From the NCBI GenBank assembly GCA_050948825.1, contig JBMNEO010000005.1, forward strand, positions 100,432-164,431: a DNA stretch of 64,000 nucleotides, written 5' to 3'. Made by a program: the position numbers and the translations under genes. Below the pieces are notes generated by a model. The model was not told the DNA's origin and did not search any database. It saw only the letters and a list, made by a program, of their open reading frames with translations. This document shows positions 1 through 64,000 of this stretch, one piece after another. This stretch comes from Dethiobacteria bacterium. Its GTDB lineage: Bacteria > Bacillota > Dethiobacteria > DTU022 > UBA8154. Within the stretch, counting starts at the first letter, position 1, and each line of letters starts with the position of its first letter.

Positions 1-2
1 AA

Positions 3-416
3 TTATGCTCCCTCAGAATTAATTACAGTAACAACTACCTTTCGATTACTCCTGGGCCCATCAAACTCGCACAAAAAGATATTTTGCCAGGTGGAAAGCC
101 CAATTGCACCGTTAATTATAGGAATTGTTTCGCTTGGTCCAATAAGACCGGCTTTTAAATGGGCATCTCCATTTCCATCCTGCTGATCGTGCTGCCAAAT
201 ACCTTGGGGTATTAACTTCTTCAGAAGTGATACTACATCTTCCTGAACGCTTTCATCCCAGTTCTCCTGTATCATGATAGCTGCTGTTGCACCCTGAGCA
301 TAAATATTTACAAGCCCGGATTTAATTTTGGATTCTGATACCACATCTTTAACTTCTGAGGTAATATCATAAAGGGCTTCTCTTTTGTGTGTCTTTAATG
401 ATATGGTTTTCTGCAA
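3..416 (-). CDS. yjbQ: YjbQ/UPF0047 family protein (secondary thiamine-phosphate synthase-like)
   Basis: 137 aa ORF with the UPF0047 signature (…NIYAQGATAAIMIQEN…GDAHLKAGLIGPSETIPI…); the stop codon lies at the window edge. Confidence 0.65.
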   Translation of the reverse strand: MQKTISLKTHKREALYDITSEVKDVVSESKIKSGLVNIYAQGATAAIMIQENWDESVQEDVVSLLKKLIPQGIWQHDQQDGNGDAHLKAGLIGPSETIPIINGAIGLSTWQNIFLCEFDGPRSNRKVVVTVINSEGA

Positions 417-697
417 TAATAATCACTCTTTCTTACTCTCTTTTACCTGTGAAGATTTTCTTTACTTAATTGACATACTCCCGTGGCTTTAGCCCTGGAT
501 TTCGTGTTCAAGCAGAGACTGCCTCTTTATCTTTTATAGTATGCCTTACATCTCCTAACCCAATGATCTACCTGGAAGGATTCCCCATTTAAATAATTCG
601 TCATAATATTTGCATATTCCTTTTTAATTAAAAACTCAAGAAAATTTGCTGGAAATGTATTATGTTACTGACTATAGGTTTAGGACCGTACCCGTGA

Positions 698-739
698 TTC
701 TCTAATCCCACCATTACAGGTGGGATTAGAGAATCTGCC
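698..739. terminator. Perfect 17-bp-stem hairpin immediately 3' of the CHRD gene; possible terminator
   Basis: attctctaatcccacc-attacag-ggtgggattagagaat followed by gccgttttt on the + strand; there is no U-tract in the minus orientation. Confidence 0.3.
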
Positions 740-743
740 GTTT

Positions 744-1169
744 TTATGGCCAGTTGGTCGCTGTTCTGCTGTGGCTAATCTGACCGCGAATTTCACCACC
801 GGGATTCTGGACTGTGTGTACATTCACATAAGTGTTCCCCCGCTGCATTTCATTTAACAAAGCAGAAAAAGGTTGCCCTTCTAGTGGGCCAACCAGATTT
901 CTTTGGCTGAAGGTGTCTTGAACGATTCCCTGGCTAACGGTAATAGCAGGGTCGGCAGGGCCAAACAAAAAGACAACAATAGGCCCATTTTCCCCCCGGC
1001 GTCCCAAGTGTATATGAGCCTCAGTCATATTTGCAAGGTTATTAACAATTAAACGAAATCGCATTGACATTTGATCGTCACTAACTCTAAAAACTGTATC
1101 ACCTGAGGCACTAGTCTGTACCGGAGGCACTTCTTCCGAACCGGTAAGCGTAGCAAAAAATTGTTTCAT
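744..1169 (-). CDS. CHRD domain-containing protein
   Basis: 141 aa, no signal peptide evident, CHRD-like pattern (…FRVSDDQMSMRFRLIVNNLANMTEAHIHLG…NVHTVQNPGGEIRGQI). Confidence 0.5.
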   Translation of the reverse strand: MKQFFATLTGSEEVPPVQTSASGDTVFRVSDDQMSMRFRLIVNNLANMTEAHIHLGRRGENGPIVVFLFGPADPAITVSQGIVQDTFSQRNLVGPLEGQPFSALLNEMQRGNTYVNVHTVQNPGGEIRGQISHSRTATNWP

Positions 1170-1325
1170 TATCCTCCCCCTCCCATATTATTCTTTTACA
1201 TATTATTCAGGTTATATATGTTTAGTTAACAGTAAGTAATAAAAAAATATACTATAAAATAATTACATAATATAATTACTAGATATTGCATTTGCTAATT
1301 GATTTATTGGATTAATCCCGCGTTC

Positions 1326-1364
1326 CATAAAAAATGGTGTGCCTGTCTGTTTAAGGCACACCAT
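1326..1364 (-). terminator. Rho-independent terminator of the SLH-domain gene
   Basis: 10-bp perfect stem atggtgtgcc/ggcacaccat with an 11-nt loop; the A6 run on + gives a U6 tail on the minus transcript, about 50 nt after the stop at 1418. Confidence 0.6.
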
Positions 1365-1417
1365 AATAGTAAAATCTATACCTATTCTTCGATTTCTTCT
1401 GTTAGTTGATCCTGTAA

Positions 1418-2710
1418 TTATTCTTCAGGCAGTTGTTCTTGCTCGGGCAGTTGCTCTTGTAAAAGTCCTTGATCCGGGAGTAACTCCGAAAAGTCCATTA
1501 AAGAAGCGTTCTCTGCCTCTTCCGGAAGTTCGATAACAATATCTTCGTTGTAGCTGAGCTCTTCTACTTTTATATTCATCTGAAATGCTTCCAGAGGAAT
1601 AGGTTCACCCGCAAATTCTTCTGCCATAGTGATAATCAAAAACATATCCGCACTCTTAGTAAGATAATCGTCAGCGTCTATGTATTCAATGCACCAAAAA
1701 GACAAAGAATCGATTATTGCCATACCTTGCCCTAAAAGCTCTAGCAGCTGCTTGTTACTGCCCAACTGCCCTGCCATCGCTTCTAAAAACGCATCAAAAT
1801 CATCTACACGCCCATAGGTTGCTAATTTATAGAACTCTTCTCCATTAATCTCTGAAGTACCGAGCAACTGGCAATACAGATAATCTTCCATACCTTCAGG
1901 TATTGCTGTACTGGCCCCTTCCAAGTTCATCATCTGCTCAAGGTCAGGGAATAGCTCCTCGGGATAGAGAACCCACTTCGTCTCCCCTGCTTCACCTAAA
2001 GGCAACTGCTGGTAGATTTTCCCGTCCAGAAGGTACATTTCAGAAGATATTTCCTGTTCCCCCGCACCGGGAATATCCATGATTATTGTTGTTAATTGAT
2101 GCATGCTGGCCGGTAAAACCATCTCCTGAACAGCTTTCATTTGAAAACTCATCTGCGGTATTTCTTCCGTTTTTTCAGCTCCGGGTCGCGGAATTATGTT
2201 CATATTGCCGCTGATAACGGAACGCAACGAACTGATACCCTTTGCTGCTTCCTTTGACTTCTCCAGCAACGATGTTGCCTCCGGACTGCTGGTAAAAACC
2301 TTTTCCAGAATAGCGCTTCCCTCTTCTTTAGTTAGAATATCTTTCGGGTTGCCGTCGGTTAACCCGAAATATTCTAGCCAGGAATAGAAGGTGTAACCCC
2401 AGTGGTTTTCGAGCGAAACATCTCCCTCCACCGGAGGAGCAATGGCCTCGGCCATGCCAAGAGTTTTCGCTATCAGGGCGGTTGCTTCCATACGGGTAAT
2501 ATTCCGGTCCAAATAAAGCTTTCCATCAGGATAACCCTTCATTATCCCTTTTTGCACCAGCAAATCGGCTGGAGGTAAATTTGATTCCATATTGCCGGCT
2601 TCAACCAGCATGGAGGCAAATTCCCCTCTTGAGAGCGCTTCCTGGCCTTGCACCGGGGCTGCAATCAACAGCATCAGCGCCAGAACCAGCAGTAATGCAA
2701 TTCTTTTCAT
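1418..2710 (-). CDS. S-layer homology (SLH) domain surface protein with a C-terminal LPEQEQ repeat
   Basis: Start at MKRIALLLVLALMLLIAAPVQG (signal peptide) with GGGGAG 9 nt upstream; N-terminal SLH motif (…SRGEFASMLVEA…GIMKGYPDGKLYLDRNITRMEATALIAKTLG); the ORF track's longer N-terminus is probably an over-extension. Confidence 0.6.
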   Translation of the reverse strand: MKRIALLLVLALMLLIAAPVQGQEALSRGEFASMLVEAGNMESNLPPADLLVQKGIMKGYPDGKLYLDRNITRMEATALIAKTLGMAEAIAPPVEGDVSLENHWGYTFYSWLEYFGLTDGNPKDILTKEEGSAILEKVFTSSPEATSLLEKSKEAAKGISSLRSVISGNMNIIPRPGAEKTEEIPQMSFQMKAVQEMVLPASMHQLTTIIMDIPGAGEQEISSEMYLLDGKIYQQLPLGEAGETKWVLYPEELFPDLEQMMNLEGASTAIPEGMEDYLYCQLLGTSEINGEEFYKLATYGRVDDFDAFLEAMAGQLGSNKQLLELLGQGMAIIDSLSFWCIEYIDADDYLTKSADMFLIITMAEEFAGEPIPLEAFQMNIKVEELSYNEDIVIELPEEAENASLMDFSELLPDQGLLQEQLPEQEQLPEE

Positions 2711-2907
2711 TCTTACTATCTCCCCTTTCATTTTTTTTAAAATCTTTTCAGTTCCAAATATGGAAGAATACTCCCCTAGCATTTTATTATATCATATAAT
2801 TTGGATTTAGGGTTGTAAGCCGCCAAAGCAATTTTTACCAACAATTCTCCTCACTTTAAGACACCAATAAATACGGAGCTTGTCTGTGGCGGATATGCAA
2901 GCTTCTG

Positions 2908-3288
2908 CTATTCATCTTCACCAAGCAGGTCTTCTCTTAAAACAACTGCTCCCCTCAGGTAGACATGTTTTATTTCTTGCGCTGTTTTTTTTGTATTTAC
3001 CAGCATCAGTACACGGATACAGCGCAGAAGTGAGCCCGGAACGCTGATTTCATTGGTGCAAAATAAGGGCACGTATTTCCAACCCAGTTCCCGTGCGGCT
3101 TTTGCGGGAAAAGCAGCATCCAGGTCTGCCGTCATGGAAAAAAATACAGCAGCAATTTGATCCTTATCAAGAGAATTTCTGCGCATGATTTCCTGCAGTA
3201 GTTCTCTCGTAGCTTCCAATATTTCTTCGCTTTTATTGGCGGGAACATCAATAGCGCCCCTGATGCCCCTGACATTCTGATCAGGCAA
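2908..3288 (-). CDS. aroH: Chorismate mutase, AroH type (monofunctional)
   Basis: 126 aa, MPDQNVRGIRGAIDV… is typical of the AroH class; it is the last gene of the aro operon. Confidence 0.75.
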   Translation of the reverse strand: MPDQNVRGIRGAIDVPANKSEEILEATRELLQEIMRRNSLDKDQIAAVFFSMTADLDAAFPAKAARELGWKYVPLFCTNEISVPGSLLRCIRVLMLVNTKKTAQEIKHVYLRGAVVLREDLLGEDE

Positions 3289-3422
3289 TTTAATTCCTCT
3301 CCTTTAAAATTTACCTTTGCCCTGGAAACCTTTTCTAAGAACTGGAGAAAAAATTGAAGAGCAAACATCGGCAAATTTTGCCATAGTTGCCTTTACAGAC
3401 TGTACGATCATTGAAACAGTTC

Positions 3423-3875
3423 CTATCTGCTAATAGATATGTTGCATAAAGCCTGTAAGGCCAGCAAATAGCTTTGCGGGCCGAAGCCGCTTATCTGCCC
3501 CCGCACTACCGGGGCTATAACGGAGCGGTGGCGAAACTCTTCCCGGGAATAAATATTGGAAAGGTGCACTTCCACCGCAGGCAGGTCAATCCCTGCCAGC
3601 CCGTCGCGCAATGCAATGCTGTAATGTGTATAGGCGCCGGGGTTAATAATTATTCCATCATACTTTTCAGGCGCGCGGTGAATATAGTCCAGCAGCGCAC
3701 CTTCGCTGTTGGATTGATAGCATTCCACCTTTACCGAGAGCCTTTCCGCTTCTTTGTGGAGCAGATTATTTATGTCTTCCAGTGTCATGCTGCCGTAAAT
3801 TCCCACTTCCCTTCTGCCCAGCAGGTTAAGGTTGGGACCGTGAAGCACTAAAAAGATCTTTTTTCTAACAACCAT
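3423..3875 (-). CDS. aroQ: 3-dehydroquinate dehydratase, type II
   Basis: 150 aa; [17 protein letters not shown]…HLSN motifs. Confidence 0.85.
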
Positions 3876-3992
3876 AGAAAAACCCCTTTGTAAATGATTG
3901 TTCGTTTCTTATCCGACAAGGATCCCGCCGGAATACATGAATATTCTCACGGGCGGTACTTTAAGCCAAGCAAGGCTCATGCCGGGCAGGCC

Positions 3993-4520
3993 TTACTGCC
4001 CTGCGCGGAGCACAACATTGCCGAATATCTCCCGGGCTATCTCCTCAACGGTTTTTCCGGAAGAATCAACTTCCAGATCCGCCTGCCGGTAGAAAGGCCT
4101 CCTTTCCTGCAGCAGTTCCCGGATTACTTTACAGGGATCAGCCACCCTTAGAAGCGGCCGGTTTTTTTTATATTTTATCCTGCGATAGGCCTCCTCTGCC
4201 GATACATCAAGGTAAACAACAAGGCCGTTTTTTCTCATTGCAGCGATATTTTCTTCCCTTAGAACCGCCCCGCCTCCGGTGGAGACCACGCAGGTTCCCG
4301 GCGGTTTGTTTCCCAGGATTCTTAAGGCTTCCGTTTCCCTGTTGCGGAAAAACTCTTCGCCGTAGCGCTTGAAGATTTCATTCACGCTCATTTTCTGGTC
4401 CCGGATTATCAATCCATCCGTATCAAAAAAATCTAACTTTAATAAATCAGCCAGCAGTATACCCACGCTGGTTTTTCCTGAGCCCATAAACCCTGTCAGA
4501 AAGATATTCTTTTTCAGCAT
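3993..4520 (-). CDS. aroK: Shikimate kinase
   Basis: Walker A NIFLTGFMGSGKTSVG; the start is probably the internal MLKKNIFL (the track ORF is extended to 4577). Confidence 0.85.
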   Translation of the reverse strand: MLKKNIFLTGFMGSGKTSVGILLADLLKLDFFDTDGLIIRDQKMSVNEIFKRYGEEFFRNRETEALRILGNKPPGTCVVSTGGGAVLREENIAAMRKNGLVVYLDVSAEEAYRRIKYKKNRPLLRVADPCKVIRELLQERRPFYRQADLEVDSSGKTVEEIAREIFGNVVLRAGQ

Positions 4521-4619
4521 GGGCTTAGCTGAAGAAAATTCAATCCCCGCAGTTTTATCCGGATTAGAGTAAAGCATTTTTAGCCTCGCAAGCTTTTATA
4601 GTAATTTCTTAAGGTATCT

Positions 4620-5519
4620 CTATTTCTGAAGATATTTCTTTCGGTTGTTTCTCAACACATCCTGCATGACTTCCAAAGGCGCCTCTGCCCCGGTAATAAT
4701 TTCGAAAGCTTTTACTCCCTGTCCAAGGAGCATCCCCAGGCCGTCGATGTACGGAATACCTTCCGCCTTCGCCCACTTTTCAAAAGGTGTTTGCCTTTGC
4801 CCATAGCGCAGGTCTATCGCTGCAGAGCAACCCGGCAGGTTATCTGGGAGTAACAAACCCAGTTCAACAGGATCTTCGCTTAAGGCATTGATAATCCAGG
4901 TGATGCCTGAAATACTGCCCCTGCACAACTGCTTAAGACTAATAATATTGACCTGTTTTGCGTTGAAATAACCTCCCCGGGTTAGCAGTGTAGCCAGCAT
5001 TTCAGCTTTACCGGCGGTTCGATTGGCGATAAGCAGCGCTTTCACTTTAATCCTGCCCAGGGCAAGCGCAACAGCCTTTGCGGCGCCCCCCGCCCCCAGC
5101 AATAGAACTCTTGCTGTTGTAAAAGAATCTCTGAAATTATTCTGCAGCAGGCAGAGGAAACCGTCAACATCGGTATTATAGCCTGTTAGTTTTCCTTCCC
5201 TGTTTACAATGGTATTTACTGCCCTTAAAAATGTCACTTCCGAGGAAAGTTCATGCAGAAAAGGAACCGCAGCTTCCTTATGCGGGGCAGTTATATTGAC
5301 ACCCTGCATGTTCAGAGAGATTATGGCCTTCATTGCCGCCGGGAGATCGTTTTTGCGCACAAGAAAAGGCAGGTAACAGTAGTTTAAACCTCTAGCCCTG
5401 AAGGCGGCATTATGCATTGCAGGGGAGAGCGAATGTTTTACCGGATCCCCGTAAATACCCACTATTTTAGTGTTTCCGTTAATGGCTCCCGGCTCAGCTG
5501 TTTCATCGTAAGGAAACAT
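4620..5519 (-). CDS. aroE: Shikimate dehydrogenase
   Basis: 299 aa; GDPVKHSLSPAMHNAAF, NTD, GAGGAAKAV Rossmann. Confidence 0.85.
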   Translation of the reverse strand: MFPYDETAEPGAINGNTKIVGIYGDPVKHSLSPAMHNAAFRARGLNYCYLPFLVRKNDLPAAMKAIISLNMQGVNITAPHKEAAVPFLHELSSEVTFLRAVNTIVNREGKLTGYNTDVDGFLCLLQNNFRDSFTTARVLLLGAGGAAKAVALALGRIKVKALLIANRTAGKAEMLATLLTRGGYFNAKQVNIISLKQLCRGSISGITWIINALSEDPVELGLLLPDNLPGCSAAIDLRYGQRQTPFEKWAKAEGIPYIDGLGMLLGQGVKAFEIITGAEAPLEVMQDVLRNNRKKYLQK

Positions 5520-5542
5520 TTTCTCACCGTTCCTTCGCGTTG

Positions 5543-6688
5543 TTATAATAGCCCCCCGTCCAGGTATTCTTCGATAACCCTTTCTATCAGGAGTGCGGGA
5601 GGGGCCTTAAAGGCCGTTGTTTGACCGAGTGCCGTAGGAAGGATGAAAACCAGCTCTTCTCCTTCTTTTTTCTTGTCATAAAATAAGGCTTTTGTAACAA
5701 CATCGGGGTTTAACCCTCCCGGTGGGGGATGAACATGCAGCCGCTTGAGCAGGGCAATAATCCTTTGTTCAAAAGGCGGATCCAGGATACCCAGCAGTAC
5801 TGCCAGCCTGGCAGCCATGGCCATTCCGCAGGCTACAGCTTCTCCGTGCAGATAATAATTAAAATTGGTTACCGCTTCCAGAGCATGCCCGAAAGTATGC
5901 CCGAAGTTTAAAATACGGCGCAAATCTTTTTCTCTTTCGTCCTGACTGACTATTTCCCCTTTAATAATAACAGCGCGGATAATATACTTTAACAGCCGGG
6001 AGCTGTTCATCTCCAGCAGGTACTTTTTTGGGGAAGTATCTTTGGCGGCAAAGAGCAATAGCTCAAACTTTTCAAAAAGCGTTTTGTCCCGGATGATCCC
6101 GTATTTTATCAGCTCCGCCAGCCCGGCGTTAAATTCGCGCTCGGGCAAAGTATTAAGTGTGCTTTCATCAGCTACTACCAGCGTGGGCTGGTAAAAAACC
6201 CCGATCAGGTTTTTCCCCAGAGGGTGGTTTACGGCAACCTTGCCCCCCACGCTGCTATCGACCATCGCCAGCAGCGTTGTTGGCAGCTGGACGTAAGGAA
6301 TACCCCTTAGATAAGTGGCGGCCACAAAACCCGCGAGGTCTCCAATTACACCCCCGCCGAGAGCGATTATTATCGCAGACCTGTCCATCCCCGCTTCCAG
6401 GGCAGAAGAATAAAGGGCTGAAGCAGACGCTAAAGATTTTTCCTTTTCTCCACCGTCCAGCACTTCCAGGAAAGGCTTGAAACCCCTCTTCCTTAAACTC
6501 TCCAGGCATCTTTCCCCGTAATGTGCAGCAACGTTTTTGTCGCTTATCACCAGGGCGGTGCAGGCGGGTAAATAGCTGGAGATTATCCTGCCGGCATTAT
6601 CCAGCGCTTTTCCGCCCTGGCCAAGATAAACGGGATAGGTTTTCTGTCTCGTCCTTATTTTTACTTTATACAATTTCTTTTCACCCAA
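5543..6688 (-). CDS. aroB: 3-dehydroquinate synthase
   Basis: 381 aa; GGGVIGDLAGFVAATYLRGIPYVQLPTTLLAMVDSSVGGKVAVN. Confidence 0.85.
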   Translation of the reverse strand: MGEKKLYKVKIRTRQKTYPVYLGQGGKALDNAGRIISSYLPACTALVISDKNVAAHYGERCLESLRKRGFKPFLEVLDGGEKEKSLASASALYSSALEAGMDRSAIIIALGGGVIGDLAGFVAATYLRGIPYVQLPTTLLAMVDSSVGGKVAVNHPLGKNLIGVFYQPTLVVADESTLNTLPEREFNAGLAELIKYGIIRDKTLFEKFELLLFAAKDTSPKKYLLEMNSSRLLKYIIRAVIIKGEIVSQDEREKDLRRILNFGHTFGHALEAVTNFNYYLHGEAVACGMAMAARLAVLLGILDPPFEQRIIALLKRLHVHPPPGGLNPDVVTKALFYDKKKEGEELVFILPTALGQTTAFKAPPALLIERVIEEYLDGGLL

Positions 6689-6711
6689 AACAAGAAATTA
6701 TTGCTGCAGCG

Positions 6712-7896
6712 CTAGATCCTCATTTTATTCTCAAAGTAACGCTGAACAAGCCCCGTATAATTATGATAGGCCTGCTCTAATTCTATCATTGTATCACCGG
6801 AGAATTTTTCCAGGAAGGCCCTGGCTATTTCCCAGGCGGTAACAGCTTCCCCCACTACTGAGGCTGCGGCAATTGCACAAATATCGGAACGCTCCACAGC
6901 GGCATTTCTTTGTTCGCCCGTAGACAGATCTATACTGGGCAAAGCCTTTTTCAGGGTCGGAATGGGTTTCATGGCAGCCCTTAAAATGAGGGGTTCGCCG
7001 TTGGTTATCCCCCCCTCAAGCCCCCCGGCATGATTGGCCGACCTCGAGATCTTCTTCTGCTCATCCCATAAAATAGTATCGTGTATCAACGAACCGCTAC
7101 TTTCGGCAGCGCGAAAACCAAGCCCTATCTCAACGCCTTTGATACCGGGGATACTCATTAATGCTCCGGCCAGACGCCCATCCAGGCGCCTGTCCCAGTG
7201 AACGTGACTGCCCAGGCCTGGAGGGATGCCGTCCACCACAATCTCAAAAACTCCTCCTAAAGTGTCCCCCGATTCCCTTGCGCGGTCAATCTTTTTCAGC
7301 ATTAGTTTTTCTGCTTCCGCATCAGTACAGTTGAGAAGGGAGTCCGCCGTTTTTTCTTTGATATCCTTTGCTTTTAACTCACGGTCAATTGTGGAAATTG
7401 TAATATCACCCACGGCGACGATATATCCGGCGCTTTCAATGTGAAAATGCTTCAGCAATAGGGAAGCAACACTGCCGACAGCCACGCGCATAGCCGTTTC
7501 CCTGGCACTGGCACGCTCAAGAACATCGCGCAGATCACTGCGCAAGTATTTAATCCCGCCGGCCAGATCAGCGTGTCCCGGGCGCGGGCTGCTGATTCTT
7601 TTTTCGGATGTCTCGTCCTGCGGTTTTACTGACATTACTTTCTGCCAGTTTGCCCAATCTTTATTCTCAATTTCCAGGGCCAGGGGCGCGCCCGTTGTTT
7701 TCCCAAAACGCACACCGGATAAAACTTTAAGGCGGTCTTTTTCTATGGCCATGCGCCCTCCCCTGCCATACCCCCCCTGGCGCCTGGAGAGCTGCAGGTT
7801 GATATAATCTTCTTTAATTTCCAGACCCGCCGGCAGCCCCTCAATAATACCCACCAGCGCCGGACCGTGCGATTCACCTGCGGATAAATATCGCAT
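6712..7896 (-). CDS. aroC: Chorismate synthase
   Basis: 394 aa; MRYLSAGESHGPALVGIIEGLPAG…. Confidence 0.9.
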   Translation of the reverse strand: MRYLSAGESHGPALVGIIEGLPAGLEIKEDYINLQLSRRQGGYGRGGRMAIEKDRLKVLSGVRFGKTTGAPLALEIENKDWANWQKVMSVKPQDETSEKRISSPRPGHADLAGGIKYLRSDLRDVLERASARETAMRVAVGSVASLLLKHFHIESAGYIVAVGDITISTIDRELKAKDIKEKTADSLLNCTDAEAEKLMLKKIDRARESGDTLGGVFEIVVDGIPPGLGSHVHWDRRLDGRLAGALMSIPGIKGVEIGLGFRAAESSGSLIHDTILWDEQKKISRSANHAGGLEGGITNGEPLILRAAMKPIPTLKKALPSIDLSTGEQRNAAVERSDICAIAAASVVGEAVTAWEIARAFLEKFSGDTMIELEQAYHNYTGLVQRYFENKMRI

Positions 7897-8050
7897 CTTT
7901 ATGATGGCAGTGTAACAATGGGGTTAGGTTTGAAGCAATCCCTTATTCACTTACTTAACATTCTTACCTTGCCCGCTTCAAGATCATTAAGTGAATATTA
8001 CAAGCCGGACCCCGGCCTCTGCCTTTCCTCCTTTTTTATAACACATTATA

Positions 8051-8950
8051 TCAATAAAAGGAGCGTCTCCACAATCTCCCTTCTGAAAGCTTCTTTACAA
8101 CATCTTTTTCATTTTCTTTTTGAATATGTTTGCATAGTATATTAAACTCCTCTAAAAAAAGATTAAGAGCATCACCTAAATTATGTTTATTTGTGGAAAA
8201 GATATCGGACCACATAGACGGTTCGCCCATGGCAATACGTGTCGTATCTTTAAAGCCGTTTCCGGCAAAGGCAAGGAGCTGCTCCTGCCGATAGCCGCTA
8301 TTTTTTAATGTATTGACAAGGGTCACCGCAACCAGATGCGGAAGATGGCTGATCAGCGCCGCCAGTTTGTCATGTTCCTCCGGATCTAAGACGAAAGGGA
8401 GCGCTCCGATTATGCGGATAGCCTTCTGCAGCTTATCCAACGCCTCCTGGGTTGTCCTCCGCGTGGGAGTTAACAGATAAGCAGTATTTTTTAGCAGGGC
8501 AGCATCTGCCGACGCAATACCGGATTTTTCCGAACCGGACATGGGATGGCCGCCGATAGCTGTTACTTCTGGAGGCAGGATCTCTTCCATAGCCATGACA
8601 ATCTTTTTTTTGGTGCTCCCTACGTCAGTAACCAGGGCTCCTTTTTGAAGCAGCGGAGCTATTTCCTTCAGGATTTTCAATGACTGCCGGACGGGCGCAG
8701 AGAGAATAACCAGCTCTGCATCCCGCAAAGCCTGCTGCAGACCGGAAGCGTTCAAGCCGGCTGCGTTATCTACAGCACCCCTTTTCACAGCCTTTTCCAT
8801 AGCCAGTGCATCAACGTCGTATCCCCAGCGTTCCCCTACCATATGGTATTTCCCCAGAGCCAGCCCCAAAGACCCTCCGATGAGACCCAGCCCCAGGATA
8901 CAGCATTTTTCAAACAACGGCTTACAAGGTCCGGCCAACGCTCTGTGCAA
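8051..8950 (-). CDS. tyrA: Prephenate dehydrogenase
   Basis: NAD-binding ILGLGLIGGSLGLAL; TTG start, and the 5' end overlaps the aroF stop by about 29 nt (exact start uncertain). Confidence 0.75.
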   Translation of the reverse strand: MHRALAGPCKPLFEKCCILGLGLIGGSLGLALGKYHMVGERWGYDVDALAMEKAVKRGAVDNAAGLNASGLQQALRDAELVILSAPVRQSLKILKEIAPLLQKGALVTDVGSTKKKIVMAMEEILPPEVTAIGGHPMSGSEKSGIASADAALLKNTAYLLTPTRRTTQEALDKLQKAIRIIGALPFVLDPEEHDKLAALISHLPHLVAVTLVNTLKNSGYRQEQLLAFAGNGFKDTTRIAMGEPSMWSDIFSTNKHNLGDALNLFLEEFNILCKHIQKENEKDVVKKLSEGRLWRRSFY

Positions 8951-9932
8951 CTCCTCTCAGCGGTTCCAGCATCTGCAAAAATTTTTGTGGAATCAGTGAC
9001 TGGGAACCATCGCAAAGGGCCTCTTCGGGAAAGGGGTGCACCTCTACCAGTAGCCCATCAGCTCCGGCAGCAATCGCAGCCAGGCTCATGGATGGAACCC
9101 ACTTCCATTTCCCCGTTCCATGACTGGGATCAACAAATACAGGCAAGTGGCTCAGTTCTTTTGCTATGGGCACGGCGCTGATATCAAGGGTGTTGCGGGT
9201 ATATGTTTCAAATGTACGTATCCCTCTTTCACAGAGAATAACGCGTTCATTCCCGCTTGAGAGAAGATACTCAGCTGCCATTAACCATTCTTCAATTGTG
9301 GCCGACATTCCTCTTTTAAGCAGGACAGGTTTTTTCAGCTGTCCCAATTCTTTCAGCAGCTTAAAATTTTGCATGTTGCGTGCACCCACCTGGATGATGT
9401 CAGCGCACTCGGCAACGATATCTATCGCGTGCTGATCCAGCACTTCCGTGATCAAGGGAAGCCCTGTTGACTTCCTGGCTTCGACCATTATTTTTAAACC
9501 CTCTTCTTCAAGGCCCTGAAAACTGTAAGGGGATGAGCGGGGCTTATATGCCCCTCCTCTTAAAATATCCGCTCCTGCATTTTTAACTGCTTCAGCCGCT
9601 TGAAGATAAGATTCCCCCTCCACTGCGCACGGGCCGGCTATGAGGACAATTTTTTCACCGCCAATTTCTACATCTCCAACCCTGAAAACGGTCTTTTCCC
9701 TTTTAAACTCCCGGCTGACAAGCATATATGGAGGTGAGACAAGTGCCACTTTTTCTACAGCGGGGAGCCTCTCCAATAACTCTTTAAAGTCTTCCCTGGG
9801 TAAACCTATGGCCCCTAAGATAGTGCGTTTTTCTCCGGTGGAACGGTGAACGCTGTATCCAAGTTCTACTATTTTTTCTTCTACCTCCAGGATGTCTTCT
9901 TCGACGGCGCCTAAATTCATAACAACAATCAT
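8922..9932 (-). CDS. aroF: 3-deoxy-7-phosphoheptulonate (DAHP) synthase, class I-beta with an N-terminal regulatory (FL/ACT-like) domain
   Basis: 336 aa; …IAGPCAVEGE…GADILRGGAYKPRSSPYSFQGL…; first gene of the minus-strand aro operon. Confidence 0.85.
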   Translation of the reverse strand: MIVVMNLGAVEEDILEVEEKIVELGYSVHRSTGEKRTILGAIGLPREDFKELLERLPAVEKVALVSPPYMLVSREFKREKTVFRVGDVEIGGEKIVLIAGPCAVEGESYLQAAEAVKNAGADILRGGAYKPRSSPYSFQGLEEEGLKIMVEARKSTGLPLITEVLDQHAIDIVAECADIIQVGARNMQNFKLLKELGQLKKPVLLKRGMSATIEEWLMAAEYLLSSGNERVILCERGIRTFETYTRNTLDISAVPIAKELSHLPVFVDPSHGTGKWKWVPSMSLAAIAAGADGLLVEVHPFPEEALCDGSQSLIPQKFLQMLEPLRGVAQSVGRTL

Positions 9933-10030
9933 TGAGCATCTTCCCCTTTTCCGTTTATTCTTTTATCATTGCAACATAAGTAGCTTAACAAAAACCTTCA
10001 AAGCAAATAGCAAAACCATTTTTTCATTGC

Positions 10031-10345
10031 AAAATAAAAACTTCCGCCCCATAGGGACGGAAGTATAACTTCACGCGGTACCACCCTGGTTAGGCTAGAA
10101 TAGAAGCCTCCCTCTTAAAGGGTACGGACCGTAACAATCCCGGCCTTATACCCCCTCCCTTTTAACGGCGGGAGTTTCCGTCAAAGCCTACTCACCGGAA
10201 TGAATAGCCACTGGCTGGTTTTCGGTTTGCTTTTCAGGGGTGTATTTGGGCAACTTACGACACCGGGTCACACCTTCCCCCGGCTCTCTGCAGTCGATCG
10301 GAATGCCTACTTATCCCCGTCATCAGTTTTTTCGTTTTACTTATG
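10031..10345 (-). promoter_or_regulatory. T-box riboswitch leader (Tyr specifier UAC) preceding aroF-tyrA-aroCBEKQH
   Basis: Minus-strand reading shows, in order: a putative Stem I with an S-turn (AGUA) and AGAGAG; a specifier loop CAAAUACA (UAC at + coords 10242-10244); the T-box sequence AACCAGGGTGGTACCGCG (revcomp of 10074-10091); and a terminator hairpin cttccgtccctatggggcggaag with a U-tract (10036-10063). Confidence 0.6.
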
Positions 10346-10354
10346 TTGTCCACC

Positions 10355-10384
10355 ATTCTATACATTATCAGTTTTATTGTCAAG
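10355..10384 (-). promoter_or_regulatory. Sigma-A-type promoter of the Tyr T-box/aro operon
   Basis: Minus strand: TTGACA, 17 nt, TAGAAT. Confidence 0.45.
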
Positions 10385-10444
10385 GAGTATTTAGAGAATT
10401 TTTTTCGGGGAAACTTATAAAACATAAAACTACAAAAATTATTG

Positions 10445-10474
10445 TTGACACCGGCTGGTTACTTATGCTAAGAT
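10445..10474 (+). promoter_or_regulatory. Sigma-A-type promoter of the divergent T-box/aroF2-pheA operon
   Basis: TTGACA, 18 nt, TAAGAT with a TGc extended -10. Confidence 0.45.
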
Positions 10475-10481
10475 ATGAAAA

Positions 10482-10793
10482 ATATTAAAATAGTAATGGC
10501 AATGAAAGAGGAAAGTAAACTGGTATTGTATGCTACAGAGAGGCGGGGCCGCGGCTGAAAGTCCTGCCGGCTAAGCACCCGGTTGAAGTTCCCTCCGGAG
10601 CTGCAGGCTGAAACCCATTTTATTAAAGGTTACCGGTTAAGTAGGCTGTGCCGGTTTTTTCAACCGTTAAAAGCGAAACAGGAATCGGATTCTTTAAACG
10701 GAATCCCGCTCCTGACAGAGTGGGCTTATTTTGGCCAACCAGGGTGGTACCGCGGAAACGACTTTCTGTCCCTCAGGGCAGAAAGTTTTTTTT
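10482..10793 (+). promoter_or_regulatory. T-box riboswitch leader (candidate Phe specifier UUC) preceding the second DAHP synthase and pheA
   Basis: AGUA and AGAGAG Stem I elements; loop GAAGUUC (UUC at 10589-10591); T-box AACCAGGGTGGTACCGCGG at 10737-10755; terminator ctttctgtccctcagggcagaaag plus U8 at 10762-10793. Confidence 0.55.
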
Positions 10794-10857
10794 ATAAGTT
10801 TACACTTTCGCCCCTGCGATCGTGTAAACTTTTTATTTTACCTAAAAATTTCAGGGA

Positions 10858-11925
10858 GTGATAATATTGATCTTAATGATGAAACGCGAAGCGGATAAAG
10901 CGGCAGTAAACAGGGTTGAAAAGCAACTGGAGCAAATGGGCTGCCGTTCTGTGACCATCAGAAGCAGCGAAGGGGTCATTATCAGCGTAACAGGTGGAAA
11001 CAGGTCGGAAGGCCTGCGGGACCTTGCTCTGCTCCCGGAGATTGAAAGGGTTATAGATGTTACGGTTCCCTACAAACTAGCCAGCAGAGAAATTAAAAAG
11101 GAAAAAAGCGTGCTGGATCTTCAGGATGGGGTAAGCATAGGCGGCAAAGAGGTAATCATAATGGCCGGACCCTGTGCCGTAGAAAGCGAAAAAATGCTTT
11201 TTACTATTGCAGAGCAGGTTGCCCGCGCAGGTGCACGGGTCCTGCGCGGCGGGGCATTTAAGCCCAGGACATCCCCCTACAGCTTCCAGGGCCTGGAAGA
11301 AAAGGGGCTAAAAATCCTGGCGGAAGCCGGGAAAAGAACCGGGCTTAAGATTGTTACCGAGGTAATCAGCCCTCAGGACGTGGAACTGGTTGCCTGTTAC
11401 GCTGATATTTTGCAGGTAGGTGCCCGTAATATGCAAAATTATTCCCTGTTGCGCAGGCTGGGGAAACAGCAGAAACCGGTATTATTAAAAAGAGGCTTTT
11501 CGGCTACCATCGAAGAATGGCTTATGTCTGCGGAATACATCCTGTCAGAAGGGAATTTTAACGTTATTCTTTGTGAAAGAGGGATACGTACATTTGAAAC
11601 ATACACCCGCAACACTCTGGATATCAGCGCCGTTCCGCTTGTGAAGAATTTGAGCCATCTGCCTGTAATTGTGGATCCCAGCCACAGCAGCGGGGACAGC
11701 AAGCTTGTACCGGCACTTTCCAGGGCGGCAATCGCCTCTGGAGCCGATGGTCTCTTAATTGAAGTTCATTCGCACCCGGAAGACGCTTTCTGCGATGGCA
11801 ATCAATCCTTAAACCCCAGGGAATTTCAATTCTTGATGAATAATCTGGCAGATTTCACCAGGGTGTGTGAACGTACGCTTAAAATAAATAATCAACCCGT
11901 AAAGAGTTTCGTTAAGGCAATCTGA
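10858..11925 (+). CDS. DAHP synthase paralog (class I-beta with an N-terminal regulatory domain)
   Basis: 355 aa; …MAGPCAVESE…GARVLRGGAFKPRTSPYSFQGL…; the likely true start is TTG at 10867, 7 nt after AGGGAG. Confidence 0.85.
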   Translation: MIILILMMKREADKAAVNRVEKQLEQMGCRSVTIRSSEGVIISVTGGNRSEGLRDLALLPEIERVIDVTVPYKLASREIKKEKSVLDLQDGVSIGGKEVIIMAGPCAVESEKMLFTIAEQVARAGARVLRGGAFKPRTSPYSFQGLEEKGLKILAEAGKRTGLKIVTEVISPQDVELVACYADILQVGARNMQNYSLLRRLGKQQKPVLLKRGFSATIEEWLMSAEYILSEGNFNVILCERGIRTFETYTRNTLDISAVPLVKNLSHLPVIVDPSHSSGDSKLVPALSRAAIASGADGLLIEVHSHPEDAFCDGNQSLNPREFQFLMNNLADFTRVCERTLKINNQPVKSFVKAI

Positions 11926-12026
11926 CCGGTTGATTGATCCGGCACCTGATATACTTGCCGGGGATATATACTACCGGCAATGTAAAATAAATATCATAAA
12001 AAGGTTATGCAGGGGATGATGCTAAC

Positions 12027-12860
12027 ATGAGCAAAATACTGGGTTTCCTGGGCCCCCCGGGAACGTTTACAGAAGAAGCATCCATAAAATATGCCAGGGA
12101 TAAGGATTTATTGCTTAAATCCTTCCCTGTTCTTGATCAAGTGTTTAGCGCTGTTATGCGCAAAGAAATAGAATATGGGGTAGTACCTGTAGAAAACTCG
12201 CTGGAGGGATCTGTCAGCCTTACCCACGATCTTCTTTCCAATTCCCAGGTGAAAATACAAGGCGAGCTGCTTATCCGGGTAAGGCAATTCCTCCTGGCAC
12301 GTCCGGGTCAAAAACCTGCCCAGATTCGAGAAATCTGTTCCCATCCGCAAGCCCTGGCCCAGTGCCGCTTATACCTGGATAAAAATTATCCCGGAAAGCC
12401 GCGGATTAATATCTCAAGCACAGCCGGGGCCGCTGCTATGGCGGCGCAAAATGACGGTAAAGCTGCGATAGCTTCTTTACGTGCAGCGGAGCTGTACGGC
12501 CTTGAAATACTCCAGGGCAACATCCAGGATGACCAATCCAATATCACCCGTTTTCTTTTACTTGCCCTGGACGATGCGCACCCTACAGGAAAAGATAAAA
12601 CGTCCTTACTGGTCGGGCTGCCCGACAAACCGGGAACCCTTTATTCAATACTAGGCATTTTTGCTCGTTACAGCATTAACCTGACAAAGATCGAATCCCG
12701 TCCCATCAAGGGCAAGTTAGGAAAATATATATTTTTTCTGGATTTTGTTGGGCACCGGAAGGATAATACAGTAGCCCGGGCTCTGTTGGAAGCGGAAAAA
12801 CAGGCGGTATTTTTAAAAATACTGGGAAGTTACCCGCGTGCGGAAAAAGCCGGTTGCTGA
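12027..12860 (+). CDS. pheA: Prephenate dehydratase (PDT catalytic domain plus C-terminal ACT domain)
   Basis: 277 aa; MSKILGFLGPPGTFTEEAS…; C-terminal ACT-like TSLLVGLPDKPGTLYSILGIFARYSINLTKIESRP. Confidence 0.85.
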   Translation: MSKILGFLGPPGTFTEEASIKYARDKDLLLKSFPVLDQVFSAVMRKEIEYGVVPVENSLEGSVSLTHDLLSNSQVKIQGELLIRVRQFLLARPGQKPAQIREICSHPQALAQCRLYLDKNYPGKPRINISSTAGAAAMAAQNDGKAAIASLRAAELYGLEILQGNIQDDQSNITRFLLLALDDAHPTGKDKTSLLVGLPDKPGTLYSILGIFARYSINLTKIESRPIKGKLGKYIFFLDFVGHRKDNTVARALLEAEKQAVFLKILGSYPRAEKAGC

Positions 12861-12961
12861 GGAAAAAAGTGAGGGACAAAGAAGCACTCCTTTTTAAGAA
12901 ATGCTTCTTCTCCTTTTAGCACATATTTGCAAACAGTTCATTATAAGAGATTGGCCCGGTT

Positions 12962-14467
12962 TTATAAGATGATCACTATTAAACCTCCGCTACCCTCATT
13001 GATTACTTTTTCAAGGGTTTGTTGGAGTTTTTGCTGGGCATTCAAGGGCATATTGCTCAGTTTTCCGGAAATACCGTCTTTGACCAGTTCATAAAGCGAT
13101 TTTCCAAAGATATTGGATTCCCATAGTTTTTCGGGGTTTTCGGCGAACTCCTCCATCAGGTAATTGACCAGCTCTTCGCTTTGTTTTTCAGTGCCTACAA
13201 TTGGTGTAAATTCTGATTTAATATCCACGCGGACCATGTGCAACGAGGGAGCGCTTGCCTGAAGCCGAACTCCAAAGCGGCTTCCCTGCCGGATAATTTC
13301 CGGTTCTTCAAGGGTAATCTCCTCCAGGAAGGGCGGCACAATGCCATAGCCTTTTTCTTTTACTTCTTCAAGTGCATATGCCAGTTTGGAATACTCTTTA
13401 CTGGCATGGGAAAATTCCTTTAATATTTTTAGGAGATCTGCTTCATCTTCAATTTCAACTCCACAAATGTCGGATAAAATTTTATCATATAGACTTTGCG
13501 GTGCGGTAATTTCAATAAAGGCACAACCGCTGCCAAGCTCTATATTGCTGATGATTACATCTTCTATAAGATCGTTATTTTTCAATTCCGCTATGGAATT
13601 TTCGATATCACGCAGGCGCTCCGCACTGAGGATATGTTCACGTATAGCCTTTGTATATTCTTCTGCAACCCAGTGGGACGGCTCCAGCACCTCTACCCAT
13701 GAGGGTAAATTTATGCTGATCTCCTGAACAGGGAATTCGTAGAGTACTTCTTTAAATAGCAAGTTGATATCGCTTTCCTTCAGCTCCAGACAGTTTAAAG
13801 GAACTACCGGCACCTCATATTTCATCGCCAGTTCGTCTTTAAGCTGCAATGTATTCTGTGAAAAAGGGTTTGCCGAATTAAGGATGACCACAAAGGGTTT
13901 CCCAATCTCCTTTAGTTCCCCAATCACTCTTTTTTCTGAATCCACATAGCTTCCACGGGGAATATCCGTAATCGTACCATCTGTAGTAACGACAATCCCG
14001 ATGGTGGAGTGCTCCTGGATTACCTTACGCGTTCCCATCTCCGCGGCTTCTTCAAAAGGAATAGGATCATCAAACCAGGGAGTAGACACCATTCTTTGGT
14101 TTCCCTGGTCATCATAACCCAATGCCCCTTCGACCGAATAACCTACACAATCTACCAGCCTGACGCGCATAGAGATATTTTCTGCCACATTTATTTCTAT
14201 AGCATCATCGGGAATAAACTTTGGCTCTGTAGTCATAATGGTCCTTCCGGCACTGCCCTGCGGCAACTCATCCTTTGTTCTTTCCAGCACATGAGGGTTA
14301 TCAATATTGGGGAGAACGAGTATTTCCATAAATTTTTTAATAAAGGTTGATTTACCCGTCCTTACAGGGCCTACAACTCCTAAATAAATATCCCCTCCCG
14401 TTCGCTCAACAATATCCTGAAAAAGGTCGAACTTCACAATTTCTCCCCTCCTTTTGGTTTCAGGCAT
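12962..14467 (-). CDS. spoIVA: Stage IV sporulation protein A (spore coat morphogenetic ATPase)
   Basis: 501 aa; FQDIVERTGGDIYLGVVGPVRTGKSTFIKKFMEILVLPNI matches the SpoIVA N-terminus almost exactly. Confidence 0.9.
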   Translation of the reverse strand: MPETKRRGEIVKFDLFQDIVERTGGDIYLGVVGPVRTGKSTFIKKFMEILVLPNIDNPHVLERTKDELPQGSAGRTIMTTEPKFIPDDAIEINVAENISMRVRLVDCVGYSVEGALGYDDQGNQRMVSTPWFDDPIPFEEAAEMGTRKVIQEHSTIGIVVTTDGTITDIPRGSYVDSEKRVIGELKEIGKPFVVILNSANPFSQNTLQLKDELAMKYEVPVVPLNCLELKESDINLLFKEVLYEFPVQEISINLPSWVEVLEPSHWVAEEYTKAIREHILSAERLRDIENSIAELKNNDLIEDVIISNIELGSGCAFIEITAPQSLYDKILSDICGVEIEDEADLLKILKEFSHASKEYSKLAYALEEVKEKGYGIVPPFLEEITLEEPEIIRQGSRFGVRLQASAPSLHMVRVDIKSEFTPIVGTEKQSEELVNYLMEEFAENPEKLWESNIFGKSLYELVKDGISGKLSNMPLNAQQKLQQTLEKVINEGSGGLIVIIL

Positions 14468-14504
14468 GTTATAACTAAAAATGTTTTAACGTTATATTTA
14501 TATG

Positions 14505-14542
14505 AAGATAAAAGGACAATATTACCTAAAATAAAGAAAAAA
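14505..14542 (-). promoter_or_regulatory. Candidate sigma-E-type promoter for spoIVA
   Basis: Minus strand: tAATATT, 13 nt, CATATAAAT (compare sigma-E -35 ATATT and -10 CATACA-T). Confidence 0.3.
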
Positions 14543-14700
14543 GCTGTCTTGTAAAAAGACAACCTTTAAATAGAAAATAAATGCTGCAAAGCACTTCACT
14601 TGTTTCACTTGCTTCACTTATGGTTAAGATGGATCATGATAATGCTAAAATAACGATGCAGGGTATATATATGGTTCTAACCGTGATACCCTTTTATTAC

Positions 14701-15717
14701 CTAATCGAAGGCCACCTCCTCAATTTCGCGTGTTTTATCCCTGCGCATCAAGCTTTCCACTGCATCCTGAGGCTTAACGCCCAGAAATAAAACTCTGTAT
14801 ACTTCATCAGTAATAGGCATTTCAACCCCGAGTTTTTGCGCCAGCAGATATGCTGCTTTTGTTGTTTTGATGCCTTCTGCAACCATTTTCATTGAAGATA
14901 TTATCTCTTCCATAGATTTTCCCTTACCGAGCATCATTCCTACGTAACGGTTTCTGCTATGGAGGCTTGTACACGTTACAAAGAGATCTCCTATCCCCGT
15001 AAGCCCGCTGAAAGTTCCGCGCTTTGCACCCAGGGCAAGACCAAGGCGGGTTATCTCCACTATTCCCCGCGTTATGAGTGCTGCCTTGGTATTATCGCCA
15101 TAGTTCATTCCTTCACAGACGCCGGCTCCTATAGCAATTACATTTTTTAAAGCGCCGCCCAGTTCAACCCCAATCATATCAGTATTGGTATAAACCCTGA
15201 AAAGAGAAGTCATAAAGATATCCTGGACAGCTTTAGCGACATTTTCTTCCTCGGCAGCCACTACTGTTGCAGTAGGAATAAACCGGCATACTTCTTCAGC
15301 ATGATTCGGACCGGATAAGACCGCAACCTTACAGGATAAATTGCCAGGAAGCCCCTCGGCTATCACCTGTGAAAGGCGCTTTAAAGACCCTTCAGCCAGC
15401 CCCTTGGCAGCGTTGACAATTATTGTACCCTCCCCGATAAAACCTCTTATCTTATTAATCAGATCCTCAACTGCATGCGAAGGGACGGCGATGACCAGCA
15501 GATCTTTCCCCTGAACCGCCTCTTCCAGATTATTGGTTAGCTTTATATTTTCAGGCAAAGAAACACCGGGCAAATAATCACTGTTTTCGCGTGTCCCGGC
15601 CATTTTTTCCAGTAAGTCCTTCCTTCGTATCCAAAGAACAACTTGAAAACCTTTAGAGCCCAGCAATATTGCCAGTGCTGTTCCCCAGCTTCCCGCTCCG
15701 ATTAATCCTATATTCAT
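14701..15717 (-). CDS. gpsA: NAD(P)H-dependent glycerol-3-phosphate dehydrogenase
   Basis: MNIGLIGAGSWGTALAILL…; the track's 544-aa ORF is an artefactual read-through from out-of-frame plsY into gpsA. Confidence 0.85.
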   Translation of the reverse strand: MNIGLIGAGSWGTALAILLGSKGFQVVLWIRRKDLLEKMAGTRENSDYLPGVSLPENIKLTNNLEEAVQGKDLLVIAVPSHAVEDLINKIRGFIGEGTIIVNAAKGLAEGSLKRLSQVIAEGLPGNLSCKVAVLSGPNHAEEVCRFIPTATVVAAEEENVAKAVQDIFMTSLFRVYTNTDMIGVELGGALKNVIAIGAGVCEGMNYGDNTKAALITRGIVEITRLGLALGAKRGTFSGLTGIGDLFVTCTSLHSRNRYVGMMLGKGKSMEEIISSMKMVAEGIKTTKAAYLLAQKLGVEMPITDEVYRVLFLGVKPQDAVESLMRRDKTREIEEVAFD

Positions 15718-15737
15718 ATCTGGAACAACCCGCCTTT

Positions 15738-16335
15738 TTAAGGAATTTTTACTTTGTCCCCCAGTTTGGATTCCCTGCCCTGTAGCAGCCTTTTTATATT
15801 CGGATAATGTCGCCATAAGAGGATAAAGCAAACGGATAACCCAAAAATAAAGTAATTCAGGGGATAGCTTAATAAATACATGGTAATAGGGATTAATATA
15901 GCTGCAACAATAGTACCAAGTGAAACGTAACGGCTGATTAGAATAATGGCGATAAAAAGGCCAGAATACTACCAGTGTTGGAATGGGTGCCAGGCCCAGG
16001 AATACTCCCAGTGTTGTTGCTGCCCCCCTGCCTCCTTTAAAAGCAAAAAACACAGGCCAGTTGTGACCGATTATTACTGCCAGGCCGCAGAGCAGAATAA
16101 CCCATGTTTCGGTTCCCAGATAAGATGATATAAGAATTGTCAGTAAACCTTTAACCGCATCAAGGATTAAGACGATGATCGCAAATTTAAATCCCATTAA
16201 TCTGGCGATATTTGTTGCTCCAGCGTTCCCGCTTCCAATTTTTCTGATATCCACCCCTTTTTGCGTTTTAGCAATTAAGTAACCAAAAGAAACAGAGCCT
16301 AATAAATAAGAAAGAATGATGAGAAGTACGGACAT
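15738..16335 (-). pseudogene. plsY: Glycerol-3-phosphate acyltransferase PlsY, interrupted by a 1-nt frameshift at about 15957-15965 (T5 homopolymer)
   Basis: N-terminal frame: MSVLL…GSGNAGATN…HNWPVFFAFKGGRGAATTLGVFLGLAPIPTLVV. The +1 frame continues LFIAIILISRYVSLG…WRHYPNIKRLLQGRESKLGDKVKIP* (canonical PlsY C-terminus) and ends at the TAA at 15738-15740. Confidence 0.7.
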
Positions 16336-16337
16336 TC

Positions 16338-17681
16338 CTATTTTTCTCCTTTCCTTTTACGGGATTTTACCAGCAATCTTAAAGGCGTACCTTTAAAATT
16401 AAAGGCTTCCCTTAAACGGTTTTCCAGATATCTCAAATAAGAAAAATGTATCAAGGAAGAATTATTCACAAAAAGAACAAAGGTGGGAGGCCTGGTCGCA
16501 GACTGTGTCCAGTAATATATGCGGCCTTTCCTTCCGCCGGAGGTTGGTAACGGATTCACACCCTGTGCTTCCGCCAGGAGGTTGTTTATTATAGAGGTGG
16601 AGATGCGCATACTGTAACTTTCGTACACTTCCCTGAAGAGGTTGAACATTCTTTTTAAACGGCGGGGTTCATACACAGAGGTGAAAATAATTGGAGCAAA
16701 GGATACAAATTTTAATTGTTTTTTAACATCATCTATTATTTCATTAACAAAGCCTTCTCTATGCCGTTCTTTTACCAGATCCCATTTATTTAAAGCAATA
16801 ATCAGGGCTTTGTTGCTCTCCAGGACATAACCGGCAATTTTTTTATCCTGTTCGGTTACCCCTTCGGGTGCTTCCAGCAGCAGTAAAACCAGATCAGCGT
16901 TTTCTATTGCTTTTAAGGAGCGTAAAACACTGTAGTACTCAACATTTTCATATACTTTGCTTTTTTTACGAATGCCGGCAGTGTCTACAAATATGTATTT
17001 GTTCCCTTCCCATTCCACCAGGGTATCGATTGCATCTCTGGTAGTTCCCGGTTTACCCGACACGATAACTCTCTCTTCACCTAACAGGGTATTAATAAGG
17101 GATGATTTGCCGACATTAGGGCGCCCAACCACAGCTACCCGTATCGCATCATCAGTCTCAATACTGCCGGCGCTCTTTGCCCTGCATGCGGGGAAAAAGG
17201 AGATAATTTTATCCAGCAGATCACCGATATTCAATCCATGGGCTGCGGAAACAGGCAGAGGGACGTCTAGGCCAAGCTTATAAAAATCTGCTGTATTCTG
17301 TTTGGCGGACTCGATCTTGTTTACTACCAGCAGCACAGGTTTCCGCTGCCTGCGAAGCATATCCGCGATTTCCTCATCAAGGGGAGTTAAGCCCTGTCTT
17401 CCATCAACAAGAAACACGATCACCGTAGCTTCTTCCAGAGCAAGCTGGGCTTGCTTTTGAACCAGTGTTTCTAATTCTTCGTTATCAGAAAGGGTAAGGC
17501 CCCCCGTGTCGACTACCAAAAATTCTTTATCCAGCCAGCTAGCCCTGCCATACAGGCGATCCCTGGTAACACCGGCCTTTTTTTCTTCGATAGCCCTTCT
17601 TCCGCCGGTGATACGGTTAAAGAGGGTAGATTTTCCAACATTGGGACGGCCTACGATAGCAACAAGCGGAACCACGGCCAA
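16338..17681 (-). CDS. der: Ribosome biogenesis GTPase Der (EngA), tandem GTP-binding domains
   Basis: 447 aa; two G domains (GRPNVGKSTLFN… and GRPNVGKSSLIN…) plus a KH-like C-terminus. Confidence 0.9.
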   Translation of the reverse strand: MAVVPLVAIVGRPNVGKSTLFNRITGGRRAIEEKKAGVTRDRLYGRASWLDKEFLVVDTGGLTLSDNEELETLVQKQAQLALEEATVIVFLVDGRQGLTPLDEEIADMLRRQRKPVLLVVNKIESAKQNTADFYKLGLDVPLPVSAAHGLNIGDLLDKIISFFPACRAKSAGSIETDDAIRVAVVGRPNVGKSSLINTLLGEERVIVSGKPGTTRDAIDTLVEWEGNKYIFVDTAGIRKKSKVYENVEYYSVLRSLKAIENADLVLLLLEAPEGVTEQDKKIAGYVLESNKALIIALNKWDLVKERHREGFVNEIIDDVKKQLKFVSFAPIIFTSVYEPRRLKRMFNLFREVYESYSMRISTSIINNLLAEAQGVNPLPTSGGRKGRIYYWTQSATRPPTFVLFVNNSSLIHFSYLRYLENRLREAFNFKGTPLRLLVKSRKRKGEK

Positions 17682-17694
17682 GATAAACCTCTCC

Positions 17695-19015
17695 TTAATA
17701 TTGGTTATTTAAATAGTTTCTGATCTCCGCCAGGTGATTTACGGGTACAATCTGAACTTCAAATTTGCCGGCAAGATCCCTCAAGGAAATATCATCCAGG
17801 AAGAGGTCAGTTCCTTCTCTAAGCATAACAGCAGGAATAAAGACAGCCTGACCAAGCTCCTTTTGTGCCAGGCCGGAAAGCAAGTCGCTCCCTGTTAACA
17901 ATCCCGTGACCGTAACATTCCCTCCCCAAAATTTGTTGGCAAGGACATGCAGGTTTGCCTTGATACCTCTGATTTTTTCTAACTCGGCCAGGAATAATTT
18001 TAAAAATGGACCCCCGGATTGACCTGTGACCAGGGAGATCTTTATTTCCCCGGGTAGAGGTGTTCACGGGAGTTTGCTTCCACTGTTCGAGTTCATTTAA
18101 AAATAGTCTTCCCAGCCCCACCCCGTTTTCCACCTGCTCGTAATGCCCGTAATGCTCATCGGAAGGTATGGGAAAACCGGAAAGAAGGTAAAATTCATCA
18201 GCGAGGTACACGAACGGGGTACCCAGGTTCCGTTTAAATTCTTCCTGCAGCTTTGAATAATGCTTTACTATGGTTACTGCATCTGCCGGCGTAATGCTTT
18301 TCAGAGCGGGGAGATCCTGTCTGTATCTGGTTAAACCGACTGGTACCAGGGCTACTGTCCTTAGAGCGGGGTAAAGTTGTGAAAGATCGCCGACCGTCTT
18401 TTGCAAATGTACACCATCATTAAGCCCGGGGCATACTACTATCTGTCCATGCATCACTATCCCCGCAGCAGCCAAGCGGGACAGTTGTTCTAGAATCCGC
18501 CCGGCAAAACGGTTTCCCATCATCTTTACGCCGGATAGTGGGATCGGTAGAATGTATGGAAATATATAGCGGAGATATGCCCCTGCGGATAATCCTCTTT
18601 ATATCCAGTTCTCCCATATTAGTCAAAGTAATATAATTGCCATGAAAAAAGGAAAGGCGATAATCATCATCTTTTTCAAATAATGAGGGCCGCAATGCGG
18701 GAGGCTGCTGGTCAACGAAAGCAAAACACGCAGTGGTTCCGGCAGCGCCTGACCGGCCCGATGGCAGGTGATATAAATTCCAGCCCCAGGTCTTCATCGT
18801 ATGCTTTAGTGACGCGGTATTCCCTGTGCATACCCTCTTTTTTGCGTATGGATAATGTTAGCATCCCGCTCTGCACAAAGATAATAATAATCGAGCAGAT
18901 CGTAAAAAGGCAGGCTGTTAATCCTGAGAAGACTATCACCTGTCTCAATACCCGCCCTGTCAGCCGGTGTTCCTTTTTTTATACCGCTAATTATGAATTT
19001 CCTGTCTCTAGGCAT
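17695..19015 (-). pseudogene. DUF512 (PDZ plus radical-SAM-like) protein gene broken by four frameshifts
   Basis: Five collinear ORF pieces rebuild one DUF512 protein: a PDZ domain (GTPADRAGIETGDSLLRINSLP); a CxxxCxxC-like motif (RRCRNHCVFCF); FFHGNYITLTN…SPLYISIHSTDPTIRRK; MMGNRFAGRILEQL…CPGLNDG; and …TGLLTGSDLL…FLDDISLRDL. The shifts lie at homopolymers near 18840 (T6), 18719 (A3), 18527 (T3) and 18050 (C4G3). Confidence 0.6.
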
Positions 19016-19048
19016 TACTGCAGTTCACCAAATAATTTTGATAAAATC

Positions 19049-19543
19049 TTAACTCATTATCCTATTTACATTCCCTTCTGTCAAGGCACTTACTTTCTCG
19101 TTTTTTACCTGTTTCACGACCTTTAAGATTTTGTTAAATGCAATCCTGCAGCCGGGAATTAAAAAAAGCCTGCCCAGAGTTTCCAGGTGCAGGCTCCTGG
19201 ATATAAAGCCCCCCACCTTCATCAATATATTGAGACAGGGAACTGTATCCACAATCATTATATCATCCGGATCAATCCCTTTAATCCTGCAGAAATTTAT
19301 TAGCGCCTGTTCAACAATATGGCCGGCGTTCTTACAACCCATAATAAATACTTCATGACCTTTTTCATCTTTGCCCATATAGAAAATCTTTCCAAAGTCT
19401 GCACCGCTCTGCCGGTCAAAATAAGGAAGCGCCAGTAGTTCTTTGCCCGCAGGTTTGCTGTCCCCGGGTAAAAGATCAAGATGAAGAGAAGCCGCCATTA
19501 CAGAAGAATGTGTGCCCCCGTAGCAGTGGTAAATAATAATCAT
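19049..19543 (-). CDS. DUF3189 family protein
   Basis: 164 aa; MIIIYHCYGGTHSS… N-terminus typical of the family; assignment from memory. Confidence 0.4.
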   Translation of the reverse strand: MIIIYHCYGGTHSSVMAASLHLDLLPGDSKPAGKELLALPYFDRQSGADFGKIFYMGKDEKGHEVFIMGCKNAGHIVEQALINFCRIKGIDPDDIMIVDTVPCLNILMKVGGFISRSLHLETLGRLFLIPGCRIAFNKILKVVKQVKNEKVSALTEGNVNRIMS

Positions 19544-19552
19544 AAGTCCCCC

Positions 19553-19741
19553 TTAGTGTCTGATGATTATATATGTTCCATTTTCAAGATCATGGACGAT
19601 GCCCTCCATTATACGCGAGAGGTAAGTAGCTACTTTGTCCTGTTCTTCTTTTGTTGAAGCATAAAAAATGGGCGCCCCACACCCGCCTACTTTCCCGGCA
19701 TCCAGAGTGATAATCGCAACAATATATTTTTCAAGCTCCAA
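19553..19741 (-). CDS. Small protein, putative capping-complex subunit for the YIEGIA protein
   Basis: 62 aa, immediately downstream of the YIEGIA gene (MELEKYIVAIITLDAGKVGGCGAPIFYA…). Confidence 0.4.
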   Translation of the reverse strand: MELEKYIVAIITLDAGKVGGCGAPIFYASTKEEQDKVATYLSRIMEGIVHDLENGTYIIIRH

Positions 19742-19758
19742 CCTTAAAAGTCCCCCTT

Positions 19759-20667
19759 TTAATCCGCAGCTTTCCGGCCCAGATAACTTTTTAGCGGCGT
19801 ACTCACGGCGCTTTCCAGCACAGGGACCTTTTTTACCGCTTCTAACAGATACTTGATGTCTTTTTCTAACGGAACGATAATCAGCGCCAGCCTTCCGGTA
19901 TCCAAATCCCTGCGCACAATAGGGGTGAATTCCGGGGTATCTACATCTTTGTAAATTCCCATTAAAGAGGCGGCATCGTGGGCGATTGCAATACGCTGGC
20001 CGTTATTTGCCAGTGTCGCCCGGCCATCGTCATTATATGGTTCAATTACTACACCCAGGGCTCTTTCGAGATAATCTTTCCTTACTTTCTCCATCCCCAG
20101 GTTCATTAAATGTATATCTTCTACAAAGAGATTAGGCCCTTCAAAGAATACCTTTCCTTCTCTCACATGGGCAATGTCGCCCAGTACTTTTCCTCCCATT
20201 AGTTTTTGTGTAATTAAAAAAGCAATGAAACCGACCACCAGACCATAAAAAATATTCCCCCAGTAAGTTGCACCACCTATTAATAGTGCTGCAAACATAA
20301 CGAGATAATTCCTCGCTTCAAATACCCTTGCTATGCCTTCTATATAGTCAGGTCCCCTGGGTACAAGATTGGTTTTATCCAGCTCCTCCAGCATAATTCT
20401 TTCCATTGTCCGCACTTCTCTAAACTGCGTTGCTGCCAAAGCTAGAAAAGTAACTGCAGTAAATTCCTTTTCCGTTAAGGCAGGTATCGCTATCGCCCCG
20501 ATTACAGCCGCAATAAAGGCCATGGAAAGGTGGCTGATTACTCCATGCGGATAACTTGGATACTGGCGGTAATCTCTTTTGAGCAGGAAGTAGCGAATTA
20601 AAACCCCGAGAACTACCCCGTTTAATACTGCCTGCAGGTAAGAGGAATTTATCATCGCTGCGCGCAC
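19759..20667 (-). CDS. YIEGIA family membrane protein
   Basis: 302 aa; contains the eponymous motif …RGPDYIEGIARVF…; multiple TM segments. Confidence 0.55.
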   Translation of the reverse strand: MRAAMINSSYLQAVLNGVVLGVLIRYFLLKRDYRQYPSYPHGVISHLSMAFIAAVIGAIAIPALTEKEFTAVTFLALAATQFREVRTMERIMLEELDKTNLVPRGPDYIEGIARVFEARNYLVMFAALLIGGATYWGNIFYGLVVGFIAFLITQKLMGGKVLGDIAHVREGKVFFEGPNLFVEDIHLMNLGMEKVRKDYLERALGVVIEPYNDDGRATLANNGQRIAIAHDAASLMGIYKDVDTPEFTPIVRRDLDTGRLALIIVPLEKDIKYLLEAVKKVPVLESAVSTPLKSYLGRKAAD

Positions 20668-20676
20668 TCCCCAGAT

Positions 20677-21849
20677 CTATTCGCTTTCCTCGCCTCCACC
20701 TTCTCTGTTTCCTTTTCTGCCAAATTCGGCAAACTCTTTTTTGAAGAAATGTGTCAGCTTGGCCCGCAATTCCTCTGGGCTGCCGGTAGCGATGAGCATA
20801 TATACGCCAAGGGCGATTGCGACAACTAGAATCACCCACAGTACGCTTCGTAAAGCAATCATCCCCAAACCTTCCCTTGCACCTGCATTTTCTTCCGCTC
20901 CAAAGTAAGCCCCCACCGCATCGGCAAAAAGGGCAACTGATTCCTCGGCTCCTTCTTTAGTATTTTCATGTGCCCCTACCTCCAGCAATACAGCCATCGG
21001 CAGCATATCCTGGTTGTAGTCTCCATTGGCCATAAAAATCCCTTTAATCAGGTTGGGGTGTTCTTCATCAGTTATTTTTTTAAGGTTTTCTGCAAAATTT
21101 CTGTTGGCCTCAAGGTTCTGGTTTTGACGCCCTACAACAAGCTGTATCTGTACTTTTTCGTCATCGTTGACAACTTCAAGATACTCCTCCGGAGGGACAG
21201 CATCGCGATGAACATCGAATAAAGCTGCGGCCCCGGATTTGAGCAGCTCTTCTGCAGTCCTCCTGGATCTTTGATAGGCCATGGCATCGTGTGGCACATG
21301 CGTCTCAGTTGAATGGATTATCTTAAAACCTTTTTGCTCCAGCGCTTGCGCAAAGCTATCTCCAACATCTATAATACCGCCGCCCTGCAGGATGCTTTCG
21401 GTTCCGTCCGAAGGAACATAGGATTCTGCCCCATGCGAATGATATATTCCCAGTACCGTCTCGCCGTTTTGCTCTTTTTGGCCCTCCAGTAAATTTGTTT
21501 CAGAAACATTAAAATTTAAAAAAACCTCCTGGTCAAAGTCGGAGAGTGTTATTTTCCCTAGATTTCGAGCCCAGGCAGTATCTCCTTCCAGACGTTCAAC
21601 GCGATACAGAATATTATCCTGGTTAATGTATTCGTCGTCTATATGTACCAGCCTTGCCGTTTTCATGATTACTTCCTCGGTTTCCAGATCTTTCATGGAG
21701 TAATACCCCTCTTTGGGGGAGCGCTCGTCAAGAATATCGGGAAGCTCTGCAGCTTCTGTACCCGGTGTAATAATCAATAAAATAAGCCATAACACTGCCA
21801 ATAAGCAAACAATACTTTTAAATAGTTTTCTACTCTGGATTGTTAACAT
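20677..21849 (-). CDS. spoIIP: Stage II sporulation protein P (SpoIIP family amidase)
   Basis: 390 aa; signal/TM at the N-terminus, IYHSHGAESY… motif, C-terminal TM. Confidence 0.7.
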   Translation of the reverse strand: MLTIQSRKLFKSIVCLLAVLWLILLIITPGTEAAELPDILDERSPKEGYYSMKDLETEEVIMKTARLVHIDDEYINQDNILYRVERLEGDTAWARNLGKITLSDFDQEVFLNFNVSETNLLEGQKEQNGETVLGIYHSHGAESYVPSDGTESILQGGGIIDVGDSFAQALEQKGFKIIHSTETHVPHDAMAYQRSRRTAEELLKSGAAALFDVHRDAVPPEEYLEVVNDDEKVQIQLVVGRQNQNLEANRNFAENLKKITDEEHPNLIKGIFMANGDYNQDMLPMAVLLEVGAHENTKEGAEESVALFADAVGAYFGAEENAGAREGLGMIALRSVLWVILVVAIALGVYMLIATGSPEELRAKLTHFFKKEFAEFGRKGNREGGGEESE

Positions 21850-21927
21850 CTAATCAACACCTGCCAAATATTATTTCGAAAATTTTTTTGGGGAAAAACC
21901 AGTAATTCTTTGACAATCTTAAACTGT

Positions 21928-22623
21928 TCATCCTTCAGTATGGTTATCCTCATCGGCCGGACGATTATCCCCGGCTGAATGTTCGGCAGGAAAAACATCT
22001 TCTTTTTTTTCTTCCCCACTTGCTTCGAGGTTTACTCTTTCAACTGTCTCGCCGACTAATTCTGCCAAACCAAGGGCAATAAAACCGGAAATTACTACAG
22101 CATCAAATACTCCGGCACCTCCGATAGTAATGGATGAGGCAGCTCCGGCAAACATGTTTTCTACCAGCGCCGCCAGATCATTAATTACCATGGCCATTGA
22201 TCCGGCAATAAACGAACCCCTTCTTGTCCTTCCTGAAGCGTAAGCTACTAAACCGGCTATTAATGCAACAATATACAAAGGGTCTAGAAAGAAATTATAG
22301 GTGGGTTCCAAAGGCATGATTTTCATAGTTGCATATACTACAGCTGAAGTAATTATTACAGCAATTACGGATCTGTTTACTTCTGACCTGTCACATTTAC
22401 TCCAGAGGTAGACCGCCAGGATAATCGGAACGACTCCGCCTCCCAGGTTAATGCTGATATTTCCGCCTAAAGGAATATCCGGCAAATATGTTCCGACAAT
22501 CATGGCTACCAGGAAGAGCAAAGCCGCACGGTCATTTAAACGCAACCTGTCAAGCGCCCGCTGTGCCAATCCAAGATATACTATAACGGCAATTACAAGC
22601 AAAAACACAACACCAAAGTTCAC
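21928..22623 (-). CDS. DUF1614 family membrane protein
   Basis: Probable GTG start (VNFGVVFLL…) 9 nt after AAGGGG; polytopic membrane protein; family call tentative. Confidence 0.4.
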   Translation of the reverse strand: MNFGVVFLLVIAVIVYLGLAQRALDRLRLNDRAALLFLVAMIVGTYLPDIPLGGNISINLGGGVVPIILAVYLWSKCDRSEVNRSVIAVIITSAVVYATMKIMPLEPTYNFFLDPLYIVALIAGLVAYASGRTRRGSFIAGSMAMVINDLAALVENMFAGAASSITIGGAGVFDAVVISGFIALGLAELVGETVERVNLEASGEEKKEDVFPAEHSAGDNRPADEDNHTEG

Positions 22624-22724
22624 TGTCAATCGCCCCTTTTTTTCAAATAAAGCGTTATTTCCTTTCAATAGATTTACCCCGAATTGTATTATTTATGCGC
22701 TGCGGTTATTTCCCCCCCCAAAAA

Positions 22725-22746
22725 AAAATCGGCCTTTTCAGGCCGC
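22725..22746 (-). terminator. Terminator after ispH-rpsA
   Basis: cggcc-ttttca-ggccg hairpin with A9 on + (a U-run on the minus transcript). Confidence 0.45.
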
Positions 22747-22788
22747 TTACTGACTTTGATATAAAAATAAGTTTAATATCAGGTAACG

Positions 22789-24816
22789 CTATTTTCCTTC
22801 CTTATCCACATTGCCGGTCTGGCCGTTATTAAAAAGGTCTCCAAAAACGTCCCCAAGGGTTACATTTTGATTTTCACTTTCTCCCTGGGGGGAATGTGAA
22901 GAATAATCCCTGGGAGCGGGCCGCGCCTTCTTTATACTTAAGCTGATTCTTTTGTTTTCTATGCTTATATCCAGGATTTTTGCTTCAATTTCTTCTCCCT
23001 CCTGGATAATTTCCGATGGGTGCTTGACATGGAAATCAGCCATTTGTGAGATATGCACTAAACCTTCAACCCCGGGAATAAGTTCTATAAAAGCACCAAA
23101 ATTTACAATCCTGGTTACCTTGCCCTTGATAATATCCCCGGCGCTGAACTGCTTACCTGCCGTAAACCAGGGATCCGGCTGAGCCTGCCTGATGCTGAGG
23201 CTGATTCTTTCTCTCTCCGGAATTACCTCCAATACTTTAACATCTACCTGCTCGCCAACCTTTAAAACATCCTGGGGATGGCCAACCCGTTGCCAGGAAA
23301 CTTCGGAAATGTGGACTAAGCCGTCTATACCCCCTACATCAACAAAAGCCCCGAAGTCGGTCAATCTCTTAACGGTTCCGGCAATGATTTCTCCTACTTT
23401 TAAATTTTCTATTGTTTCTTTCCTCTGTTTTGCCATTTCTTTTTCCAGCATCTGTTTCCTGGACACGATCACTTTGTCCCTATCCCGGTTTAATTCTATA
23501 ACATTAAAAGAAAATTCCTGCCCTAAGAACTGCTGAAAATCGGGAATATAACGTACATCAACCAGAGAACCAGGCATGAAGCCTTCTATCCCACAGCCTA
23601 AATCTATAATTATTCCTGCAGGAACTACCTCTTTTACGATACCTTTCATAGTTAATCCTGATTCCACGGCCTCTTCAAGTTCTTTCCAGCGCCTTTCTCT
23701 GTCTAAGCGCTTTTTAGAAACGATTACTTTTTCATCCTGTTGTTCTATTTTTAAAACCAACAGGTCAACCTCTTCCCCCTCAGAGTATTTTTCTTTTAAT
23801 GTGGTTTCGCCCTCTAAAAAAACTTCGTTTCGGGGAAGAACTGCCTCAGATTTGTAACCGATATCGAACAGAACCTGCTCATCCTCCACCAGCACAACCT
23901 TGCCTGTGATAATATCACCTGGCCGGTACTCTCTACCCTCTTCCGAGGAAAAGGTTTCCTCTGTTCCGGTTTCTAAGTTACCATCTTCCAACATAGCCAT
24001 GACCTCCTTTATCGTCCAGGATGGGGTTGAAGCCCCTGCGGTTACCCCAACTTTTTTGATCCCCACCAGCCACTCCCTCGAGACATCCCGGGCTCCGGCA
24101 ACCTGGTGAGTTGTTGTTATTTCACGGCAGACCTTTGTCAGCTTGCAGGTATTGGAACTCTTAACGTCACCTACTACAAGCATCAAGTCTGCCCTTGAAG
24201 CCAGTTTAGCAGCAGCATCCTGCCTTAACGCAGTTGCTTTACAGATAGTATTAATAACCTTAAGCTCCGGGCATATCTTTTCCAACTCTACAGCGGTCTT
24301 TAGGAACCCGGTTTCCTGCTGGGTGGTTTGTGAGATAAATAACGCCCTGGAAGAAAGGTTTAAATTATTTATGCCTGACCCGGTTTCGTCCGGTTCAACA
24401 ACAGTGGCATTTCCCCGGGACCAGCCGAGCAAAGCTTGTACTTCGGGATGCTGATGGTCACCATAGATTAAAATATCAAAGCCTTTTTGCTCATAATTGC
24501 GGGCAAGCATTTGTACTCGCTTGACAAACGGGCAGGTAGCATCAATTACTTCGAGATCGTCCCGCTGAAAAAGGCGTTCAAGGATATCCGGCGCAACACC
24601 ATGCGTGCGGATTATTACCGTGCAGTCCTTTAACTCATCCGGGTTATCGGTGGAGGCTACACCTTTTTCGCGTAAGAAACGGATTACGTTATCATTGTGT
24701 ACCAGTGGGCCCATGGTGATAACTTTTTTCCTTTTGCCGGCTTCCTGAAGGGTAATTTTTAATGCATTTTCTACACCTTTGCAAAAACCTGCATGTTCTG
24801 CCAGACAGATCTCCAA
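22789..24816 (-). CDS. ispH: Bifunctional 4-hydroxy-3-methylbut-2-enyl diphosphate reductase (IspH/LytB) fused to four S1 RNA-binding domains
   Basis: 675 aa; N-terminal LytB (…GFCKGVENA…ATCPFV…); C-terminal repeated S1 domains (GxV…FGAFV…GLVHIS ×4); a fusion typical of Clostridia. Confidence 0.85.
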   Translation of the reverse strand: MEICLAEHAGFCKGVENALKITLQEAGKRKKVITMGPLVHNDNVIRFLREKGVASTDNPDELKDCTVIIRTHGVAPDILERLFQRDDLEVIDATCPFVKRVQMLARNYEQKGFDILIYGDHQHPEVQALLGWSRGNATVVEPDETGSGINNLNLSSRALFISQTTQQETGFLKTAVELEKICPELKVINTICKATALRQDAAAKLASRADLMLVVGDVKSSNTCKLTKVCREITTTHQVAGARDVSREWLVGIKKVGVTAGASTPSWTIKEVMAMLEDGNLETGTEETFSSEEGREYRPGDIITGKVVLVEDEQVLFDIGYKSEAVLPRNEVFLEGETTLKEKYSEGEEVDLLVLKIEQQDEKVIVSKKRLDRERRWKELEEAVESGLTMKGIVKEVVPAGIIIDLGCGIEGFMPGSLVDVRYIPDFQQFLGQEFSFNVIELNRDRDKVIVSRKQMLEKEMAKQRKETIENLKVGEIIAGTVKRLTDFGAFVDVGGIDGLVHISEVSWQRVGHPQDVLKVGEQVDVKVLEVIPERERISLSIRQAQPDPWFTAGKQFSAGDIIKGKVTRIVNFGAFIELIPGVEGLVHISQMADFHVKHPSEIIQEGEEIEAKILDISIENKRISLSIKKARPAPRDYSSHSPQGESENQNVTLGDVFGDLFNNGQTGNVDKEGK

Positions 24817-24819
24817 TAA

Positions 24820-25410
24820 TCAGGCCTCCCCTAAATTAGCAGCAATCATCTTTATTTCCCGCATGATTCTAGAGCTGGCTTTTTCTAACACTTCACTTTT
24901 TAGTTTGCCCTCTTCTTTAAAATATATCAAAGAACCTATACCGACCTTTACGGGCTTAAAAAAACGCGACGGCCATTTGATAAAGACAGGGATAACCGGT
25001 TTTTGACTTTTTAAGGCGATTAGTGCCGCTCCATGATGGGGGTTTCCCAGTTCTTTTGCCTTAATCCTTGTTCCTTCAGGAAAAAGAGCAAGGATATCGC
25101 CTTCATCCAGAACCTGAAGCGCACGTCGGATTGCTGCCCTATCTGCAGTGTTTCTTTTAACCGGGAATGCATAAATTTTTTTAATTATATATCCAAGAAT
25201 AAAGATCTTGAAAAGCTCGTCTTTAGCCATAAAACAAAGCCTGTTCCTTGAAAACACACATCCCACAAGAGGTGGGTCAAACCAGCTGGTATGATTGGAG
25301 CAAATAATATACGGACCGCTGGAAGGAATATTATCCGCCCCATATATTTTTACGCTGTAAAAAAGATTAAAATAAACTTTGAATAACCATCTCAGGATTT
25401 TATAAAGCAT
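24820..25410 (-). CDS. plsC: 1-acyl-sn-glycerol-3-phosphate acyltransferase (PlsC family)
   Basis: 196 aa; HX4D motif NHTSWFDP, FPEGTR. Confidence 0.75.
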   Translation of the reverse strand: MLYKILRWLFKVYFNLFYSVKIYGADNIPSSGPYIICSNHTSWFDPPLVGCVFSRNRLCFMAKDELFKIFILGYIIKKIYAFPVKRNTADRAAIRRALQVLDEGDILALFPEGTRIKAKELGNPHHGAALIALKSQKPVIPVFIKWPSRFFKPVKVGIGSLIYFKEEGKLKSEVLEKASSRIMREIKMIAANLGEA

Positions 25411-25420
25411 GGCAGCCTCA

Positions 25421-26110
25421 TCAACGTATTACATCCCTATCTGTTTTTTGCTTATCAAGGATATAATTTAATACAATTCCAATAACCTCTTCCAGGGAAT
25501 ATGAAGTCGTATCAATTACATAAGCTTCGGGAGCAGCTTTTAAAGGCGACTCTTCCCTTTCCTGATCGATGCGATCCCTCATGGCGATTTCCTCTAAAAT
25601 TTCGTCAAATAAAACGCCGCTCTCTTTTAAATTTCTTTCCAGCCAGCGCCGGTTGGCACGTTCTTTTATACCGGCCAAAAGAAAAAATTTATAATCCGCC
25701 TCTGGAAGAACTTTTGTTCCGATATCCCTGCCTTCCATGACTATACCCCCGCTTTTTTCAGCAACTTTCTTTTGCAGTAGTACAAGTTCCTTTCTTATTT
25801 CCGGGGTTTTAGCAACCAGTGATACATTTTTATTTACTTCGGAGCTCCTGATTTTTTCCGTGACATCTTCCCCGTCCAGGATTATCGATGTCCCCTTCTC
25901 TTCGTTATATTCTATTTCCATATTGCATTTCCGTACAAGTTCGCCAAGTTTTTTGCCATCACTAACATCGATCTTTTCTTTCAACGCCTTATAGGTAATG
26001 GCACGATACATTGCACCCGTATCAAGACACTTCAGGTTCATCCGGCGTGCAACTTCTCTTGCTACGCTGGTTTTCCCGGCGCCGGCAGGACCATCAATCG
26101 CTATTTGCAT
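25421..26110 (-). CDS. cmk: Cytidylate kinase
   Basis: 229 aa; MQIAIDGPAGAGKTSVAREVARRMNLKCLDTGAMYRA. Confidence 0.9.
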   Translation of the reverse strand: MQIAIDGPAGAGKTSVAREVARRMNLKCLDTGAMYRAITYKALKEKIDVSDGKKLGELVRKCNMEIEYNEEKGTSIILDGEDVTEKIRSSEVNKNVSLVAKTPEIRKELVLLQKKVAEKSGGIVMEGRDIGTKVLPEADYKFFLLAGIKERANRRWLERNLKESGVLFDEILEEIAMRDRIDQEREESPLKAAPEAYVIDTTSYSLEEVIGIVLNYILDKQKTDRDVIR

Positions 26111-26438
26111 TTCTCCACCTCTGTTAAAAACCTGAAATATTTATCTTCTCTGAAAAAAAATATACCGGATAATTCGGCATCCTTGTCCAGAATCAGACAC
26201 AGAAGAATCTCTTGCCGACAAATAACCCGGTTATCTTTGCTTTATTTGCATATTTATCTAATGTTTTTTTTGTTTCTTCAAAAAATGATATAGATACACT
26301 CTCAAAAAAACTTTCTGCCCCTTTAGTGTTCTTCCGCCCAACATACTGCACCTTATTACCACCTCATAGGGAAAAAGAAAAACTCACCATAGCAATAATA
26401 TACTATTCTCTTCGTTTTGACAACCCTAACATTAAATT

Positions 26439-26999
26439 TTAAGGAATAATCCAGGCTAAAAGTTCTTTTTCTCCAAACGAATATACTTCTAGCCCCTCTT
26501 CGGGGGCACGCAGGTCTCCATAAACTTTCACAATTTTAACTGTAGCCGGGGTATTCCCCGGGACTTCGCCGACCAATTCCAGTATATCGCCGGCTTCTAC
26601 CCTAACATATATATCCGCATCGCCAAATTGTGCTGCGATCCTGTTGTTAACTTGAAGGAAAAGTTCTATTGAAACCCCTTCAGGAGGCAGAAGTCTTAAT
26701 ACAAGAGCCTTTTCTTCTGCTTTTTCCGCGGTTATAACCGGGGATGCTTTTTCTTCCACGACTTTTTTCCCGATTACATCCTGAATATTTTCCATAACAG
26801 GTATTCCTTCAAACTGTTGGGTTTTACTGAGAAAAAGCCGCGCATCATCTTCCATGAGCAAAGCCTGTATTAGAAAAAGCAAAACAACCATTCCAAGGGC
26901 AAGGCGGAAAACTATTTTTTCTACCTTTGTAACAAAGCGTTCTAACCATTTATCGAAATCCATAAATAAAGCCCCCCTTATAACATATTTTATGCACAA
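26439..26999 (-). CDS. Hypothetical protein with an N-terminal TM segment
   Basis: Probable start MDFDKWLERF… at about 26961; no family recognised. Confidence 0.3.
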   Translation of the reverse strand: MCIKYVIRGALFMDFDKWLERFVTKVEKIVFRLALGMVVLLFLIQALLMEDDARLFLSKTQQFEGIPVMENIQDVIGKKVVEEKASPVITAEKAEEKALVLRLLPPEGVSIELFLQVNNRIAAQFGDADIYVRVEAGDILELVGEVPGNTPATVKIVKVYGDLRAPEEGLEVYSFGEKELLAWIIP

Positions 27000-27037
27000 A
27001 AGGGAGCTTTATGCTCTTTTGGCAATGGATCTTCCGT

Positions 27038-27532
27038 TTAACGGTTGTTTTCTCTGAGAAGTAAGTTTATCCTGCCCTGTAAATGCTCGTTAATTTTAAA
27101 AAGCAGCCTTTCTATTTCTCTGTTGTTGAGAAGAATAGTTGTCGGTTCCAGGATTTCTATACGCCTGAATTCTTCTCTGATAATAAAGCGCAGCAGGTCT
27201 TCCAGTGAATCCGCGCTTACTGCCAATTCCAGGGGGGCATAAGCGATCTCCTCGTTGGATTCCTCATCATACACGCTATATATTTCCCCCAGATCCATAT
27301 TTTCCACATTTATTCCCTGTAAAGGCACATTCCGCCAGAGTTGCACCTGCTGTTCTCTGTAATCATGCGCGACGCTTTCAGTTTTTTTACCGCCGAAAAA
27401 AAACCTGGCCGGTTTAGGTTTTCCTTTATAATCAAATCTTACTTTAAATTTTAACCTCGAATTTGGATAGTTTTCATGCAGGTTATTATTCTCTTTTTCT
27501 TTCTCCCTGGAATTAATTTCAGTTCTCAACAT
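27038..27532 (-). CDS. Hypothetical protein
   Basis: 164 aa, charged, no family recognised. Confidence 0.3.
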   Translation of the reverse strand: MLRTEINSREKEKENNNLHENYPNSRLKFKVRFDYKGKPKPARFFFGGKKTESVAHDYREQQVQLWRNVPLQGINVENMDLGEIYSVYDEESNEEIAYAPLELAVSADSLEDLLRFIIREEFRRIEILEPTTILLNNREIERLLFKINEHLQGRINLLLRENNR

Positions 27533-27707
27533 TTTAACCCTCCCCTGAAACAGCGCCGGGTATTTGAGTTATTTTCCATTCCTTACCTGATACTATTTTA
27601 ACCCTTTTACGTGGATCTATTCGAGAAAAATTAATAATATCCTTCCTACAAAACGGCATGTCCTGTAAAACTTGTCCAGAAATAGAAAATAAACATACGC
27701 AAACAGG

Positions 27708-28445
27708 CTAATTTTTTAAACCAGTTAAAACGAAAAGTTTCTCTACCTCTGAAGGAGTTAGCGTCCTGTATTCCCCTTGCCTGAGTCCGCTGAGGTTTAA
27801 AAAAGCCAGGGAGATTCTTCGCAGCGATAGTACAGGGTATCCCAGCGCTTTACACATACGTTTTACCTGCCTTTTTTTACCTTCACTAAGTGTAATGAGC
27901 AAATGAGCGTTTTTATTATCTGCAAAGAGCACTGCGACTTCAGCAGGTGAAGTATAACCGTCTTCCAGCAGTATTCCCTTTTTAAACATTTGCAGATCTC
28001 TTTCAGTCGGGATACCCTTAACCTTTGCAAGATACTCCTTTTTTATTCTAAAACGCGGATGGGTAAGCCGAAAGGCGAGCTCGCCATCATTGGTAAGCAG
28101 GAGCAGGCCTGCAGTATACAGATCGAGCCTGCCGACGGGAAAGATACCCTTCTTTAGTTTCTCAGGGAATAAATCCAGCACAGTCGGCCTTCCAAAAGGA
28201 TCTTTTACCGTTGTCAGATAACCTCTGGGCTTATTAAGCAGATAGTATCTTTTTTTATCGGCAATTGTAACTATACAATCATCGGCTTCAATTTTATCAC
28301 GAAGAGCATCTACTTTAGTTCCCGGTTTTTTTACTACCTTGCCGTTTACTTTTATTCTTCCGCCTCTGATCATTTGTTCAGCTGCGCGGCGGGATGCTAC
28401 GCCCCCGGCGGCCAGGAATTTCTGCAGCCTCATTAAATTGCTCAT
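27708..28445 (-). CDS. rluB: 23S rRNA pseudouridine synthase (RluB/RsuA family)
   Basis: S4 domain (LQKFLAAGGVASRRAAEQMIRGGRIKVNG) plus PVGRLDLYTAGLLLLTNDGELAFRLTHP. Confidence 0.8.
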   Translation of the reverse strand: MSNLMRLQKFLAAGGVASRRAAEQMIRGGRIKVNGKVVKKPGTKVDALRDKIEADDCIVTIADKKRYYLLNKPRGYLTTVKDPFGRPTVLDLFPEKLKKGIFPVGRLDLYTAGLLLLTNDGELAFRLTHPRFRIKKEYLAKVKGIPTERDLQMFKKGILLEDGYTSPAEVAVLFADNKNAHLLITLSEGKKRQVKRMCKALGYPVLSLRRISLAFLNLSGLRQGEYRTLTPSEVEKLFVLTGLKN

Positions 28446-28592
28446 GCACAGGTCCCTCTTTATAACGGTATTAGTATTGATTAGCATTAAAATATTATAC
28501 TGCGGTCATCTTAAGAATCCACATCCAAGGTAAGAAGAAGTTTAATCAGCCGGGGGCTGAATAAATAATACATCTTGATTATATTATACACT

Positions 28593-29132
28593 TCAGGCAA
28601 AAACCAGCTTGCAAACAAATACGGAGGCCAGAATACCCGCCAGGTCTGCTATTAATCCTACAACCAGGGCATAGCGTATTTTTTTAATGCCCACTGCCCC
28701 AAAATATACTGTTAAAACATATAAGGTAGTGTCCGTGCTCCCCTGCATAGTGGCTGCCATGCGCCCAAGCAGCGAATCGGGGCCGTGGATATTCATTATT
28801 TCTGTGGCGATAGCCAGGGAACTGGTGCCGGAAGCCGGTCTCATAAAGGCCAGAGGAAGTATATCGGAAGGTATCCCCAGATGGCCCAGTAGCGGTTCAA
28901 TTATAGTGCTGAGCAGCTCCATGGCGCCGCTGCCTCTGAACAAACCAATAGCGACCATCATCCCTACCAGAAAAGGGATCAGCCTTACGGACATTCCGAA
29001 ACCTTCTTTTGCGCCTTCGACAAAGGTATCAAATACTTTTACCCCGCGGAAATGTGCATATATTAGTGACAGAAGGATAAGTCCGGGTACAACCCATACA
29101 GAGATAACATTAAAAATCGCATAAATGTCCAT
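28593..29132 (-). CDS. spmB: Spore maturation protein B
   Basis: 179 aa membrane protein, nucleoside-recognition-like; dacB-spmA-spmB arrangement as in Bacillus subtilis. Confidence 0.75.
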   Translation of the reverse strand: MDIYAIFNVISVWVVPGLILLSLIYAHFRGVKVFDTFVEGAKEGFGMSVRLIPFLVGMMVAIGLFRGSGAMELLSTIIEPLLGHLGIPSDILPLAFMRPASGTSSLAIATEIMNIHGPDSLLGRMAATMQGSTDTTLYVLTVYFGAVGIKKIRYALVVGLIADLAGILASVFVCKLVFA

Positions 29133-29148
29133 CTTTCAACCTGTCACT

Positions 29149-29769
29149 TTATTGGAATTTTTTATGATTGGAAGTTACACCTTGCTCCTTCTTCCTGCTG
29201 TAAAAGCGGAAGAACCTGTCAACGAGGATGGCTACTGTTATGGAGCATAGGCTTGCTATGATCGTAGTTCCAACAATATCCGTGGGGTTTTGTGCACCTG
29301 TAGCCGACCTGATGGCAATAATAGTGGTAGGAATCAAGGTAAAACTGGCGGTATTGATGGCTAGAAAAGTACACATATTTTCTGAAGCGGTATCGCGCTC
29401 GGGATTTAGCTGCTGCATTTCCTCCATCGCCTTGATGCCGAACGGCGTAGCGGCATTTCCCATGCCAAGCAAATTAGCGCTCATATTCATCAACACGGCG
29501 TTCATGGCCTTGTGGTTACGTGAAATGCCTGGAAATAACCAGTAAGCCAGTGGTTTTAAAAAAAAGTTAACCAGATGAATAAACCCCGACTTTTCAATAA
29601 TTTTCATTATGCCCAGCCAGAAGACCATAATGCTGATCATGCTCAAAGAGATATTCACCGCGTTTTCTGCTGAACTAAAAATAATCGGCGTAATTGTCTC
29701 GATTTTTCCGTTTATTCCGGCAACTACAATCGCGATAATAATCATTCCTGCCCACAGTAGATTTACCAC
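29149..29769 (-). CDS. spmA: Spore maturation protein A
   Basis: 206 aa membrane protein MVNLLWAGMIIIAIVVAGINGK…. Confidence 0.75.
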   Translation of the reverse strand: MVNLLWAGMIIIAIVVAGINGKIETITPIIFSSAENAVNISLSMISIMVFWLGIMKIIEKSGFIHLVNFFLKPLAYWLFPGISRNHKAMNAVLMNMSANLLGMGNAATPFGIKAMEEMQQLNPERDTASENMCTFLAINTASFTLIPTTIIAIRSATGAQNPTDIVGTTIIASLCSITVAILVDRFFRFYSRKKEQGVTSNHKKFQ

Positions 29770-29770
29770 A

Positions 29771-30919
29771 TCATTCTCCCCTCACGAAAAACCTTTTTAT
29801 ACGCCTCCAAAGGCTTAATCTTTGAACTTCGGCGCCGGCCAGCAAATCGACTACACCGGCTATTTCATCCTCAAAATAAACCTCCAGCTCTCCAATTCTT
29901 TCACCTTTTTTTAGAGGAGCTTTTAAGGGTTCATTTAAAACAAAACGGTATGTTATCTTATCTTCCTCCAACGGCTGCAACGGATAATAATAGTTGCCAC
30001 CGGCAACTGCTTTTATTTTTTTCTGAAGACCATCTGCTACCGCCACTGATTTAAAAAACTGGCCGTCTTTTACCAGGTTTGTATTAGAAAAGGAATCAAA
30101 ACCGTAATCCAATAAGGCAGTGGTATCCTCCCACATCTGTGGCGCGTTTAAGACTACAGAAATCAGCCTGCGGCCATTTCGTTCGGCCGATCCTACGAAA
30201 CAACGCCCAGCCGGGGTGGTCCATCCGGTCTTTATCCCTTCAGCCCCCTCATAAAGATCAAATAGTTTATTCTGGTTATAGAGATAGCGGGACCAGGGAT
30301 GTCCCGGCCAGGAAATAGTTTTACTGGGGGTAGAAATAATGCTGCGGAATTCTTTTAGACCCATGGCGTGTGCAGCGATGACCGATAAATCATAAGCGGT
30401 GGTATAATGCTCGGGATCGTGCAGGCCGTGAGGATTGCGAAAGGATGTATTTTTTGCCCCCAGTTCCTTCGCTCTTCTGGTCATTAATTCGGCAAATGAT
30501 TCTACGCTGCCGGAAATATGTTCGCCGATTGCTACCGCTGCATCATTTCCGGAGCGCAGCATCAGCCCGTACACCAGCTCTTCAAGAGTTTTTTTCTCTC
30601 CCTCTTCCAGCCAGATCGAAGATCCTCCGGTATTAGCAGCTCTGGGACTTGTGATTACCTCCTCGTCCATTTTACCCCTCTCCAGAGCAATAATAGCGGT
30701 CATAATTTTTGTTGTACTGGCCATATGTTTGGGTAAATGCGGGTTTCTGGCATAGAGGATTCTTCCGCTGTTCCAATCAAGTAAAATCGCCGCTTCAGCA
30801 GATATTTCCGGCGATGCGATTTTGGCTCCAACAGCCCTTACATCGGTTGCGGTGGGTAAAAATATAATTGCAAACAACAAACATATAGAGAAAAAGATAA
30901 AAATAAATCTTCTGGTCAT
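29771..30919 (-). CDS. dacB: D-alanyl-D-alanine carboxypeptidase (sporulation-type PBP5*)
   Basis: Signal peptide, SXXK active site (…HMASTTKIMTA…), SGN motif; start probably MTRRFIFIFF. Confidence 0.8.
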   Translation of the reverse strand: MTRRFIFIFFSICLLFAIIFLPTATDVRAVGAKIASPEISAEAAILLDWNSGRILYARNPHLPKHMASTTKIMTAIIALERGKMDEEVITSPRAANTGGSSIWLEEGEKKTLEELVYGLMLRSGNDAAVAIGEHISGSVESFAELMTRRAKELGAKNTSFRNPHGLHDPEHYTTAYDLSVIAAHAMGLKEFRSIISTPSKTISWPGHPWSRYLYNQNKLFDLYEGAEGIKTGWTTPAGRCFVGSAERNGRRLISVVLNAPQMWEDTTALLDYGFDSFSNTNLVKDGQFFKSVAVADGLQKKIKAVAGGNYYYPLQPLEEDKITYRFVLNEPLKAPLKKGERIGELEVYFEDEIAGVVDLLAGAEVQRLSLWRRIKRFFVRGE

Positions 30920-31063
30920 TTCTTCCCCCTGTATCGACATGCATCTAACTGCAGCAGTAGCCTGCAATAAGTAATTACTATGCGGGAGTACTACGAACTT
31001 GAAGTGATTCTGCTTCTCTAGCTATATTTATTCTGCACCGAAGATAATAATTCATCATCTCGA

Positions 31064-31516
31064 TCATAGTTTGGTGATATTGTCTTTAGACCGGCCCGGT
31101 TTAAAATAGTCTTCAAGATGTTGAAATATCTGGGGGGCAAGATCGATTAGCCGATCAAAAACCGCGTTTCGATCAACCGGCAAAAGCCTGACTTCACCCG
31201 GGCCTACGACTAAAAAGGCTATCGGCTGGATAGAAACTCCGCCGCCGCTTCCTCCTCCAAAAGGAAAACCAGCCGATTGATTATGGTTTTGGTTCTGATT
31301 CTGGTTTTGATTCTGAGGAACTCCTTTTTGTTGTTCTTCCAGAACATCAAACTCTGTTCCACCTGCTACAAATCCAAATGATACTCTGGAAACTGGAATG
31401 ATAACATGCCCGTCAGGGGTCTCTACTGCATCCCCGACTATTTTATTAACATCAACCATCTCCCTTAAGTTTTCCATTGCCGTAATCATTAAACCCTGAA
31501 TAGGATGTTCCGCCAT
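31064..31516 (-). CDS. ytfJ: Sporulation protein YtfJ/GerW family
   Basis: MAEHPIQGLMITAMENLREMVDVNKIVGDAVETPDGHVIIPVSRVSFGF…PFGGGSGGGVS…; contains a (QN)5 low-complexity insert. Confidence 0.8.
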   Translation of the reverse strand: MAEHPIQGLMITAMENLREMVDVNKIVGDAVETPDGHVIIPVSRVSFGFVAGGTEFDVLEEQQKGVPQNQNQNQNQNHNQSAGFPFGGGSGGGVSIQPIAFLVVGPGEVRLLPVDRNAVFDRLIDLAPQIFQHLEDYFKPGRSKDNITKL

Positions 31517-32165
31517 TTTTAAAGTACCTCCATATTTTTTTAAAATAACCGGCAACTACTATTTCAAAGAAGAGCCATGTCAGGTAATAAATGATCCTCA
31601 ATCCATTTAAGCTGAATTCTGCACGAAAAGAAAAAACAAGCTCCTTTTGAAAGAAGGAAGGGTAAACAAATATTCCAGGCCTTTGGCAAGAACCTGCAAT
31701 CTTCAATAGATACAATGACAGCATGCTGGAAAGAAAACGCAAAAAGCCTGTTATTATCCCGGTCCAGGATGGATCGCCGGTTCCCAGCTTTACATACAAA
31801 TCCATCCTTTCCCAACCAAATGCGGTTATTAAACGGAGTATGAGTAATAGATGCTTTTTTATTTCCCTTTCGAGCGGCTTTTCCCAGCCCTGCTTTTTCT
31901 CCATTAATGAACGCAAAAGCGATAGTAAAGTGTCCCCTTCCCCCTCGTTTAAAGAAAGCAGGATTCTTTTATATGAAAAAAGCTTAAACCTCCCCAATAA
32001 AAAAAGGTTAAATTCAAAGGAGACGGTATTAGCTTTCCGCAAATTATTAATTGATATTCGTATTGTTAAAGGCAGCAGCAGGAAAATAATAAGTAATATT
32101 AAAGAGATCAACAAAAAAAGGAGAAACAAAAAATAAAAAGACTTTTCCGGTAACATAGAGAACAC
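31452..32165 (-). CDS. ytfI: DUF2953 domain sporulation membrane protein (YtfI-like)
   Basis: 237 aa, N-terminal TM, directly upstream of and overlapping ytfJ as in B. subtilis ytfI-ytfJ. Confidence 0.45.
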   Translation of the reverse strand: MFSMLPEKSFYFLFLLFLLISLILLIIFLLLPLTIRISINNLRKANTVSFEFNLFLLGRFKLFSYKRILLSLNEGEGDTLLSLLRSLMEKKQGWEKPLEREIKKHLLLILRLITAFGWERMDLYVKLGTGDPSWTGIITGFLRFLSSMLSLYLLKIAGSCQRPGIFVYPSFFQKELVFSFRAEFSLNGLRIIYYLTWLFFEIVVAGYFKKIWRYFKNGGTSYSGFNDYGNGKLKGDG

Positions 32166-32219
32166 CTGCTTTTAAGTTAAGTCTTCTTATTAGTTTCTCC
32201 AATTTCAGGATAATAAGTA

Positions 32220-32759
32220 TTAAGTATCCAGTTCAATTAATTCTTCCAGGTCTTTGGAATTTTTAATACCGAAGTAATGCATAAAATTTTCAGTAATCCC
32301 ATAAAGAAGGGGCCTCCCTAACCCTTCTTTGCGTCCTGTTATTCTGATTAATCCTCTTTTTAACATATTTTCAATTACTCCATCTGCTTTTACACCGCGA
32401 ATATTCTCAATCTCCAGTCTGGTGACAGGCTGTTTTGCAGCAATAATTGCGAGCGTTTCCAACGCTGCTTGACTCAAAGGGCTGCTATTTTGCTCCGCGG
32501 AAAATAATTTTTCGACACATGCGGCTGTTTCCGGTTTGGTTCCCAATTGGAAACCTCCAGAGGTTTCCAGCAGGACAAGCCCTCTTTCGTTTCTCGCCAG
32601 ATCTGCCTTTATCTGTTGCAGCGAATCCCTTATTACAGAAAGAGATACTCCACAAATTTGCCCCAATTTATCAAGTGGCAAAGGCTCATGGCTTAAAAAA
32701 AGAGCAGCTTCTATGATCGCTGTTGTGGTTGCTTTTTGTCCTGCATCGTTTCCGCGCAT
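32220..32759 (-). CDS. scpB: Segregation and condensation protein B
   Basis: …AIIEAALFLSHEPLPLDKL…VTRLEIENIRGVKADGVIENMLKRGLI…; start likely the internal MRGNDAG. Confidence 0.8.
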   Translation of the reverse strand: MRGNDAGQKATTTAIIEAALFLSHEPLPLDKLGQICGVSLSVIRDSLQQIKADLARNERGLVLLETSGGFQLGTKPETAACVEKLFSAEQNSSPLSQAALETLAIIAAKQPVTRLEIENIRGVKADGVIENMLKRGLIRITGRKEGLGRPLLYGITENFMHYFGIKNSKDLEELIELDT

Positions 32760-32850
32760 TATATACCTCCCTGCCAAACCTATCTGAAAAATGAAAATAG
32801 CTTTTATCAGCTTGAGAAACACCTGTGCTTCATGCCGGTATTGTAGAAAT

Positions 32851-33615
32851 TCACACTCTCTTTGACACTTGAATCCTGTTGGAGCTATCCTTCTGATGAA
32901 GGGAAAGCCTCCCTTGTTTTGCCAGCTCCAAAAGGGCGGCAAATGTTAAGATTAACTCCCGTTTTTCAAATTTTAAAAGGAAATCTTCCAGGAAACAGGC
33001 GGTACATTTTTTTAACCTGGAGACAATCTGCCTGACTTTTTTTGAAAAGGAAATTCCATCCGGCAGCCTGATTCTTTCTTGTTCCGCTTTTTTTTCATTC
33101 TTCCTCTTCTTTATGTTTAACAATGCCTGTTGTAGAACGCCGAGCTCATAACCATGAAAATTTAACTGCGTATTAACCATCAATATTTTCGGCTGCCCAG
33201 GTGAACGTAAAAATATTTTATTCCGTTGTTCCTCCCTGTTTTTTAGCTTAACAGCAACAGACTTATAAAAGTTATATTCCAGCAGGCGTTGCACAAGTTC
33301 TTCTTTTGATCCAAAAAAAAGGGCCTCCTCCTCTTTTCCCTGGAGAAAAGGGGAAGTCTGCGGCAGCAGGATTCGCGATTTTAAGTACAAAAGGGAAGCC
33401 GCCATAACCAAAAAATCCCCCGCCCTATCGGTATTCAATTGGGGTAAAGAATGCAGGTATTCGAGATACTGGTCAGTAATTTTACCCAAAGGAATGTCCC
33501 GGATATCCACTTCTTCTTTATTTATAAGATGAAAGAGGAGATCAAAGGGGCCCTCGAAAGCGGACAGCTTTACGTAATAACGATCCTCATGTTCCTGTTT
33601 GAGTAACATTTCCAT
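32851..33615 (-). CDS. scpA: Segregation and condensation protein A
   Basis: 254 aa; …YYVKLSAFEGPFDLLFHLINKEEVDIRDIPLGKITDQYLEYL. Confidence 0.8.
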   Translation of the reverse strand: MEMLLKQEHEDRYYVKLSAFEGPFDLLFHLINKEEVDIRDIPLGKITDQYLEYLHSLPQLNTDRAGDFLVMAASLLYLKSRILLPQTSPFLQGKEEEALFFGSKEELVQRLLEYNFYKSVAVKLKNREEQRNKIFLRSPGQPKILMVNTQLNFHGYELGVLQQALLNIKKRKNEKKAEQERIRLPDGISFSKKVRQIVSRLKKCTACFLEDFLLKFEKRELILTFAALLELAKQGRLSLHQKDSSNRIQVSKRV

Positions 33616-33634
33616 ACGCTATTCATACCGCCGC

Positions 33635-34624
33635 CTACACTCCCATTGCCAGGCGGACCTCCTCCATGGTTTTACGGGCGACCTTTACAGCCTTTTTCCT
33701 TCCTTCTTCCAGTATTTCATCGATTACCCGGGGGTTATTCTCTAATTCCCTGCGCCTGTCATAGACGGGTGCCAGAAATTTTTGCATCCAGCCGGAAAGG
33801 TCCTTCTTACATTCCACACAGCCAATCGCTCCTGCCCTGCAGGACCCTTCAATACCGGAAAGACCCGCAGCGTTAAAAATTCGGTGAAAAGCATAAATGC
33901 TGCATATTTCCGGATTACCCGGATCACTTTTCCGCATACGGCCCGGATCGGTAATCATCATCCGCACTCTCTCCAATATTTTTTCCGGCGGAATCGATAT
34001 CTCGATGATGTTATCATAACTCTTGCTCATTTTTCGATTGTCAAGGCCGGGAACCACTTTATATTCGTTTAAAATAGTAGCCGGTTCCGGAAATATGGCT
34101 TTGTTATACAGGTGGTTTGCCCGGCGGGCAACCTCCCTGGTAAACTCGATGTGTGGTGCCTGATCCTCGCCGACAGGAACAGCATCCGCTTTATAAAGAA
34201 GAATATCTGCCGCCTGTAAAAGGGGATATCCCAAAAAACCATAGGTCGCCAGATTGCGCCCCTCGATCTGCTTTAGCTGTTCTTTGTAAGTCGGCACCCG
34301 CTCCAGCCAGGACAGCGGAGTTATCATGGAAAGCAGCAGGTGCAGCTCTGCATGTTCTTTTACGTCGGACTGCTTGAATATCACCGACTTTTCAGGATCT
34401 ATTCCACAGCTCAACCAGTCAATAACCATTTCCTTAACATTGCCCCTGATATTCTCTGTTTCTTCGTAGGCCGTTGTCAAAGCGTGCCAGTCCACCACAC
34501 AGAAAAAACAGCGATACTCATCCTGAAGTTTAGCCCAATTTTCAAGAGCACCGAATAAATTCCCCAGATGGAGTTTACCCGTAGGCCTCATCCCGCTGAG
34601 AATTGTCCCTTTTTTTGACTGCAA
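33635..34624 (-). CDS. trpS: Tryptophan--tRNA ligase
   Basis: 329 aa; class I HIGH (TGKLHLGN) and KMSKS motifs. Confidence 0.9.
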   Translation of the reverse strand: MQSKKGTILSGMRPTGKLHLGNLFGALENWAKLQDEYRCFFCVVDWHALTTAYEETENIRGNVKEMVIDWLSCGIDPEKSVIFKQSDVKEHAELHLLLSMITPLSWLERVPTYKEQLKQIEGRNLATYGFLGYPLLQAADILLYKADAVPVGEDQAPHIEFTREVARRANHLYNKAIFPEPATILNEYKVVPGLDNRKMSKSYDNIIEISIPPEKILERVRMMITDPGRMRKSDPGNPEICSIYAFHRIFNAAGLSGIEGSCRAGAIGCVECKKDLSGWMQKFLAPVYDRRRELENNPRVIDEILEEGRKKAVKVARKTMEEVRLAMGV

Positions 34625-34669
34625 GTTAGATCAACCCTTTCAACTTTCTTTTGCTTTACTTTTGCTTAA

Positions 34670-35320
34670 CTAAAGAAATGGACTAAGAAAAATAGATATA
34701 ACTGCTTCATAAAGATTTATGATAAAAAATGCAATAGGACCTAAAATGCTTCCCAAACCACCAAAAATAAGGAGTAAAATAAGCAATATAGGTCCATACG
34801 GTTCAATTTGGTAGTAAGTTTGCAGATTCCGCCCTTTCAGCAGTGTGGATAGTATCTTAGATCCGTCAAGAGGCGGCAGGGGTATCATATTAAAAATTGC
34901 AAGAAAAACATTGTAAATAACAAGATTGTACAGGATATTATCAAATACGCTGTACAGGCTGCTTCCATAAATGCTATACGCGGTTATTCTAAATACAATT
35001 AAGAAAAACACTGCCAGGAAACCTAAGATCAAATTTATTCCCGGTCCGGCAAAGGAAACCCAGAACAGGCCTTTCCTGCGATCCTTGAAGTTGAAAGGGT
35101 TAATGGGAACGGGTCTTGCCCAGCCAAAACGGACGATAACCAGCATCAGCAGGCCGATAGGATCCAGGTGAGCTAAAGGGTTTAAAGTTAATCTTCCCTG
35201 GAGTTTGGCAGTCGGATCACCCCAGTAATACGCCATCCTGCCATGGGCATATTCGTGAAAGGTTATTGCAATCAACAAAGCGGGTATTCGTCCCAGTAAA
35301 TCTGTCGGCAATGAAAACAT
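34670..35320 (-). CDS. Site-2 protease family zinc metallopeptidase (M50)
   Basis: 216 aa membrane protein with HEYAHG (HExxH) and a downstream LDG motif. Confidence 0.6.
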   Translation of the reverse strand: MFSLPTDLLGRIPALLIAITFHEYAHGRMAYYWGDPTAKLQGRLTLNPLAHLDPIGLLMLVIVRFGWARPVPINPFNFKDRRKGLFWVSFAGPGINLILGFLAVFFLIVFRITAYSIYGSSLYSVFDNILYNLVIYNVFLAIFNMIPLPPLDGSKILSTLLKGRNLQTYYQIEPYGPILLILLLIFGGLGSILGPIAFFIINLYEAVISIFLSPFL

Positions 35321-36636
35321 TAATTATCTCCTTTCCCGGCTTCTTCACGCATTTTATTATTTTTTATTAGAAAGGTGACAAATTCTAATTCCTCTTCTTT
35401 CCCCGCAACTTTCCCATCAAGGACAGCTTCATAGAGGCTTTTCAGGATCCCGTTAAAGACAGGCCCGGGCTTTAAACCCTTTTCTAATAGATCTTTTCCG
35501 GTTATTAACGGACGCCGACAAACCAGTTCCTGATTAAAATAAGAGATCCGCTCCCGCAGATGCGGATCGCTTTCCAGAACAGTCATGAGCATAAGTCCCT
35601 CTTTCGGCAATTCATGAAGTAGAAAATAAAGCTGCGCCGGGCTGATCGATGCTTTCTTTATTTTAGGTATAGCTTCAGGGACCTTCTTTAAAATAGTAAA
35701 CAGGCTAAGGCGTTCCTTTCTTTTCAAACGCATCAGATGACAAAGGTAAGCAGTATCATGCTCCGATAAATCGTAAAAAAGGGCTGAGAGGTAGAGAACA
35801 AAGAAATTACAGTTTTCTACAAGGGCACTTTCCGCTGGTTCCGCAATGCTCTTTTCTAATAGCAAGAGCCTATCCCTGAGCTGATCATTAAATTCCAAGC
35901 GTGGAAAAATATCCTTGAACAACTGCAGTCCATTCAAGCGCATTAAGACCTTTAAAGGAGAAGGTTCCTTGAAAACCAAGCGTATTTCGTTATAAAGGCG
36001 TTCCTTGCTTACCTTTTCAAGCAATCTTTTCGCTATGGCTTTGCGCAGTAAGAGAAACGTATTTTCCTCAATTATAAAATCAAGCCGTTGTTCAAAGCGA
36101 ACAGCCCGGATAATGCGCAGTGGATCATCTACAAAGCTCAGATTATATAGAACTCTGATAATCCTTCTTTCCAGATCTTCCCGGCCTCCAAAATAATCAT
36201 AAAGGCGCCCAAAATTTTCAGGATTCAGGGCGCAGGCCATGGTATTGATGGTAAAATCCCTGCGGTAAAGATCGTTTTTCAAAGATGAACGTTCAATATC
36301 CGGCAGCGCACCGGGGCCGGCATAAAATTCTTGCCTTGCCGTTACCATATCAAAAATAATTCCCTTGGATAAAATTAATTTGGCTGTACCGAATCTCTCA
36401 AAGCACTGGAGCCGCCCTGGCATTATATTCACTACATATTTTGCAAATTCTGCAGCAGAGCGATCGACAACTAAATCCAGATCACGGTTTTCTTTGCCCA
36501 GGAGAAGATCCCTGACAAAACCTCCCACCGCAAAGACCTTAAAAGACTCCTTCTGGGCTAAATAACCCAGGAGATAAATTGTCGCATGAAGCTCTTTTGA
36601 AAGGGAACTATTAATTAGTGGGGCCAGGTTGGTCAT
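35320..36636 (-). CDS. cca: CCA-adding tRNA nucleotidyltransferase / poly(A) polymerase family protein
   Basis: 438 aa; head domain FAVGGFVRDLLLGKENRDLDLVVD…. Confidence 0.7.
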   Translation of the reverse strand: MTNLAPLINSSLSKELHATIYLLGYLAQKESFKVFAVGGFVRDLLLGKENRDLDLVVDRSAAEFAKYVVNIMPGRLQCFERFGTAKLILSKGIIFDMVTARQEFYAGPGALPDIERSSLKNDLYRRDFTINTMACALNPENFGRLYDYFGGREDLERRIIRVLYNLSFVDDPLRIIRAVRFEQRLDFIIEENTFLLLRKAIAKRLLEKVSKERLYNEIRLVFKEPSPLKVLMRLNGLQLFKDIFPRLEFNDQLRDRLLLLEKSIAEPAESALVENCNFFVLYLSALFYDLSEHDTAYLCHLMRLKRKERLSLFTILKKVPEAIPKIKKASISPAQLYFLLHELPKEGLMLMTVLESDPHLRERISYFNQELVCRRPLITGKDLLEKGLKPGPVFNGILKSLYEAVLDGKVAGKEEELEFVTFLIKNNKMREEAGKGDN

Positions 36637-36883
36637 TATATTAACCCTTTGACTTTAATAAATGCTTGCTTATAAATGCTCGTTAACAAAGGTAACTTGT
36701 CCAAACTTCTCTTAATTATACCATATAATAACAAAAGAAAAAATATCAGGGAAAATCATAAATCATTGCCGCAATTAACCGCTAAACGGAACGGAGGATA
36801 AATCCTGCCCAATTCAAGGCGTTAACAGTTCTTATTGTAATGTATTTGAGAAGAATGAAAGACGATTACATGGTATATTGATA

Positions 36884-36988
36884 ATTACCAGTTAATTTCT
36901 GGGTATTACCAGTAATATTTTAGCAATTACCAGTTATTATTTGGTAACTTCCAGTTAATAATTGGAAATTACCAGTTAATAATTGGTT
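36884..36988. repeat. Tandem array of five 21-bp direct repeats (ATTACCAGTTAATAATTGGNN-like)
   Basis: ATTACCAG/ACTTCCAG cores at 36884, 36905, 36926, 36947 and 36968, exactly 21 bp apart; an inverted copy CTGGTAAT at 37017-37024. Confidence 0.7.
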
Positions 36989-37031
36989 TTGCCAGGCAAG
37001 CAATTAGAACTATTCTCTGGTAATAAATGCC

Positions 37032-38516
37032 TTATTTCTCCCCTGGAGGTGAAGTGTCGGTATCACGTGTCTTTAAAAAAGAAGGTCTGAACCCTTTAAC
37101 CGGTACCGGTTTTCGAAATAAAACATTAAAAAGAGCTTTGCCGTTGAACGGTAGCAGAGGCCATAAATAGGGAAGATTAAATGAGCGGGTAGTAATCAGT
37201 CTGAGGAATACAATCAATAATCCGGCGACAAACCCGTAGATTTGGAAAATCCCCGTTAATAACAACAAAAAAAGATGCACCAGCCTGTTTGCCAAACCCA
37301 GTTCCCAGCTGGGAGTAGAAAAAATTCCTACTGCTACCAGTCCTATATATAGCAATACCTCAGGAACAAAAATCCCTACTGTAACTGCAATATCACCAAT
37401 TAACAGTGCTCCGACAAGCCCCAGGGCAGTGGCAAGCGGAGATGGGGTATGAATACTGGCCATCCGCAATAAATCAAGACCGATATTTGCTAAAATAAAT
37501 TGCAGAAAAAGCGGCAGGGCGGCCTCTCCTTTAGGGCCAATAAATTGTAAAGCCTCCGGCAGCATTTCGCTGTAATCTGCTAATAAAAGCCAGATGGGAA
37601 CCAAAAAAATTGAAATAAAAATGCCCAGCAGGCGAACCCAGCGAATATATACCCCCACAATGGGGTTATGCCTAAATTCCTCTGCATGCTGGATATGGTG
37701 AAAATATGTAACGGGGGCGATCATCACGGAAGGGGATGTATCTACGATAATACACACATGCCCCTCCAGCAGATGCACTGCGGCTACATCCGGCCTTTCC
37801 GTGTAACGTACCTCGGGAAAAGGATTCCAAAAATCAGCGGTGATAAATTCTTCAACTGTTTTTTCCGCCATCGGCAAACCATCAACATCTATTTTTAAAA
37901 GCCTGCTTCTTATCTCCTCCAGGATGGCAGGATTGATGATGTCTTCAATATATAACAGCGTAACATCCGTTAAAGACCTGCTGCCGATAGTAATTGCTTC
38001 GACCCTCAACTTCGGATCCCTCAATCTTCTTCTAATGAGGGCAACGTTAAAGAGCATCGTTTCTACAAAACCATCTCTCGAGCCGCGTGTAATTTTTTCG
38101 ATATCGGGCTCATCGGGTTGCCTGGAAGGGTACTGCCGGATATCTAAAATGATGATTTTTTTTTCGCCATCTATTAAAAATACAAGCGGGCCGCCTAAAA
38201 CCTCATTGGCCGCCTCTTCAAGATTATCAACTAAGGTGATTTCTCCATAAGGTAACAATTGAGCAGTGATTTTCTCCAACGGATTGGGCACAATATCCTC
38301 CTGTTTTGCATCCAGGAGCGTTTGCATGATATAGATAATTACCTCTCCATTGGCAAAAGCGTCCAGAAAAACAAAGGCTACTTTTTTGCGGCCAATTTTA
38401 AACTCCCTTAAAATAACGTCGAAGCTAATACCGATTCCCAGTTCCCTACGAAAATAATCGATATTGTCCTCGATTTTGGGATAGATAAATGTTTTATCTG
38501 CTGTCTTTGTCGGCAT
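37032..38516 (-). CDS. spoVAF: Stage V sporulation protein AF (GerA-family spore germination protein)
   Basis: 494 aa; N-terminal soluble domain plus C-terminal polytopic membrane domain of the GerAA family; last gene of the spoVA cluster. Confidence 0.7.
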   Translation of the reverse strand: MPTKTADKTFIYPKIEDNIDYFRRELGIGISFDVILREFKIGRKKVAFVFLDAFANGEVIIYIMQTLLDAKQEDIVPNPLEKITAQLLPYGEITLVDNLEEAANEVLGGPLVFLIDGEKKIIILDIRQYPSRQPDEPDIEKITRGSRDGFVETMLFNVALIRRRLRDPKLRVEAITIGSRSLTDVTLLYIEDIINPAILEEIRSRLLKIDVDGLPMAEKTVEEFITADFWNPFPEVRYTERPDVAAVHLLEGHVCIIVDTSPSVMIAPVTYFHHIQHAEEFRHNPIVGVYIRWVRLLGIFISIFLVPIWLLLADYSEMLPEALQFIGPKGEAALPLFLQFILANIGLDLLRMASIHTPSPLATALGLVGALLIGDIAVTVGIFVPEVLLYIGLVAVGIFSTPSWELGLANRLVHLFLLLLTGIFQIYGFVAGLLIVFLRLITTRSFNLPYLWPLLPFNGKALFNVLFRKPVPVKGFRPSFLKTRDTDTSPPGEK

Positions 38517-38535
38517 AACATTTTTTCTCCTCTTT

Positions 38536-38889
38536 CTATCCTTTCGGCTTAAAACATATCGCCATAATAAAACCGAAAATAATAGCGGCCGTTATTCCCG
38601 TAGAAGTAAGTTCAAACATACCGGTTAATACTCCTATTACCCCTGTACGGGCAGCTTCCGACATGGCACCTTTTGCCAGGGAATTACCGAAACTGGAGAT
38701 GGGAAGCAGCGCACCCGCACCGGCAAAATCAATTAGACGGTCATAAAGGCCGAGCCCTCCCAGGATACCACCTCCTATGGTAAAACCGGTTAAGATATGA
38801 CCCGGGGTCAACGGGGTCAGATCAAATAACAATTGCCCGATAATGCAAATAATACCGCCCACTATAAAGGCCGTAAAATAATTACCCAA
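38536..38889 (-). CDS. spoVAE: Stage V sporulation protein AE (AEb-like)
   Basis: 117 aa membrane protein, …GFTIGGGILGGLGLYD…. Confidence 0.7.
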   Translation of the reverse strand: MGNYFTAFIVGGIICIIGQLLFDLTPLTPGHILTGFTIGGGILGGLGLYDRLIDFAGAGALLPISSFGNSLAKGAMSEAARTGVIGVLTGMFELTSTGITAAIIFGFIMAICFKPKG

Positions 38890-38911
38890 TGCTTACACTC
38901 CTTCAGCGTGA

Positions 38912-39931
38912 TTATATTTCCAGTGAAACGGCATGAGCAATACAGGGAATGCTTTCCTGCTGCAATACCGTAGTAGGGCTGTGGAGGGCCCCGGTGGCTA
39001 CGAGCAGGACTTTACGGAGTTCTTTTGACATCATTTTACGATAAAAATGGCCCAAAAAAACCAGGGCTGAGGAGGCACACCCGCTGGCCCCAGGACCGGC
39101 TTTCTGATGCGGATAGTATAATAAAACACCGCAATCGGCATAATTCGCCTGGATATCATATCCCTTACCCGCAAGGATATCTTCATTTAATTTTTTCCCA
39201 ACCCCGCCCAGATCACCCGTAAGGATTATGTTGTAGTAAGACGGATTTCTATCCAGATCAATGAAATGATTGTATATCGTATCAGCTGCTGCTCCCGCCA
39301 TTGCCGCACCGAGAGCAAGAGGGTCTTTGATACCGGCATCAACTACTTTACCTGTAGTAATTGATTCCACACGGGGACCTTCCCCCCCGCACCCCAGAAC
39401 AACCGCCCCCGCTCCTGTTGCGGTCCACTGCGCGTAACCCGGCCTCTGGAAACCATATTCTGTTGGGTAGCGATACTGCCTCTCTGCACTGCAGTTATGG
39501 CTGGACGTGCCGGTAAGGATGCGTTTTGCAAAACCGCCCTCGATCAACATTGCTCCCAGGGATAACCCTTCCGCAAAGGTTGAACATGCGCCATAAATAC
39601 CCAGGAAAGGGATAGCAAGCTTTCTGGCACAAAAAGAAGCTGTTACCACCTGGTTGAGAAGATCTCCGGCGATAAACAAATCTATATCATCCGGAGTAAG
39701 CGTTGCCTTACCCAGTGACAGGTAACATGCCTCTTCCAGCATGTGACACTCTGCTTTTTCAAAACTTTTTTCTTTAATAATATTATCGCTGTAGATGCGA
39801 TCAAAATCGGCCGACAAAGGCCCCAAACCTTCTTTGGGGCCTGCAACCGTTGCTGAGGAAAGCAGCATTATATCTCTTTCCAGAAGCACACTCTGTTTCC
39901 CAATTTTCCTTTCAACTGTAAGAGTTTGCAA
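38912..39931 (-). CDS. spoVAD: Stage V sporulation protein AD
   Basis: 339 aa, thiolase/KAS-like fold (…GKQSVLLERD…CSTFAEGL…). Confidence 0.85.
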   Translation of the reverse strand: MQTLTVERKIGKQSVLLERDIMLLSSATVAGPKEGLGPLSADFDRIYSDNIIKEKSFEKAECHMLEEACYLSLGKATLTPDDIDLFIAGDLLNQVVTASFCARKLAIPFLGIYGACSTFAEGLSLGAMLIEGGFAKRILTGTSSHNCSAERQYRYPTEYGFQRPGYAQWTATGAGAVVLGCGGEGPRVESITTGKVVDAGIKDPLALGAAMAGAAADTIYNHFIDLDRNPSYYNIILTGDLGGVGKKLNEDILAGKGYDIQANYADCGVLLYYPHQKAGPGASGCASSALVFLGHFYRKMMSKELRKVLLVATGALHSPTTVLQQESIPCIAHAVSLEI

Positions 39932-39958
39932 TACCAGCTCCCCCCCTTGCCGGCTTCC

Positions 39959-40387
39959 TTAGATTAATGCCGATATAAGCCCAACAACAAAAGCGGTTAC
40001 CACGCCGAAAACAATGATCGAGCCGGCCAGGGCGAACATCTTTGACCCTGTTCCTGTGACTAGCCCTTCTCTTCTAAATTCCATCGCCATGGAAGTTACA
40101 GAATTGGCAAACCCTGTTACAGGAACTGCAATACCCGCTCCTGCCAGCTGGGCAATATCATCGAAAACCCCTGCAGCAGTAAGCGATGCTGCAATAAAAA
40201 TAACGGTTGCGACAGTCGGGTTTCCCGCTTCCTGTTGAGGAATGCCTAAGGAAATATAAATATTTAAAATTAGCTGGCCGAACATACATATCAAACCTCC
40301 AAAAATAAAAGCATAGATGATATTTTTTATGATTGGAGGTTTAGGTTGTTTTAACCGCTGCCAGTTGTTGATCCAATTCCTATCAAT
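39959..40387 (-). CDS. spoVAC: Stage V sporulation protein AC (no canonical start codon at the homologous N-terminus)
   Basis: Homology to SpoVAC runs from …DRNWINNWQRLKQPKPPIIKNIIYAFIFGGLICMFGQ… through the track ORF; the frame is open to 40486 with no ATG/GTG/TTG; an in-frame ATT (revcomp of 40385-40387) lies 7 nt after AAGGA. Confidence 0.6.
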   Translation of the reverse strand: MDRNWINNWQRLKQPKPPIIKNIIYAFIFGGLICMFGQLILNIYISLGIPQQEAGNPTVATVIFIAASLTAAGVFDDIAQLAGAGIAVPVTGFANSVTSMAMEFRREGLVTGTGSKMFALAGSIIVFGVVTAFVVGLISALI

Positions 40388-40446
40388 TAGAATATCCTTT
40401 GTTTCTTTGGTGGAACTAATCGTTCTACACTTCCCTTTGAAGCCGG

Positions 40447-40650
40447 CTACTGGCGTACACCGAAGGCTAGCTTTACATTGGCTTTATACTCCACAACATC
40501 ACCGTCAGATACATTTGCGGTCAGATTTAATACCTCAACCCCTGTAATCCCCTCCACAGTATCAGAAGCCCTCATTACCGCATCCCTGACCGCATCCTCC
40601 CAGCCCTCGGTTGATTCGCCGATTAACTCAATTACCTTTGCTACTCCCAT
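40447..40650 (-). CDS. Dodecin family flavin-binding protein
   Basis: 67 aa; MGVAKVIELIGESTEGWEDAVRDAV…. Confidence 0.55.
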   Translation of the reverse strand: MGVAKVIELIGESTEGWEDAVRDAVMRASDTVEGITGVEVLNLTANVSDGDVVEYKANVKLAFGVRQ

Positions 40651-40779
40651 TTCCTTCTCCTTTCTATTGATTTTGAATTGATTAGGTTTGTTGATTTGGA
40701 TCTGTTAATTGAATCTAGTTTATACATTAACCTTCTAGCCTTCGATAGTTTGCCTCATTATTTTATCTTCTATTCCAAC

Positions 40780-40874
40780 GCGACAAAGAGCTGCGACAGG
40801 GTGCTGCAAGTTGCGACAGTGAGAACCGTCCCCTATGTCGCACGTGCGACATAGGGGACGGTTCTCACTGTCGC
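40780..40874. repeat. 62-bp perfect palindrome (40813-40874) with six GCGACA/TGTCGC hexamers
   Basis: gcgacagtgagaaccgtcccctatgtcgcac | gtgcgacataggggacggttctcactgtcgc; extra GCGACA copies at 40780 and 40793. Confidence 0.8.
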
Positions 40875-41150
40875 AATGTTGGGTGGTGATGACGGGACGG
40901 GAACGCCGGGGCGCCTGTTCTTCTGGTGGCAAAAGAGAAGTAACCAAAAAGAAGGAAAATACTGTCATCAAAATAATTACGATCAAAATTAGTATTAAAA
41001 AATGTTGTGTATCCTTTGACAATAGAATATTCCTCCTGAGGTTATGCTCTTTTTTCTATTATTCTCGTATCCGGTTTTTTTATTTATAAAAAAAAGGCCT
41101 TCTGCAAGCCTCTTTTTAGGTAATGACATTATATATGCTGAAGGATTTTC

Positions 41151-41837
41151 TCAGGGTTTTTCCTTTAACTGCCTGATAACCTGCCTTTCCAACCGCGAAA
41201 CATGGGATTGGGATATCCCGAGCATTTTGGCTACCTCCTCCTGGCTCTTTTCCAAAAAATATCTTAAAACAATAATTTGCCTTTCACGCGGAGGAAGCAA
41301 ATTCAACTTTTCTTTTAGGAATATTCTATCAAAAAAGCTGTCGGTATCGCCAGGTACAGAGCCTTCTTCTTGCAAAGGCATGACCGGATGCTGAAGCTCC
41401 ATCAACCAGACAATTTCTTCTTTTGGCAGACCCATTTTTTCGGCAAGCTCTTCCAATCGCGGGCGGCGTTTTAATTTTTGCTGCAGTTCATCTCTATTCT
41501 GCAGGAGTTGAAGATAATGATTGTGATAGGAACGCGATACTTTAAACAGATGACCGTTACGGCGTAAAAATGATTTGATCTCACCGAGGATAAAAGGAAC
41601 AGCATACGTTGAAAACTTCGTTTCTCTGTCAGGATCATAATTATTGAGGGCTTTAAGCAGCCCCAGGCAACCTTCCTGGAAAATATCGTCATATTCAATT
41701 ATATCCAGAGGATACCTCCTGCAGAGGGCATGTACTAAAGGCAGGTGATAATTAACAACCTTTTCCCGGGCTTCGGGATCACCTTGTTTATTTTTAAGGT
41801 AGAGCTCTCGCAGTTGCTCTTCAGTGTACTCCGGCAT
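41151..41837 (-). CDS. sigF: RNA polymerase sporulation sigma factor SigF
   Basis: 228 aa sigma-70 family; follows spoIIAA-spoIIAB. Confidence 0.8.
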   Translation of the reverse strand: MPEYTEEQLRELYLKNKQGDPEAREKVVNYHLPLVHALCRRYPLDIIEYDDIFQEGCLGLLKALNNYDPDRETKFSTYAVPFILGEIKSFLRRNGHLFKVSRSYHNHYLQLLQNRDELQQKLKRRPRLEELAEKMGLPKEEIVWLMELQHPVMPLQEEGSVPGDTDSFFDRIFLKEKLNLLPPRERQIIVLRYFLEKSQEEVAKMLGISQSHVSRLERQVIRQLKEKP

Positions 41838-41867
41838 ATGACTATCCCCTTTTTATGCCCAGTTTGC

Positions 41868-42305
41868 TTAATGATTGTTTTCAGCAACCCTGCCAAAGAC
41901 CTTTGACATTTTAACAGCCGTTCCCTTTCCCGGCGCAGATTCAACTCTTACCTCATCCATGAAATTTTCCATAATCGTAAAACCCATTCCGGATCTCTCC
42001 AGTTCCGGTTTTTCTGTGTAAAGCGGTTCACGGGCCCTGGCGATATCTTCAATGCCTTTCCCGGAATCATATATTTCCACAGTTAACTGCCGTTCATCAA
42101 CATAAGCGCTTATTTTAATAATACCGCGATCATCTTCATCATAGGCATGTAAAATGCTATTTGTAACCGCTTCCGAGACCGCAGTTTTTACTTCGTTTAG
42201 CTCCTCAAGGGTAGGATCGAGGCGTGCTGCAAAAGCAGCGATAACAACTCTCACAAAACCTTCATTCTCTGATCTTGCGGGGACTTCAAGCATCATATAG
42301 TTCAT
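41868..42305 (-). CDS. spoIIAB: Anti-sigma F factor (serine kinase)
   Basis: 145 aa; GHKL ATPase motifs (…EAVTNSILHAY… DSGKGIED…). Confidence 0.9.
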   Translation of the reverse strand: MNYMMLEVPARSENEGFVRVVIAAFAARLDPTLEELNEVKTAVSEAVTNSILHAYDEDDRGIIKISAYVDERQLTVEIYDSGKGIEDIARAREPLYTEKPELERSGMGFTIMENFMDEVRVESAPGKGTAVKMSKVFGRVAENNH

Positions 42306-42363
42306 TAGCCACTGGCCTGACCTGCAAGCCAGTCTCCACCTCCTAAATAAAAATGATCAAAAA

Positions 42364-42705
42364 TCAATCCAGGTTGGCTATTGCCTTACTTTCATCGCTG
42401 CAAACCGGAATAATCTTTAACAGGCCTCCCATCTCCAGGATCTTTTTATTATGCGTTTTTAATCCACAGATTATGACCTTCCCCCCCCTGGCCTTAATCT
42501 GTTTATAACGTCCCAGGATAACACCAATACCGGAACTGTCCATGAAAGTCAAATTTGTCATATTTAAAATTAAGTTCTGTACATGATCATTTTTTTCTAA
42601 TTCTTTATCTACTGTCTGGCGAAAAACAAAAGAAGTGTGGTGGTCTAATTCACCCTTAAAGCGTGCAATAAGGTTTTTTTTTCTTCTGATAAGCTGGACC
42701 TGCAA
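42364..42705 (-). CDS. spoIIAA: Anti-sigma F factor antagonist (STAS domain)
   Basis: 113 aa; …LTFMDSSGIGVILGRYK…. Confidence 0.85.
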   Translation of the reverse strand: MQVQLIRRKKNLIARFKGELDHHTSFVFRQTVDKELEKNDHVQNLILNMTNLTFMDSSGIGVILGRYKQIKARGGKVIICGLKTHNKKILEMGGLLKIIPVCSDESKAIANLD

Positions 42706-42765
42706 TGATATGCCCTCCCTTTATGAAAACAGCTTACTGCTTATAAAACAGCCTACTGCAAAATA

Positions 42766-42792
42766 ATTCTGCATATAATGGAAATTTCCTGC
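42766..42792 (-). promoter_or_regulatory. Candidate sigma-H-type promoter for spoIIAA-spoIIAB-sigF
   Basis: Minus strand: gcAGGAAAT, then gcaGAAT with AGGA-to-GAAT spacing of 17; preceded by the dacF terminator aagccctccgtgggctt plus U8. Confidence 0.35.
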
Positions 42793-42830
42793 AAAAAAAA
42801 TAAAGCCCACGGAGGGCTTGCAAAAAATAT

Positions 42831-43997
42831 TTACCTGCCAAATTTTAACCAGGTTTCCAGGTATCTCCGGAAAAGGCGCGTCAAAGAAGCTCCGGCCACA
42901 TCCCGGGCAACCTCAAGATCTACTTCTTTCAATATGGTATCCCCCTGCATTACTTTAATCTTTCCCACCTTTTTTTCTATTAGAACGGGGGCCTCCAATC
43001 TTTTGGGGAGCTCAAGTTCAGTCCTGTACTGCGGCTCATCCCCTTTTTTGATCAACAGGCTTAAATTTTCGGTTGTCAGGATGTCTATTTCCCGGGCGGT
43101 ACCTTTTTCTACAGGAAGTCTTGCTACTTTTTCCCTTTTATCTGCCAGCTCCAGAGTGTAGAAATTTGCAAATCCGTAATTAAGTAAATCCTGTGCCTCT
43201 TCATAACGGATATCACTTGTTGGGCTGTTTAAAACAACCGCTATAAAACGGGTGCCATCCTTTTCCGCCGTAGCGGATATACAGTGCATTGCTTTATCCG
43301 TATACCCTGTTTTTACGCCGTCACACCCCTCGTAGTAGTGAATGAGACGGTTTGTATTGCTCAAATATACTTTTTCACTTTTAATTTTGCCTTCTAAAAA
43401 GTTCTCATCCATCCAGATAGATACCCAGCGGGTAAAAATTGGATAAGACATCAATTCCCTGCTCATCAGGGCAACATCAAAGGCTGTAGTATAATGATCA
43501 TCGTGGTGAAGGCCATTGGCATTTACAAAATTTGTATTTTTCATTCCCAGTTCATCAGCACGCCTGTTCATTATTTCGACAAATCCTGTTTCGCTGCCGG
43601 AAATATACTCTGCCACTGCTACCGAAGCATCATTTGCCGAACCGACGGCCATGCCAATCAACAATGATTCCATATCTACAACATCGCCGGCGGATAAGAA
43701 AATAGTTGAGCCTCCCATTGACTCCGCGTATTTTGTTACGGGAACCTGGTCATCAAGTGAAATTTCCCCTCTTTCCAAAGCTTCCAGGGCCAGCAGCATA
43801 GTCATGATCTTCGTCAAACTCGCGGGGTAAAGCTTTTCATGCTCGTTAACAGCAAATAAAATTTCTCCTGTTTTATATTCCATCAATAACGCTGCCTTGG
43901 ATTGAATCCTCCCTTCAAAGGCTTGACCTTTTCCTAAAGGGAAAATAAGCAGTGTAAAGAAAATCAGGAAACATACAGCAAAAAGTTTTCTTTTCAT
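42831..43997 (-). CDS. dacF: D-alanyl-D-alanine carboxypeptidase DacF (forespore PBP)
   Basis: 388 aa; signal peptide; SXXK (…PASLTKIMT…); gene order dacF-spoIIAA-AB-sigF as in Bacillus. Confidence 0.8.
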   Translation of the reverse strand: MKRKLFAVCFLIFFTLLIFPLGKGQAFEGRIQSKAALLMEYKTGEILFAVNEHEKLYPASLTKIMTMLLALEALERGEISLDDQVPVTKYAESMGGSTIFLSAGDVVDMESLLIGMAVGSANDASVAVAEYISGSETGFVEIMNRRADELGMKNTNFVNANGLHHDDHYTTAFDVALMSRELMSYPIFTRWVSIWMDENFLEGKIKSEKVYLSNTNRLIHYYEGCDGVKTGYTDKAMHCISATAEKDGTRFIAVVLNSPTSDIRYEEAQDLLNYGFANFYTLELADKREKVARLPVEKGTAREIDILTTENLSLLIKKGDEPQYRTELELPKRLEAPVLIEKKVGKIKVMQGDTILKEVDLEVARDVAGASLTRLFRRYLETWLKFGR

Positions 43998-44056
43998 GTT
44001 TCTGTCATCCCTCCTGCTATATTTTCCCCACTACTTATTAAATGATACAAAATAGC

Positions 44057-44096
44057 CTTGCTTCTTCTAAAACAAGGCTGTTTTTGTTTTTTATAT
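44057..44096. terminator. Bidirectional terminator between pdp and dacF
   Basis: agccttg-cttcttctaaaa-caaggct followed by gtttttgtttttt. Confidence 0.45.
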
Positions 44097-44105
44097 ATGA
44101 ATGGG

Positions 44106-45422
44106 TTAACTGGGAAACGGGGGGACTACACCATAAATAAGCGGAAGTTCTTCCACCGTTTCATCGCTAATAGCAAAAGCATTAATTAAGTCTTTGCAAG
44201 CAGCCTGAAGGAGGTCTTCATTATTGCCGTGGATATGGGCTAAAACATCCCCTGCAAGCACCTGGTTCCCAACTTTCTGGTTCAATACAACCCCTACAGA
44301 GGGATCTATCTCTTCCCCCTTGTAAGATCTTCCCGCACCGAGAAGGGCTGCCGCCTTGCCCACCTTTTTCGTGTCAATTTCCGAAATAAAGCCCGCTTTT
44401 GGCGCCTCGATTACTTCAACGAATTTGGCCTGTGGCAATAAGGCTGGATCATCCACACATTGGGCGTCTCCTCCCTGGCAACTGATCATCTGTTTAAACT
44501 TTTCCAGCGCTGCCCCGTTTTTTAACAGTTTGCGGAGTTCAGCCTGACCCTCTTCCGGGTTTCTTACCTTGCCGGCAAGCGCAAGCATATATCCGCCGAG
44601 AACGATACAGAGTGTTTCCGCATCAGCAGGGCCTTCGCCTTTTAAAATACTGATTGCCTCCTTCACCTCCAGGGCGTTTCCAACGGCAAAACCCAGAGGT
44701 TGATTCATATCCGTAACAACTGATACAATTCGCCTGCCCATTTCTTTTCCTATACGGAACATCGTCTCCGCAAGGTAAAACGCCTCTTCCCTGGTCTTCA
44801 TAAAGGAGCCCTGCCCGGTTTTGACATCCAGTAAGATAGCACCGGCCCCGGAGGCAATTTTTTTGCTCATAATGGATGCAGCAATCAGTGAAGTATTTTC
44901 GACTGTTCCTGTGACATCCCGCAGGGCATAGAGTTTCTTATCCGCGGGAGTCATTCTCTCCGTTTGGGCCATTATCGCCAGATCGTTTTCTTTAATCAGC
45001 TCGATAAACCTTTCCAGGGAAAGTTCTGCGCTAAAACCCGGTATGCTCTCCAGTTTATCGATCGTCCCTCCGGTAAAACCCAATCCTCTTCCGGAGACTT
45101 TGGCCACGGGAACCTCTGCAGCAGCTACCAGCGGGGCCAGCGCAAGGGTTGTTTTATCCCCTACCCCGCCGCTGCTATGTTTATCGGCTACCAGTTTCCC
45201 CAGGGAGGAAAAATCAAGCGTCTCCCCCGATTCAGCCAGGGCAGCAGTAAGCGCAGCGGTTTCCTTTGGGCTGAGACCCTGAAAGAAGACAGCCATTAAA
45301 AATGCGGCCATTTGATATTCAGGAATCAAGCCCTTGTTATACTTGTCAATCAGAAAAAATATCTCTTCCGCAGAAAGGCTTTGACCGTCCCTTTTTCTAA
45401 TAATAAGATCTAACGCCCTCAT
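44106..45422 (-). CDS. pdp: Pyrimidine-nucleoside (thymidine) phosphorylase
   Basis: Start MRALDLIIRKRDG…; …DKHSSGGVGDKTTLALAP…. Confidence 0.85.
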   Translation of the reverse strand: MRALDLIIRKRDGQSLSAEEIFFLIDKYNKGLIPEYQMAAFLMAVFFQGLSPKETAALTAALAESGETLDFSSLGKLVADKHSSGGVGDKTTLALAPLVAAAEVPVAKVSGRGLGFTGGTIDKLESIPGFSAELSLERFIELIKENDLAIMAQTERMTPADKKLYALRDVTGTVENTSLIAASIMSKKIASGAGAILLDVKTGQGSFMKTREEAFYLAETMFRIGKEMGRRIVSVVTDMNQPLGFAVGNALEVKEAISILKGEGPADAETLCIVLGGYMLALAGKVRNPEEGQAELRKLLKNGAALEKFKQMISCQGGDAQCVDDPALLPQAKFVEVIEAPKAGFISEIDTKKVGKAAALLGAGRSYKGEEIDPSVGVVLNQKVGNQVLAGDVLAHIHGNNEDLLQAACKDLINAFAISDETVEELPLIYGVVPPFPS

Positions 45423-46613
45423 CCCCGATCCTCTCCTCTTATGAGCAATTTTCCGGCAAAGCTCTGACCGTCCTTTGTTAATTTTCCACATAATAGCTCT
45501 GCCACCGTAGCCCCCAGGTCAGCAAAGCTTTCCCTGGTACCAAGGTTTCCCGGAGTGATCTGATGCCCGTATATAAGCAGCGGTACATATTCTCTGGTAT
45601 GATCCGTCCCTTTAAAAGTTGGATCACAGCCGTGATCGGCGGTTATTACCAGCATATCATCGTCATTTAAACGTTTCATAACTTTTCCTAAAAAACGATC
45701 AAAAATTTCCAGGGCGGCTGCATATCCTTCAACATCGTTTCTATGTCCATAAAGCATATCAAAATCAATTAAATTAGCCCACAATAACCCGTCAAAATTT
45801 TCATCGAGTGCAAAGGAAACGGCTTCCATAATGCTATCATTATCCGAGCCGGGAAGATGACGAGTAACCCCTTTTCCAGAAAAGATATCCATTACTTTGC
45901 CGACAACCCATACCTGCCTTCCATTATTTTGCACCAGATCAAGCAAAGTAGGAGTCAAAAGGAACCAGAGAAAAATCCTTTCTTTCTTTGAGGCGGTAGA
46001 AACTGCCCGGCTTACCCTCGAATGGTCTGGCGATTACCCTGCCTACGGCATGGTTTCCTACAAAAATATTTCTACGTGCCAGGATACACCACTCATACAG
46101 GGTTTCTAATGGAATAATTTTCGTGTGCGCCGCTATTTGAAAAACGCTGTCCGCTGAAGTATAAACGATGGGAAAACCTGTCCGCAGATGTTCCTCCCCT
46201 AGTTTATTAATGATCTCGGTCCCTGAAGCGGCGATATTCCCCAGGGTCTTGCGCCCGATCATATTTTCAAAAGGGCGGATAATTTCGGCGGGAAAACCTT
46301 GCGGGTAAAGGGGAAAAGGGGTTTTCAGGACCAATCCGGCCAGTTCCCAGTGTCCTGAAATCGTGTCTTTGCCAGGGGAAAGCTCAGCCATTTTACCGTA
46401 AGCTCCAAGCAAGTTGTCCACAGGTCCCCTGTGGCTATTATTGTCTAAGATTTTACCCAGTCCCAGGGAAATGAGATTTTCAATCTTCAGCTCCTTTTTA
46501 TGCAGAACATGTCCCAGGGTGTTGCTTCCTGCATCGTTATATTCTTCAGCATCCGGCAGAGCCCCAACTCCTGCACCGTCCAGTACTAGAATAAATGTCC
46601 TGTTTATTGAAAT
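45419..46613 (-). pseudogene. deoB: Phosphopentomutase DeoB with an internal frameshift (about 45940-45950) and no canonical start codon
   Basis: Middle ORF (…[14 protein letters not shown]…[14 protein letters not shown]…[11 protein letters not shown]…) and C-terminal ORF (TPTLLDLV…ITADHGCDPTFKGTDHTREYVPLLIYG) sit in different frames. The N-terminus reads [11 protein letters not shown] with ATA where the conserved Met is expected, and an ATT lies 7 nt after GGGGG. Confidence 0.6.
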
Positions 46614-46685
46614 ATTATTACCCCCTTTTTAAATTTTACAGAAATAGGACTGGCAGCGTTCCTACAAAAAAAACATAGCCTATTA

Positions 46686-47573
46686 TTAGGCGCGGGGATG
46701 TGTCTGGTTATAAATTTCTTTTATTTTTTTCCTGGTAATCTGGGTGTATATTTGTGTGGTTGAGATATCTGCATGACCAAGCATCTCCTGGACAGAGCGA
46801 AGGTCTGCTCCATTTTCGAGCAGATGCGTTGCAAATGAATGACGCAGTGTATGAGGGGTAATCTCCGCGTTTATCCCTGTTCTCAAAGCGTATTTTTTCA
46901 ATATTTTCCAGAAACCCTGGCGGGTTAACCGTTTACCATGCTGGTTTATAAAAAGCGCTTTTTCATCCCTTTGTTTGAGCAGCTTTAACCTTCCGTTTTG
47001 AAGATATTCCTGAAGGCTCTTTATCGCTACAGAACCAAGCGGTACAATCCTCTCCTTATTACCTTTGCCGTCACATTTCAAAAAACCCATTTTCAGGTTA
47101 ACGTTATCCAGATTCAAAGAAACCAGTTCTGAAACACGTATTCCTGTGGCATACAGCAACTCCAACATCGCTTTGTCCCTCATACCGATGTTTCCCTTTG
47201 GCTGTGGCTGCTCAAGCAGCAGTTCAATATCTTTAAACGATAAAACAGTAGGCAACCTTTTTTCTGCTCTTGGAGATTCAAGCTCTCCGGCAGGATTTTC
47301 CTGGATTATTTGTTCCTGCAGAAGATATTGATAGAAGGAACGGATCGAAGCTAAATTCCTTGTCAAAGTAGAAACGGCCAGTCCTTTTTGCTTTTGCTCA
47401 GCTAAATACTCCAGAATTATTTTTTTTGAGGTTTCGTTGAAATCCCTTACCTCCTGACGATTTAAAAACTGTATATACTTTTTCAAATCTCGTTGATAAG
47501 ATTCCAGAGTATTTTCCGCAAGTCCTTTTTCTACCGAAAGGAAAAAAACGAAATCCTTTAAAATCCTTTCCAT
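46686..47573 (-). CDS. xerD: Site-specific tyrosine recombinase XerD
   Basis: 295 aa; C-terminal R…HxxR…Y catalytic region (…HTLRHSFATHLLENGADLRSVQEMLGHADISTTQIY). Confidence 0.85.
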   Translation of the reverse strand: MERILKDFVFFLSVEKGLAENTLESYQRDLKKYIQFLNRQEVRDFNETSKKIILEYLAEQKQKGLAVSTLTRNLASIRSFYQYLLQEQIIQENPAGELESPRAEKRLPTVLSFKDIELLLEQPQPKGNIGMRDKAMLELLYATGIRVSELVSLNLDNVNLKMGFLKCDGKGNKERIVPLGSVAIKSLQEYLQNGRLKLLKQRDEKALFINQHGKRLTRQGFWKILKKYALRTGINAEITPHTLRHSFATHLLENGADLRSVQEMLGHADISTTQIYTQITRKKIKEIYNQTHPRA

Positions 47574-47752
47574 CCAAGGTTATCCCCTTTAACTAAAAAG
47601 CAGCAATTTTAATAAGTTATTCCACACATTTTGCAAAAACCCTTTTTTCAATGTATTGATCGATCAAATTATTAACAGCGAAAGACAGCACAATTTGCCA
47701 CAGGCAACGTTAACAAATACAAAACCTTTACCCCTGTAGCTTATGCGGGAAG

Positions 47753-48394
47753 TTATATTATGTTAATCACAAGCTCCATAAAAACAGGTGTTACATAGGC
47801 TTCAACCAGACCGCCTAATAATTCAAAAATCAGTACCATAAACATCATAATACAGTACTGTTGGAAATACTGCCTCCTGTTGTTTGCATGTTTTTTAGCT
47901 AAACGGCCTTTTACATTTAAAATTGAAAAGGTCATCGCTGTAGCCCCTGCAACAAGGTAACCAGGGACCATAATTATATTATGCGGCAACACGGCGGCTA
48001 AACAAAAAACAATTCCTTTCAGCGAATAATGCCTTACCATAAATCCAACGGTAAAACCGATGGCAAACCCCTTAATAAGGAGCAAAAATAAAATAAACGG
48101 GAAACCCATCCAGAGCAAGCCCAGCAGCCATAGAACCGATAATAGCAGGATATTTTTTTGATAAGACGTTTTTAATATTTCCAGCGGCTGCAAGATAACA
48201 TCCGCATCTTTTTTTAAGCCTTCAAAAAAATGGCCCATTGCCGTACCCAGCTCTATTACCTGGCTCTCCTGCAAAAAACCGAGCAAAATCGGCCCTGCGA
48301 TAACCCCGGCAAGAAAAAATGCTGTAACAACAGTATATATACCCAGGTTTTCCCTGATATATTCTAAAATATCTCTTTGGAAGCGCTTTAACAT
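47753..48394 (-). CDS. spoIIM: Stage II sporulation protein M
   Basis: 213 aa membrane protein; KGFAIGFTVGFMV, LPHNIIMVPGYLVAG, IEAYVTPVFME align with B. subtilis SpoIIM. Confidence 0.8.
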   Translation of the reverse strand: MLKRFQRDILEYIRENLGIYTVVTAFFLAGVIAGPILLGFLQESQVIELGTAMGHFFEGLKKDADVILQPLEILKTSYQKNILLLSVLWLLGLLWMGFPFILFLLLIKGFAIGFTVGFMVRHYSLKGIVFCLAAVLPHNIIMVPGYLVAGATAMTFSILNVKGRLAKKHANNRRQYFQQYCIMMFMVLIFELLGGLVEAYVTPVFMELVINII

Positions 48395-48485
48395 AAGAAC
48401 CTCTCAGGGGTTTGTCCTTCTATACTGCTTAATAATATGTTCTCTTGAAAGAGAATATGTTAAAGAACTAAGGCAGGACCCAGTA

Positions 48486-49598
48486 TTATTTATTAGCCAT
48501 TTTTTTCCTGAGCAATTTATCTGTAAGTAAAGCAGCTGTTGCTGCGGCAGCAAAAAATGCGGGGTCTTTTCCGATACCTCTTCCCATTGTATGCAAATCA
48601 TAACCCTTATTTTTGAGAAAGCGCAATAACCCGGTGCTTTTTATAACAGTAACACTATGTTTTTTAAGCAAGCCATTCATTTTCAATTGCTGAATTAGAA
48701 GCAACATTTTTTTTCTATCAAAGGAGGGTAATGGCAGGCAAGCTTTGCAAGAAGAGATTTCTCCAAGTACGGTCAGCGTATGGTGGCTGAATCCAAAATG
48801 CCTCGCCCTGCTATCACTGAAGCTTATCCTGGGTATAAGGATCGGCAGCCCTCCCAGCTTACAGATCCGGTCAATATGCTCCCCCTGTTCTATACCGCCA
48901 AAGCCGTAACGTGTTGAAGTCCCAACGACACCGGGCCCCGGTATAACGACAATTACCTCTGCACCGAGCTCTTCTCTGGCAGCCATCAGGGCAGTATAGA
49001 TATTAATCGTTTCCAGGTCCCCTCCGAAGGCATGGCCGCAGGTTACCGTGCCCGCAAGGCAAGCATCGCTTTTTAAACGGTGCACCGTATCGCTGAGGTA
49101 AAGAGGCAGCGCTGCGCTATCGGTCATGATATATGCTATCCTGCACCCTGGATTTAACTCCTTCAGCGTCAGGATAAAAGGGGCCAGCATGCTGTGCAGC
49201 TCACCAATTACAACCGGCACATTCTTCAAACCCTGATATTTTTCTGTTGCCAGAGCAGGATTTTTATCCGTCAGAAGTTCTTCATAAACCTGAACTTTAA
49301 GCTGCAGCGGGGAGTAACGTAACTTTATGATATGGCCTCCGGGCGATAAAGTTTTATTACCGGTGGCCTCATTGGCAATAACGAAATGGTACCCTCCGCT
49401 TCCCAACCCAAGCTTCATGGCGGTTATATTTAAAATAACCTTATGTCCTGGTAAGGCCGTTCCGGTTAGAAGGGGATAATTTATGGCTTTTTCACTTATT
49501 TCTCCCCTGCATACCTTTAGACATTGTATTCCTTCCCTTGACCAGAGAATTTTATCTACTATACCCTCTCCGGTTTCAATCAATTCAACCTCTCCCAT
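48486..49598 (-). CDS. DUF3866 family protein
   Basis: 370 aa; family assignment from memory. Confidence 0.4.
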   Translation of the reverse strand: MGEVELIETGEGIVDKILWSREGIQCLKVCRGEISEKAINYPLLTGTALPGHKVILNITAMKLGLGSGGYHFVIANEATGNKTLSPGGHIIKLRYSPLQLKVQVYEELLTDKNPALATEKYQGLKNVPVVIGELHSMLAPFILTLKELNPGCRIAYIMTDSAALPLYLSDTVHRLKSDACLAGTVTCGHAFGGDLETINIYTALMAAREELGAEVIVVIPGPGVVGTSTRYGFGGIEQGEHIDRICKLGGLPILIPRISFSDSRARHFGFSHHTLTVLGEISSCKACLPLPSFDRKKMLLLIQQLKMNGLLKKHSVTVIKSTGLLRFLKNKGYDLHTMGRGIGKDPAFFAAAATAALLTDKLLRKKMANK

Positions 49599-50424
49599 TC
49601 GTTCGGTTTAGGCGGTAAAAAAGCACTTTTTTTTCCAGGAGCCTGCTGAGAGAAAATTTTTCTAAATACCAGTGCAGGAATATTAATATAAAGCTGATTA
49701 CAAGCAAATATTCCGCTGATAAATTAATCATTAAGTAAAAGCCCAGCACTCCTCCCAGTAAATAAGCACCTGCGTCACCAAGCATAATGCGTGTTTTCGT
49801 TTCCCAGAACAAATAGACATAAAGCGCGCTCCAGAGTGAAAAAAGCATGGGAAAGGGGCCTTTAAAAAGCATCAGCAATAGCGATAAAACAAAAAAAACC
49901 TTTGCCGACCTTGCCGGTCTGGTATCCAGGAGATTAAAGATGTTGGAAAAAAGTGCCAGAAAAAGCCCTTTTAGGATCCATACAGGCCAGGAATAACCGC
50001 CTACTGTAAAAGCGGCGAGTACGAACCCCATTGTTCCCCCTCCCACAGCTTTATATATACCGGTGGAAATACCTTCTCCCCTCAACATTTTAAACAGGTG
50101 CCCGCGGAAACCTTTGCATTCCTTTTCGCCAAAGAAATCATCCACAGCTCCCAGCAGAGTAATCCCTCCGAAATAGAGCAGCGCAAGCCCTCCGGGAATC
50201 AGCGGGCGGGAAGGGTAGAAGTAATCTGGACTGCAATAGTATAAAAACAGGAAGGAGAAAAAATAAGCCGCCAGCAAAATGATACCTCCCGCTGTTACAA
50301 CCTTTATTCCCTCATAGTTTAAAGTAAGCGCTTTTTCTTTCCTTCCCATGCGCTTAATAAAAAAAGGGGTCAAAAAATAAGCTGTCAACCCCGGAATAAG
50401 GATTATGCCAGTTATGCTCTCCAT
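49585..50424 (-). CDS. Polytopic membrane protein, possibly a glycosyltransferase family 4 (MraY/WecA-like) short form
   Basis: 279 aa, about 8 TM; weak MraY-like features. Confidence 0.35.
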   Translation of the reverse strand: MESITGIILIPGLTAYFLTPFFIKRMGRKEKALTLNYEGIKVVTAGGIILLAAYFFSFLFLYYCSPDYFYPSRPLIPGGLALLYFGGITLLGAVDDFFGEKECKGFRGHLFKMLRGEGISTGIYKAVGGGTMGFVLAAFTVGGYSWPVWILKGLFLALFSNIFNLLDTRPARSAKVFFVLSLLLMLFKGPFPMLFSLWSALYVYLFWETKTRIMLGDAGAYLLGGVLGFYLMINLSAEYLLVISFILIFLHWYLEKFSLSRLLEKKVLFYRLNRTNGRG

Positions 50425-50467
50425 ACTCTTAGTAAGAGCTCCTTTTACAGATTTTCAAAATACCTTT

Positions 50468-51133
50468 TTAAAAATTATAATGTAAGAGTAACTTCATCAC
50501 CGCAAAAAACTGGGATCCCCGGTGAAGATAAGAATGAAAATCGTTTCCCCTCATACGGTGGCTCATCTCAACCGGAATCTCTTTTACCCTGAAGCCTTTC
50601 CTGATACTTTCAATTGTCAGCGCTACTTCTGCGGCAAAACCTTCAGCCTTGAAATCTATCGCTTCCCAGAGAGAACGCTTGATTACGCGCTGGCCAGAGA
50701 GGGGAGCAAGCATCTCCTGCCCCGTATATAACCGAATGCTCCAGAAAGCGAGAGCTTTTACCAGCCCCAGCCCCGCGGCTTTTCCTGAAGAATTAAATCG
50801 GGCAACGGTCATATCCGCTTCGTCCGCCGCGACAGGCAGTATAAGCTTGCGCACTTCCAGGGCCGAATCTCTGAGATCGGCGTCTACAAAGGCCAGCAAT
50901 TCCCCCCTGGAAATACCGGCACCGTCTCGCAATGCCTGGCTTTTTCCCCTGTTTGTACTGTTCCGGCAAACAACAGCCCCGGCGCTTAAAGCTTCAAGAG
51001 CTGTCTTATCCGACGAGCCATCATCGACAACAATCACCTCATCGATCTCAGGCAGCTTGAACAAAGCCTCCACCGTTTTACCAACCCAGCCTTCTTCGTT
51101 ATAAGCCGGAATAATCGCGGAAATTAACAACAC
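50468..51133 (-). CDS. Glycosyltransferase family 2
   Basis: 221 aa; …ISAIIPAYNEEGWVGKTVEAL…VVDDGSSDKT…AFVDADL (DxD). Confidence 0.7.
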   Translation of the reverse strand: MLLISAIIPAYNEEGWVGKTVEALFKLPEIDEVIVVDDGSSDKTALEALSAGAVVCRNSTNRGKSQALRDGAGISRGELLAFVDADLRDSALEVRKLILPVAADEADMTVARFNSSGKAAGLGLVKALAFWSIRLYTGQEMLAPLSGQRVIKRSLWEAIDFKAEGFAAEVALTIESIRKGFRVKEIPVEMSHRMRGNDFHSYLHRGSQFFAVMKLLLHYNF

Positions 51134-51188
51134 TGTATCTCCCTTTGGCAGTGTATACAGCAGTTAGGCCCTGGATCCCCGGCTTCCC

Positions 51189-52034
51189 TTAAGCACTGCT
51201 GCAACTTTTATTTATTAACTCCAGCAGTTTTAATCTGCTGAAAAAAGTCCCTGCACCATGCCTGGCAGAGGAAGCCGGATTATTTTCTGTCCCGGCAATA
51301 CTACCATTAATGTCGGTAATGCCGGTAATAAAATCCTGCCAGATAATAACCTGCTCCGATCCAACCTTTTCCACAAGATGATCAATAAGCTGCCCGGGGA
51401 AGCTGCCGGCGATAAATACTTCCCGCCCGCATTCATTCATCGGGGGTATGCTATTTTCGTTTGGAGCCTTTTTACCGGAGATGATCTCCAGCAACTCTTT
51501 TTCACACAGGATATCCAGGATACTGTCTGCGGCCATCTCCTGCTCTGCTCCGGGAGGCAGGGCCAACTCATTTCCTAGAACATTATACAGTTCAGCTTTA
51601 TCGTTTATAATAAACTCTTCACCCGCATAATTATGCAGTAAAACAGGTTCTTCTCCGCCAAATCCTTCATCAAAAATATAAATCTGATAAGCAGCTCCGG
51701 TTAACTCCAAAAAATCAAGCAGTCCCCCGGGAATTTCTTCATGAACAATTACTTTAACAGCCCGGTTTACGAGTTTATCTTCCAGGAGCAAAGGGGTTAA
51801 ATAATCTTCCTCCAGGGTTTCCCAGTGTAAAAGCTCTTCTTCCAGAAGAGTTAACGACGTAAAGTAAGTATTAACCTCATCTTTATAACGCACTATTTCA
51901 CTTCTTAAACTGTCAATAACAGCAATTTGATTGTGAATTAGCGCATTTTCTCCCATGGACGCACCGATCAGAATTCCGATTCCCAGGGCTAAAAAAACAG
52001 CGATTAGTGAAAAAAAATGATTTTGCTGGTCCAT
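51189..52034 (-). CDS. MctB/SteB-like membrane-anchored protein (annotated 'copper transporter' family, DUF3186)
   Basis: 281 aa; N-terminal TM HFFSLIAVFLALGIGILIG; sits beside a SteA-like gene as in actinobacterial steA-steB. Confidence 0.45.
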   Translation of the reverse strand: MDQQNHFFSLIAVFLALGIGILIGASMGENALIHNQIAVIDSLRSEIVRYKDEVNTYFTSLTLLEEELLHWETLEEDYLTPLLLEDKLVNRAVKVIVHEEIPGGLLDFLELTGAAYQIYIFDEGFGGEEPVLLHNYAGEEFIINDKAELYNVLGNELALPPGAEQEMAADSILDILCEKELLEIISGKKAPNENSIPPMNECGREVFIAGSFPGQLIDHLVEKVGSEQVIIWQDFITGITDINGSIAGTENNPASSARHGAGTFFSRLKLLELINKSCSSA

Positions 52035-52068
52035 TAAAACACGCCTTTATAGTTAAGTAAAATAAAAT

Positions 52069-53214
52069 TTAATGAAATCCGAACCTCCAGGAAAAAAGGT
52101 ATAAAAAATGACGGACAAGCGGAGAGAAAGAGGCCAGCACAACGATTGGGAAAAGTGCTGAAGCAACTAAAATTGATAAATATTGCCATCTGATACCACC
52201 ATGGTACAGTTGGGCAAGGCCTCTGGCATCCACCAGTTTATGGCCCATTTTTAATCTTACCAGGAAAGTTGAAGCCATACCCTTCCTTCCCTTTTCTAAA
52301 AAATCAAGCATATGGGAATGCGAGCCCACGGCCACAATAAGCTCGGCTTTACTTTCATAAGCCAATAGAAATGCCAGATCTTCGCTGGTTCCCGGTGCCG
52401 CAATTATTTTTGCTTCTAAGCCCATGCGGGAAATGCGCTCCATCCCGGGGGCTCTGCCATCCGGATATGCGTGAACGATTATCTCCCCGGCTTTTTTTAG
52501 CGATCTATCCTCAACACTGTCCATGTCTCCGATAATAAGGTGGGGCCTCAGCCCCATCATGCAAAGGGCATCCCCACCTCCGTCAACACCGATAAGCACC
52601 GGCTGAACTTCCCTGATATACGAACGTATCGCTTGCAGATCTTTCTTATAATTTTTACCCCTAACAACAATTAACACATGTTTGCCGGCCAGCCTGGTTT
52701 TGATATCCGGAATATCCAGGTTTTTTAGGATTAGATCTTTTTCCCTTCTGGCATATTCAAGAGTATTTTGTACAAATAAATCAAGCTGCTTTTTTAAATT
52801 TTTTTCTGCTTGATCCAGCTTTTTTTTAAGAAATTGCTTGCTTATTACTCTGCCCTGCCCCAGCATTTCCTCCCTGCAATAAATAGTGCTTCCTGCAATT
52901 GTGACAATCTCTCCCTCGCGTAGAAGTGAATATAGTTTATCCCCAACATTATCCAAAACATAAATACCCTGATCGAGCAATACTTTTGTTCCAAGCGCGG
53001 GATATTCGCCGTTAAAAGTGTTATCAACATTGATTACCGCCTTAACCCCTCTTTCTGCAAGTTCCTGCCCTGCCAATTCATCAAGATTTTTATGTGCGAT
53101 TAAAGCAATATCACCCGGCTGCAGCCTTTTACAGAGGTTCTTCGTTCTGCGGTCCTTTTTTAGAATTCCCTTATAGATCTTTTCCATAAAACCACCTGAA
53201 ACAATTATTATCAT
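52069..53214 (-). CDS. SteA-like protein (thiamine-pyrophosphokinase-like fold, putative cytokinetic ring protein family)
   Basis: 381 aa; directly downstream of spo0A; C-terminal TM segment. Confidence 0.45.
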   Translation of the reverse strand: MIIIVSGGFMEKIYKGILKKDRRTKNLCKRLQPGDIALIAHKNLDELAGQELAERGVKAVINVDNTFNGEYPALGTKVLLDQGIYVLDNVGDKLYSLLREGEIVTIAGSTIYCREEMLGQGRVISKQFLKKKLDQAEKNLKKQLDLFVQNTLEYARREKDLILKNLDIPDIKTRLAGKHVLIVVRGKNYKKDLQAIRSYIREVQPVLIGVDGGGDALCMMGLRPHLIIGDMDSVEDRSLKKAGEIIVHAYPDGRAPGMERISRMGLEAKIIAAPGTSEDLAFLLAYESKAELIVAVGSHSHMLDFLEKGRKGMASTFLVRLKMGHKLVDARGLAQLYHGGIRWQYLSILVASALFPIVVLASFSPLVRHFLYLFSWRFGFH

Positions 53215-53250
53215 TAATTTAACCTTATTTATTAAATTTAAACAAAAAAA

Positions 53251-53280
53251 GGCGTTTAAACGCCTTTTTTGTTCAACGGC
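53251..53280. terminator. Bidirectional terminator downstream of spo0A
   Basis: aaaaaaa-ggcgtttaaacgcc-ttttttg. Confidence 0.6.
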
Positions 53281-53353
53281 ACTTGGAAGTATACATGCTT
53301 GCGGAAGTATACGAGCTTGCTGCGCTCATTCTACCCTGCTTGACTCTTTTTTA

Positions 53354-54151
53354 CTATAGAACCTTGTAGTCGTACTTTCTATTTTTTAAACGAATCCTAT
53401 CGGCCACAAGGGCAATAAACTCAGAATTTGTTGGTTTGCCCTTTTCTGTATTAATTGTATAGCCAAAGAATTTTTTTATCGTATCAATATTATTTCTGGC
53501 CCAGGCAACTTCAATAGCATGGCGGATTGCCCGTTCCACCCTGCTCGGTGTAGTTTCATATTTTTGAGCAATGCGCGGGTAGAGAATTTTTGTAATTGAA
53601 CCAAGCAGCTCAATCTCCTCAGCTACCATAGAGATAGCATCGCGCAGATAAAGATAACCCTTTATATGTGCCGGAATACCAATTTCATGAATAATCTGAG
53701 TAATTTCCTCAATAAAGCCATTATCCTTCCTGATATTAATATTCTTTACCGGATTAACCTGTATCTTCCCGCTTCCGGCAGGTACTTTGCCCAGCTGTCT
53801 AATTCTTTCAGCCAGAACCTCCAAATTAAACGGTTTAAGTATGTAATAAGATGCCCCCAGTTCAACCGCCCTTTGGGTTATATTTTCATGTCCAAAAGCA
53901 GTCAACATGATCACTTTCGGTTTCGGGGAGAGCTCCATTTTATTTAATTCTTCCAGCACTCCGATCCCGTCCAGGTGAGGCATTATTATATCAAGTAGAA
54001 TAATATCAGGATTTTTTTCTTTTACCAGTTCCAATACCTCTTTGCCATTAAAAGCATTGCCAATAATATCCATATCCTCTTCTTTACTTAAATACTCCGA
54101 CAAAAGTTCATTAAATTCCCTATTATCATCTGCGATTAAAATTTTAAACAT
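53354..54151 (-). CDS. spo0A: Stage 0 sporulation protein A (master response regulator)
   Basis: Start [21 protein letters not shown] (GGGGG 7 nt upstream); receiver domain; C-terminal Spo0A DNA-binding domain (…[45 protein letters not shown]…). Confidence 0.9.
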
Positions 54152-54196
54152 TTTAAAGCCCCCTTCAATTAACTGAATTATTCTTTTCATATAATT

Positions 54197-54221
54197 ATTC
54201 GACATTAAAAAGACAGTTCCT
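54197..54221 (-). promoter_or_regulatory. Candidate sigma-H-type (Ps-like) spo0A promoter with an overlapping 0A box
   Basis: Minus strand: aAGGAAct, 17 nt, GAAT; TGTCGAA (Spo0A box consensus) overlaps the -10. Confidence 0.35.
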
Positions 54222-54263
54222 TCTATTAAGTAATATTATTATTTATTTTTTATGAATAATAAT

Positions 54264-55577
54264 TTAAGAAACAGGAATTATATTTGTTTCTTTCACCATC
54301 CATTCAGCATAAATCCCGTATCCTCTCGTAGGGTCATTGACAAAAACATGGGTTACAGCTCCAATCAGGCAGCCGTTCTGGATAATCGGGCTGCCGCTCA
54401 TACCCTGCACGATACCTCCTGTTAACTCCAGTAATTCTTCGTCAACAATGCGTAAAATAATTCCTTTATCACCAGGCGTGTTTTTATTTACCGCCCTTTC
54501 GATTTCAATTTCAAAACTTTGTATTTTATTCCCCTCCACAACGGTAAGGAGCTCTGCCGGCCCTGGTTCAACTTGAAAGGCAAGGCCAAGCGGGATAGGA
54601 TCGGGATATGGTGTGACATACTCCCCAACATTGTGCAACTCACCGTATATCCCAAATTTACAGTTTTTCCTGATACTTCCCAAAATGTCCTTTCCTTCTC
54701 GAAAAATCCCCGCTTTTTCACCGGGACGACCTTTTCGTGCCGTTTTAATATTCACTATATCAGCTCTTACAATCATACCGTCGTTAATTTCCAGGGCTGC
54801 GTTGGTATCCAGGTCATTAATGATATGGCCCAGCGCACCATAGAATTGGTTCTCAGGATCATAAAAAGTTAATGTCCCCACACCGGCAGCGGTGTCCCTG
54901 ATATATAAACCGATGCGTCTTTCCCCGGTTTCCGGGCAGGGGTAAGGGACGACATTTATAATAACTGTTTCTTTTTGTCGTTTAACGGTAAACTTCAAAT
55001 CCCCTTTTGCAGATTCACTTCTGATTACATCGGCTGCCATATCAATATCATCTATTGCTATACCGTTCACTTTAATAATTACATCTTCAATAAGAATCCC
55101 GGCTTCCTCAGCAGGTGAAAATTTATTCTTTCCGGTTTCCAGATAAAAATATCCTACAGCAAGCACTCCTTTTTCATGAAGTTTAATCCCGATGGAATGG
55201 CCGCCCGGGATTAACTCCATCTCAGGCAAAACACTTACAGTGAGCTGCTTGATTGGAATAAGCCCTTTAAAAAGGCTTAATTCCAGGTTTACATTTCCCC
55301 GGGAAACACCCCGCAGCGAGATATCATTCTGAAATCCCAGCAGGCTTATTTCATCATCGCCCACAGGAGAGCCGTTGATATTAAGAATATCTGCTCGATC
55401 AGCTTTGATATAAAGGTCGAGGGGGAATTTAACAGAGTAGGAGTGTTCCTGCCCTTCAAAAAGCCGGATATTATCCTCGAGGTGAATTCTTATTTCCAGC
55501 GGCAGAAACAATAAAAAAAGCACTGTAAAGACCGTTATTACCATTAGTATATTTCTTTTTCTGTGAAGGTTGCTCAT
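54264..55577 (-). CDS. spoIVB: SpoIVB peptidase (S55)
   Basis: PDZ domain plus catalytic GGIVQGMSGSPIIQNGCLIGAVTHVFVNDPTRGYGIYAEWM; spoIVB-spo0A arrangement as in Bacillus. Confidence 0.85.
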   Translation of the reverse strand: MSNLHRKRNILMVITVFTVLFLLFLPLEIRIHLEDNIRLFEGQEHSYSVKFPLDLYIKADRADILNINGSPVGDDEISLLGFQNDISLRGVSRGNVNLELSLFKGLIPIKQLTVSVLPEMELIPGGHSIGIKLHEKGVLAVGYFYLETGKNKFSPAEEAGILIEDVIIKVNGIAIDDIDMAADVIRSESAKGDLKFTVKRQKETVIINVVPYPCPETGERRIGLYIRDTAAGVGTLTFYDPENQFYGALGHIINDLDTNAALEINDGMIVRADIVNIKTARKGRPGEKAGIFREGKDILGSIRKNCKFGIYGELHNVGEYVTPYPDPIPLGLAFQVEPGPAELLTVVEGNKIQSFEIEIERAVNKNTPGDKGIILRIVDEELLELTGGIVQGMSGSPIIQNGCLIGAVTHVFVNDPTRGYGIYAEWMVKETNIIPVS

Positions 55578-55813
55578 CCTAATCCTCCCGATAACAATGC
55601 AATTTTTTTTTGCAATTTTTTTTAAGAACAATTTTAAATTGCCTCCGGGAGTTTTTTTTATGCTCCAACTGTTTACATAACCTTAATGTTTTATTTGGCA
55701 TTAATAACAATAAAAAACCTCATTTATTTTTTAAATGAGGTTTTGCGGTATAAAAATTTTAATTTTACGGGGAAGAAAAGATTATTTCTCCCCATATTCC
55801 GGCAATCTCGCGC

Positions 55814-57496
55814 TCATCCGCGTGATTTCTTTAATAGTTCCTCTGCATGGCGCCTGGTTATTTCACCGGTATCGTTACCGCTGAGCATGCGGGCAATTTC
55901 AAGGACCCTGTTTTCACCCTCAAGATAATTCACGCGTGTTGCCGTGCGACCTTCAATTATTTCTTTGTATATATAATATTGGTGATCAGCCGCGCTTGCA
56001 ATATGGACATTGTGTGTTACCGAAATAATCTGGTGCTTTTTGCTTAAATTTACCATTTTTTCAGCTACTTTCTGGATAGTCTTTCCTCCAATACCGCTGT
56101 CAATTTCATCAAAAATTAACACAGGGATATGATCCTGCTCGGCAAGGATGCTTTTTAATGCGAGCATTACCCTGGCCATTTCTCCGGCAGATATTATTCG
56201 CGCCAGGGGTTTTAAAGGTTCTCCGGGATTCGCGGAAAATAAAAATTCCAGCTCTTCTTTCCCCCTGTGGTCCGGGGTATCCTTGGGGGTAAAACCGACA
56301 GAAAAACGGGCACTTTCCATCCCCAGTTCTTGCAGGGCTTCTGCCACCTGCAGCTCGAGTTTTTTGGCTGTTTCTTTCCTCTTGAACGACAACTGTTCGG
56401 CAAAGGTCTCAATTTCAACCTGCAGTTCCTGCAGCTGTTCTTCCAAAAGCAGCGATTCTTCCTCGCTGCTTTCCAAAACACTTATTTCATGACGGCACTG
56501 TTTTTCAAAAGCAAGAATCTCTTCGACGGTTGCTCCGTATTTGGATTTTAAACGACGGTAGAGTTCCAGCCGGTTTTCTATTTCTATTTTTTCTTCGGGG
56601 CAGTATACAAGCCCCTCCAGATATGAGTAAAGATCATGTCCCAGTTCTGATAACCCTGCACTGATCTCCTGCAAGACTTGAATAAAAGGGGTAAGAGCGG
56701 CATCAACCTTAACCAGGGAAGAAAACTCTTCTGTAAAACTATTAATCGTATCCAAAACAGCCGGCAAGTCATGATCATTACCATAGATTTGGTTATATGC
56801 CCTGTTGGCTGTAAAGAGCAGTTTCTCCATATTATCCAGGACCAATAGCCTTTCCCTTAAGCTGTTCTCTTCATCTGCAGCGATAGAAGCATCGTGAATC
56901 TCATCCCTTTGAAAACGGAGCATTTCAAGCCGGCGCTCCCGCTCCCGGGGGGAGATACCGCGTTCGTTCAGTTTTTTCTTGATCTCCTGCCTGCGATCAA
57001 TGAAACCGATCATTTGCTGTTTGACCTTCAAGAGTTCCTCATCCCCGAATTCATCCAAAAGGTACAAATGCTGTTCGGGCCTTAAAAGGGATTGGTGGCT
57101 GTGCTGGCCGTGAAGATCAACCAGGATAGTGCCCAGCTCTTTTAAGGCTGTCAGGGGAACAATACGCCCGTTTACCCGGCAGGTATTCCGACCGCTGCGT
57201 GATATCTCCCTGGTAACGATCAGCTCCTTTTCAAAATCAGGGCCGTATGCTTCCAGTATTTTTTTTAATTGGAGGTCAGCTTCAGAGACTTCAAAAACCG
57301 CTTCGATAATTGCTTTGCTGCATCCAGTTCTCACCTGCTCGCTGGCTGCCCTCTCACCCAGGATAAGATTAATTGCTCCAATCAGAATTGATTTCCCGGC
57401 CCCTGTTTCCCCTGTTAAGACATTCATGCCGGGGAAAAATTCTATCGATAGATCATCGATCAGGGCAAAATCTCGCAGATGTAAAAATGAGAGCAT
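55814..57496 (-). CDS. recN: DNA repair protein RecN
   Basis: Start MLSFLHLRDFALIDDLSIEFFPGMNVLTGETGAGKSILI; SMC-like coiled coil; C-terminal signature. Confidence 0.9.
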   Translation of the reverse strand: MLSFLHLRDFALIDDLSIEFFPGMNVLTGETGAGKSILIGAINLILGERAASEQVRTGCSKAIIEAVFEVSEADLQLKKILEAYGPDFEKELIVTREISRSGRNTCRVNGRIVPLTALKELGTILVDLHGQHSHQSLLRPEQHLYLLDEFGDEELLKVKQQMIGFIDRRQEIKKKLNERGISPRERERRLEMLRFQRDEIHDASIAADEENSLRERLLVLDNMEKLLFTANRAYNQIYGNDHDLPAVLDTINSFTEEFSSLVKVDAALTPFIQVLQEISAGLSELGHDLYSYLEGLVYCPEEKIEIENRLELYRRLKSKYGATVEEILAFEKQCRHEISVLESSEEESLLLEEQLQELQVEIETFAEQLSFKRKETAKKLELQVAEALQELGMESARFSVGFTPKDTPDHRGKEELEFLFSANPGEPLKPLARIISAGEMARVMLALKSILAEQDHIPVLIFDEIDSGIGGKTIQKVAEKMVNLSKKHQIISVTHNVHIASAADHQYYIYKEIIEGRTATRVNYLEGENRVLEIARMLSGNDTGEITRRHAEELLKKSRG

Positions 57497-57572
57497 CTGA
57501 AACACCTTCCCAAAAAAATTCAAAACTATTAAAGCAGATCTCCACCTGGAACAGTAATCCCTTAGCCAGATT

Positions 57573-58421
57573 CTAAATTAGTTTATCGTGTAACAGCTTA
57601 TAAAAATTATTTTCTTCAAAGGTAATTACTTTTGTTACACACTCCGCCCGCCTGATATGAATAGAATCGTTATATTTTAAGGCAAAGCCTTCCTGGCCAT
57701 CCAGCGTCAAAAAAATATCGGCACCCTTTGTGGCTACAGTTAAAGATACAACGTCATTTTGATCGACAATTACAGAACGCTGATAGAGCAGATGGGGGCA
57801 AATAGGAGTAACTACAAGTACATTAAGAAACGGGTTTACAACCGGGCCTCCTGCAGACAAGGAATAACCGGTAGATCCTGTCGGGCTTGCAATGATCACC
57901 CCATCTCCCGGATAACTCTCTAAAAAATCGTGATTAATATATGTATCGATTCTAATAATCCTGGAGAACGGCCCCCTGGAGACAATGACATCATTCAATG
58001 AAATAGATGAAGCGAAATACCGATCGTCTCTAATCACTTCGGTATGAAGCATCATCCGTTCACCAAGCCGATAGTCCCCTTTAACAAGTTTTTCCATAAA
58101 ATAGCTTAGCTTGTCGATTTCGATTTCGGCCAGAAAACCCTTATGGCCTAGATTTATTCCTAAAATGGGAAGTTTTGTACAGGCCAGCTCCCTGGAGGCC
58201 CTTAAAAAAGTGCCGTCACCTCCTACAACAATCGCCAGATCAACTATTTGCGGCCATTTTTTGATTTCATCTATTGGTGAAGCCACGTGCAAAAGGGGAT
58301 CTTTCTCCGGTGCAACATATACAGGGATGCCATGGCTGCTGAAAAAGCTTTTGATACCAGTGACAACTTCCGGCACCCTTTTTTTTTGCCAGTTGGGTAT
58401 TACTCCGATACCTTTTAACAA
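57573..58421 (-). CDS. nadK: NAD(+) kinase
   Basis: 282 aa; GGDGTFL, NDV…RG motifs. Confidence 0.85.
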   Translation of the reverse strand: MLKGIGVIPNWQKKRVPEVVTGIKSFFSSHGIPVYVAPEKDPLLHVASPIDEIKKWPQIVDLAIVVGGDGTFLRASRELACTKLPILGINLGHKGFLAEIEIDKLSYFMEKLVKGDYRLGERMMLHTEVIRDDRYFASSISLNDVIVSRGPFSRIIRIDTYINHDFLESYPGDGVIIASPTGSTGYSLSAGGPVVNPFLNVLVVTPICPHLLYQRSVIVDQNDVVSLTVATKGADIFLTLDGQEGFALKYNDSIHIRRAECVTKVITFEENNFYKLLHDKLI

Positions 58422-58449
58422 CGCGCCTTTCCCCTTCCCTGTAAATTTC

Positions 58450-59289
58450 TCAACTCTTCTTCAGGCAGGAATGGGCCTCCAGAACTACTTCTCTAATAAT
58501 ACACTGCAGCTCTCCAAACAGTTCCTTACCCGGCAGGACCGTTTGGCCACTATTTCGCAAAAGATATAATAGAAATTCTATGTTGCCTTTCGGCCCTTTC
58601 AGTGGAGAAAAGGTGATTCCTCCCACAAGATAGGAAAGCTCTAAAGAAAGTATAGCGATCTTTTCCAGGACTTCTTCATGAACCTCTTTAGATCTAACCA
58701 CTCCTTTTTTTCCAACCTGAGAGCGGAGAGCTTCAAACTGGGGTTTAAGCAGGCAGATTACTTCGTTGATGCCCAGCGCGGCAACAACCGGCAGTACTTT
58801 TTCCAGTGAAATAAAAGAAACGTCAATTACCGCCAGTTGCGGCACAGGTGATAAGTCTTCTTTTTTTAAAAAACGGACATTAAAACGTTCCATATTTACA
58901 ACCCTGGGATGGTTGCGTAATACCCAGGCCAGCTGGCCATAACCGACATCAAGCGCATACACTTTCTCTGCTCCGTTATCTAAAGCGCACTGGGTAAAAC
59001 CTCCCGTGGAAGCGCCGATATCAAGAACGATTTTCCCCTTCATATCGATTCCAAACTCATCCAGCGCTTTTTTAAGTTTCAATCCTCCCCTGCTGACGTA
59101 CGGGTTTGCAGGCTTATGCAGATCAATATTTGCTAAGATCGGGGTAAGTGATCCCGGTTTATCGCTTTTTTTCCCGTTTACAAAGACATTGCCGGCCATA
59201 ATTTCGGCTCTGGCGCGGCTTCGCGTAGGGAAAATATTTTTTTCTACCAGAAGAACATCAAGACGTTTTTTTTCTTTCTCCCCGGTCAT
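58450..59289 (-). CDS. tlyA: TlyA family rRNA 2'-O-methyltransferase
   Basis: 279 aa; S4 domain plus FtsJ-like MTase (…VLDIGASTGGFTQCAL…). Confidence 0.8.
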   Translation of the reverse strand: MTGEKEKKRLDVLLVEKNIFPTRSRARAEIMAGNVFVNGKKSDKPGSLTPILANIDLHKPANPYVSRGGLKLKKALDEFGIDMKGKIVLDIGASTGGFTQCALDNGAEKVYALDVGYGQLAWVLRNHPRVVNMERFNVRFLKKEDLSPVPQLAVIDVSFISLEKVLPVVAALGINEVICLLKPQFEALRSQVGKKGVVRSKEVHEEVLEKIAILSLELSYLVGGITFSPLKGPKGNIEFLLYLLRNSGQTVLPGKELFGELQCIIREVVLEAHSCLKKS

Positions 59290-59292
59290 TTA

Positions 59293-61185
59293 TTATTTCT
59301 TCTCACCTTCCCGGCAGAGTTGGAGAGCCGCATCTGCTATTCCTTTGCTGCTCAGCCCATGAAGTTTCAGCAGATAATCCCTGCTCCCCCTTCCGGTAAA
59401 CGGATCGTGAAATCCCAGGCGCTTCAGGTGCACCCCTTTCATCCCTTCCTCCTCCAGGAGCTCTAAAACTGCGCTGCCAAACCCTCCGGCCAGAAGATGA
59501 TCTTCCACTGTCAGAATCTTACCGCATTTATCGCCCCAGCGGCAGATCAGCTCCCTGTCCAGAGGTTTGATAAAGCGGGGGTTGATAATGCAGCTTTGAA
59601 TACCCTCTTTTTGGAGCAGTTCATGAGCTTTTAGGGCTTCGGAAACCAAGCAGCCTGCTGCAAGGATTAAAATATCGCCGCCCTCTTTTAAAAGAATGCC
59701 TTTCCCTAATGGCAGCGCGGCCGGTACCGGGCCTTGCGGCAAAGGTTCGTGAACTTTTCCCCGCGGATACCTGATTGCCGCCGGGCATTTTAAATCAAGG
59801 GCAGTTTTCAACATGGAAGCCAGTTCAGCACCGTTGCCGGGTGCCATGAGCACTATGCCCGGCAGATGGCGCAGAAAAGCAATATCAAAAAGGCCATTAT
59901 GGGTTTCCCCGTCCTCCCCCACTATACCCGCGCGGTCAATGGCGAAGATCACATGCAGATTTTGCAGGCAGACATCGTGCAGGATTTGGTCATATGCCCT
60001 TTGCAGAAAAGTGCTGTAAATAGCGACCACCGGCTTTAGCCCCTCAATAGCAAAGCCCGCGGCCATTGTAACAGCATGCTGTTCTGCTATCCCAACATCA
60101 AAAAACCGTTCCGGCCACCTGTTGGAGAACCCTTCCAGACCGGTGCCGCTGGTCATCGCCGCAGTTATGGTGACTATTTCAGCATCGCCGGTGGCGAACT
60201 CTTCCATTGCATGGCCAAAAACCTGGCTGTAGCTTGTAGCTGTGCTGTTTGCTTTCAGTAATTTTCCTGTACCTTTATCAAAAGGTCCCACTCCGTGAAA
60301 AAAATGCGGGTCCTTTTCAGCATAAATATAGCCCTTACCTTTCTTTGTTACTGCATGGATTAATATGGGACCCTTAACCCCTCTGGCTTCCCGGAAAAGT
60401 GCCAGCAAGCCCGGGATATTATGCCCGTTTACAGGCCCCAGGTAAGTAAAACCAAGTTCTTCAAAGAGCATCCCCGGAACCAGCAAGTATTTTACGCTGT
60501 CCTTGAGACGTTCGGCCGAGCGCAGCATGGTACGGCCAATAGCGGGAATTCTCTCCAGCAGCTGTTCCAGATCCTCCTTTAACCGGAAATATTTTGGATC
60601 GGTTCTCAACCTTGCCAGATACGAATGCACTCCACCTACATTTTGGTCAATAGACATCTCGTTATCGTTTAAAATAACAGTTAGATCGGTGTTGGTATCT
60701 CCGGCATAGTTTAGTGCCTCAAAGGCCATGCCTCCTGTTAATGCGCCGTCTCCGATTACACTTACAACGGAAAAGTTTTTCTTCCGCAGATCCCTGGCCT
60801 GAGCCAGCCCCAGTGCTGCAGAAAGCGATGTACTGCTGTGCCCGGTGCCAAAAACATCATAAGGGCTTTCCTCAATATTTGGAAAACCACTGATCCCTTC
60901 ATAACATCTTATCGTCTCGAACTGCTCCCTGCGCCCTGTGATGATTTTATGGGCATAACACTGGTGCCCCACATCCCATATTATTTTATCTTCCGGTGTA
61001 TTAAATATGTAATGAAGAGCCAGCGTCAACTCGACAACACCCAGGCTGGAAGCCAGATGCCCTCCTCTTTTTGAGATAACCTTAACCATCAGTTCCCTAA
61101 TTTCAACGGCAAGCCGTTCAAGTTCATTTACTTTAAGCCTTCTTAAATCTGCGGGCTCATTGATACTCTGCAATAATAACTTCAA
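59293..61185 (-). CDS. dxs: 1-deoxy-D-xylulose-5-phosphate synthase
   Basis: 630 aa; TPP-binding GDGALTGGMAFEALN; DRAG…EDGETH. Confidence 0.95.
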   Translation of the reverse strand: MKLLLQSINEPADLRRLKVNELERLAVEIRELMVKVISKRGGHLASSLGVVELTLALHYIFNTPEDKIIWDVGHQCYAHKIITGRREQFETIRCYEGISGFPNIEESPYDVFGTGHSSTSLSAALGLAQARDLRKKNFSVVSVIGDGALTGGMAFEALNYAGDTNTDLTVILNDNEMSIDQNVGGVHSYLARLRTDPKYFRLKEDLEQLLERIPAIGRTMLRSAERLKDSVKYLLVPGMLFEELGFTYLGPVNGHNIPGLLALFREARGVKGPILIHAVTKKGKGYIYAEKDPHFFHGVGPFDKGTGKLLKANSTATSYSQVFGHAMEEFATGDAEIVTITAAMTSGTGLEGFSNRWPERFFDVGIAEQHAVTMAAGFAIEGLKPVVAIYSTFLQRAYDQILHDVCLQNLHVIFAIDRAGIVGEDGETHNGLFDIAFLRHLPGIVLMAPGNGAELASMLKTALDLKCPAAIRYPRGKVHEPLPQGPVPAALPLGKGILLKEGGDILILAAGCLVSEALKAHELLQKEGIQSCIINPRFIKPLDRELICRWGDKCGKILTVEDHLLAGGFGSAVLELLEEEGMKGVHLKRLGFHDPFTGRGSRDYLLKLHGLSSKGIADAALQLCREGEKK

Positions 61186-61244
61186 AAGACCACATCCTGA
61201 ACAAAAAAGAAATGGAGATTAGAAATTAAACAACCGCTCCTTCT

Positions 61245-61808
61245 TCAATGATTACCCTTTATCCTGCGCCGCCGTTTACTGTTCTTCCAAAACAATGCCT
61301 TTTCAAGGGTTGTTATAATCCGTGCTGCAGCCAGAACAATTTCTATCGAATTATTAATTGCCAGTGATTTCCCGTATGCTTTACCGCCTACAGTTATCGC
61401 CGAAACAACGCCTGCCATAATAATGCTTAAGTATATTTCGCCCGGTTCCTGCACTCCCACGGCCAGACTGATAGTAATTATCGCACCGATACTTCCGCTT
61501 ACAATACCGCTGATATCACCGATAACATCATTGCAAAAATTGGCGACCTGTTCGGCATTGCGTACCATGTAAATTCCTTTTTTGGCGCCGTAGATCTTTT
61601 TGGCGGCTTTGGAATGAAAGGGCTTTTCATCAGCAGCAGTTATAGCTGTACCAATAATATCAAAAAAAATACCGATAAAAATTACTAATATTAAAAGAAT
61701 AAACGAAATTAAAACCGACTGCAGATTTTTCAGCAGCAATTGTGTTACCAATGAGAAAATAACAGCCAGAATAAAGGTCCAGAAACCAACCAGTATTACC
61801 CAAAACAT
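61245..61808 (-). CDS. oapA: Small polytopic membrane protein, candidate OLE-associated protein A
   Basis: Start probably MFWVILVGFW… (about 187 aa, about 4 TM); it sits between dxs and the long ORF-free region next to ispA. Confidence 0.45.
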   Translation of the reverse strand: MFWVILVGFWTFILAVIFSLVTQLLLKNLQSVLISFILLILVIFIGIFFDIIGTAITAADEKPFHSKAAKKIYGAKKGIYMVRNAEQVANFCNDVIGDISGIVSGSIGAIITISLAVGVQEPGEIYLSIIMAGVVSAITVGGKAYGKSLAINNSIEIVLAAARIITTLEKALFWKNSKRRRRIKGNH

Positions 61809-61829
61809 GGTTCCTCTTTTCTGACCCCG

Positions 61830-62441
61830 CCTGTTTTTTTTCAAAACTTGTTGCACCTCGATAAATAAAAAGGACATAAGTGGCAACCCTATGAGTAAAC
61901 TTTGCGGCTTAAGGTCCAGCAGGTTTTCCCAAATGCCCGCCTGCCTGTCACCAGGCAGGCAGTTTCCTTTTAAGAGCATTTCTGCCGTGTTGCCAACAGC
62001 AGGGCTGGATTACCACTCAGACCACACTTTAATCCCCACAGGGCTTCTCACCGGTGAAAACAGCCTAGGAGTTTTCCTCAATGGCACATTTAACGTTTTC
62101 TATCCTCTTTTGCAGCACTGGTTTCCTAAGGATGTACCTTTCTCCCCCAGAACCACTCAAGGCAGGCTACACTGTGCACAGTTTCTGCCGCACACAGGTT
62201 CAAGCCTAAGCCGTAACCTTTTACCTGTCGGTAATGCGCCACCAACTTAGGTCTCCACGAAGGCAGGGTCAACGCCTACATGCCTTTGTAGATCGCCCCA
62301 TCCTTCTTAACTCCCAGCACCAACCCCCGACTGGGCTTCGGCAGCCAGCACCAGGAACTTCATCGATATGCCCTAAACGGATTTTTAGGCCCGTTTTCAA
62401 AAACGATGTGCCAACTAGGATACTGCACCACCTACGTCCTG
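61830..62441 (-). ncRNA. ole: Candidate OLE (ornate, large, extremophilic) RNA
   Basis: About 600 nt with no credible ORF, between ispA and the small membrane protein, upstream of dxs (the canonical OLE locus); highly structured GC-rich helices (e.g. ctgcctgcctggtgacaggcaggcgg); its own promoter lies immediately after the ispA stop. Confidence 0.5.
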
Positions 62442-62447
62442 ATTAAA

Positions 62448-62476
62448 ATTATAGCATAACCTGTTGCCTAACTCAA
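62448..62476 (-). promoter_or_regulatory. Sigma-A promoter for the candidate OLE RNA/oapA transcript
   Basis: Minus strand: TTGAGT, 17 nt, TGcTATAAT (extended -10). Confidence 0.5.
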
Positions 62477-62483
62477 TGCAGGG

Positions 62484-63401
62484 CTAGTAGTCTCTGTATA
62501 AGATAAAACGGGTAAGTTCACGTAAAACATCAGCTTTGTCGCCAAAACCGTCCAGTTCTTTTAACGCCAGGTTGTAAAGCTCCTCTCTGCGTTTTTTTGC
62601 GCCATTAAGGCCGTAAAGGGATACGCAGGTCGGCTTCTGGTTCTTTGCGTCCATCCCCTTTGCCTTGCCCATTTTTTCTTCGTCACCTTCTATATCCAGC
62701 AGATCATCGACAACTTGAAAAGCACGCCCCAATAGATCGGCATATTTTGTTAGACTGCACAGATCTTGACGGCCGGCTCCCGAGGCAAGCGCTCCCAGGC
62801 GCACCGACGCTGTGATTAGCGCTCCTGTTTTATGGCGCTCTATATAATCCAGCGTTTCTGCAGAAATACATTTCCCTTCGGATTCAAGATCAACTACCTG
62901 CCCGCCAATCATCCCGTTTACCCCTGCAGCCGCAGCGATTTCAAAAATTATCTTTAACTTTACCTCCGCAGCTACATCATTCCAGTAGCCGCTTGCATAT
63001 CTGTTATATCTTTCCTTCATACCCGCCATAATTTCAAAAGCCAGGGTAAGTAGCGCATCTCCCGCCAGAACAGCCAGGGCTTCCCCAAAAACCTTGTGCG
63101 AGGTAAGGCGGCCTCTTCTGTAGTCGTCATTATCCATCGCCGGCAGGTCATCGTGAATAAGCGAGTATGTATGGATGAGCTCCAGGGCACAGGCAGGCGG
63201 GATAACCTTTTGCCAATCTGGGGAAAACAACTCCGCAGTTAGCAAGGATAAAATTGGCCTGATCCGTTTCCCTCCGGCAAAAACGCTGTAATGCAGAGCC
63301 CGGTTAATGCTTGAAGGATATTCTGTTTCATCCGGCAAAAAGTACCGCAACGCCGTGTCGATAACCGCTTTTCTTTCTTCCAGTAATGTGTTTAAATACA
63401 T
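62484..63401 (-). CDS. ispA: Farnesyl diphosphate synthase (polyprenyl synthetase)
   Basis: FARM (LIHDDLPAMDNDDYRRG) and SARM (VVDDLLDIEGD) motifs. Confidence 0.85.
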   Translation of the reverse strand: MYLNTLLEERKAVIDTALRYFLPDETEYPSSINRALHYSVFAGGKRIRPILSLLTAELFSPDWQKVIPPACALELIHTYSLIHDDLPAMDNDDYRRGRLTSHKVFGEALAVLAGDALLTLAFEIMAGMKERYNRYASGYWNDVAAEVKLKIIFEIAAAAGVNGMIGGQVVDLESEGKCISAETLDYIERHKTGALITASVRLGALASGAGRQDLCSLTKYADLLGRAFQVVDDLLDIEGDEEKMGKAKGMDAKNQKPTCVSLYGLNGAKKRREELYNLALKELDGFGDKADVLRELTRFILYRDY

Positions 63402-63405
63402 GGTC

Positions 63406-63660
63406 TTATGCCTCTTCAGCTTCTTTATACTCTTCCAGCTCCCCATTTTGCAGAATCTGCTCCACTTTAAATTCCGCTTCTGTCAACAGCTTGCGGCAAT
63501 GGCGTGTTATTTTCATACCCTCTTCAAAATGCCGCAGCGATTCATCAAGGGAGAACTCTTCGTTTTCCATTTTTTCAACGATTTCTTCCAGTTTTTTCAG
63601 GGCTTCCTCGTAGGTCATCTTTAAAAAATCTTCTTCGTGCACAATAAAACCTCTTTTCAA
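63406..63660 (-). CDS. xseB: Exodeoxyribonuclease VII small subunit
   Basis: 84 aa; …FLKMTYEEALKKLEEIVEKMENEEFSLDESL…. Confidence 0.85.
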   Translation of the reverse strand: MKRGFIVHEEDFLKMTYEEALKKLEEIVEKMENEEFSLDESLRHFEEGMKITRHCRKLLTEAEFKVEQILQNGELEEYKEAEEA

Positions 63661-63663
63661 TGA

Positions 63664-64000
63664 TCAGCGATCCAGTTGATTATCAAAAGGTATTTTCCTT
63701 ATTATTTCCCTGACCCGGCAATTTGCCTCTCCATCATAAAAAACAACTCTGATATCCTGGTCTTCCCTCAGTCTGGACGTATTGTTGAGGACCCGATTAT
63801 TTTCATCCACAACAAAAGTATACCCCCGGCCCATAATTTTTAAAGGGCTCAGCGCTTTGAGTTTCTCTTCAAAGCTGCGAATTTCGGCTCCTTTAAGCTT
63901 GATATTGTAAGCAATTATTCTCATCAGCCGCTGCCACTGCTCGTCTATACGCTGCTGGCCCTGATTTATTATATCACGAGGATATTGTTGCAACGCTGCC
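63664..64000 (-). CDS. xseA: Exodeoxyribonuclease VII large subunit (C-terminal part; the gene continues beyond the window)
   Basis: C-terminal segment …LSPLKIMGRGYTFVVDENNRV…; the ORF is open to the window end. Confidence 0.75.
   Translation of the reverse strand, partial: AALQQYPRDIINQGQQRIDEQWQRLMRIIAYNIKLKGAEIRSFEEKLKALSPLKIMGRGYTFVVDENNRVLNNTSRLREDQDIRVVFYDGEANCRVREIIRKIPFDNQLDR

What the first reader, a model, noticed from the sequence alone, without database searches (positions are those of the whole stretch)
10031..10793. Mirror-image pair of T-box riboswitches drives two divergent DAHP-synthase operons with different aromatic specifiers
The same conserved T-box sequence (AACCAGGGTGGTACCGCG) occurs on both strands about 650 bp apart. 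Each copy is followed in its own orientation by a stem-loop plus U-tract terminator. Each is preceded by a sigma-A-like promoter, and the two -35 boxes lie only about 60 bp apart. The minus-strand leader feeds aroF-tyrA-aroC-aroB-aroE-aroK-aroQ-aroH; the plus-strand leader feeds a second class I-beta DAHP synthase plus pheA. In the minus leader the inferred specifier loop reads C-AAA-UAC-A (Tyr codon plus the conserved 3' A), with an AGUA S-turn on the 5' side. This matches tyrA being in that operon. In the plus leader the equivalent position reads G-AAG-UUC (Phe codon), matching pheA, although the 3' purine is not canonical. This implies a regulatory design in which two duplicated DAHP synthases are independently de-attenuated by uncharged tRNA-Tyr and tRNA-Phe. 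That is a tRNA-sensing analogue of the classical Tyr/Phe/Trp-specific isoenzyme feedback system.
Basis: partly seen in the sequence, partly recalled or inferred. Interest (0 to 1): 0.65.

Follow-up and report, generated by a model that had tools for sequence, protein, structure and literature searches.

The report
Divergent Tyr and Phe T-box leaders
Two back-to-back tRNA-sensing T-box leaders, one reading the tyrosine codon and one the phenylalanine codon, each precede their own copy of the first enzyme of aromatic amino acid synthesis; this is a tidy but ordinary case of a well-known bacterial control system.

Summary
Rfam's T-box model (RF00230) matches both strands above its gathering score: 10332..10050 (-) at 108.4 bits and 10493..10776 (+) at 98.5 bits. 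Each match has a promoter-like site upstream. Each has a terminator (-18.0 and -16.2 kcal/mol) that competes with a weaker antiterminator (-9.2 and -7.9) carrying the UGGUACC bulge.

The model alignment places UAC (Tyr, 10244..10242) in the minus leader and UUC (Phe, 10589..10591) in the plus leader.

In 12 related loci plus the window, all 7 leaders before DAHPS-tyrA carry UAC and all 7 before DAHPS-pheA carry UUC.

The two leaders are not mirror duplicates. They are 52% identical to each other but 66-70% identical to same-class leaders in other taxa, and the two DAHP synthases (55% identical) fall in separate clades that track tyrA or pheA. Only the head-to-head placement is special, and it recurs in a sister lineage of this Dethiobacteria MAG.

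T-box control of aromatic biosynthesis genes is already documented, so I file this as a new member of a known kind. Function is inferred, not tested.

Minor oddities: every Phe-class leader has a pyrimidine where a conserved purine is expected, and the minus leader has CAA in place of the GAA motif.

The parts
10355..10383 (-). Promoter-like site of the Tyr leader: -35 TTGACA (10383..10378), 17-nt spacer, -10 TAGAAT (10360..10355)
   Evidence: 11 of 12 consensus matches. The -35 hexamer is unchanged in the sister lineage and the -10 changes only from TAGAAT to TAAAAT, while the surrounding spacer varies. No transcription start has been mapped.
10050..10332 (-). T-box leader, Tyr class (Stem I, Stem II, IIA/B with CCGUUA, Stem III, antiterminator)
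   Evidence: RF00230, 108.4 bits, E = 5e-23, model positions 1-219.
10242..10244 (-). Specifier codon UAC (Tyr), in the loop CAA-A-UAC-A, followed by the canonical A
   Evidence: Covariance-model alignment. The same column is UAC in all 7 tyrA-linked leaders. The Stem I base helix that frames it shows compensatory changes.
10074..10091 (-). T-box sequence AACCAGGGUGGUACCGCG, 5' half of the antiterminator with the UGGU(ACC) bulge
   Evidence: The antiterminator folds at -9.2 kcal/mol with a 7-nt bulge.
10030..10064 (-). Intrinsic terminator: an 11-bp hairpin (10064..10040) plus U tract. Its 5' arm overlaps the 3' arm of the antiterminator.
   Evidence: hairpin energy -18.0 kcal/mol; the MFE fold of the whole leader forms it.
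8922..9932 (-). DAHP synthase, class I-beta, with N-terminal ferredoxin-like regulatory domain (tyrA-linked paralog)
   Evidence: NF006421, 485 bits; PF00793 plus PF18152; matches T. maritima 1RZM/3PG9 over its full length.
8051..8950 (-). tyrA, prephenate dehydrogenase
   Evidence: The scores are below the equivalog cut-offs, so the family assignment is firm but the exact subtype is not.
2908..7896 (-). aroC (6712-7896), aroB (5543-6688), aroE (4620-5519), aroK (3993-4577), aroQ (3423-3875), aroH chorismate mutase (2908-3288). Same strand, downstream of tyrA.
   Evidence: Co-transcription with the leader is inferred from strand and spacing only. A TGATATAAT extended -10-like motif at 8053..8045 could give separate expression.
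10445..10474 (+). Promoter-like site of the Phe leader: -35 TTGACA, 18-nt spacer, TG-extended -10 TAAGAT
   Evidence: 10 of 12 consensus matches; hexamers unchanged in the sister lineage.
10493..10776 (+). T-box leader, Phe class
   Evidence: RF00230, 98.5 bits, E = 2e-20, model positions 1-219.
10589..10591 (+). Specifier codon UUC (Phe), in the loop GAA-G-UUC-C. The next base is C, not the usual purine.
   Evidence: UUC followed by a pyrimidine is found in all 7 pheA-linked leaders. The helix register is supported by an A.C to A-U change (10596 C>T) in the sister lineage.
10737..10754 (+). T-box sequence with UGGU(ACC) bulge
   Evidence: antiterminator -7.9 kcal/mol.
10760..10797 (+). Intrinsic terminator: a 12-bp hairpin (10760..10787) plus a run of 8 U
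   Evidence: -16.2 kcal/mol; formed in the MFE fold of the whole leader.
10867..11925 (+). DAHP synthase, class I-beta, with ferredoxin-like domain (pheA-linked paralog). Likely TTG start at 10867, 8 nt after GGGAG.
   Evidence: The 352-aa product is the form on record in public assemblies.
12027..12860 (+). pheA, prephenate dehydratase with ACT domain
   Evidence: NF008865, 280.7 bits, above its cut-off of 219.

Best explanation
The 934-bp intergenic region holds two divergent promoters, each followed by a classical transcription-attenuating T-box riboswitch.

By default each leader folds into its intrinsic terminator, and RNA polymerase stops before the first gene. When the matching tRNA is uncharged, two contacts form. 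Its anticodon pairs with the specifier in Stem I: UAC with tRNA-Tyr(GUA) on the minus strand, UUC with tRNA-Phe(GAA) on the plus strand. Its free NCCA end pairs with UGGU in the T-box bulge. These contacts stabilise the weaker antiterminator and allow read-through.

Tyr limitation would therefore raise one DAHP synthase, TyrA and, if co-transcribed, AroC/B/E/K/Q and chorismate mutase. Phe limitation would raise the second DAHP synthase and PheA.

Both synthases also carry the ferredoxin-like domain that mediates Tyr/Phe feedback inhibition in the Thermotoga enzyme. Transcriptional sensing of tRNA charging is thus probably layered on allosteric control.

Shown here: RNA family membership, the anatomy of both leaders, the specifier positions, the terminator/antiterminator alternative, the gene identities, and conservation of each module. 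Inferred: the tRNA response, the extent of each operon, and allosteric inhibition.
For: - **Family match.** Both leaders exceed the Rfam gathering score over the full model.
- **Switch.** Terminators (-18.0 and -16.2 kcal/mol) overlap and outcompete antiterminators (-9.2 and -7.9) that carry the 7-nt UGGUACC bulge.
- **Specifier.** The specifier column reads UAC in 7 of 7 DAHPS-tyrA leaders and UUC in 7 of 7 DAHPS-pheA leaders from different taxa. TBDB reports UAC and UUC as 99% of Tyr and Phe specifiers, and places the specifier 2-4 nt from the 3' end of the bulge (PMC7778990), as here.
- **Covariation.** RNAalifold recovers the Stem I base helix, Stem II and a helix in the IIA/B region. 15 of 31 pairs show compensatory changes.
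- **Sister lineage.** With a 95% identical intergenic region, it keeps both leaders, both codons, the T-box sequences and terminators, and both promoters (three hexamers unchanged, the minus -10 TAGAAT to TAAAAT). Substitutions and an 18-nt deletion accumulate between the promoters.
- **Genes.** Identities; structural homologs.
Against: - There is no experimental evidence and no transcription data.
- No tRNA gene lies in the window, so the anticodon and discriminator match cannot be checked in this organism.
- The plus leader has C instead of the conserved purine 3' of the specifier (PMC7583486 describes that purine).
- The minus leader has CAA instead of the conserved GAA of the specifier-loop motif. 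The sister lineage has GAA, so this copy could be weakened.
- The promoters are consensus matches only.
- A possible internal promoter at the tyrA stop codon leaves the reach of the Tyr leader uncertain.
Confidence: 0.8

Rival explanations
1. The plus leader is a T-box, but its specifier is read in another frame (GUU = Val or UCC = Ser). This is suggested because the base after UUC is not a purine and can pair with G19 to extend the helix.
For: The loop reads GAAGUUCC, and the C after UUC faces a G on the 5' side. TBDB also considers -1 and +1 frames (PMC7778990).
Against: GAAGUUC-Y is kept in all 7 pheA-linked leaders. The opposing 5' base varies (G, A, C), so the extra pair is not conserved. 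The Rfam register is supported by A.C to A-U in the sister lineage and by compensatory pairs 15:108 and 17:106. The downstream genes are a DAHPS and pheA, not Val or Ser genes.
Confidence: 0.05
2. One or both leaders are decaying or constitutively leaky relics, and real control is exerted only by allosteric feedback on the two DAHP synthases through their ferredoxin-like domains.
For: The minus leader carries C in place of the conserved G of the GAA motif. The plus leader lacks the conserved purine. Both enzymes have the PF18152 regulatory domain. Related taxa have DAHPS pairs with no T-box at all.
Against: Both leaders score above the gathering threshold with intact terminators and antiterminators. 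Within the leaders the sister lineage shows few changes, and some of those restore pairs or motifs, whereas the spacer between the promoters is heavily changed. The pyrimidine is a class-wide feature, not a private mutation (7 of 7).
Confidence: 0.1
3. The two leaders cross-respond: each is opened by both tRNA-Tyr and tRNA-Phe. They differ at a single specifier position and share UGGU, so the pair would act as a general aromatic-starvation switch rather than two independent channels.
For: The specifiers differ only at the middle base, and both bulges read UGGU. The Tyr leader precedes the common-pathway genes that Phe synthesis also needs.
Against: A central mismatch in a 3-bp codon-anticodon helix is strongly destabilising. 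The strict 14 of 14 correlation of codon with branch gene argues for selection on specificity.
Confidence: 0.05

Closest known systems
Bacillus subtilis tyrS T-box leader (Grundy & Henkin 1993; reviewed in PMC7583486)
   Same: Same RNA family and the same UAC specifier. It shares the long Stem I with a side-bulge specifier loop, Stem II, IIA/B, Stem III, the UGGN bulge, and the terminator/antiterminator switch.
   Different: It regulates an aminoacyl-tRNA synthetase, not biosynthesis genes. The window's Tyr leader has CAA instead of GAA in the specifier loop.
Tyr T-box upstream of the tyrosine biosynthesis operon in the Bacillus cereus group (Wels et al. 2008, PMC2494555, citing Panina et al. 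2003). From my own memory, not re-read here: the T-box catalogue of Vitreschak et al. 2008, which lists aromatic biosynthesis genes under Tyr/Phe/Trp T-boxes.
   Same: A T-box with an aromatic specifier controls shikimate-pathway and tyrosine-branch genes.
   Different: Here two differently specified leaders each gate their own DAHPS paralog and sit head to head. The host is a Dethiobacteria MAG, not a Bacillus.
T-box-DAHPS-pheA and T-box-DAHPS-tyrA modules in other Bacillota MAGs (L001, L012, L016, L028, L087, L106; L014, L018, L019, L090, L092, L105)
   Same: Same leader classes (66-70% identical), same specifiers, same gene pairs, and same DAHPS clades.
   Different: None of these loci shows the divergent partner within 3 kb. 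L012, L016, L106 and L028 have a second antiterminator/terminator domain that the window lacks.
Escherichia coli AroF/AroG/AroH isoenzyme system (Tyr-, Phe- and Trp-specific feedback inhibition and TyrR/TrpR repression; established knowledge)
   Same: The logic is the same: parallel DAHP synthases, each answering to a different aromatic end product.
   Different: The E. coli enzymes are class I-alpha, whereas these are class I-beta. The E. coli signal is the free amino acid, sensed by protein; here it is tRNA charging, sensed by RNA. No Trp-specific third member is seen in this window.
Thermotoga maritima DAHP synthase (PDB 1RZM, 3PG9)
   Same: Both window enzymes align over their full length, including the N-terminal ferredoxin-like domain (PF18152).
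   Different: The Thermotoga enzyme is a single copy inhibited by Tyr and Phe. No T-box control of it is known to me.

Membership tests
T-box leader (Rfam RF00230) | Covariance-model score at or above the curated gathering score over the full model | tested here: met
   108.4 bits (minus) and 98.5 bits (plus) against 93; model positions 1-219 in both.
T-box leader (Rfam RF00230) | Stem I with GA/K-turn base, specifier loop with AGUA...GAA motif, AG bulge (AGAGA) and distal loop | tested here: met
   The plus leader has all motifs (UGA, AGUA, AGAGA, GGCUGAAAG, GAA). The minus leader has all of them except that GAA reads CAA; the sister lineage has GAA. The base helix shows compensatory changes.
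T-box leader (Rfam RF00230) | Specifier triplet 2-4 nt from the 3' end of the specifier bulge, matching the amino acid of the regulated genes | tested here: met
   UAC precedes DAHPS-tyrA and UUC precedes DAHPS-pheA. The match holds in 14 of 14 related leaders.
T-box leader (Rfam RF00230) | [quoted passage not shown] | tested here: not met
   The minus leader has A (met). The plus leader has C. All 7 Phe-class leaders have C or U, and 2 of 7 Tyr-class leaders have C. This is a conserved feature rather than a strictly defining one, so I do not take it to exclude membership.
T-box leader (Rfam RF00230) | T-box sequence forming an antiterminator with a 7-nt bulge containing UGGN | tested here: met
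   Both leaders fold as AGGG[UGGUACC]GCG...CCCU, at -9.2 and -7.9 kcal/mol.
T-box leader (Rfam RF00230) | Mutually exclusive, more stable intrinsic terminator followed by a U tract | tested here: met
   Hairpins of -18.0 and -16.2 kcal/mol share the CGUCCC arm with the antiterminator, and T runs follow.
T-box leader (Rfam RF00230) | Stem II, IIA/B element with F-box CCGUUA, and Stem III | tested here: met
   All are aligned by the model. CCGUUA lies at 10168..10163 (-) and 10664..10669 (+). Covarying pairs occur in Stem II and in a helix of the IIA/B region.
T-box leader (Rfam RF00230) | Host tRNA with matching anticodon and a discriminator base complementary to N of UGGN | not testable with these tools
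N = U would fit A73, which bacterial tRNA-Tyr and tRNA-Phe normally carry (own knowledge).
T-box leader (Rfam RF00230) | Read-through induced by uncharged cognate tRNA | not testable with these tools
   This needs in vitro transcription or in vivo reporters.
Class I-beta DAHP synthase with ferredoxin-like regulatory domain (T. maritima type) | DAHP_synth_1 catalytic barrel plus N-terminal PF18152 domain | tested here: met
   Both paralogs have PF00793 (E = 1e-80 and 2e-79) and PF18152 (E = 6e-17 and 1e-9). Both match 1RZM/3PG9 over the full length.
Class I-beta DAHP synthase with ferredoxin-like regulatory domain (T. maritima type) | Allosteric inhibition by Tyr and/or Phe | not testable with these tools
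   Enzyme assays are required.
E. coli-type end-product-specific DAHPS isoenzyme system | Class I-alpha paralogs, each inhibited and repressed by one aromatic amino acid | tested here: not met
   The enzymes are class I-beta and the sensor is an RNA. This is an analogy of logic only, not membership.

The most novel reading that the evidence does not exclude
The Phe-specific aromatic-biosynthesis T-boxes form a distinct structural subclass. They systematically replace the 'conserved' purine 3' of the specifier with a pyrimidine (7 of 7). In four relatives they carry a second antiterminator/terminator domain behind a single Stem I. This would imply a modified way of capping the codon-anticodon helix, or a two-step checkpoint. 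In this Dethiobacteria lineage, such a leader is paired head to head with a Tyr leader, giving a two-channel, tRNA-charge-gated entry into the shikimate pathway on top of allosteric control.
Probability: 0.15. Interest if true: 0.45.

Novelty: new member of a known kind. Interest (0 to 1): 0.25.

Why it matters
The locus is a clean, compact natural example of one pathway entry step being duplicated and wired to two different tRNA-charging signals. That makes it useful as a teaching case and as a source of orthogonal Tyr and Phe T-box parts. It shows that each DAHPS paralog, its branch gene and its leader class travel together as an old module. It does not change the understanding of T-box riboswitches or of aromatic amino acid regulation. 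The only feature that might interest T-box structural biologists is the consistent pyrimidine after the Phe specifier.

Tried and rejected
- **Inverted duplication.** I considered that the pair arose by inverted duplication and rejected it. The leaders are 52% identical to each other but 66-70% identical to same-class leaders elsewhere, and the DAHPS paralogs fall in separate clades.
- **Shared operator.** I looked for a palindrome or operator between the promoters. Only weak AT-rich matches and the two -35 boxes themselves turned up.
- **Other structured RNAs.** A search of 2700-13100 at E <= 1 found nothing beyond the two T-boxes and one chance-level hit.
- **Head-to-head arrangement elsewhere.** I examined 160 DAHPS loci from genome and metagenome collections and found none. 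It occurs only in contigs that differ by one substitution and one 1-nt indel in the intergenic region or are 95% identical there. Tandem same-strand DAHPS pairs in Thermincola, Desulfovirgula and others have no T-box.
- **Prior descriptions.** Searches for Tyr or Phe T-boxes in front of DAHPS returned only Wels 2008 as relevant. Vitreschak 2008 and the MMBR review are not held.
- **Geobacter genome paper.** Its T-box precedes leuA, not DAHPS.
- **aroA.** No EPSP synthase gene was found among the large ORFs of the window.

Full report
**Observation.** The 18-mer AACCAGGGTGGTACCGCG occurs exactly twice in the window, at 10074-10091 on the minus strand and 10737-10754 on the plus strand. None is expected by chance. 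A scan of the whole window against Rfam gave three matches above gathering score. Two are full-length T-box leaders (RF00230): 10332..10050 (-) at 108.4 bits and 10493..10776 (+) at 98.5 bits, against a threshold of 93. The third is an unrelated OLE RNA near 62 kb.

Each leader ends in a terminator-like hairpin with a T run, at 10064..10040 (-) and 10760..10787 (+). Each is preceded by a near-consensus sigma-70-type site: TTGACA-17-TAGAAT at 10383..10355 (-) and TTGACA-18-TG-TAAGAT at 10445..10474 (+). The two -35 boxes start 62 bp apart.

**Genes.** NCBIfam identifies the following on the minus strand: a class I-beta DAHP synthase (8922-9932), prephenate dehydrogenase (8051-8950), chorismate synthase, 3-dehydroquinate synthase, shikimate dehydrogenase, shikimate kinase, type II dehydroquinase and AroH chorismate mutase, ending at 2908. 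On the plus strand it identifies a second DAHP synthase (10867-11925) and prephenate dehydratase (12027-12860).

The next gene on the minus side is an SLH/DUF6612 protein. The plus pair is followed by a convergent spoIVA. Both synthases carry the N-terminal ferredoxin-like domain PF18152. Both align over their full length with the Thermotoga maritima enzyme (1RZM, 3PG9). They are 55% identical to each other. No EPSP synthase gene was found among the large ORFs of the window.

**Anatomy of the switches.** The Rfam alignment recovers the following elements in both leaders:
- the GA/K-turn base and the AGUA motif;
- the AGAGA bulge and the distal loop;
- Stem II, the CCGUUA F-box and Stem III;
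- the T-box sequence.

When folded up to the 5' arm of the terminator, each 3' domain forms the canonical antiterminator AGGG[UGGUACC]GCG...CCCU, at -9.2 (minus) and -7.9 (plus) kcal/mol. The terminator hairpins reuse the CGUCCC arm and are worth -18.0 and -16.2 kcal/mol. The MFE fold of each whole leader contains the terminator. The default state is therefore termination, and the antiterminator needs outside stabilisation. That is the T-box mechanism as reviewed in PMC7583486 and PMC7778990.

**Specifier.** The covariance-model alignment places UAC (10244..10242) followed by A in the minus leader, and UUC (10589..10591) followed by C in the plus leader. To test this beyond one alignment, I collected DAHPS loci from one genome per species and from metagenomes. 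I then located T-box motifs and neighbouring genes.

Twelve loci have a T-box directly before a DAHPS that is followed by a branch gene:
- **tyrA-linked:** L014, L018, L019, L090, L092 and L105. All six read UAC.
- **pheA-linked:** L001, L012, L016, L028, L087 and L106. All six read UUC.

With the window's two leaders, the count is 14 of 14. In a joint alignment of 13 of these leaders (L028 was read separately) the codon occupies columns 101-103, and only its middle base differs between the two classes. RNAalifold independently predicts the Stem I base helix (columns 15-18 with 105-108), with compensatory GC/AU/CG changes. This puts the codon 2-4 nt from the 3' end of the bulge, which is the position TBDB uses. 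TBDB also reports UAC and UUC as 99% of Tyr and Phe specifiers (PMC7778990).

A sister lineage converts the A.C mismatch at the bottom of the plus helix into A-U (10596 C>T). That supports the register and argues against the alternative GUU or UCC frames.

**Origin of the pair.** The two window leaders are 52% identical. Each is 66-70% identical to leaders of its own class in other taxa, and the Phe leaders form one clade. The DAHPS tree likewise separates tyrA-linked from pheA-linked enzymes. The locus is therefore not an inverted duplication. It is two old modules, T-box(Tyr)-DAHPS-tyrA and T-box(Phe)-DAHPS-pheA, placed head to head.

No other locus among the 160 examined shows that placement. 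The exact proteins occur in a MAG annotated as Dethiobacteria bacterium (MGI6328276-78). A sister lineage (GCA_050948805.1, GCA_012520035.1 and biogas metagenomes) has a 95% identical intergenic region and keeps the divergent architecture. It retains both codons, both T-box sequences and both terminators. Three promoter hexamers are unchanged; the minus -10 changes from TAGAAT to TAAAAT. An 18-nt deletion and many substitutions fall between the promoters. That pattern is what purifying selection on the leaders and promoters would give.

**Mechanism and its limits.** The best-supported reading is two independent transcription-attenuation switches, answering to the charging of tRNA-Tyr and tRNA-Phe. 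Each gates one DAHPS paralog plus the matching branch enzyme. Probable allosteric control through the ferredoxin-like domains forms a second layer.

The design is asymmetric. The common-pathway genes and chorismate mutase lie only behind the Tyr leader. Phe starvation alone would then raise only pathway entry and PheA, unless the common genes have their own promoter. A TGATATAAT extended -10-like motif overlaps the tyrA stop codon at 8053..8045, but this is consensus-level evidence only.

Several things cannot be shown here: tRNA binding, the host's tRNA anticodons and discriminator bases (no tRNA gene in the window), the transcription starts, and enzyme inhibition.

**Deviations.**
- Every Phe-class leader has a pyrimidine (C or U) where a conserved purine is expected to stack under the codon-anticodon helix (PMC7583486). 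Two Tyr-class leaders also have C.
- The window's minus leader has CAA where the other 12 leaders in the alignment and the sister lineage have GAA.
- L012, L016, L106 and L028 carry a second Stem III/antiterminator/terminator unit after a complete T-box. This is a 'partially tandem' form, a type the review lists as having an unknown mode of action (PMC7583486).

None of these features removes the window's leaders from the family.

[quoted passage not shown] 2003). From memory, the 2008 catalogue of Vitreschak et al. lists aromatic biosynthesis genes under Tyr, Phe and Trp T-boxes, but I could not re-read it.

I found no paper in the held library that describes paired Tyr- and Phe-gated DAHPS paralogs. 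That is weak evidence of absence. Both modules are common in public MAGs, and T-box databases would annotate them automatically.

The analogy with the E. coli AroF/G/H isoenzymes is apt as logic only, not as membership: the enzyme class differs (I-beta versus I-alpha) and so does the sensor.

**Verdict.** I rate it a new member of a known kind, with modest interest (0.25).

Noticed in passing
window 61864-62447 (-): Full-length OLE (ornate large extremophilic) RNA, RF01071, 475.6 bits. It lies just downstream of dxs (59293-61185, -) on the same strand.
   Followed up: no
L016 2546-3000; L012 2498-2925; L106 2551-2840 and the sequence downstream of it; L028 1297-1690: Phe-class leaders in four other MAGs consist of a complete T-box (bulge UGGUAAC or UGGUAUA, with its own terminator-like hairpin and U run). 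A second Stem III plus T-box sequence plus terminator follows, with no second Stem I. This is a partially tandem T-box, seen directly in L016, L012 and L028; for L106 it rests on a second T-box motif at 2917 and 94% leader identity to L016.
   Followed up: partly
window 10592 (+), and the same column in L001, L012, L016, L028, L087, L106: The base 3' of the UUC specifier is C or U in all 7 Phe-class DAHPS-pheA leaders, where T-boxes normally have a conserved purine. Two of the 7 Tyr-class leaders (L014, L090) also have C.
   Followed up: partly
window 10248 (-): The conserved G of the specifier-loop GAA motif is C in this genome and in the same-species contig L081. It is G in the sister lineage (L167-L170) and in the other 12 aligned leaders.
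   Followed up: partly
window 8045-8053 (-): TGATATAAT (an extended -10-like motif) overlaps the tyrA stop codon, ahead of a 154-nt gap before aroC. This is a possible internal promoter for the common-pathway genes. A short GC hairpin (GCCGG-GGU-CCGGC) lies in the same gap.
   Followed up: no
window 2908-9932 (-): The aro operon lacks aroA (EPSP synthase). None of the ORFs of 380 aa or more that I scanned elsewhere in the window is an EPSP synthase either.
   Followed up: partly
window 14701-16335 (-): A single 544-aa ORF combines a PlsY-type glycerol-3-phosphate acyltransferase domain (residues 8-125) with a full GpsA glycerol-3-phosphate dehydrogenase. It is an apparent PlsY-GpsA fusion, next to der (16338-17681).
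   Followed up: no
window 10415-10432 (+), compared with L167-L170: The sister lineage has an 18-nt deletion and many substitutions between the two -35 boxes, bringing them to about 44 bp apart. The four promoter hexamers keep their consensus match (three unchanged; the minus -10 reads TAAAAT instead of TAGAAT).
   Followed up: yes
L057 428-5659; L157 285-4985; L044 1443-4945: Chloroflexota-like contigs carry aroH-(pheA)-DAHPS-DAHPS-tyrA on one strand, with no T-box motif found by pattern search (these three loci were not scanned with Rfam). Two adjacent DAHPS paralogs flanked by the Phe and Tyr branch genes therefore recur outside Bacillota.
   Followed up: no

What the first reader, a model, noticed from the sequence alone, without database searches (positions are those of the whole stretch)
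17695..19015. DUF512 (PDZ plus radical-SAM-like) gene next to der is broken into five frames; all breakpoints sit in homopolymer runs
Conceptual joining of ORFs 18806-19015, 18712-18948, 18420-18797, 17819-18523 and 17695-17901 (plus an unlisted frame near 17900-18075) rebuilds a full-length DUF512 protein. The four shifts map to T6 (about 18840), A3 (about 18719), T3 (about 18527) and C4G3 (about 18050). This is either a decaying pseudogene or a cluster of homopolymer sequencing errors. The neighbouring essential gene plsY has the same kind of lesion.
Basis: seen in the sequence. Interest (0 to 1): 0.5.

Follow-up and report, generated by a model that had tools for sequence, protein, structure and literature searches.

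The report
Assembly-made frameshifts in a DUF512 gene
The radical-SAM/DUF512 gene next to der really is split into five frames in this sequence, but the four extra bases look like consensus errors from assembling a mixture of strains, not gene decay or homopolymer miscalls, so the finding is an artefact.

Summary
Window 17695-19015 (minus strand) encodes a PDZ + radical-SAM-like + DUF512 protein cut into five frame segments by four +1 shifts.

The extra bases are at 18863, 18717, 18524 and 18065, not in the T6 or C4G3 runs. None is a demonstrable homopolymer length change.

- Removing the four bases gives a clean 438-aa ORF.
- Independent metagenome contigs of the same species (97.6-99.5% identical) and three related MAGs all carry the intact gene.
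- About 63 kb of the window could be compared with same-species contigs. It has only seven window-unique indels, and all are 1-nt insertions: four in DUF512, one each in plsY and deoB, one intergenic.
- At all four DUF512 sites the window carries both natural strain alleles side by side (GTA/GTG becomes GTGA, AAA/AAG becomes AAAG, TTT/TTC becomes TTTC, GAG/ATG becomes GATG). The chance probability is about 8e-6.

This is the signature of a consensus or polishing artefact in a strain-mixed metagenome-assembled genome. The source is an NCBI "Dethiobacteria bacterium" MAG with a 196-kb contig. The reads and the sequencing platform could not be checked. Interest is low.

The parts
17695..19015 (-). 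PDZ + radical-SAM-like + DUF512 gene (TIGR03279-like radical SAM protein). As deposited it is split into five frame segments. It becomes 438 aa once four spurious bases are removed.
   Evidence: Pfam hits on the pieces. Repaired ORF. NCBIfam TIGR03279 at 432.9 bits, below the 574.7 cut-off. Intact 436-444 aa orthologues in L001-L003 and 438-aa genes in L082-L084.
18863..18864 (-). Extra base 1. The coding strand reads GATG where strains have GAG (L082 type, L001) or ATG (L081/L089 type). GATG is the shortest supersequence of the two alleles.
18717..18718 (-). Extra base 2. The coding strand reads TTTC-GTT where strains have Phe TTT (L082, L001) or TTC (L081/L089).
18524..18525 (-). Extra base 3. 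The coding strand reads AAAG-ATG where strains have Lys AAA (L082 type) or AAG (L081, L001, L002).
18064..18065 (-). Extra base 4. The coding strand reads GTGA-ACA where strains have Val GTA (L082 type) or GTG (L081, L001).
16338..17681 (-). der (ribosome biogenesis GTPase Der), intact at 447 aa. It has no indel against L084 or L001-L003.
   Evidence: NCBI name MGI6328281.1.
15738..16335 (-). plsY with one extra base at 15964 (coding strand TTCT-GGC versus Phe TTT-GGC in all others). Removing it gives a clean 198-aa PlsY. The shifted frame runs on into gpsA and creates a false 544-aa ORF (14701-16335).
14701..15717 (-). gpsA, 338 aa and intact. In the ORF list it is fused to the frameshifted plsY.
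45419..46610 (-). deoB (phosphopentomutase), broken by one extra base at 45953 (coding strand GACT-CCT versus Asp GAC-CCT in nine independent assemblies).
2902..2902 (.). Seventh window-unique 1-nt insertion (AAG[C]TTC). It is intergenic.
   Evidence: absent from L104 and L105

Best explanation
**Claim.** The gene is a normal, functional PDZ/radical-SAM/DUF512 gene. The four frameshifts are errors made when the consensus sequence of this metagenome-assembled genome was built from reads of at least two co-existing strains.

**Mechanism.** At a polymorphic position the consensus kept both alleles in tandem instead of choosing one. That adds one base and shifts the frame. The errors cluster in DUF512 because that gene holds a roughly 1-kb segment (17846-18874) where the strain haplotypes differ by about 10%, while the flanks are nearly identical.

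**Shown:**
- The extra bases are unique to this record.
- They coincide with known two-allele sites.
- The repaired ORFs are perfect.

**Inferred:**
- The step that created them. A likelihood or partial-order consensus that penalises a substitution more than a deletion would prefer the two-allele 'supersequence'.
- That the assembly was long-read or polished. The platform is not known.
For: 1. All four DUF512 shifts are single extra bases absent from L001-L003 and from every same-species contig covering each site, 4 to 9 contigs per site.
2. About 63 kb of the window is covered by same-species contigs. It has only 7 window-unique indels. All are +1 insertions and none is a deletion. Four of them fall in 1.3 kb.
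3. At 4 of 4 DUF512 sites the inserted base equals the other haplotype's allele at the adjacent column. The probability for random insertions is 0.054 per site, or 8e-6 for all four.
4. In codon terms, three sites are synonymous third-position transitions (GTA/GTG, AAA/AAG, TTT/TTC) and the fourth merges GAG and ATG. The plsY (TTCT) and deoB (GACT) insertions also put a would-be synonymous transition next to a third position.
5. Removing the bases gives stop-free ORFs of 438 aa and 198 aa.
6. dN/dS of the repaired gene is 0.12 against L081 and 0.18-0.33 against L082-L084. It is 0.13 for L082 against L081.
7. plsY, the only PlsY-type acyltransferase gene seen here and generally essential in Bacillota (established knowledge), carries the same lesion.
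8. The source is a MAG with a 196,220-bp contig, whereas short-read assemblies of this species reach no more than 20 kb. This fits a strain-collapsed consensus. Strain-oblivious long-read assemblers collapse strains of 97.6-98.7% identity into a single consensus (PMC8302730).
9. A Logan contig (L128) ends at 15961, 2-3 nt from the plsY insertion, as expected if a variant branches the graph there.
Against: - No reads were available, so the artefact is inferred, not seen.
- The predicted second alleles at plsY (TTC), deoB (GAT) and 2902 were not observed. Nine deoB contigs all carry GAC.
- der also varies between strains but has no insertion.
- The platform and polisher of the MAG are unknown.
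- I found no paper that describes this exact 'tandem allele' artefact.
- The two JGI pattern scans were negative but had no positive control.
Confidence: 0.8

Rival explanations
1. It is a real, recently inactivated pseudogene in this particular strain, which also has real frameshifts in plsY and deoB.
For: The sequence as deposited is broken. Three genes in 64 kb are hit, as in a genome undergoing decay. dN/dS against the closest allele is 0.33 on only 19 differences, so mild relaxation cannot be excluded.
Against: - Four independent non-repeat +1 insertions with no deletion, stop codon or larger lesion do not match the deletion-biased bacterial indel spectrum (established knowledge).
- Each insertion duplicates a known strain polymorphism (p about 8e-6).
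- plsY is normally essential in Bacillota.
- All other assemblies of the species are intact.
Confidence: 0.08
2. The shifts are raw-read homopolymer length miscalls (454, Ion Torrent or Nanopore type).
For: One site (18524-18527) can be read as A2 to A3 if the ancestral AAG allele is assumed. Under particular assumed ancestors, 18065 and 18863 could be 1-to-2 or 2-to-3 extensions.
Against: - Against the nearest haplotype, none of the four is a run-length change.
- The plsY and deoB insertions cannot be run extensions under any ancestor.
- Other long runs in the window (T8 near 10786, C8A8 near 22711-22726) show no window-unique change: each difference there is seen against only one of the several covering contigs.
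- Homopolymer error would give deletions as well as insertions and would not cluster in a single gene.
Confidence: 0.06
3. Programmed +1 ribosomal frameshifting or another recoding mechanism reads through the four shifts.
For: All shifts go in the same (+1) direction.
Against: - The seven contexts share no slippery or stop-adjacent motif.
- The shift sites are absent from every orthologue, including 99.5%-identical ones.
- One of the seven insertions is intergenic.
Confidence: 0.01

Closest known systems
TIGR03279-family radical SAM proteins (Pfam architecture PDZ_6 + Radical_SAM_2 PF19238 + DUF512 PF04459)
   Same: The repaired protein has the same three-domain order. It has a CxxxCxxC cluster motif (CRNHCVFC). 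It aligns end to end with TIGR03279 (residues 9-429 to profile positions 2-426 of 433, E = 1e-129). The gene sits directly upstream of der in all relatives examined.
   Different: Its score of 432.9 is below the family's equivalog cut-off of 574.7, so it is a relative, not a member of the cyanobacterial equivalog. Its function is unknown. It has only a faint local similarity to Mmp10 (E = 8e-10, 75 residues).
Frameshift artefacts in long-read or strain-collapsed metagenome assemblies
   Same: Isolated 1-nt indels truncate otherwise conserved genes in a contiguous MAG. Strain-oblivious assemblers collapse 97.6-98.7%-identical strains into one consensus (PMC8302730). Indels are a main cause of broken ORFs in such assemblies (PMC8302730, PMC9262707, PMC13543314).
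   Different: The literature I could read attributes these errors mainly to homopolymers. Here the errors are non-homopolymer insertions that place two natural alleles in tandem, and they track local strain divergence.
Genuine bacterial pseudogenes (for example in host-restricted or recently niche-shifted lineages)
   Same: Multiple frameshifts in one gene, with neighbouring genes intact.
   Different: Real decay shows deletions, stop codons and relaxed dN/dS, and the lesions are shared by close relatives. None of these is seen here.

Membership tests
DUF512 / TIGR03279-like radical SAM protein | N-terminal PDZ domain | tested here: met
   PDZ_6 at E = 7.8e-9 on fragment 18806-19015
DUF512 / TIGR03279-like radical SAM protein | Radical-SAM-like core with a CxxxCxxC motif | tested here: met
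   Radical_SAM_2 is covered contiguously by three fragments, profile positions 1-151. CRNHCVFC is present in the repaired protein.
DUF512 / TIGR03279-like radical SAM protein | C-terminal DUF512 domain | tested here: met
   PF04459 profile positions 1-92 and 147-201 on the last two listed ORFs
DUF512 / TIGR03279-like radical SAM protein | Score above the NCBIfam TIGR03279 equivalog cut-off | tested here: not met
   432.9 bits against a cut-off of 574.7. It is related to the curated equivalog but is not a member of it.
Real pseudogene | The lesion is reproduced in independent sequences of the same lineage | tested here: not met
   None of the 4-9 same-species contigs covering each site carries any of the four insertions
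Real pseudogene | Relaxed selection, or additional lesions such as stops and deletions | tested here: not met
   The repaired ORF is stop-free. dN/dS is 0.12-0.33. Power on the terminal branch is low.
Homopolymer sequencing error | The indel changes the length of a run of identical bases | tested here: not met
   0 of 4 sites against the nearest haplotype, with one ambiguous. At plsY and deoB it is impossible.
Mixed-strain consensus artefact | The error coincides with a site that is polymorphic in the population, and the inserted base is the alternative allele | tested here: met
   4 of 4 DUF512 sites, chance 8e-6. Not demonstrable for plsY, deoB or 2902.
Mixed-strain consensus artefact | Reads split into two populations, each lacking the extra base | not testable with these tools
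   Reads of the source MAG are not available here
Programmed frameshift | The shift site and motif are conserved in orthologues | tested here: not met
   All orthologues are in a single frame

The most novel reading that the evidence does not exclude
The insertions are real. A natural Dethiobacteria strain would then carry four +1 frameshifts in a conserved radical-SAM gene plus frameshifts in plsY and deoB. That implies either very recent multi-gene inactivation, including a normally essential lipid-synthesis gene, or an unrecognised way of tolerating or recoding +1 shifts. It also implies an insertion process that copies the alternative allele next to the resident one, for example faulty repair of heteroduplex DNA after inter-strain recombination.
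Probability: 0.04. Interest if true: 0.7.

Novelty: not a real feature. Interest (0 to 1): 0.1.

Why it matters
Biologically it matters little: the gene is almost certainly intact in the organism.

Practically it matters for three reasons.
- The artefact is already in public databases. The 69-aa N-terminal fragment is deposited as 'PDZ domain-containing protein' MGI6328285.1. Consecutive accession numbers on either side of deoB suggest deoB has no protein record.
- The lesions would lower completeness estimates and suggest false pseudogenes, including in an essential gene.
- The 'both alleles in tandem' signature is a simple reference-free-of-reads diagnostic. It separates strain-mixture consensus errors from homopolymer errors and from real decay, provided a second haplotype is available.

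Tried and rejected
- **Homopolymer explanation.** Rejected after base-level alignment to 99.5%-identical contigs.
- **Uniform low-quality sequence.** Rejected. der has 0 indels. 19016-22840 has 0 indels against L082. 40847-57572 has only one window-unique indel.
- **Chimeric haplotype switch at each site.** Rejected. The window stays L082-like on both sides of three of the four sites. Most of its L081-like alleles are ancestral states shared with L001, so it looks like a third natural haplotype, not a patchwork.
- **Common sequence or methylation motif around the seven insertions.** None seen by eye.
- **Search for the insertion-bearing 25-mer, and for either plsY allele, in JGI metagenome contigs.** 0 hits each. 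The intact versions were not shown to be in that collection, so these negatives carry little weight.
- **Exact look-ups of the window's Der and GpsA proteins in the contig index.** Not on record.
- **Other overlapping ORF pairs.** 8051/8922, 31064/31452 and 32220/32851 were checked as possible further frameshifts. They are separate genes: tyrA/DAHP synthase, YtfJ/DUF2953 and ScpB/ScpA.
- **Literature search for the MAG's origin or platform.** Found nothing.

Full report
**Observation**

Their Pfam hits follow one another along a single architecture:
- PDZ_6
- Radical_SAM_2, profile positions 1-30, 25-94 and 95-151
- DUF512, profile positions 1-92 and 147-201

A three-frame translation shows the reading frame stepping 1 to 2 to 0 to 1 to 2. 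That is four shifts in the same direction, each equivalent to one extra base. The 'unlisted frame' at 17900-18075 is the upstream part of the last frame. The broken gene is therefore real in the sequence and far beyond chance.

**Where the lesions are**

A search with the adjacent Der protein returned three related MAGs (L001-L003, 82-90% nucleotide identity). They have the same gene order and intact genes: DUF512 of 436-444 aa, plsY of 198 aa and gpsA. Alignment shows four single-base insertions in the window.

Exact-protein look-ups then recovered independent metagenome contigs of the same species (JGI and Logan, 97.6-99.5% identical). These carry an intact 438-aa DUF512 gene, and one of them (L084) also has intact der and plsY. 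Against the closest haplotype (L082/83/84/86) the extra bases on the + strand are:
- 18863, AGC[A]TCC
- 18717, AAC[G]AAA
- 18524, CAT[C]TTT
- 18065, GTT[C]ACG

In plsY the extra base is 15964, CCA[G]AAT.

Removing the four bases yields a stop-free 438-aa ORF. Removing 15964 yields a stop-free 198-aa PlsY.

**How widespread**

Further look-ups extended same-species coverage to about 63 kb of the 64-kb window. Across that span there are only seven indels that set the window apart from every covering contig, and all seven are 1-nt insertions:
- 2902, intergenic
- 15964, in plsY
- 18065, 18524, 18717 and 18863, in DUF512
- 45953, in deoB, where nine of nine other assemblies lack it

There is no window-unique deletion. 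der, which lies between plsY and DUF512, has none. The stretch 19016-22840 has none. Overlapping ORF pairs elsewhere in the window are ordinary adjacent genes. The errors are therefore sparse and strongly clustered in DUF512. A uniform rate predicts about 0.16 there, against 4 observed.

**What the insertions are**

The species has at least two DUF512 haplotypes. The L081/L089 type differs from the L082 type at 113 of 1037 positions between 17840 and 18880, while the flanks are almost identical. The window is L082-like (16 differences) and retains some ancestral alleles shared with L081 and L001.

At every one of the four sites the two haplotypes differ, and the window carries both alleles side by side:

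| Site | L082-type allele | L081-type allele | Window |
|---|---|---|---|
| 18065 | Val GTA | Val GTG | GTGA |
| 18524 | Lys AAA | Lys AAG | AAAG |
| 18717 | Phe TTT | Phe TTC | TTTC |
| 18863 | GAG | ATG | GATG |

For a random base inserted at a random place in this segment, the probability of mimicking this pattern is 0.054. For four of four it is 8e-6.

The plsY and deoB insertions have the same form (TTT to TTCT, GAC to GACT). Each places a transition partner next to a codon third position, where the change would be synonymous. Their second alleles were not seen in the few contigs available. A Logan contig ends 2-3 nt from the plsY site, which hints at a variant there.

**Interpretation**

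No known mutational process writes the alternative population allele next to the resident one. A consensus built from a mixture of strains can do so.
- If a substitution between two read populations is aligned as an insertion plus a deletion, each allele column can win on its own.
- A likelihood polisher that rates deletions as cheaper errors than substitutions will prefer the two-allele supersequence. This step is my inference; no tool result or paper I read shows it.

The source fits this picture. It is an NCBI MAG labelled 'Dethiobacteria bacterium' whose contig is 196,220 bp long. Short-read assemblies of the same species break at 20 kb or less. Strain-oblivious long-read assemblers are reported to collapse strains of 97.6-98.7% identity into one consensus, and indels are reported as a main cause of broken ORFs in such assemblies (PMC8302730; also PMC9262707, PMC13543314). 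I could not establish the platform.

**Against real decay**

- The repaired gene has no other lesion.
- dN/dS is 0.12 against L081 and 0.18-0.33 against L082-L084, compared with 0.13 between the intact alleles. Power on the terminal branch is low.
- The indel spectrum is seven insertions and no deletions, the opposite of the usual bacterial bias (established knowledge).
- plsY is normally indispensable in Bacillota (established knowledge).

**Against programmed frameshifting**

There is no shared motif. None of the shift sites exists in orthologues. One insertion is intergenic.

**What the gene is**

The repaired protein aligns end to end with NCBIfam TIGR03279 (radical SAM protein, E = 1e-129) but scores below the equivalog cut-off. 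It has a CxxxCxxC motif and only faint local similarity to Mmp10. It is a PDZ/radical-SAM/DUF512 protein of unknown function, conserved immediately upstream of der in this lineage. Nothing about it is unusual.

**Limits**

- No reads could be inspected.
- Two JGI pattern scans were negative but had no positive control.
- Second alleles for three of the seven sites are unobserved.
- I found no publication describing this exact artefact.

**Verdict**

The homopolymer localisation is wrong. The best explanation is a mixed-strain consensus artefact (confidence about 0.8), so this is not a real biological feature and interest is low. The public record already contains a fragment protein from it (MGI6328285.1).

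Noticed in passing
window 45419-46610 (minus strand), shift at 45953: deoB (phosphopentomutase; NCBIfam NF003766, E = 3e-150 after repair) is a third gene broken by a single window-unique extra base. The nine other assemblies of the species covering the site all lack it.
   Followed up: yes
window about 46585-46610 (minus strand); also L091, L092, L096, L098: deoB has no ATG, GTG or TTG start upstream of its conserved N-terminus. The full-length match to the family starts at '[11 protein letters not shown]'. An AAGGGGG ribosome-binding site is followed by ATT/ATA codons. All same-species assemblies have the same sequence, and gene callers start 62 residues late (333 aa). This suggests a natural non-canonical (ATT or ATA) start codon.
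   Followed up: partly
window 17846-18874: Within one species the DUF512 gene exists as two alleles about 10% divergent (113 of 1037 nt, dN/dS 0.13), while the flanking DNA is more than 99.9% identical. This looks like a recombination import or a maintained allelic dimorphism confined to this gene.
   Followed up: partly
window 14701-16335 (minus strand): The 544-aa ORF is a false PlsY-GpsA fusion. After the plsY frameshift the wrong frame stays open across the intergenic gap into gpsA.
   Followed up: yes
window 2902: A window-unique single-base insertion (AAG[C]TTC) lies in the intergenic region downstream of the chorismate mutase gene. It is the same kind of lesion as in the genes.
   Followed up: partly
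window 22711-22726: A C8A8 tract in an intergenic region varies in length between assemblies and relatives. It is an ordinary homopolymer polymorphism or error and is not window-unique.
   Followed up: no
window 19049-20667 (minus strand): A conserved sporulation-linked block lies next to DUF512: a DUF3189 protein, a small YIEGIA_cap protein, a YIEGIA protein and SpoIIP. It has the same order in all relatives.
   Followed up: no

What the first reader, a model, noticed from the sequence alone, without database searches (positions are those of the whole stretch)
36884..37024. Exact 21-bp periodic array of five ATTACCAGTTAATAATTGG-like repeats plus one inverted copy
ATTACCAG (once ACTTCCAG) recurs at 36884, 36905, 36926, 36947 and 36968, exactly 21 bp apart (two helical turns). 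The last two units share a 17-mer. An inverted CTGGTAAT sits at 37017-37024, adjacent to the spoVAF stop. The array lies in the 395-bp spacer downstream of the spoVA cluster and upstream of cca. Phased direct repeats like this are typical of iterons or of cooperative arrays for a regulator binding one DNA face. It is not a CRISPR array, because there are no unique spacers.
Basis: seen in the sequence. Interest (0 to 1): 0.55.

Follow-up and report, generated by a model that had tools for sequence, protein, structure and literature searches.

The report
Conserved phased operator array after spoVAF
A real 21-bp tandem array just after the spore gene spoVAF has been kept at that spot across about ten uncultured Dethiobacteria-like species; it looks like a row of docking sites for one DNA-binding protein, most plausibly of the AbrB/SpoVT type, but the protein and its function are not yet shown.

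Summary
The repeat is real. Five 21-bp units sit at the stated coordinates. A sixth, degenerate unit lies in phase, and there is a terminal remnant, so the array spans window 36862-36995.

It is not a neutral minisatellite. Ten related species carry 3-6 units at the same place, directly after spoVAF. Their cca proteins are only about 50% identical at the far end of this set. 29 of 31 unit spacings are exactly 21 bp.

The conserved profile is T-n-M-CTGG-n-AATT-n-CCA plus an AT-rich linker. That is a 12-bp dyad, TGGnA-AT-TnCCA, with two information-free positions.

Scans of 185,579 genomes and of a metagenome collection found this kind of non-coding array only at this locus. Where two genes were inserted before cca, the array stayed with spoVAF. 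The cca promoter is conserved with or without the array.

RNA pairing shows no covariation. There is no rep gene and no plasmid match.

Best reading: a cooperative, one-face protein-binding array at the boundary between the spoVA operon and the next operon. The half-site matches the published TGGNA motif of AbrB/Abh, but the spacing does not. A LytTR-type reading fits this species but not its distant relatives.

The binder and the function remain inferred. Moderately interesting.

The parts
36862..36995 (.). Whole phased array: six 21-bp units plus a terminal remnant. On the gene (minus) strand each unit reads T-n-(A/C)-CTGG-n-AATT-n-CCA followed by an AT-rich linker.
   Evidence: TRF; in-phase CCAG/CTGG chains; profile of 39 distinct units from 10 species.
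36983..36995 (-). Unit 1, next to spoVAF and degenerate: CTGGCAAAACCAA. It lies 20 bp from unit 2. In L063 it is canonical (CTGGCACAATCCA) and 21 bp from unit 2.
36963..36975 (-). Unit 2 core: CTGGTAATTTCCA, a perfect match to the consensus dyad.
36942..36954 (-). Unit 3 core: CTGGAAGTTACCA.
36921..36933 (-). Unit 4 core: CTGGTAATTGCTA.
36900..36912 (-). Unit 5 core: CTGGTAATACCCA.
36879..36891 (-). Unit 6 core: CTGGTAATTATCA.
36862..36878 (-). Terminal remnant unit (ATATACCATGTAATCG). It keeps TACCA and TG-TAAT. The block is conserved in L063, L007 and L008, and partly in L011.
   Evidence: read directly from the sequence
37032..38516 (-). spoVAF (GerA family), last gene of the spoVA cluster. 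In every species the array begins 24-128 bp after its stop codon.
   Evidence: Pfam PF03323, E = 3e-154; distances
35320..36636 (-). cca (CCA-adding tRNA nucleotidyltransferase), first gene of the downstream cca-M50 peptidase-trpS-scpA operon.
36715..36723 (-). Extended -10 element (TGGTATAAT) of the presumed cca promoter. It is present in relatives with and without an upstream array, so it does not depend on the array.
36989..37016 (+). Candidate + strand (antisense to spoVAF) promoter-like site: TTGCCA-16-TATTCT. The -35 is simply unit 1. The -10 is not conserved: L063 has TGTTCT.
37017..37024 (+). It is out of phase and not conserved, and is probably not part of the element.

Best explanation
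**What it is.** The array is a cis-acting DNA element: 5-7 docking sites for one oligomerising DNA-binding protein. Each 21-bp unit carries a 12-bp dyad, TGGnA-AT-TnCCA, and a 9-bp AT-rich linker. Because the period is two helical turns, all dyads lie on the same face of the helix. The A/T-rich segments (the AATT dyad centre and the linker) alternate every ~10.5 bp, which favours cooperative side-by-side binding or wrapping.

**Most likely binder.** A swapped-hairpin AbrB/Abh/SpoVT-family protein. Published AbrB/Abh sites are pairs of TGGNA with a free N, joined by AT-rich DNA. An AbrB tetramer is modelled to cover ~20 bp.

**Most likely function.** The element is tied to the 3' end of spoVAF, not to the cca promoter. 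I propose that the bound array marks the boundary between the forespore-specific spoVA operon and the next transcription unit. It would act as a roadblock or insulator in place of an intrinsic terminator, and could also occlude any promoter that abuts it.

**Shown**
- The array, its phase and its profile.
- Purifying selection on the profile.
- Restriction to this one locus and this lineage.
- Lack of RNA covariation.

**Inferred**
- That a protein binds.
- Which protein binds.
- The boundary function.
For: **Conservation**
- Ten species carry 3-6 units directly after spoVAF. Their cca identity to the window ranges from 90% down to about 50%, and the surrounding spacer is otherwise unalignable.
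- 29 of 31 unit spacings are exactly 21 bp.

**Profile of 39 distinct units**
- A at +5 is present in 39 of 39 units. CTGG was the anchor used to define the units, so its invariance is not independent evidence.
- CCA is present in 31-33 of 39 units, and T at -3 in 34 of 39.
- The two N positions carry about 0 bits of information.

**Closest species pair**
- Between the window and L063, all six substitutions inside units 2-5 fall at unconstrained positions: N4 three times, N9 once, -1 (A to C) once, linker once.

**Uniqueness**
- The genome-collection and viral scans together gave 113 matching stretches. Only nine lie outside an open frame of at least 300 nt. Seven of those nine are spoVAF-adjacent arrays of this clade; the other two are cut by contig ends.
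- The metagenome scan added only more spoVAF-cca arrays.

**Link to spoVAF rather than cca**
- In L016 two DUF2229 genes separate spoVAF from cca, and the array stays after spoVAF.
- The cca promoter TGGTATAAT is conserved with or without the array.

**Terminators**
- Nine of the ten array-bearing spacers have no intrinsic terminator. In the tenth (L071), array units plus a T-run form one.
- L017 has no array and does have a terminator.

**Literature**
- AbrB/Abh bind pairs of TGGNA joined by A/T-rich DNA. Abh homomer sites are TGGNA-W-TNCCA. Long footprints contain multiple TGGNA motifs, and a tetramer is modelled on ~20 bp (PMC3025583 and PMC3738160).
- The array is the densest TGGNA/TNCCA cluster in the 64 kb: 9 per 140 bp, against a mean of 1.3 and sd of 1.1.
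Against: - No binding data exist, and no AbrB/SpoVT gene is in the window.
- The spacing differs from B. subtilis sites. Here the half-sites are 2 bp and 9 bp apart. AbrB sites use 4-5 bp and Abh sites use 1 bp.
- TGGAA-type half-sites are also used by other regulator families, such as IclR/AllR (my own knowledge). The half-site match is therefore suggestive, not diagnostic.
- The left half (CTGGnA) is more conserved than the right half, and T at -3 is conserved. An asymmetric 10-bp site is not excluded.
- Promoters of other forespore genes in the window (dacF, spoVA, spoIVB, ytfJ) lack the dyad. That is unexpected for a regulon-wide SpoVT operator.
- The boundary/roadblock function rests only on position and on the absence of terminators.
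Confidence: 0.45

Rival explanations
1. The array is a LytTR-type (AgrA/ComE/LRS) activator site. Read on the + strand, it is a run of 9-bp direct repeats (ACCAGTTAA and the like) with 12-bp spacers. These would recruit a LytTR regulator to a promoter firing rightwards, producing an RNA antisense to spoVAF or a small leaderless ORF at 37027-37170.
For: - LytTR sites are 9-bp direct repeats separated by 12 bp (sometimes 11-13), which gives a 21-bp period. They lie about 10 bp upstream of a -35. Listed examples include ACCACTTAC and, for B. cereus, ACCAGTTAT (PMC6193735).
- The window's + strand units ACCAGTTAA, ACCAGTAAT, ACCAGTTAT, TCCAGTTAA and ACCAGTTAA fit this pattern well.
- A TTGCCA-16-TATTCT promoter-like site starts 9 bp after the last good repeat.
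- This orientation would explain why the array is tied to the 3' end of spoVAF.
Against: - In the distant relatives the units read CCCAGGGAA or GCCAGGGAA, so the GTT/CTT core is not kept.
- The supposed 12-bp spacer contains conserved TGG and AATT, which a LytTR monomer site does not explain.
- The -10 is lost in the closest other species (TGTTCT in L063). No element sits at a fixed distance in the other species. In L038 the array ends only 24 bp from the spoVAF stop codon.
- No protein with a LytTR domain is encoded in the 64 kb.
- Every LytTR promoter I read about or recall carries two repeats, not five to seven (and my own knowledge).
Confidence: 0.17
2. The array works as RNA. It would be transcribed as the 3' UTR of the spoVA operon, and the quasi-palindromic units would pair with each other into long hairpins. 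These would stabilise the mRNA 3' end or terminate transcription, much as REP/BIME elements do.
For: - The sense RNA folds to -44 kcal/mol, z = -4.8 against shuffles.
- Array-bearing spacers lack separate intrinsic terminators. In L071 two units plus a T-run form a terminator-like hairpin.
- In L016 the array ends 42 nt before the next start codon, so it may well be transcribed.
Against: - Base identity (TGG, A, CCA) is conserved, rather than complementarity alone.
- The free positions do not covary. Within a dyad, N4-N9 form a Watson-Crick pair in 2 of 24 units. Between adjacent units, 19 Watson-Crick plus 10 G-U pairs occur in 62, against about 23 expected by chance.
- Any array of palindromic units would fold well, so the z-score is a by-product.
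- Rfam gives only sub-threshold chance hits.
- A U-tract after the array is not consistently present.
Confidence: 0.1
3. The array is a chromosome-architecture or centromere-like site. It would be a single, position-conserved array bound by a structural protein during sporulation or segregation, analogous to parC-type tandem repeats or to the position-conserved RefZ-binding motifs of Bacillus. Alternatively, it is a set of replication iterons.
For: - There is one array per genome, and its position is conserved.
- The tandem 20-22-bp repeat architecture resembles iterons and type II centromeres (my own knowledge).
- scpA and scpB lie in the downstream operon.
Against: - No rep, par or relaxase gene is nearby.
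- There is no plasmid similarity.
- The related Dethiobacter MAG (L014) has lost the array.
- No evidence bears on chromosome position.
Confidence: 0.07
4. The array is a neutral minisatellite produced by replication slippage and has no function.
For: Copy number differs between species (3-6 units). It also differs between L007 and L008, two assemblies that encode an identical cca protein and carry 3 and 4 units.
Against: - The motif, its phase and its location persist to a cca identity of about 50%, while the surrounding spacer is unalignable.
- Substitutions fall only at profile-free positions.
Confidence: 0.03

Closest known systems
AbrB/Abh (and paralogue SpoVT) binding regions of Bacillus subtilis
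   Same: - The half-site is TGGNA/TNCCA with a truly degenerate N.
- Half-sites occur in pairs joined by A/T-rich DNA.
- Long sites contain many motifs.
- A tetramer is modelled on ~20 bp, close to the 21-bp unit.
- The host is a spore-forming Firmicute, and the array lies next to spoVA. SpoVT is reported to enhance spoVA expression in B. subtilis (PMC3025583, PMC3738160, PMC5061766).
   Different: - Half-sites here are 2 bp and 9 bp apart, not 4-5 bp (AbrB) or 1 bp (Abh).
- The papers read here describe no perfectly phased 5-7-unit tandem array for AbrB.
- The array lies after a gene, not at a promoter.
- The binder is untested, and no SpoVT consensus exists to compare against.
LytTR response-regulator / LRS promoters (AgrA, ComE, HdrR/BrsR, VirR)
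   Same: - 9-bp direct repeat plus 12-bp spacer gives a 21-bp period.
- The window's ACCAGTTAA/T resembles the listed ACCAGTTAT and ACCACTTAC repeats.
   Different: - Five to seven repeats instead of two.
- The core is not conserved in relatives.
- Conserved bases lie inside the 'spacer'.
- There is no conserved downstream promoter.
- No LytTR gene is nearby.
Tandem phased operators bound cooperatively on one face (ARG boxes of ArgR/AhrC with a 20-21-bp period; OmpR F1-F2-F3 boxes)
   Same: Palindromic or bipartite sites of about 20 bp are repeated head-to-tail with a two-turn period and have AT-rich centres (my own knowledge).
   Different: - The half-site sequences differ.
- Those arrays sit at promoters of their regulons.
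- They have 2-3 units.
Plasmid iterons and type II (parC) centromeres
   Same: Tandem direct repeats of 17-22 bp in helical phase.
   Different: - The context is chromosomal, syntenic housekeeping genes.
- No rep or par genes are present.
- There is no plasmid match.
REP/BIME palindromic units in 3' UTRs
   Same: Palindromic units lie between convergent or consecutive operons and could form RNA hairpins.
   Different: - A single locus per genome rather than hundreds of copies.
- Sequence identity, not complementarity, is conserved.
- No covariation is seen.

Membership tests
AbrB/Abh/SpoVT-type binding region | Half-site TGGNA (or TNCCA) with a degenerate fourth base | tested here: met
   In the profile of 39 units, A5 is present in 39 of 39 and the N positions carry 0.11 and 0.01 bits. 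T-n-CCA is mirrored on the other side. Motif definition from PMC3025583 and PMC3738160.
AbrB/Abh/SpoVT-type binding region | Two half-sites separated by 4-5 bp of A/T (AbrB) or by 1 bp (Abh homomer) | tested here: not met
   Here the arrangement is TGGnA-AT-TnCCA (2 bp) and TnCCA-N9-TGGnA (9 bp). A 5-bp gap appears only if the degenerate T-n-M-C-T is counted as a half-site.
AbrB/Abh/SpoVT-type binding region | A/T-rich linkers and multiple motifs covering a long (25-80 bp or more) region | tested here: met
   Linker columns are almost entirely A or T. The array is the densest TGGNA cluster in the 64 kb.
AbrB/Abh/SpoVT-type binding region | Bound by a swapped-hairpin (SpoVT-AbrB domain) protein | not testable with these tools
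   No such gene is in the window. The rest of the genomes could not be retrieved.
LytTR regulator site | Imperfect 9-bp direct repeats separated by 12 (11-13) bp | tested here: met
   21-bp period in 29 of 31 spacings. Definition from PMC6193735.
LytTR regulator site | Repeat sequence fits the family consensus (ACCNCTTAN / xxCAGTTxx) across orthologous sites | tested here: inconclusive
   It fits in the window and its close relatives (ACCAGTTAA). It is not kept in L016, L026, L038 or L071 (CCCAGGGAA).
LytTR regulator site | Repeats lie about 10 bp upstream of the -35 of the regulated promoter and read towards it | tested here: inconclusive
   The window has TTGCCA-16-TATTCT 9 bp after the last repeat. 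The -10 is not conserved in L063, and no fixed element is seen elsewhere.
LytTR regulator site | LytTR-domain regulator encoded at or near the site (autoregulated operon) | tested here: not met
   No PF04397 hit among the ORFs scanned, which are nearly all ORFs of at least 90 aa in the 64-kb window; a few were left out of the Pfam scans.
Plasmid/chromosome iterons or parC centromere | Tandem 17-22-bp direct repeats | tested here: met
Plasmid/chromosome iterons or parC centromere | Adjacent rep/par gene, a DNA-unwinding element or DnaA boxes, and residence on a replicon that needs them | tested here: not met
   The neighbours are spoVA, cca, an M50 peptidase, trpS and scpAB in all species. No plasmid similarity.
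Structured RNA / terminator | Base pairs maintained by compensatory change | tested here: not met
   N4-N9 form a Watson-Crick pair in 2 of 24 units. Inter-unit pairs are 29 of 62, against about 23 expected. No Rfam family matches.
CRISPR array | Repeats separated by unique spacers of similar length | tested here: not met
   The units are contiguous, with no spacers.

The most novel reading that the evidence does not exclude
The array is the natural high-affinity operator of the forespore regulator SpoVT, or of a lineage-specific AbrB paralogue. Five to seven tetramers would polymerise on phased TGGnA-AT-TnCCA dyads to form a protein roadblock. That roadblock would end sigma-G-driven spoVA transcription and insulate the housekeeping cca-trpS-scpAB operon. 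This would supply the first clear consensus site for SpoVT, for which none has been defined (PMC5061766), and an example of a protein array acting as an operon terminator.
Probability: 0.15. Interest if true: 0.65.

Novelty: new variant of a known kind. Interest (0 to 1): 0.45.

Why it matters
If a protein does bind here, the array gives an unusually clean, evolution-derived profile. It shows which bases matter, which are free, and that the phase is exactly two helical turns. The regulator class it points to has notoriously fuzzy site definitions: AbrB sites are loosely defined, and SpoVT has no consensus at all.

It would also show that a multi-copy operator can sit at the end of a sporulation operon rather than at a promoter. 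That suggests protein-mediated operon boundaries in spore formers that lack an intrinsic terminator there.

The profile can be used directly for DAP-seq or EMSA design. It can also be used to scan complete Dethiobacteria genomes.

Tried and rejected
- **Regulator gene nearby.** I ran Pfam on nearly all ORFs of at least 90 aa in the window, by concatenating them into pseudo-proteins; a few ORFs were left out. No LytTR, AbrB or other plausible regulator lies next to the array. Only Spo0A and sigma-F, far away, turned up.\n- **Known RNA family.** Rfam over 36000-37600 gave only sub-threshold chance hits to miRNA hairpins.\n- **RNA structure.** The region folds well, but the two covariation tests failed.\n- **Antisense promoter.** I lined up the spoVAF-proximal side of the array in ten species. 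No conserved -10 appeared.\n- **Iteron or plasmid origin.** No plasmid match. The five viral-contig matches all lie inside open reading frames.\n- **Regulon search.** The strict dyad occurs nowhere else in the window or in the relatives' loci, apart from one site in L016. The relaxed search found only 29529 (coding) and 42779 (upstream of spoIIAA), each with one mismatch.\n- **Genome scan.** Most of the 108 stretches were 7-residue coding repeats (CTGGAAnnnGCCAA, reading L-E-x-A-N) or other open-frame 21-bp tandem repeats. They are not relatives of this element.\n- **Metagenome scan.** The 2-unit scan gave mostly unrelated operator pairs and satellites.\n- **Leader peptide with Trp codons for trpS.** Rejected, because TGG is followed by TAA in most units.\n- **Other known motifs.** I compared sigma-54 (-24/-12), the GerE, SpoIIID, CodY, Fur, ARG-box and DasR/NagR motifs by eye. 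None fits the constrained positions.\n- **AbrB ChIP tables.** The supplementary tables were not available.\n- **Wrong-strand alignment.** One search used the wrong strand for L063. It was redone.

Full report
**1.

Tandem Repeats Finder reports a period-21 array at 36883-36986: 5.0 copies, score 108, consensus AATTACCAGTTAATATTTGGA. ATTACCAGT occurs four times in the 64 kb, all in the array, against 0.39 expected. The 19-mer with up to 3 mismatches hits four times against 0.01 expected. CCAG recurs at 36888, 36909, 36930, 36951 and 36972, and again in phase at 36992.

Three corrections apply.
- The last two units share a 15-nt exact run, not 17.
- There is a sixth, degenerate unit (TTTGCCAGG at 36989) and a terminal remnant at 36862-36878.
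- The inverted CTGGTAAT at 37017-37024 exists, but it is out of phase and not conserved.

Independent short-read assemblies that encode the identical cca protein carry the same 395-bp spacer with at most one substitution. The array is therefore not an assembly error. That check matters, because the window shows three likely frameshifted genes (see section 8).

**2. Context**

All neighbouring genes lie on the minus strand.
- On one side: spoVAC, spoVAD, spoVAEB and spoVAF (GerA family, 37032-38516).
- Then the 395-bp spacer that holds the array.
- On the other side: cca (35320-36636), an M50 peptidase, trpS and scpA.

The rest of the window is the classic Firmicute sporulation neighbourhood: spo0A, spoIVB, recN, xerD, spoIIM, the spoIIA operon with sigF, dacB, ytfJ, spoIVA, spoIIP and aro genes. 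No LytTR-domain or AbrB-domain protein is encoded among the ORFs scanned. Homologues of cca place the organism among uncultured Dethiobacteria-like Bacillota.

**3. Comparative evidence**

Relatives were fetched through cca homologues and through a DNA-pattern scan of 185,579 species genomes. Ten species carry the array: the window/L003, L063, L007, L008, L010, L011, L016, L026, L038 and L071. In each it has 3-6 units and begins 24-128 bp after the spoVAF stop codon. cca identity to the window falls from 90% to about 50%, and spoVAF identity to about 71%. 29 of 31 spacings are exactly 21 bp. The rest of the spacer is unalignable between the distant species.

The profile of 39 distinct units, read on the gene strand, is T(-3) n (A/C) C T G G n A A T T n C C A, followed by five or six A/T positions.
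- A at +5 is present in 39 of 39 units. CTGG was the anchor used to pick the units, so its invariance is not independent.
- CCA is present in 31-33 of 39 units.
- T at -3 is present in 34 of 39 units.
- The two n positions inside the dyad carry 0.11 and 0.01 bits.

Between the window and its nearest other species (L063, spacer about 93% identical), all six substitutions inside units 2-5 fall at positions the profile marks as free: N4 three times, N9 once, -1 (A to C) once, linker once.

Copy number does change by whole units. L007 and L008 encode an identical cca protein and have 3 and 4 units. The array therefore turns over by slippage, but its motif and phase are under purifying selection.

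**4. The element belongs to one locus and one lineage**

The genome-collection and viral scans together gave 113 matching stretches. Only nine lie outside an open frame of at least 300 nt. Seven of these are the spoVAF-adjacent arrays, and the other two are cut by contig ends. The remaining stretches are heptad-type coding repeats or other open-frame repeats.

A 2-unit scan of the metagenome collection added only further spoVAF-cca arrays (L149, L215, L236) among unrelated sequences. The strict dyad TGGnAWWWnCCA occurs nowhere else in the 64-kb window.

**5. The array is tied to spoVAF, not to cca**

- In L016 two DUF2229 genes lie between spoVAF and cca. The array remains directly after spoVAF and ends 42 nt before the first inserted gene.
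- In the Dethiobacter MAG L014/L015, with the same insertion, spoVAF and the next gene are 3 nt apart and the array is absent.
- L017 lacks spoVAF and lacks the array.
- The presumed cca promoter (extended -10, TGGTATAAT) is present in all relatives whether or not an array lies upstream. The distance from array to promoter varies from about 45 to about 190 bp.
- None of the array-bearing spacers has a separate intrinsic terminator. In L071 two units plus a T-run form one. L017, without the array, has a terminator.

**6. What kind of element it is**

RNA structure. The sense RNA folds well (z = -4.8), but this is expected for any run of palindromic units. The free positions do not covary, either within a dyad (2 of 24 Watson-Crick) or between adjacent units (29 of 62 paired, against about 23 expected). 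What is conserved is base identity, not complementarity. Rfam finds nothing.

Iterons or centromeres lack the required genes, and there is no plasmid similarity.

This leaves a DNA site for a sequence-specific protein. The dyad TGGnA-AT-TnCCA repeats every two helical turns. A/T-rich segments alternate about every 10.5 bp. This geometry places all sites on one face and favours cooperative binding or wrapping.

**7. Which protein**

Two known architectures come close.

(a) AbrB/Abh. In-vivo and SELEX work defines their sites as pairs of TGGNA with a degenerate N, joined by A/T-rich DNA, in direct, inverted or everted orientation.
- Abh homomers use TGGNA-W-TNCCA.
- Long footprints hold multiple motifs.
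- A tetramer is modelled on ~20 bp (PMC3025583, PMC3738160).
- SpoVT is the forespore paralogue. It enhances spoVA expression in B. subtilis and has no defined consensus site (PMC5061766).
- The half-site, the free N, the A/T linkers and the unit size all match. The array is the densest TGGNA cluster in the window.
- The spacing (2 bp and 9 bp) does not match the 4-5 bp or 1 bp reported.

(b) LytTR regulators. They use 9-bp direct repeats with 12-bp spacers, about 10 bp upstream of a -35. Listed repeats include ACCAGTTAT (PMC6193735).
- The window's + strand units (ACCAGTTAA and the like) fit well.
- A TTGCCA-16-TATTCT site follows them. This would predict transcription antisense to spoVAF.
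- Against this: the distant relatives read CCCAGGGAA, the 'spacer' holds conserved TGG and AATT, and the -10 is already lost in L063.
- In addition, no LytTR gene is nearby.

I therefore rank the AbrB/SpoVT-type reading first and LytTR second. The identity of the binder remains inferred.

**8. Proposed mechanism and verdict**

I propose that several copies of one oligomeric regulator bind side by side on the array. They would form a nucleoprotein block at the end of the forespore-expressed spoVA operon. That block would set the operon boundary by roadblock or insulation, and it would occlude any abutting promoter. One possible example is the weak CATAAT site that overlaps the last unit before the inserted genes in L016.
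- Shown: anatomy, conservation, uniqueness, linkage to spoVAF, absence of terminators, absence of RNA covariation.
- Inferred: that a protein binds, which family it belongs to, and the boundary role.

Verdict: a real, selected, lineage-specific cis element. It is a new variant of the known kind 'phased multi-copy operator'. It is of moderate interest, and of higher interest if it proves to be a SpoVT operator.

Caution: three genes in the window look frameshifted (plsY-gpsA, a DUF512/radical-SAM gene and deoB). The window's assembly therefore has some indel errors, but the array itself is confirmed by independent assemblies.

Noticed in passing
window 36696-36702 (minus strand); also L063, L007, L010, L011, L016: GGACAAG lies 12-19 nt downstream of the cca -10 element (TGGTATAAT) in six species of the window's subclade. 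From memory, it matches the core of the SpoIIID (mother-cell regulator) box. The cca-trpS-scpAB operon may therefore be repressed in the mother cell. The distant relatives L026, L038, L071, L014 and L017 lack it.
   Followed up: partly
window 14701-16335 (-), 17819-18797 (-), 45419-46421 (-): Three probable frameshifts. (1) A 544-aa ORF fuses a truncated PlsY domain to GpsA. (2) A DUF512/radical-SAM-like gene is split into two overlapping ORFs. (3) A phosphopentomutase-like (Metalloenzyme) gene is split into two overlapping ORFs. These suggest indel errors in the assembly, or pseudogenes.
   Followed up: no
L007 2757-3001 versus L008 2735-3001: Two assemblies that encode an identical cca protein differ by one whole repeat unit (3 versus 4 units; spacers of 243 and 265 bp). 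This is copy-number polymorphism of the array within a species.
   Followed up: yes
window 42779-42791 (minus strand): A single near-dyad, CAGGAAATTTCCA (one mismatch to CTGGnAATTnCCA), lies in the spacer between the dacF-like gene and spoIIAA, which is the spoIIA promoter region. It may be chance.
   Followed up: no
L025, L052, L125 (Spirochaetes); L056/L081 (Fimbriimonadales); L037, L093, L113, L031, L122, L092: Long 21-bp tandem arrays in unrelated phyla have strongly palindromic 12-bp cores, for example TGGAACGTTCCA, TGGGACGTCCCA and TGGGACATCCCA. All lie in frames open for at least 300 nt, so they may be 7-residue coding repeats. Their palindromy is nevertheless striking.
   Followed up: partly
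L211 (metagenome contig, 2038 bp): Nearly the whole contig is a 21-bp satellite (CTTCCCTGGGAAAATCCAAAT, about 85 copies). It probably derives from a eukaryote or another non-bacterial source in the metagenome.
   Followed up: no
L176 3008-3041, L237 1500-1533, L160/L213, L204/L208/L225/L226, L217: Pairs of perfect 12-14-bp palindromes (CTGGTATATACCAG, CTGGGAATTCCCA, CTGGGATATCCCA, CTGGAAATTTCCAG) lie exactly 21 bp apart in metagenome contigs, two of them (L176, L237) just upstream of a possible start codon. Two-unit operators of the same geometry therefore exist in other, unidentified organisms.
   Followed up: no
L014/L015/L016 about 820-2920: Two tandem DUF2229/HGD-D-like genes (benzoyl-CoA reductase / 2-hydroxyglutaryl-CoA dehydratase activator-related) are inserted between spoVAF and cca in one subclade. 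In L014 they are translationally coupled to spoVAF by a 3-nt gap.
   Followed up: partly
L055 (CAZQXY010000005.1): This contig carries sigF-spoVA-cca synteny typical of spore-forming Bacillota, yet its record is titled 'uncultured Desulfovibrionaceae bacterium'. The bin is probably mislabelled or contaminated.
   Followed up: no
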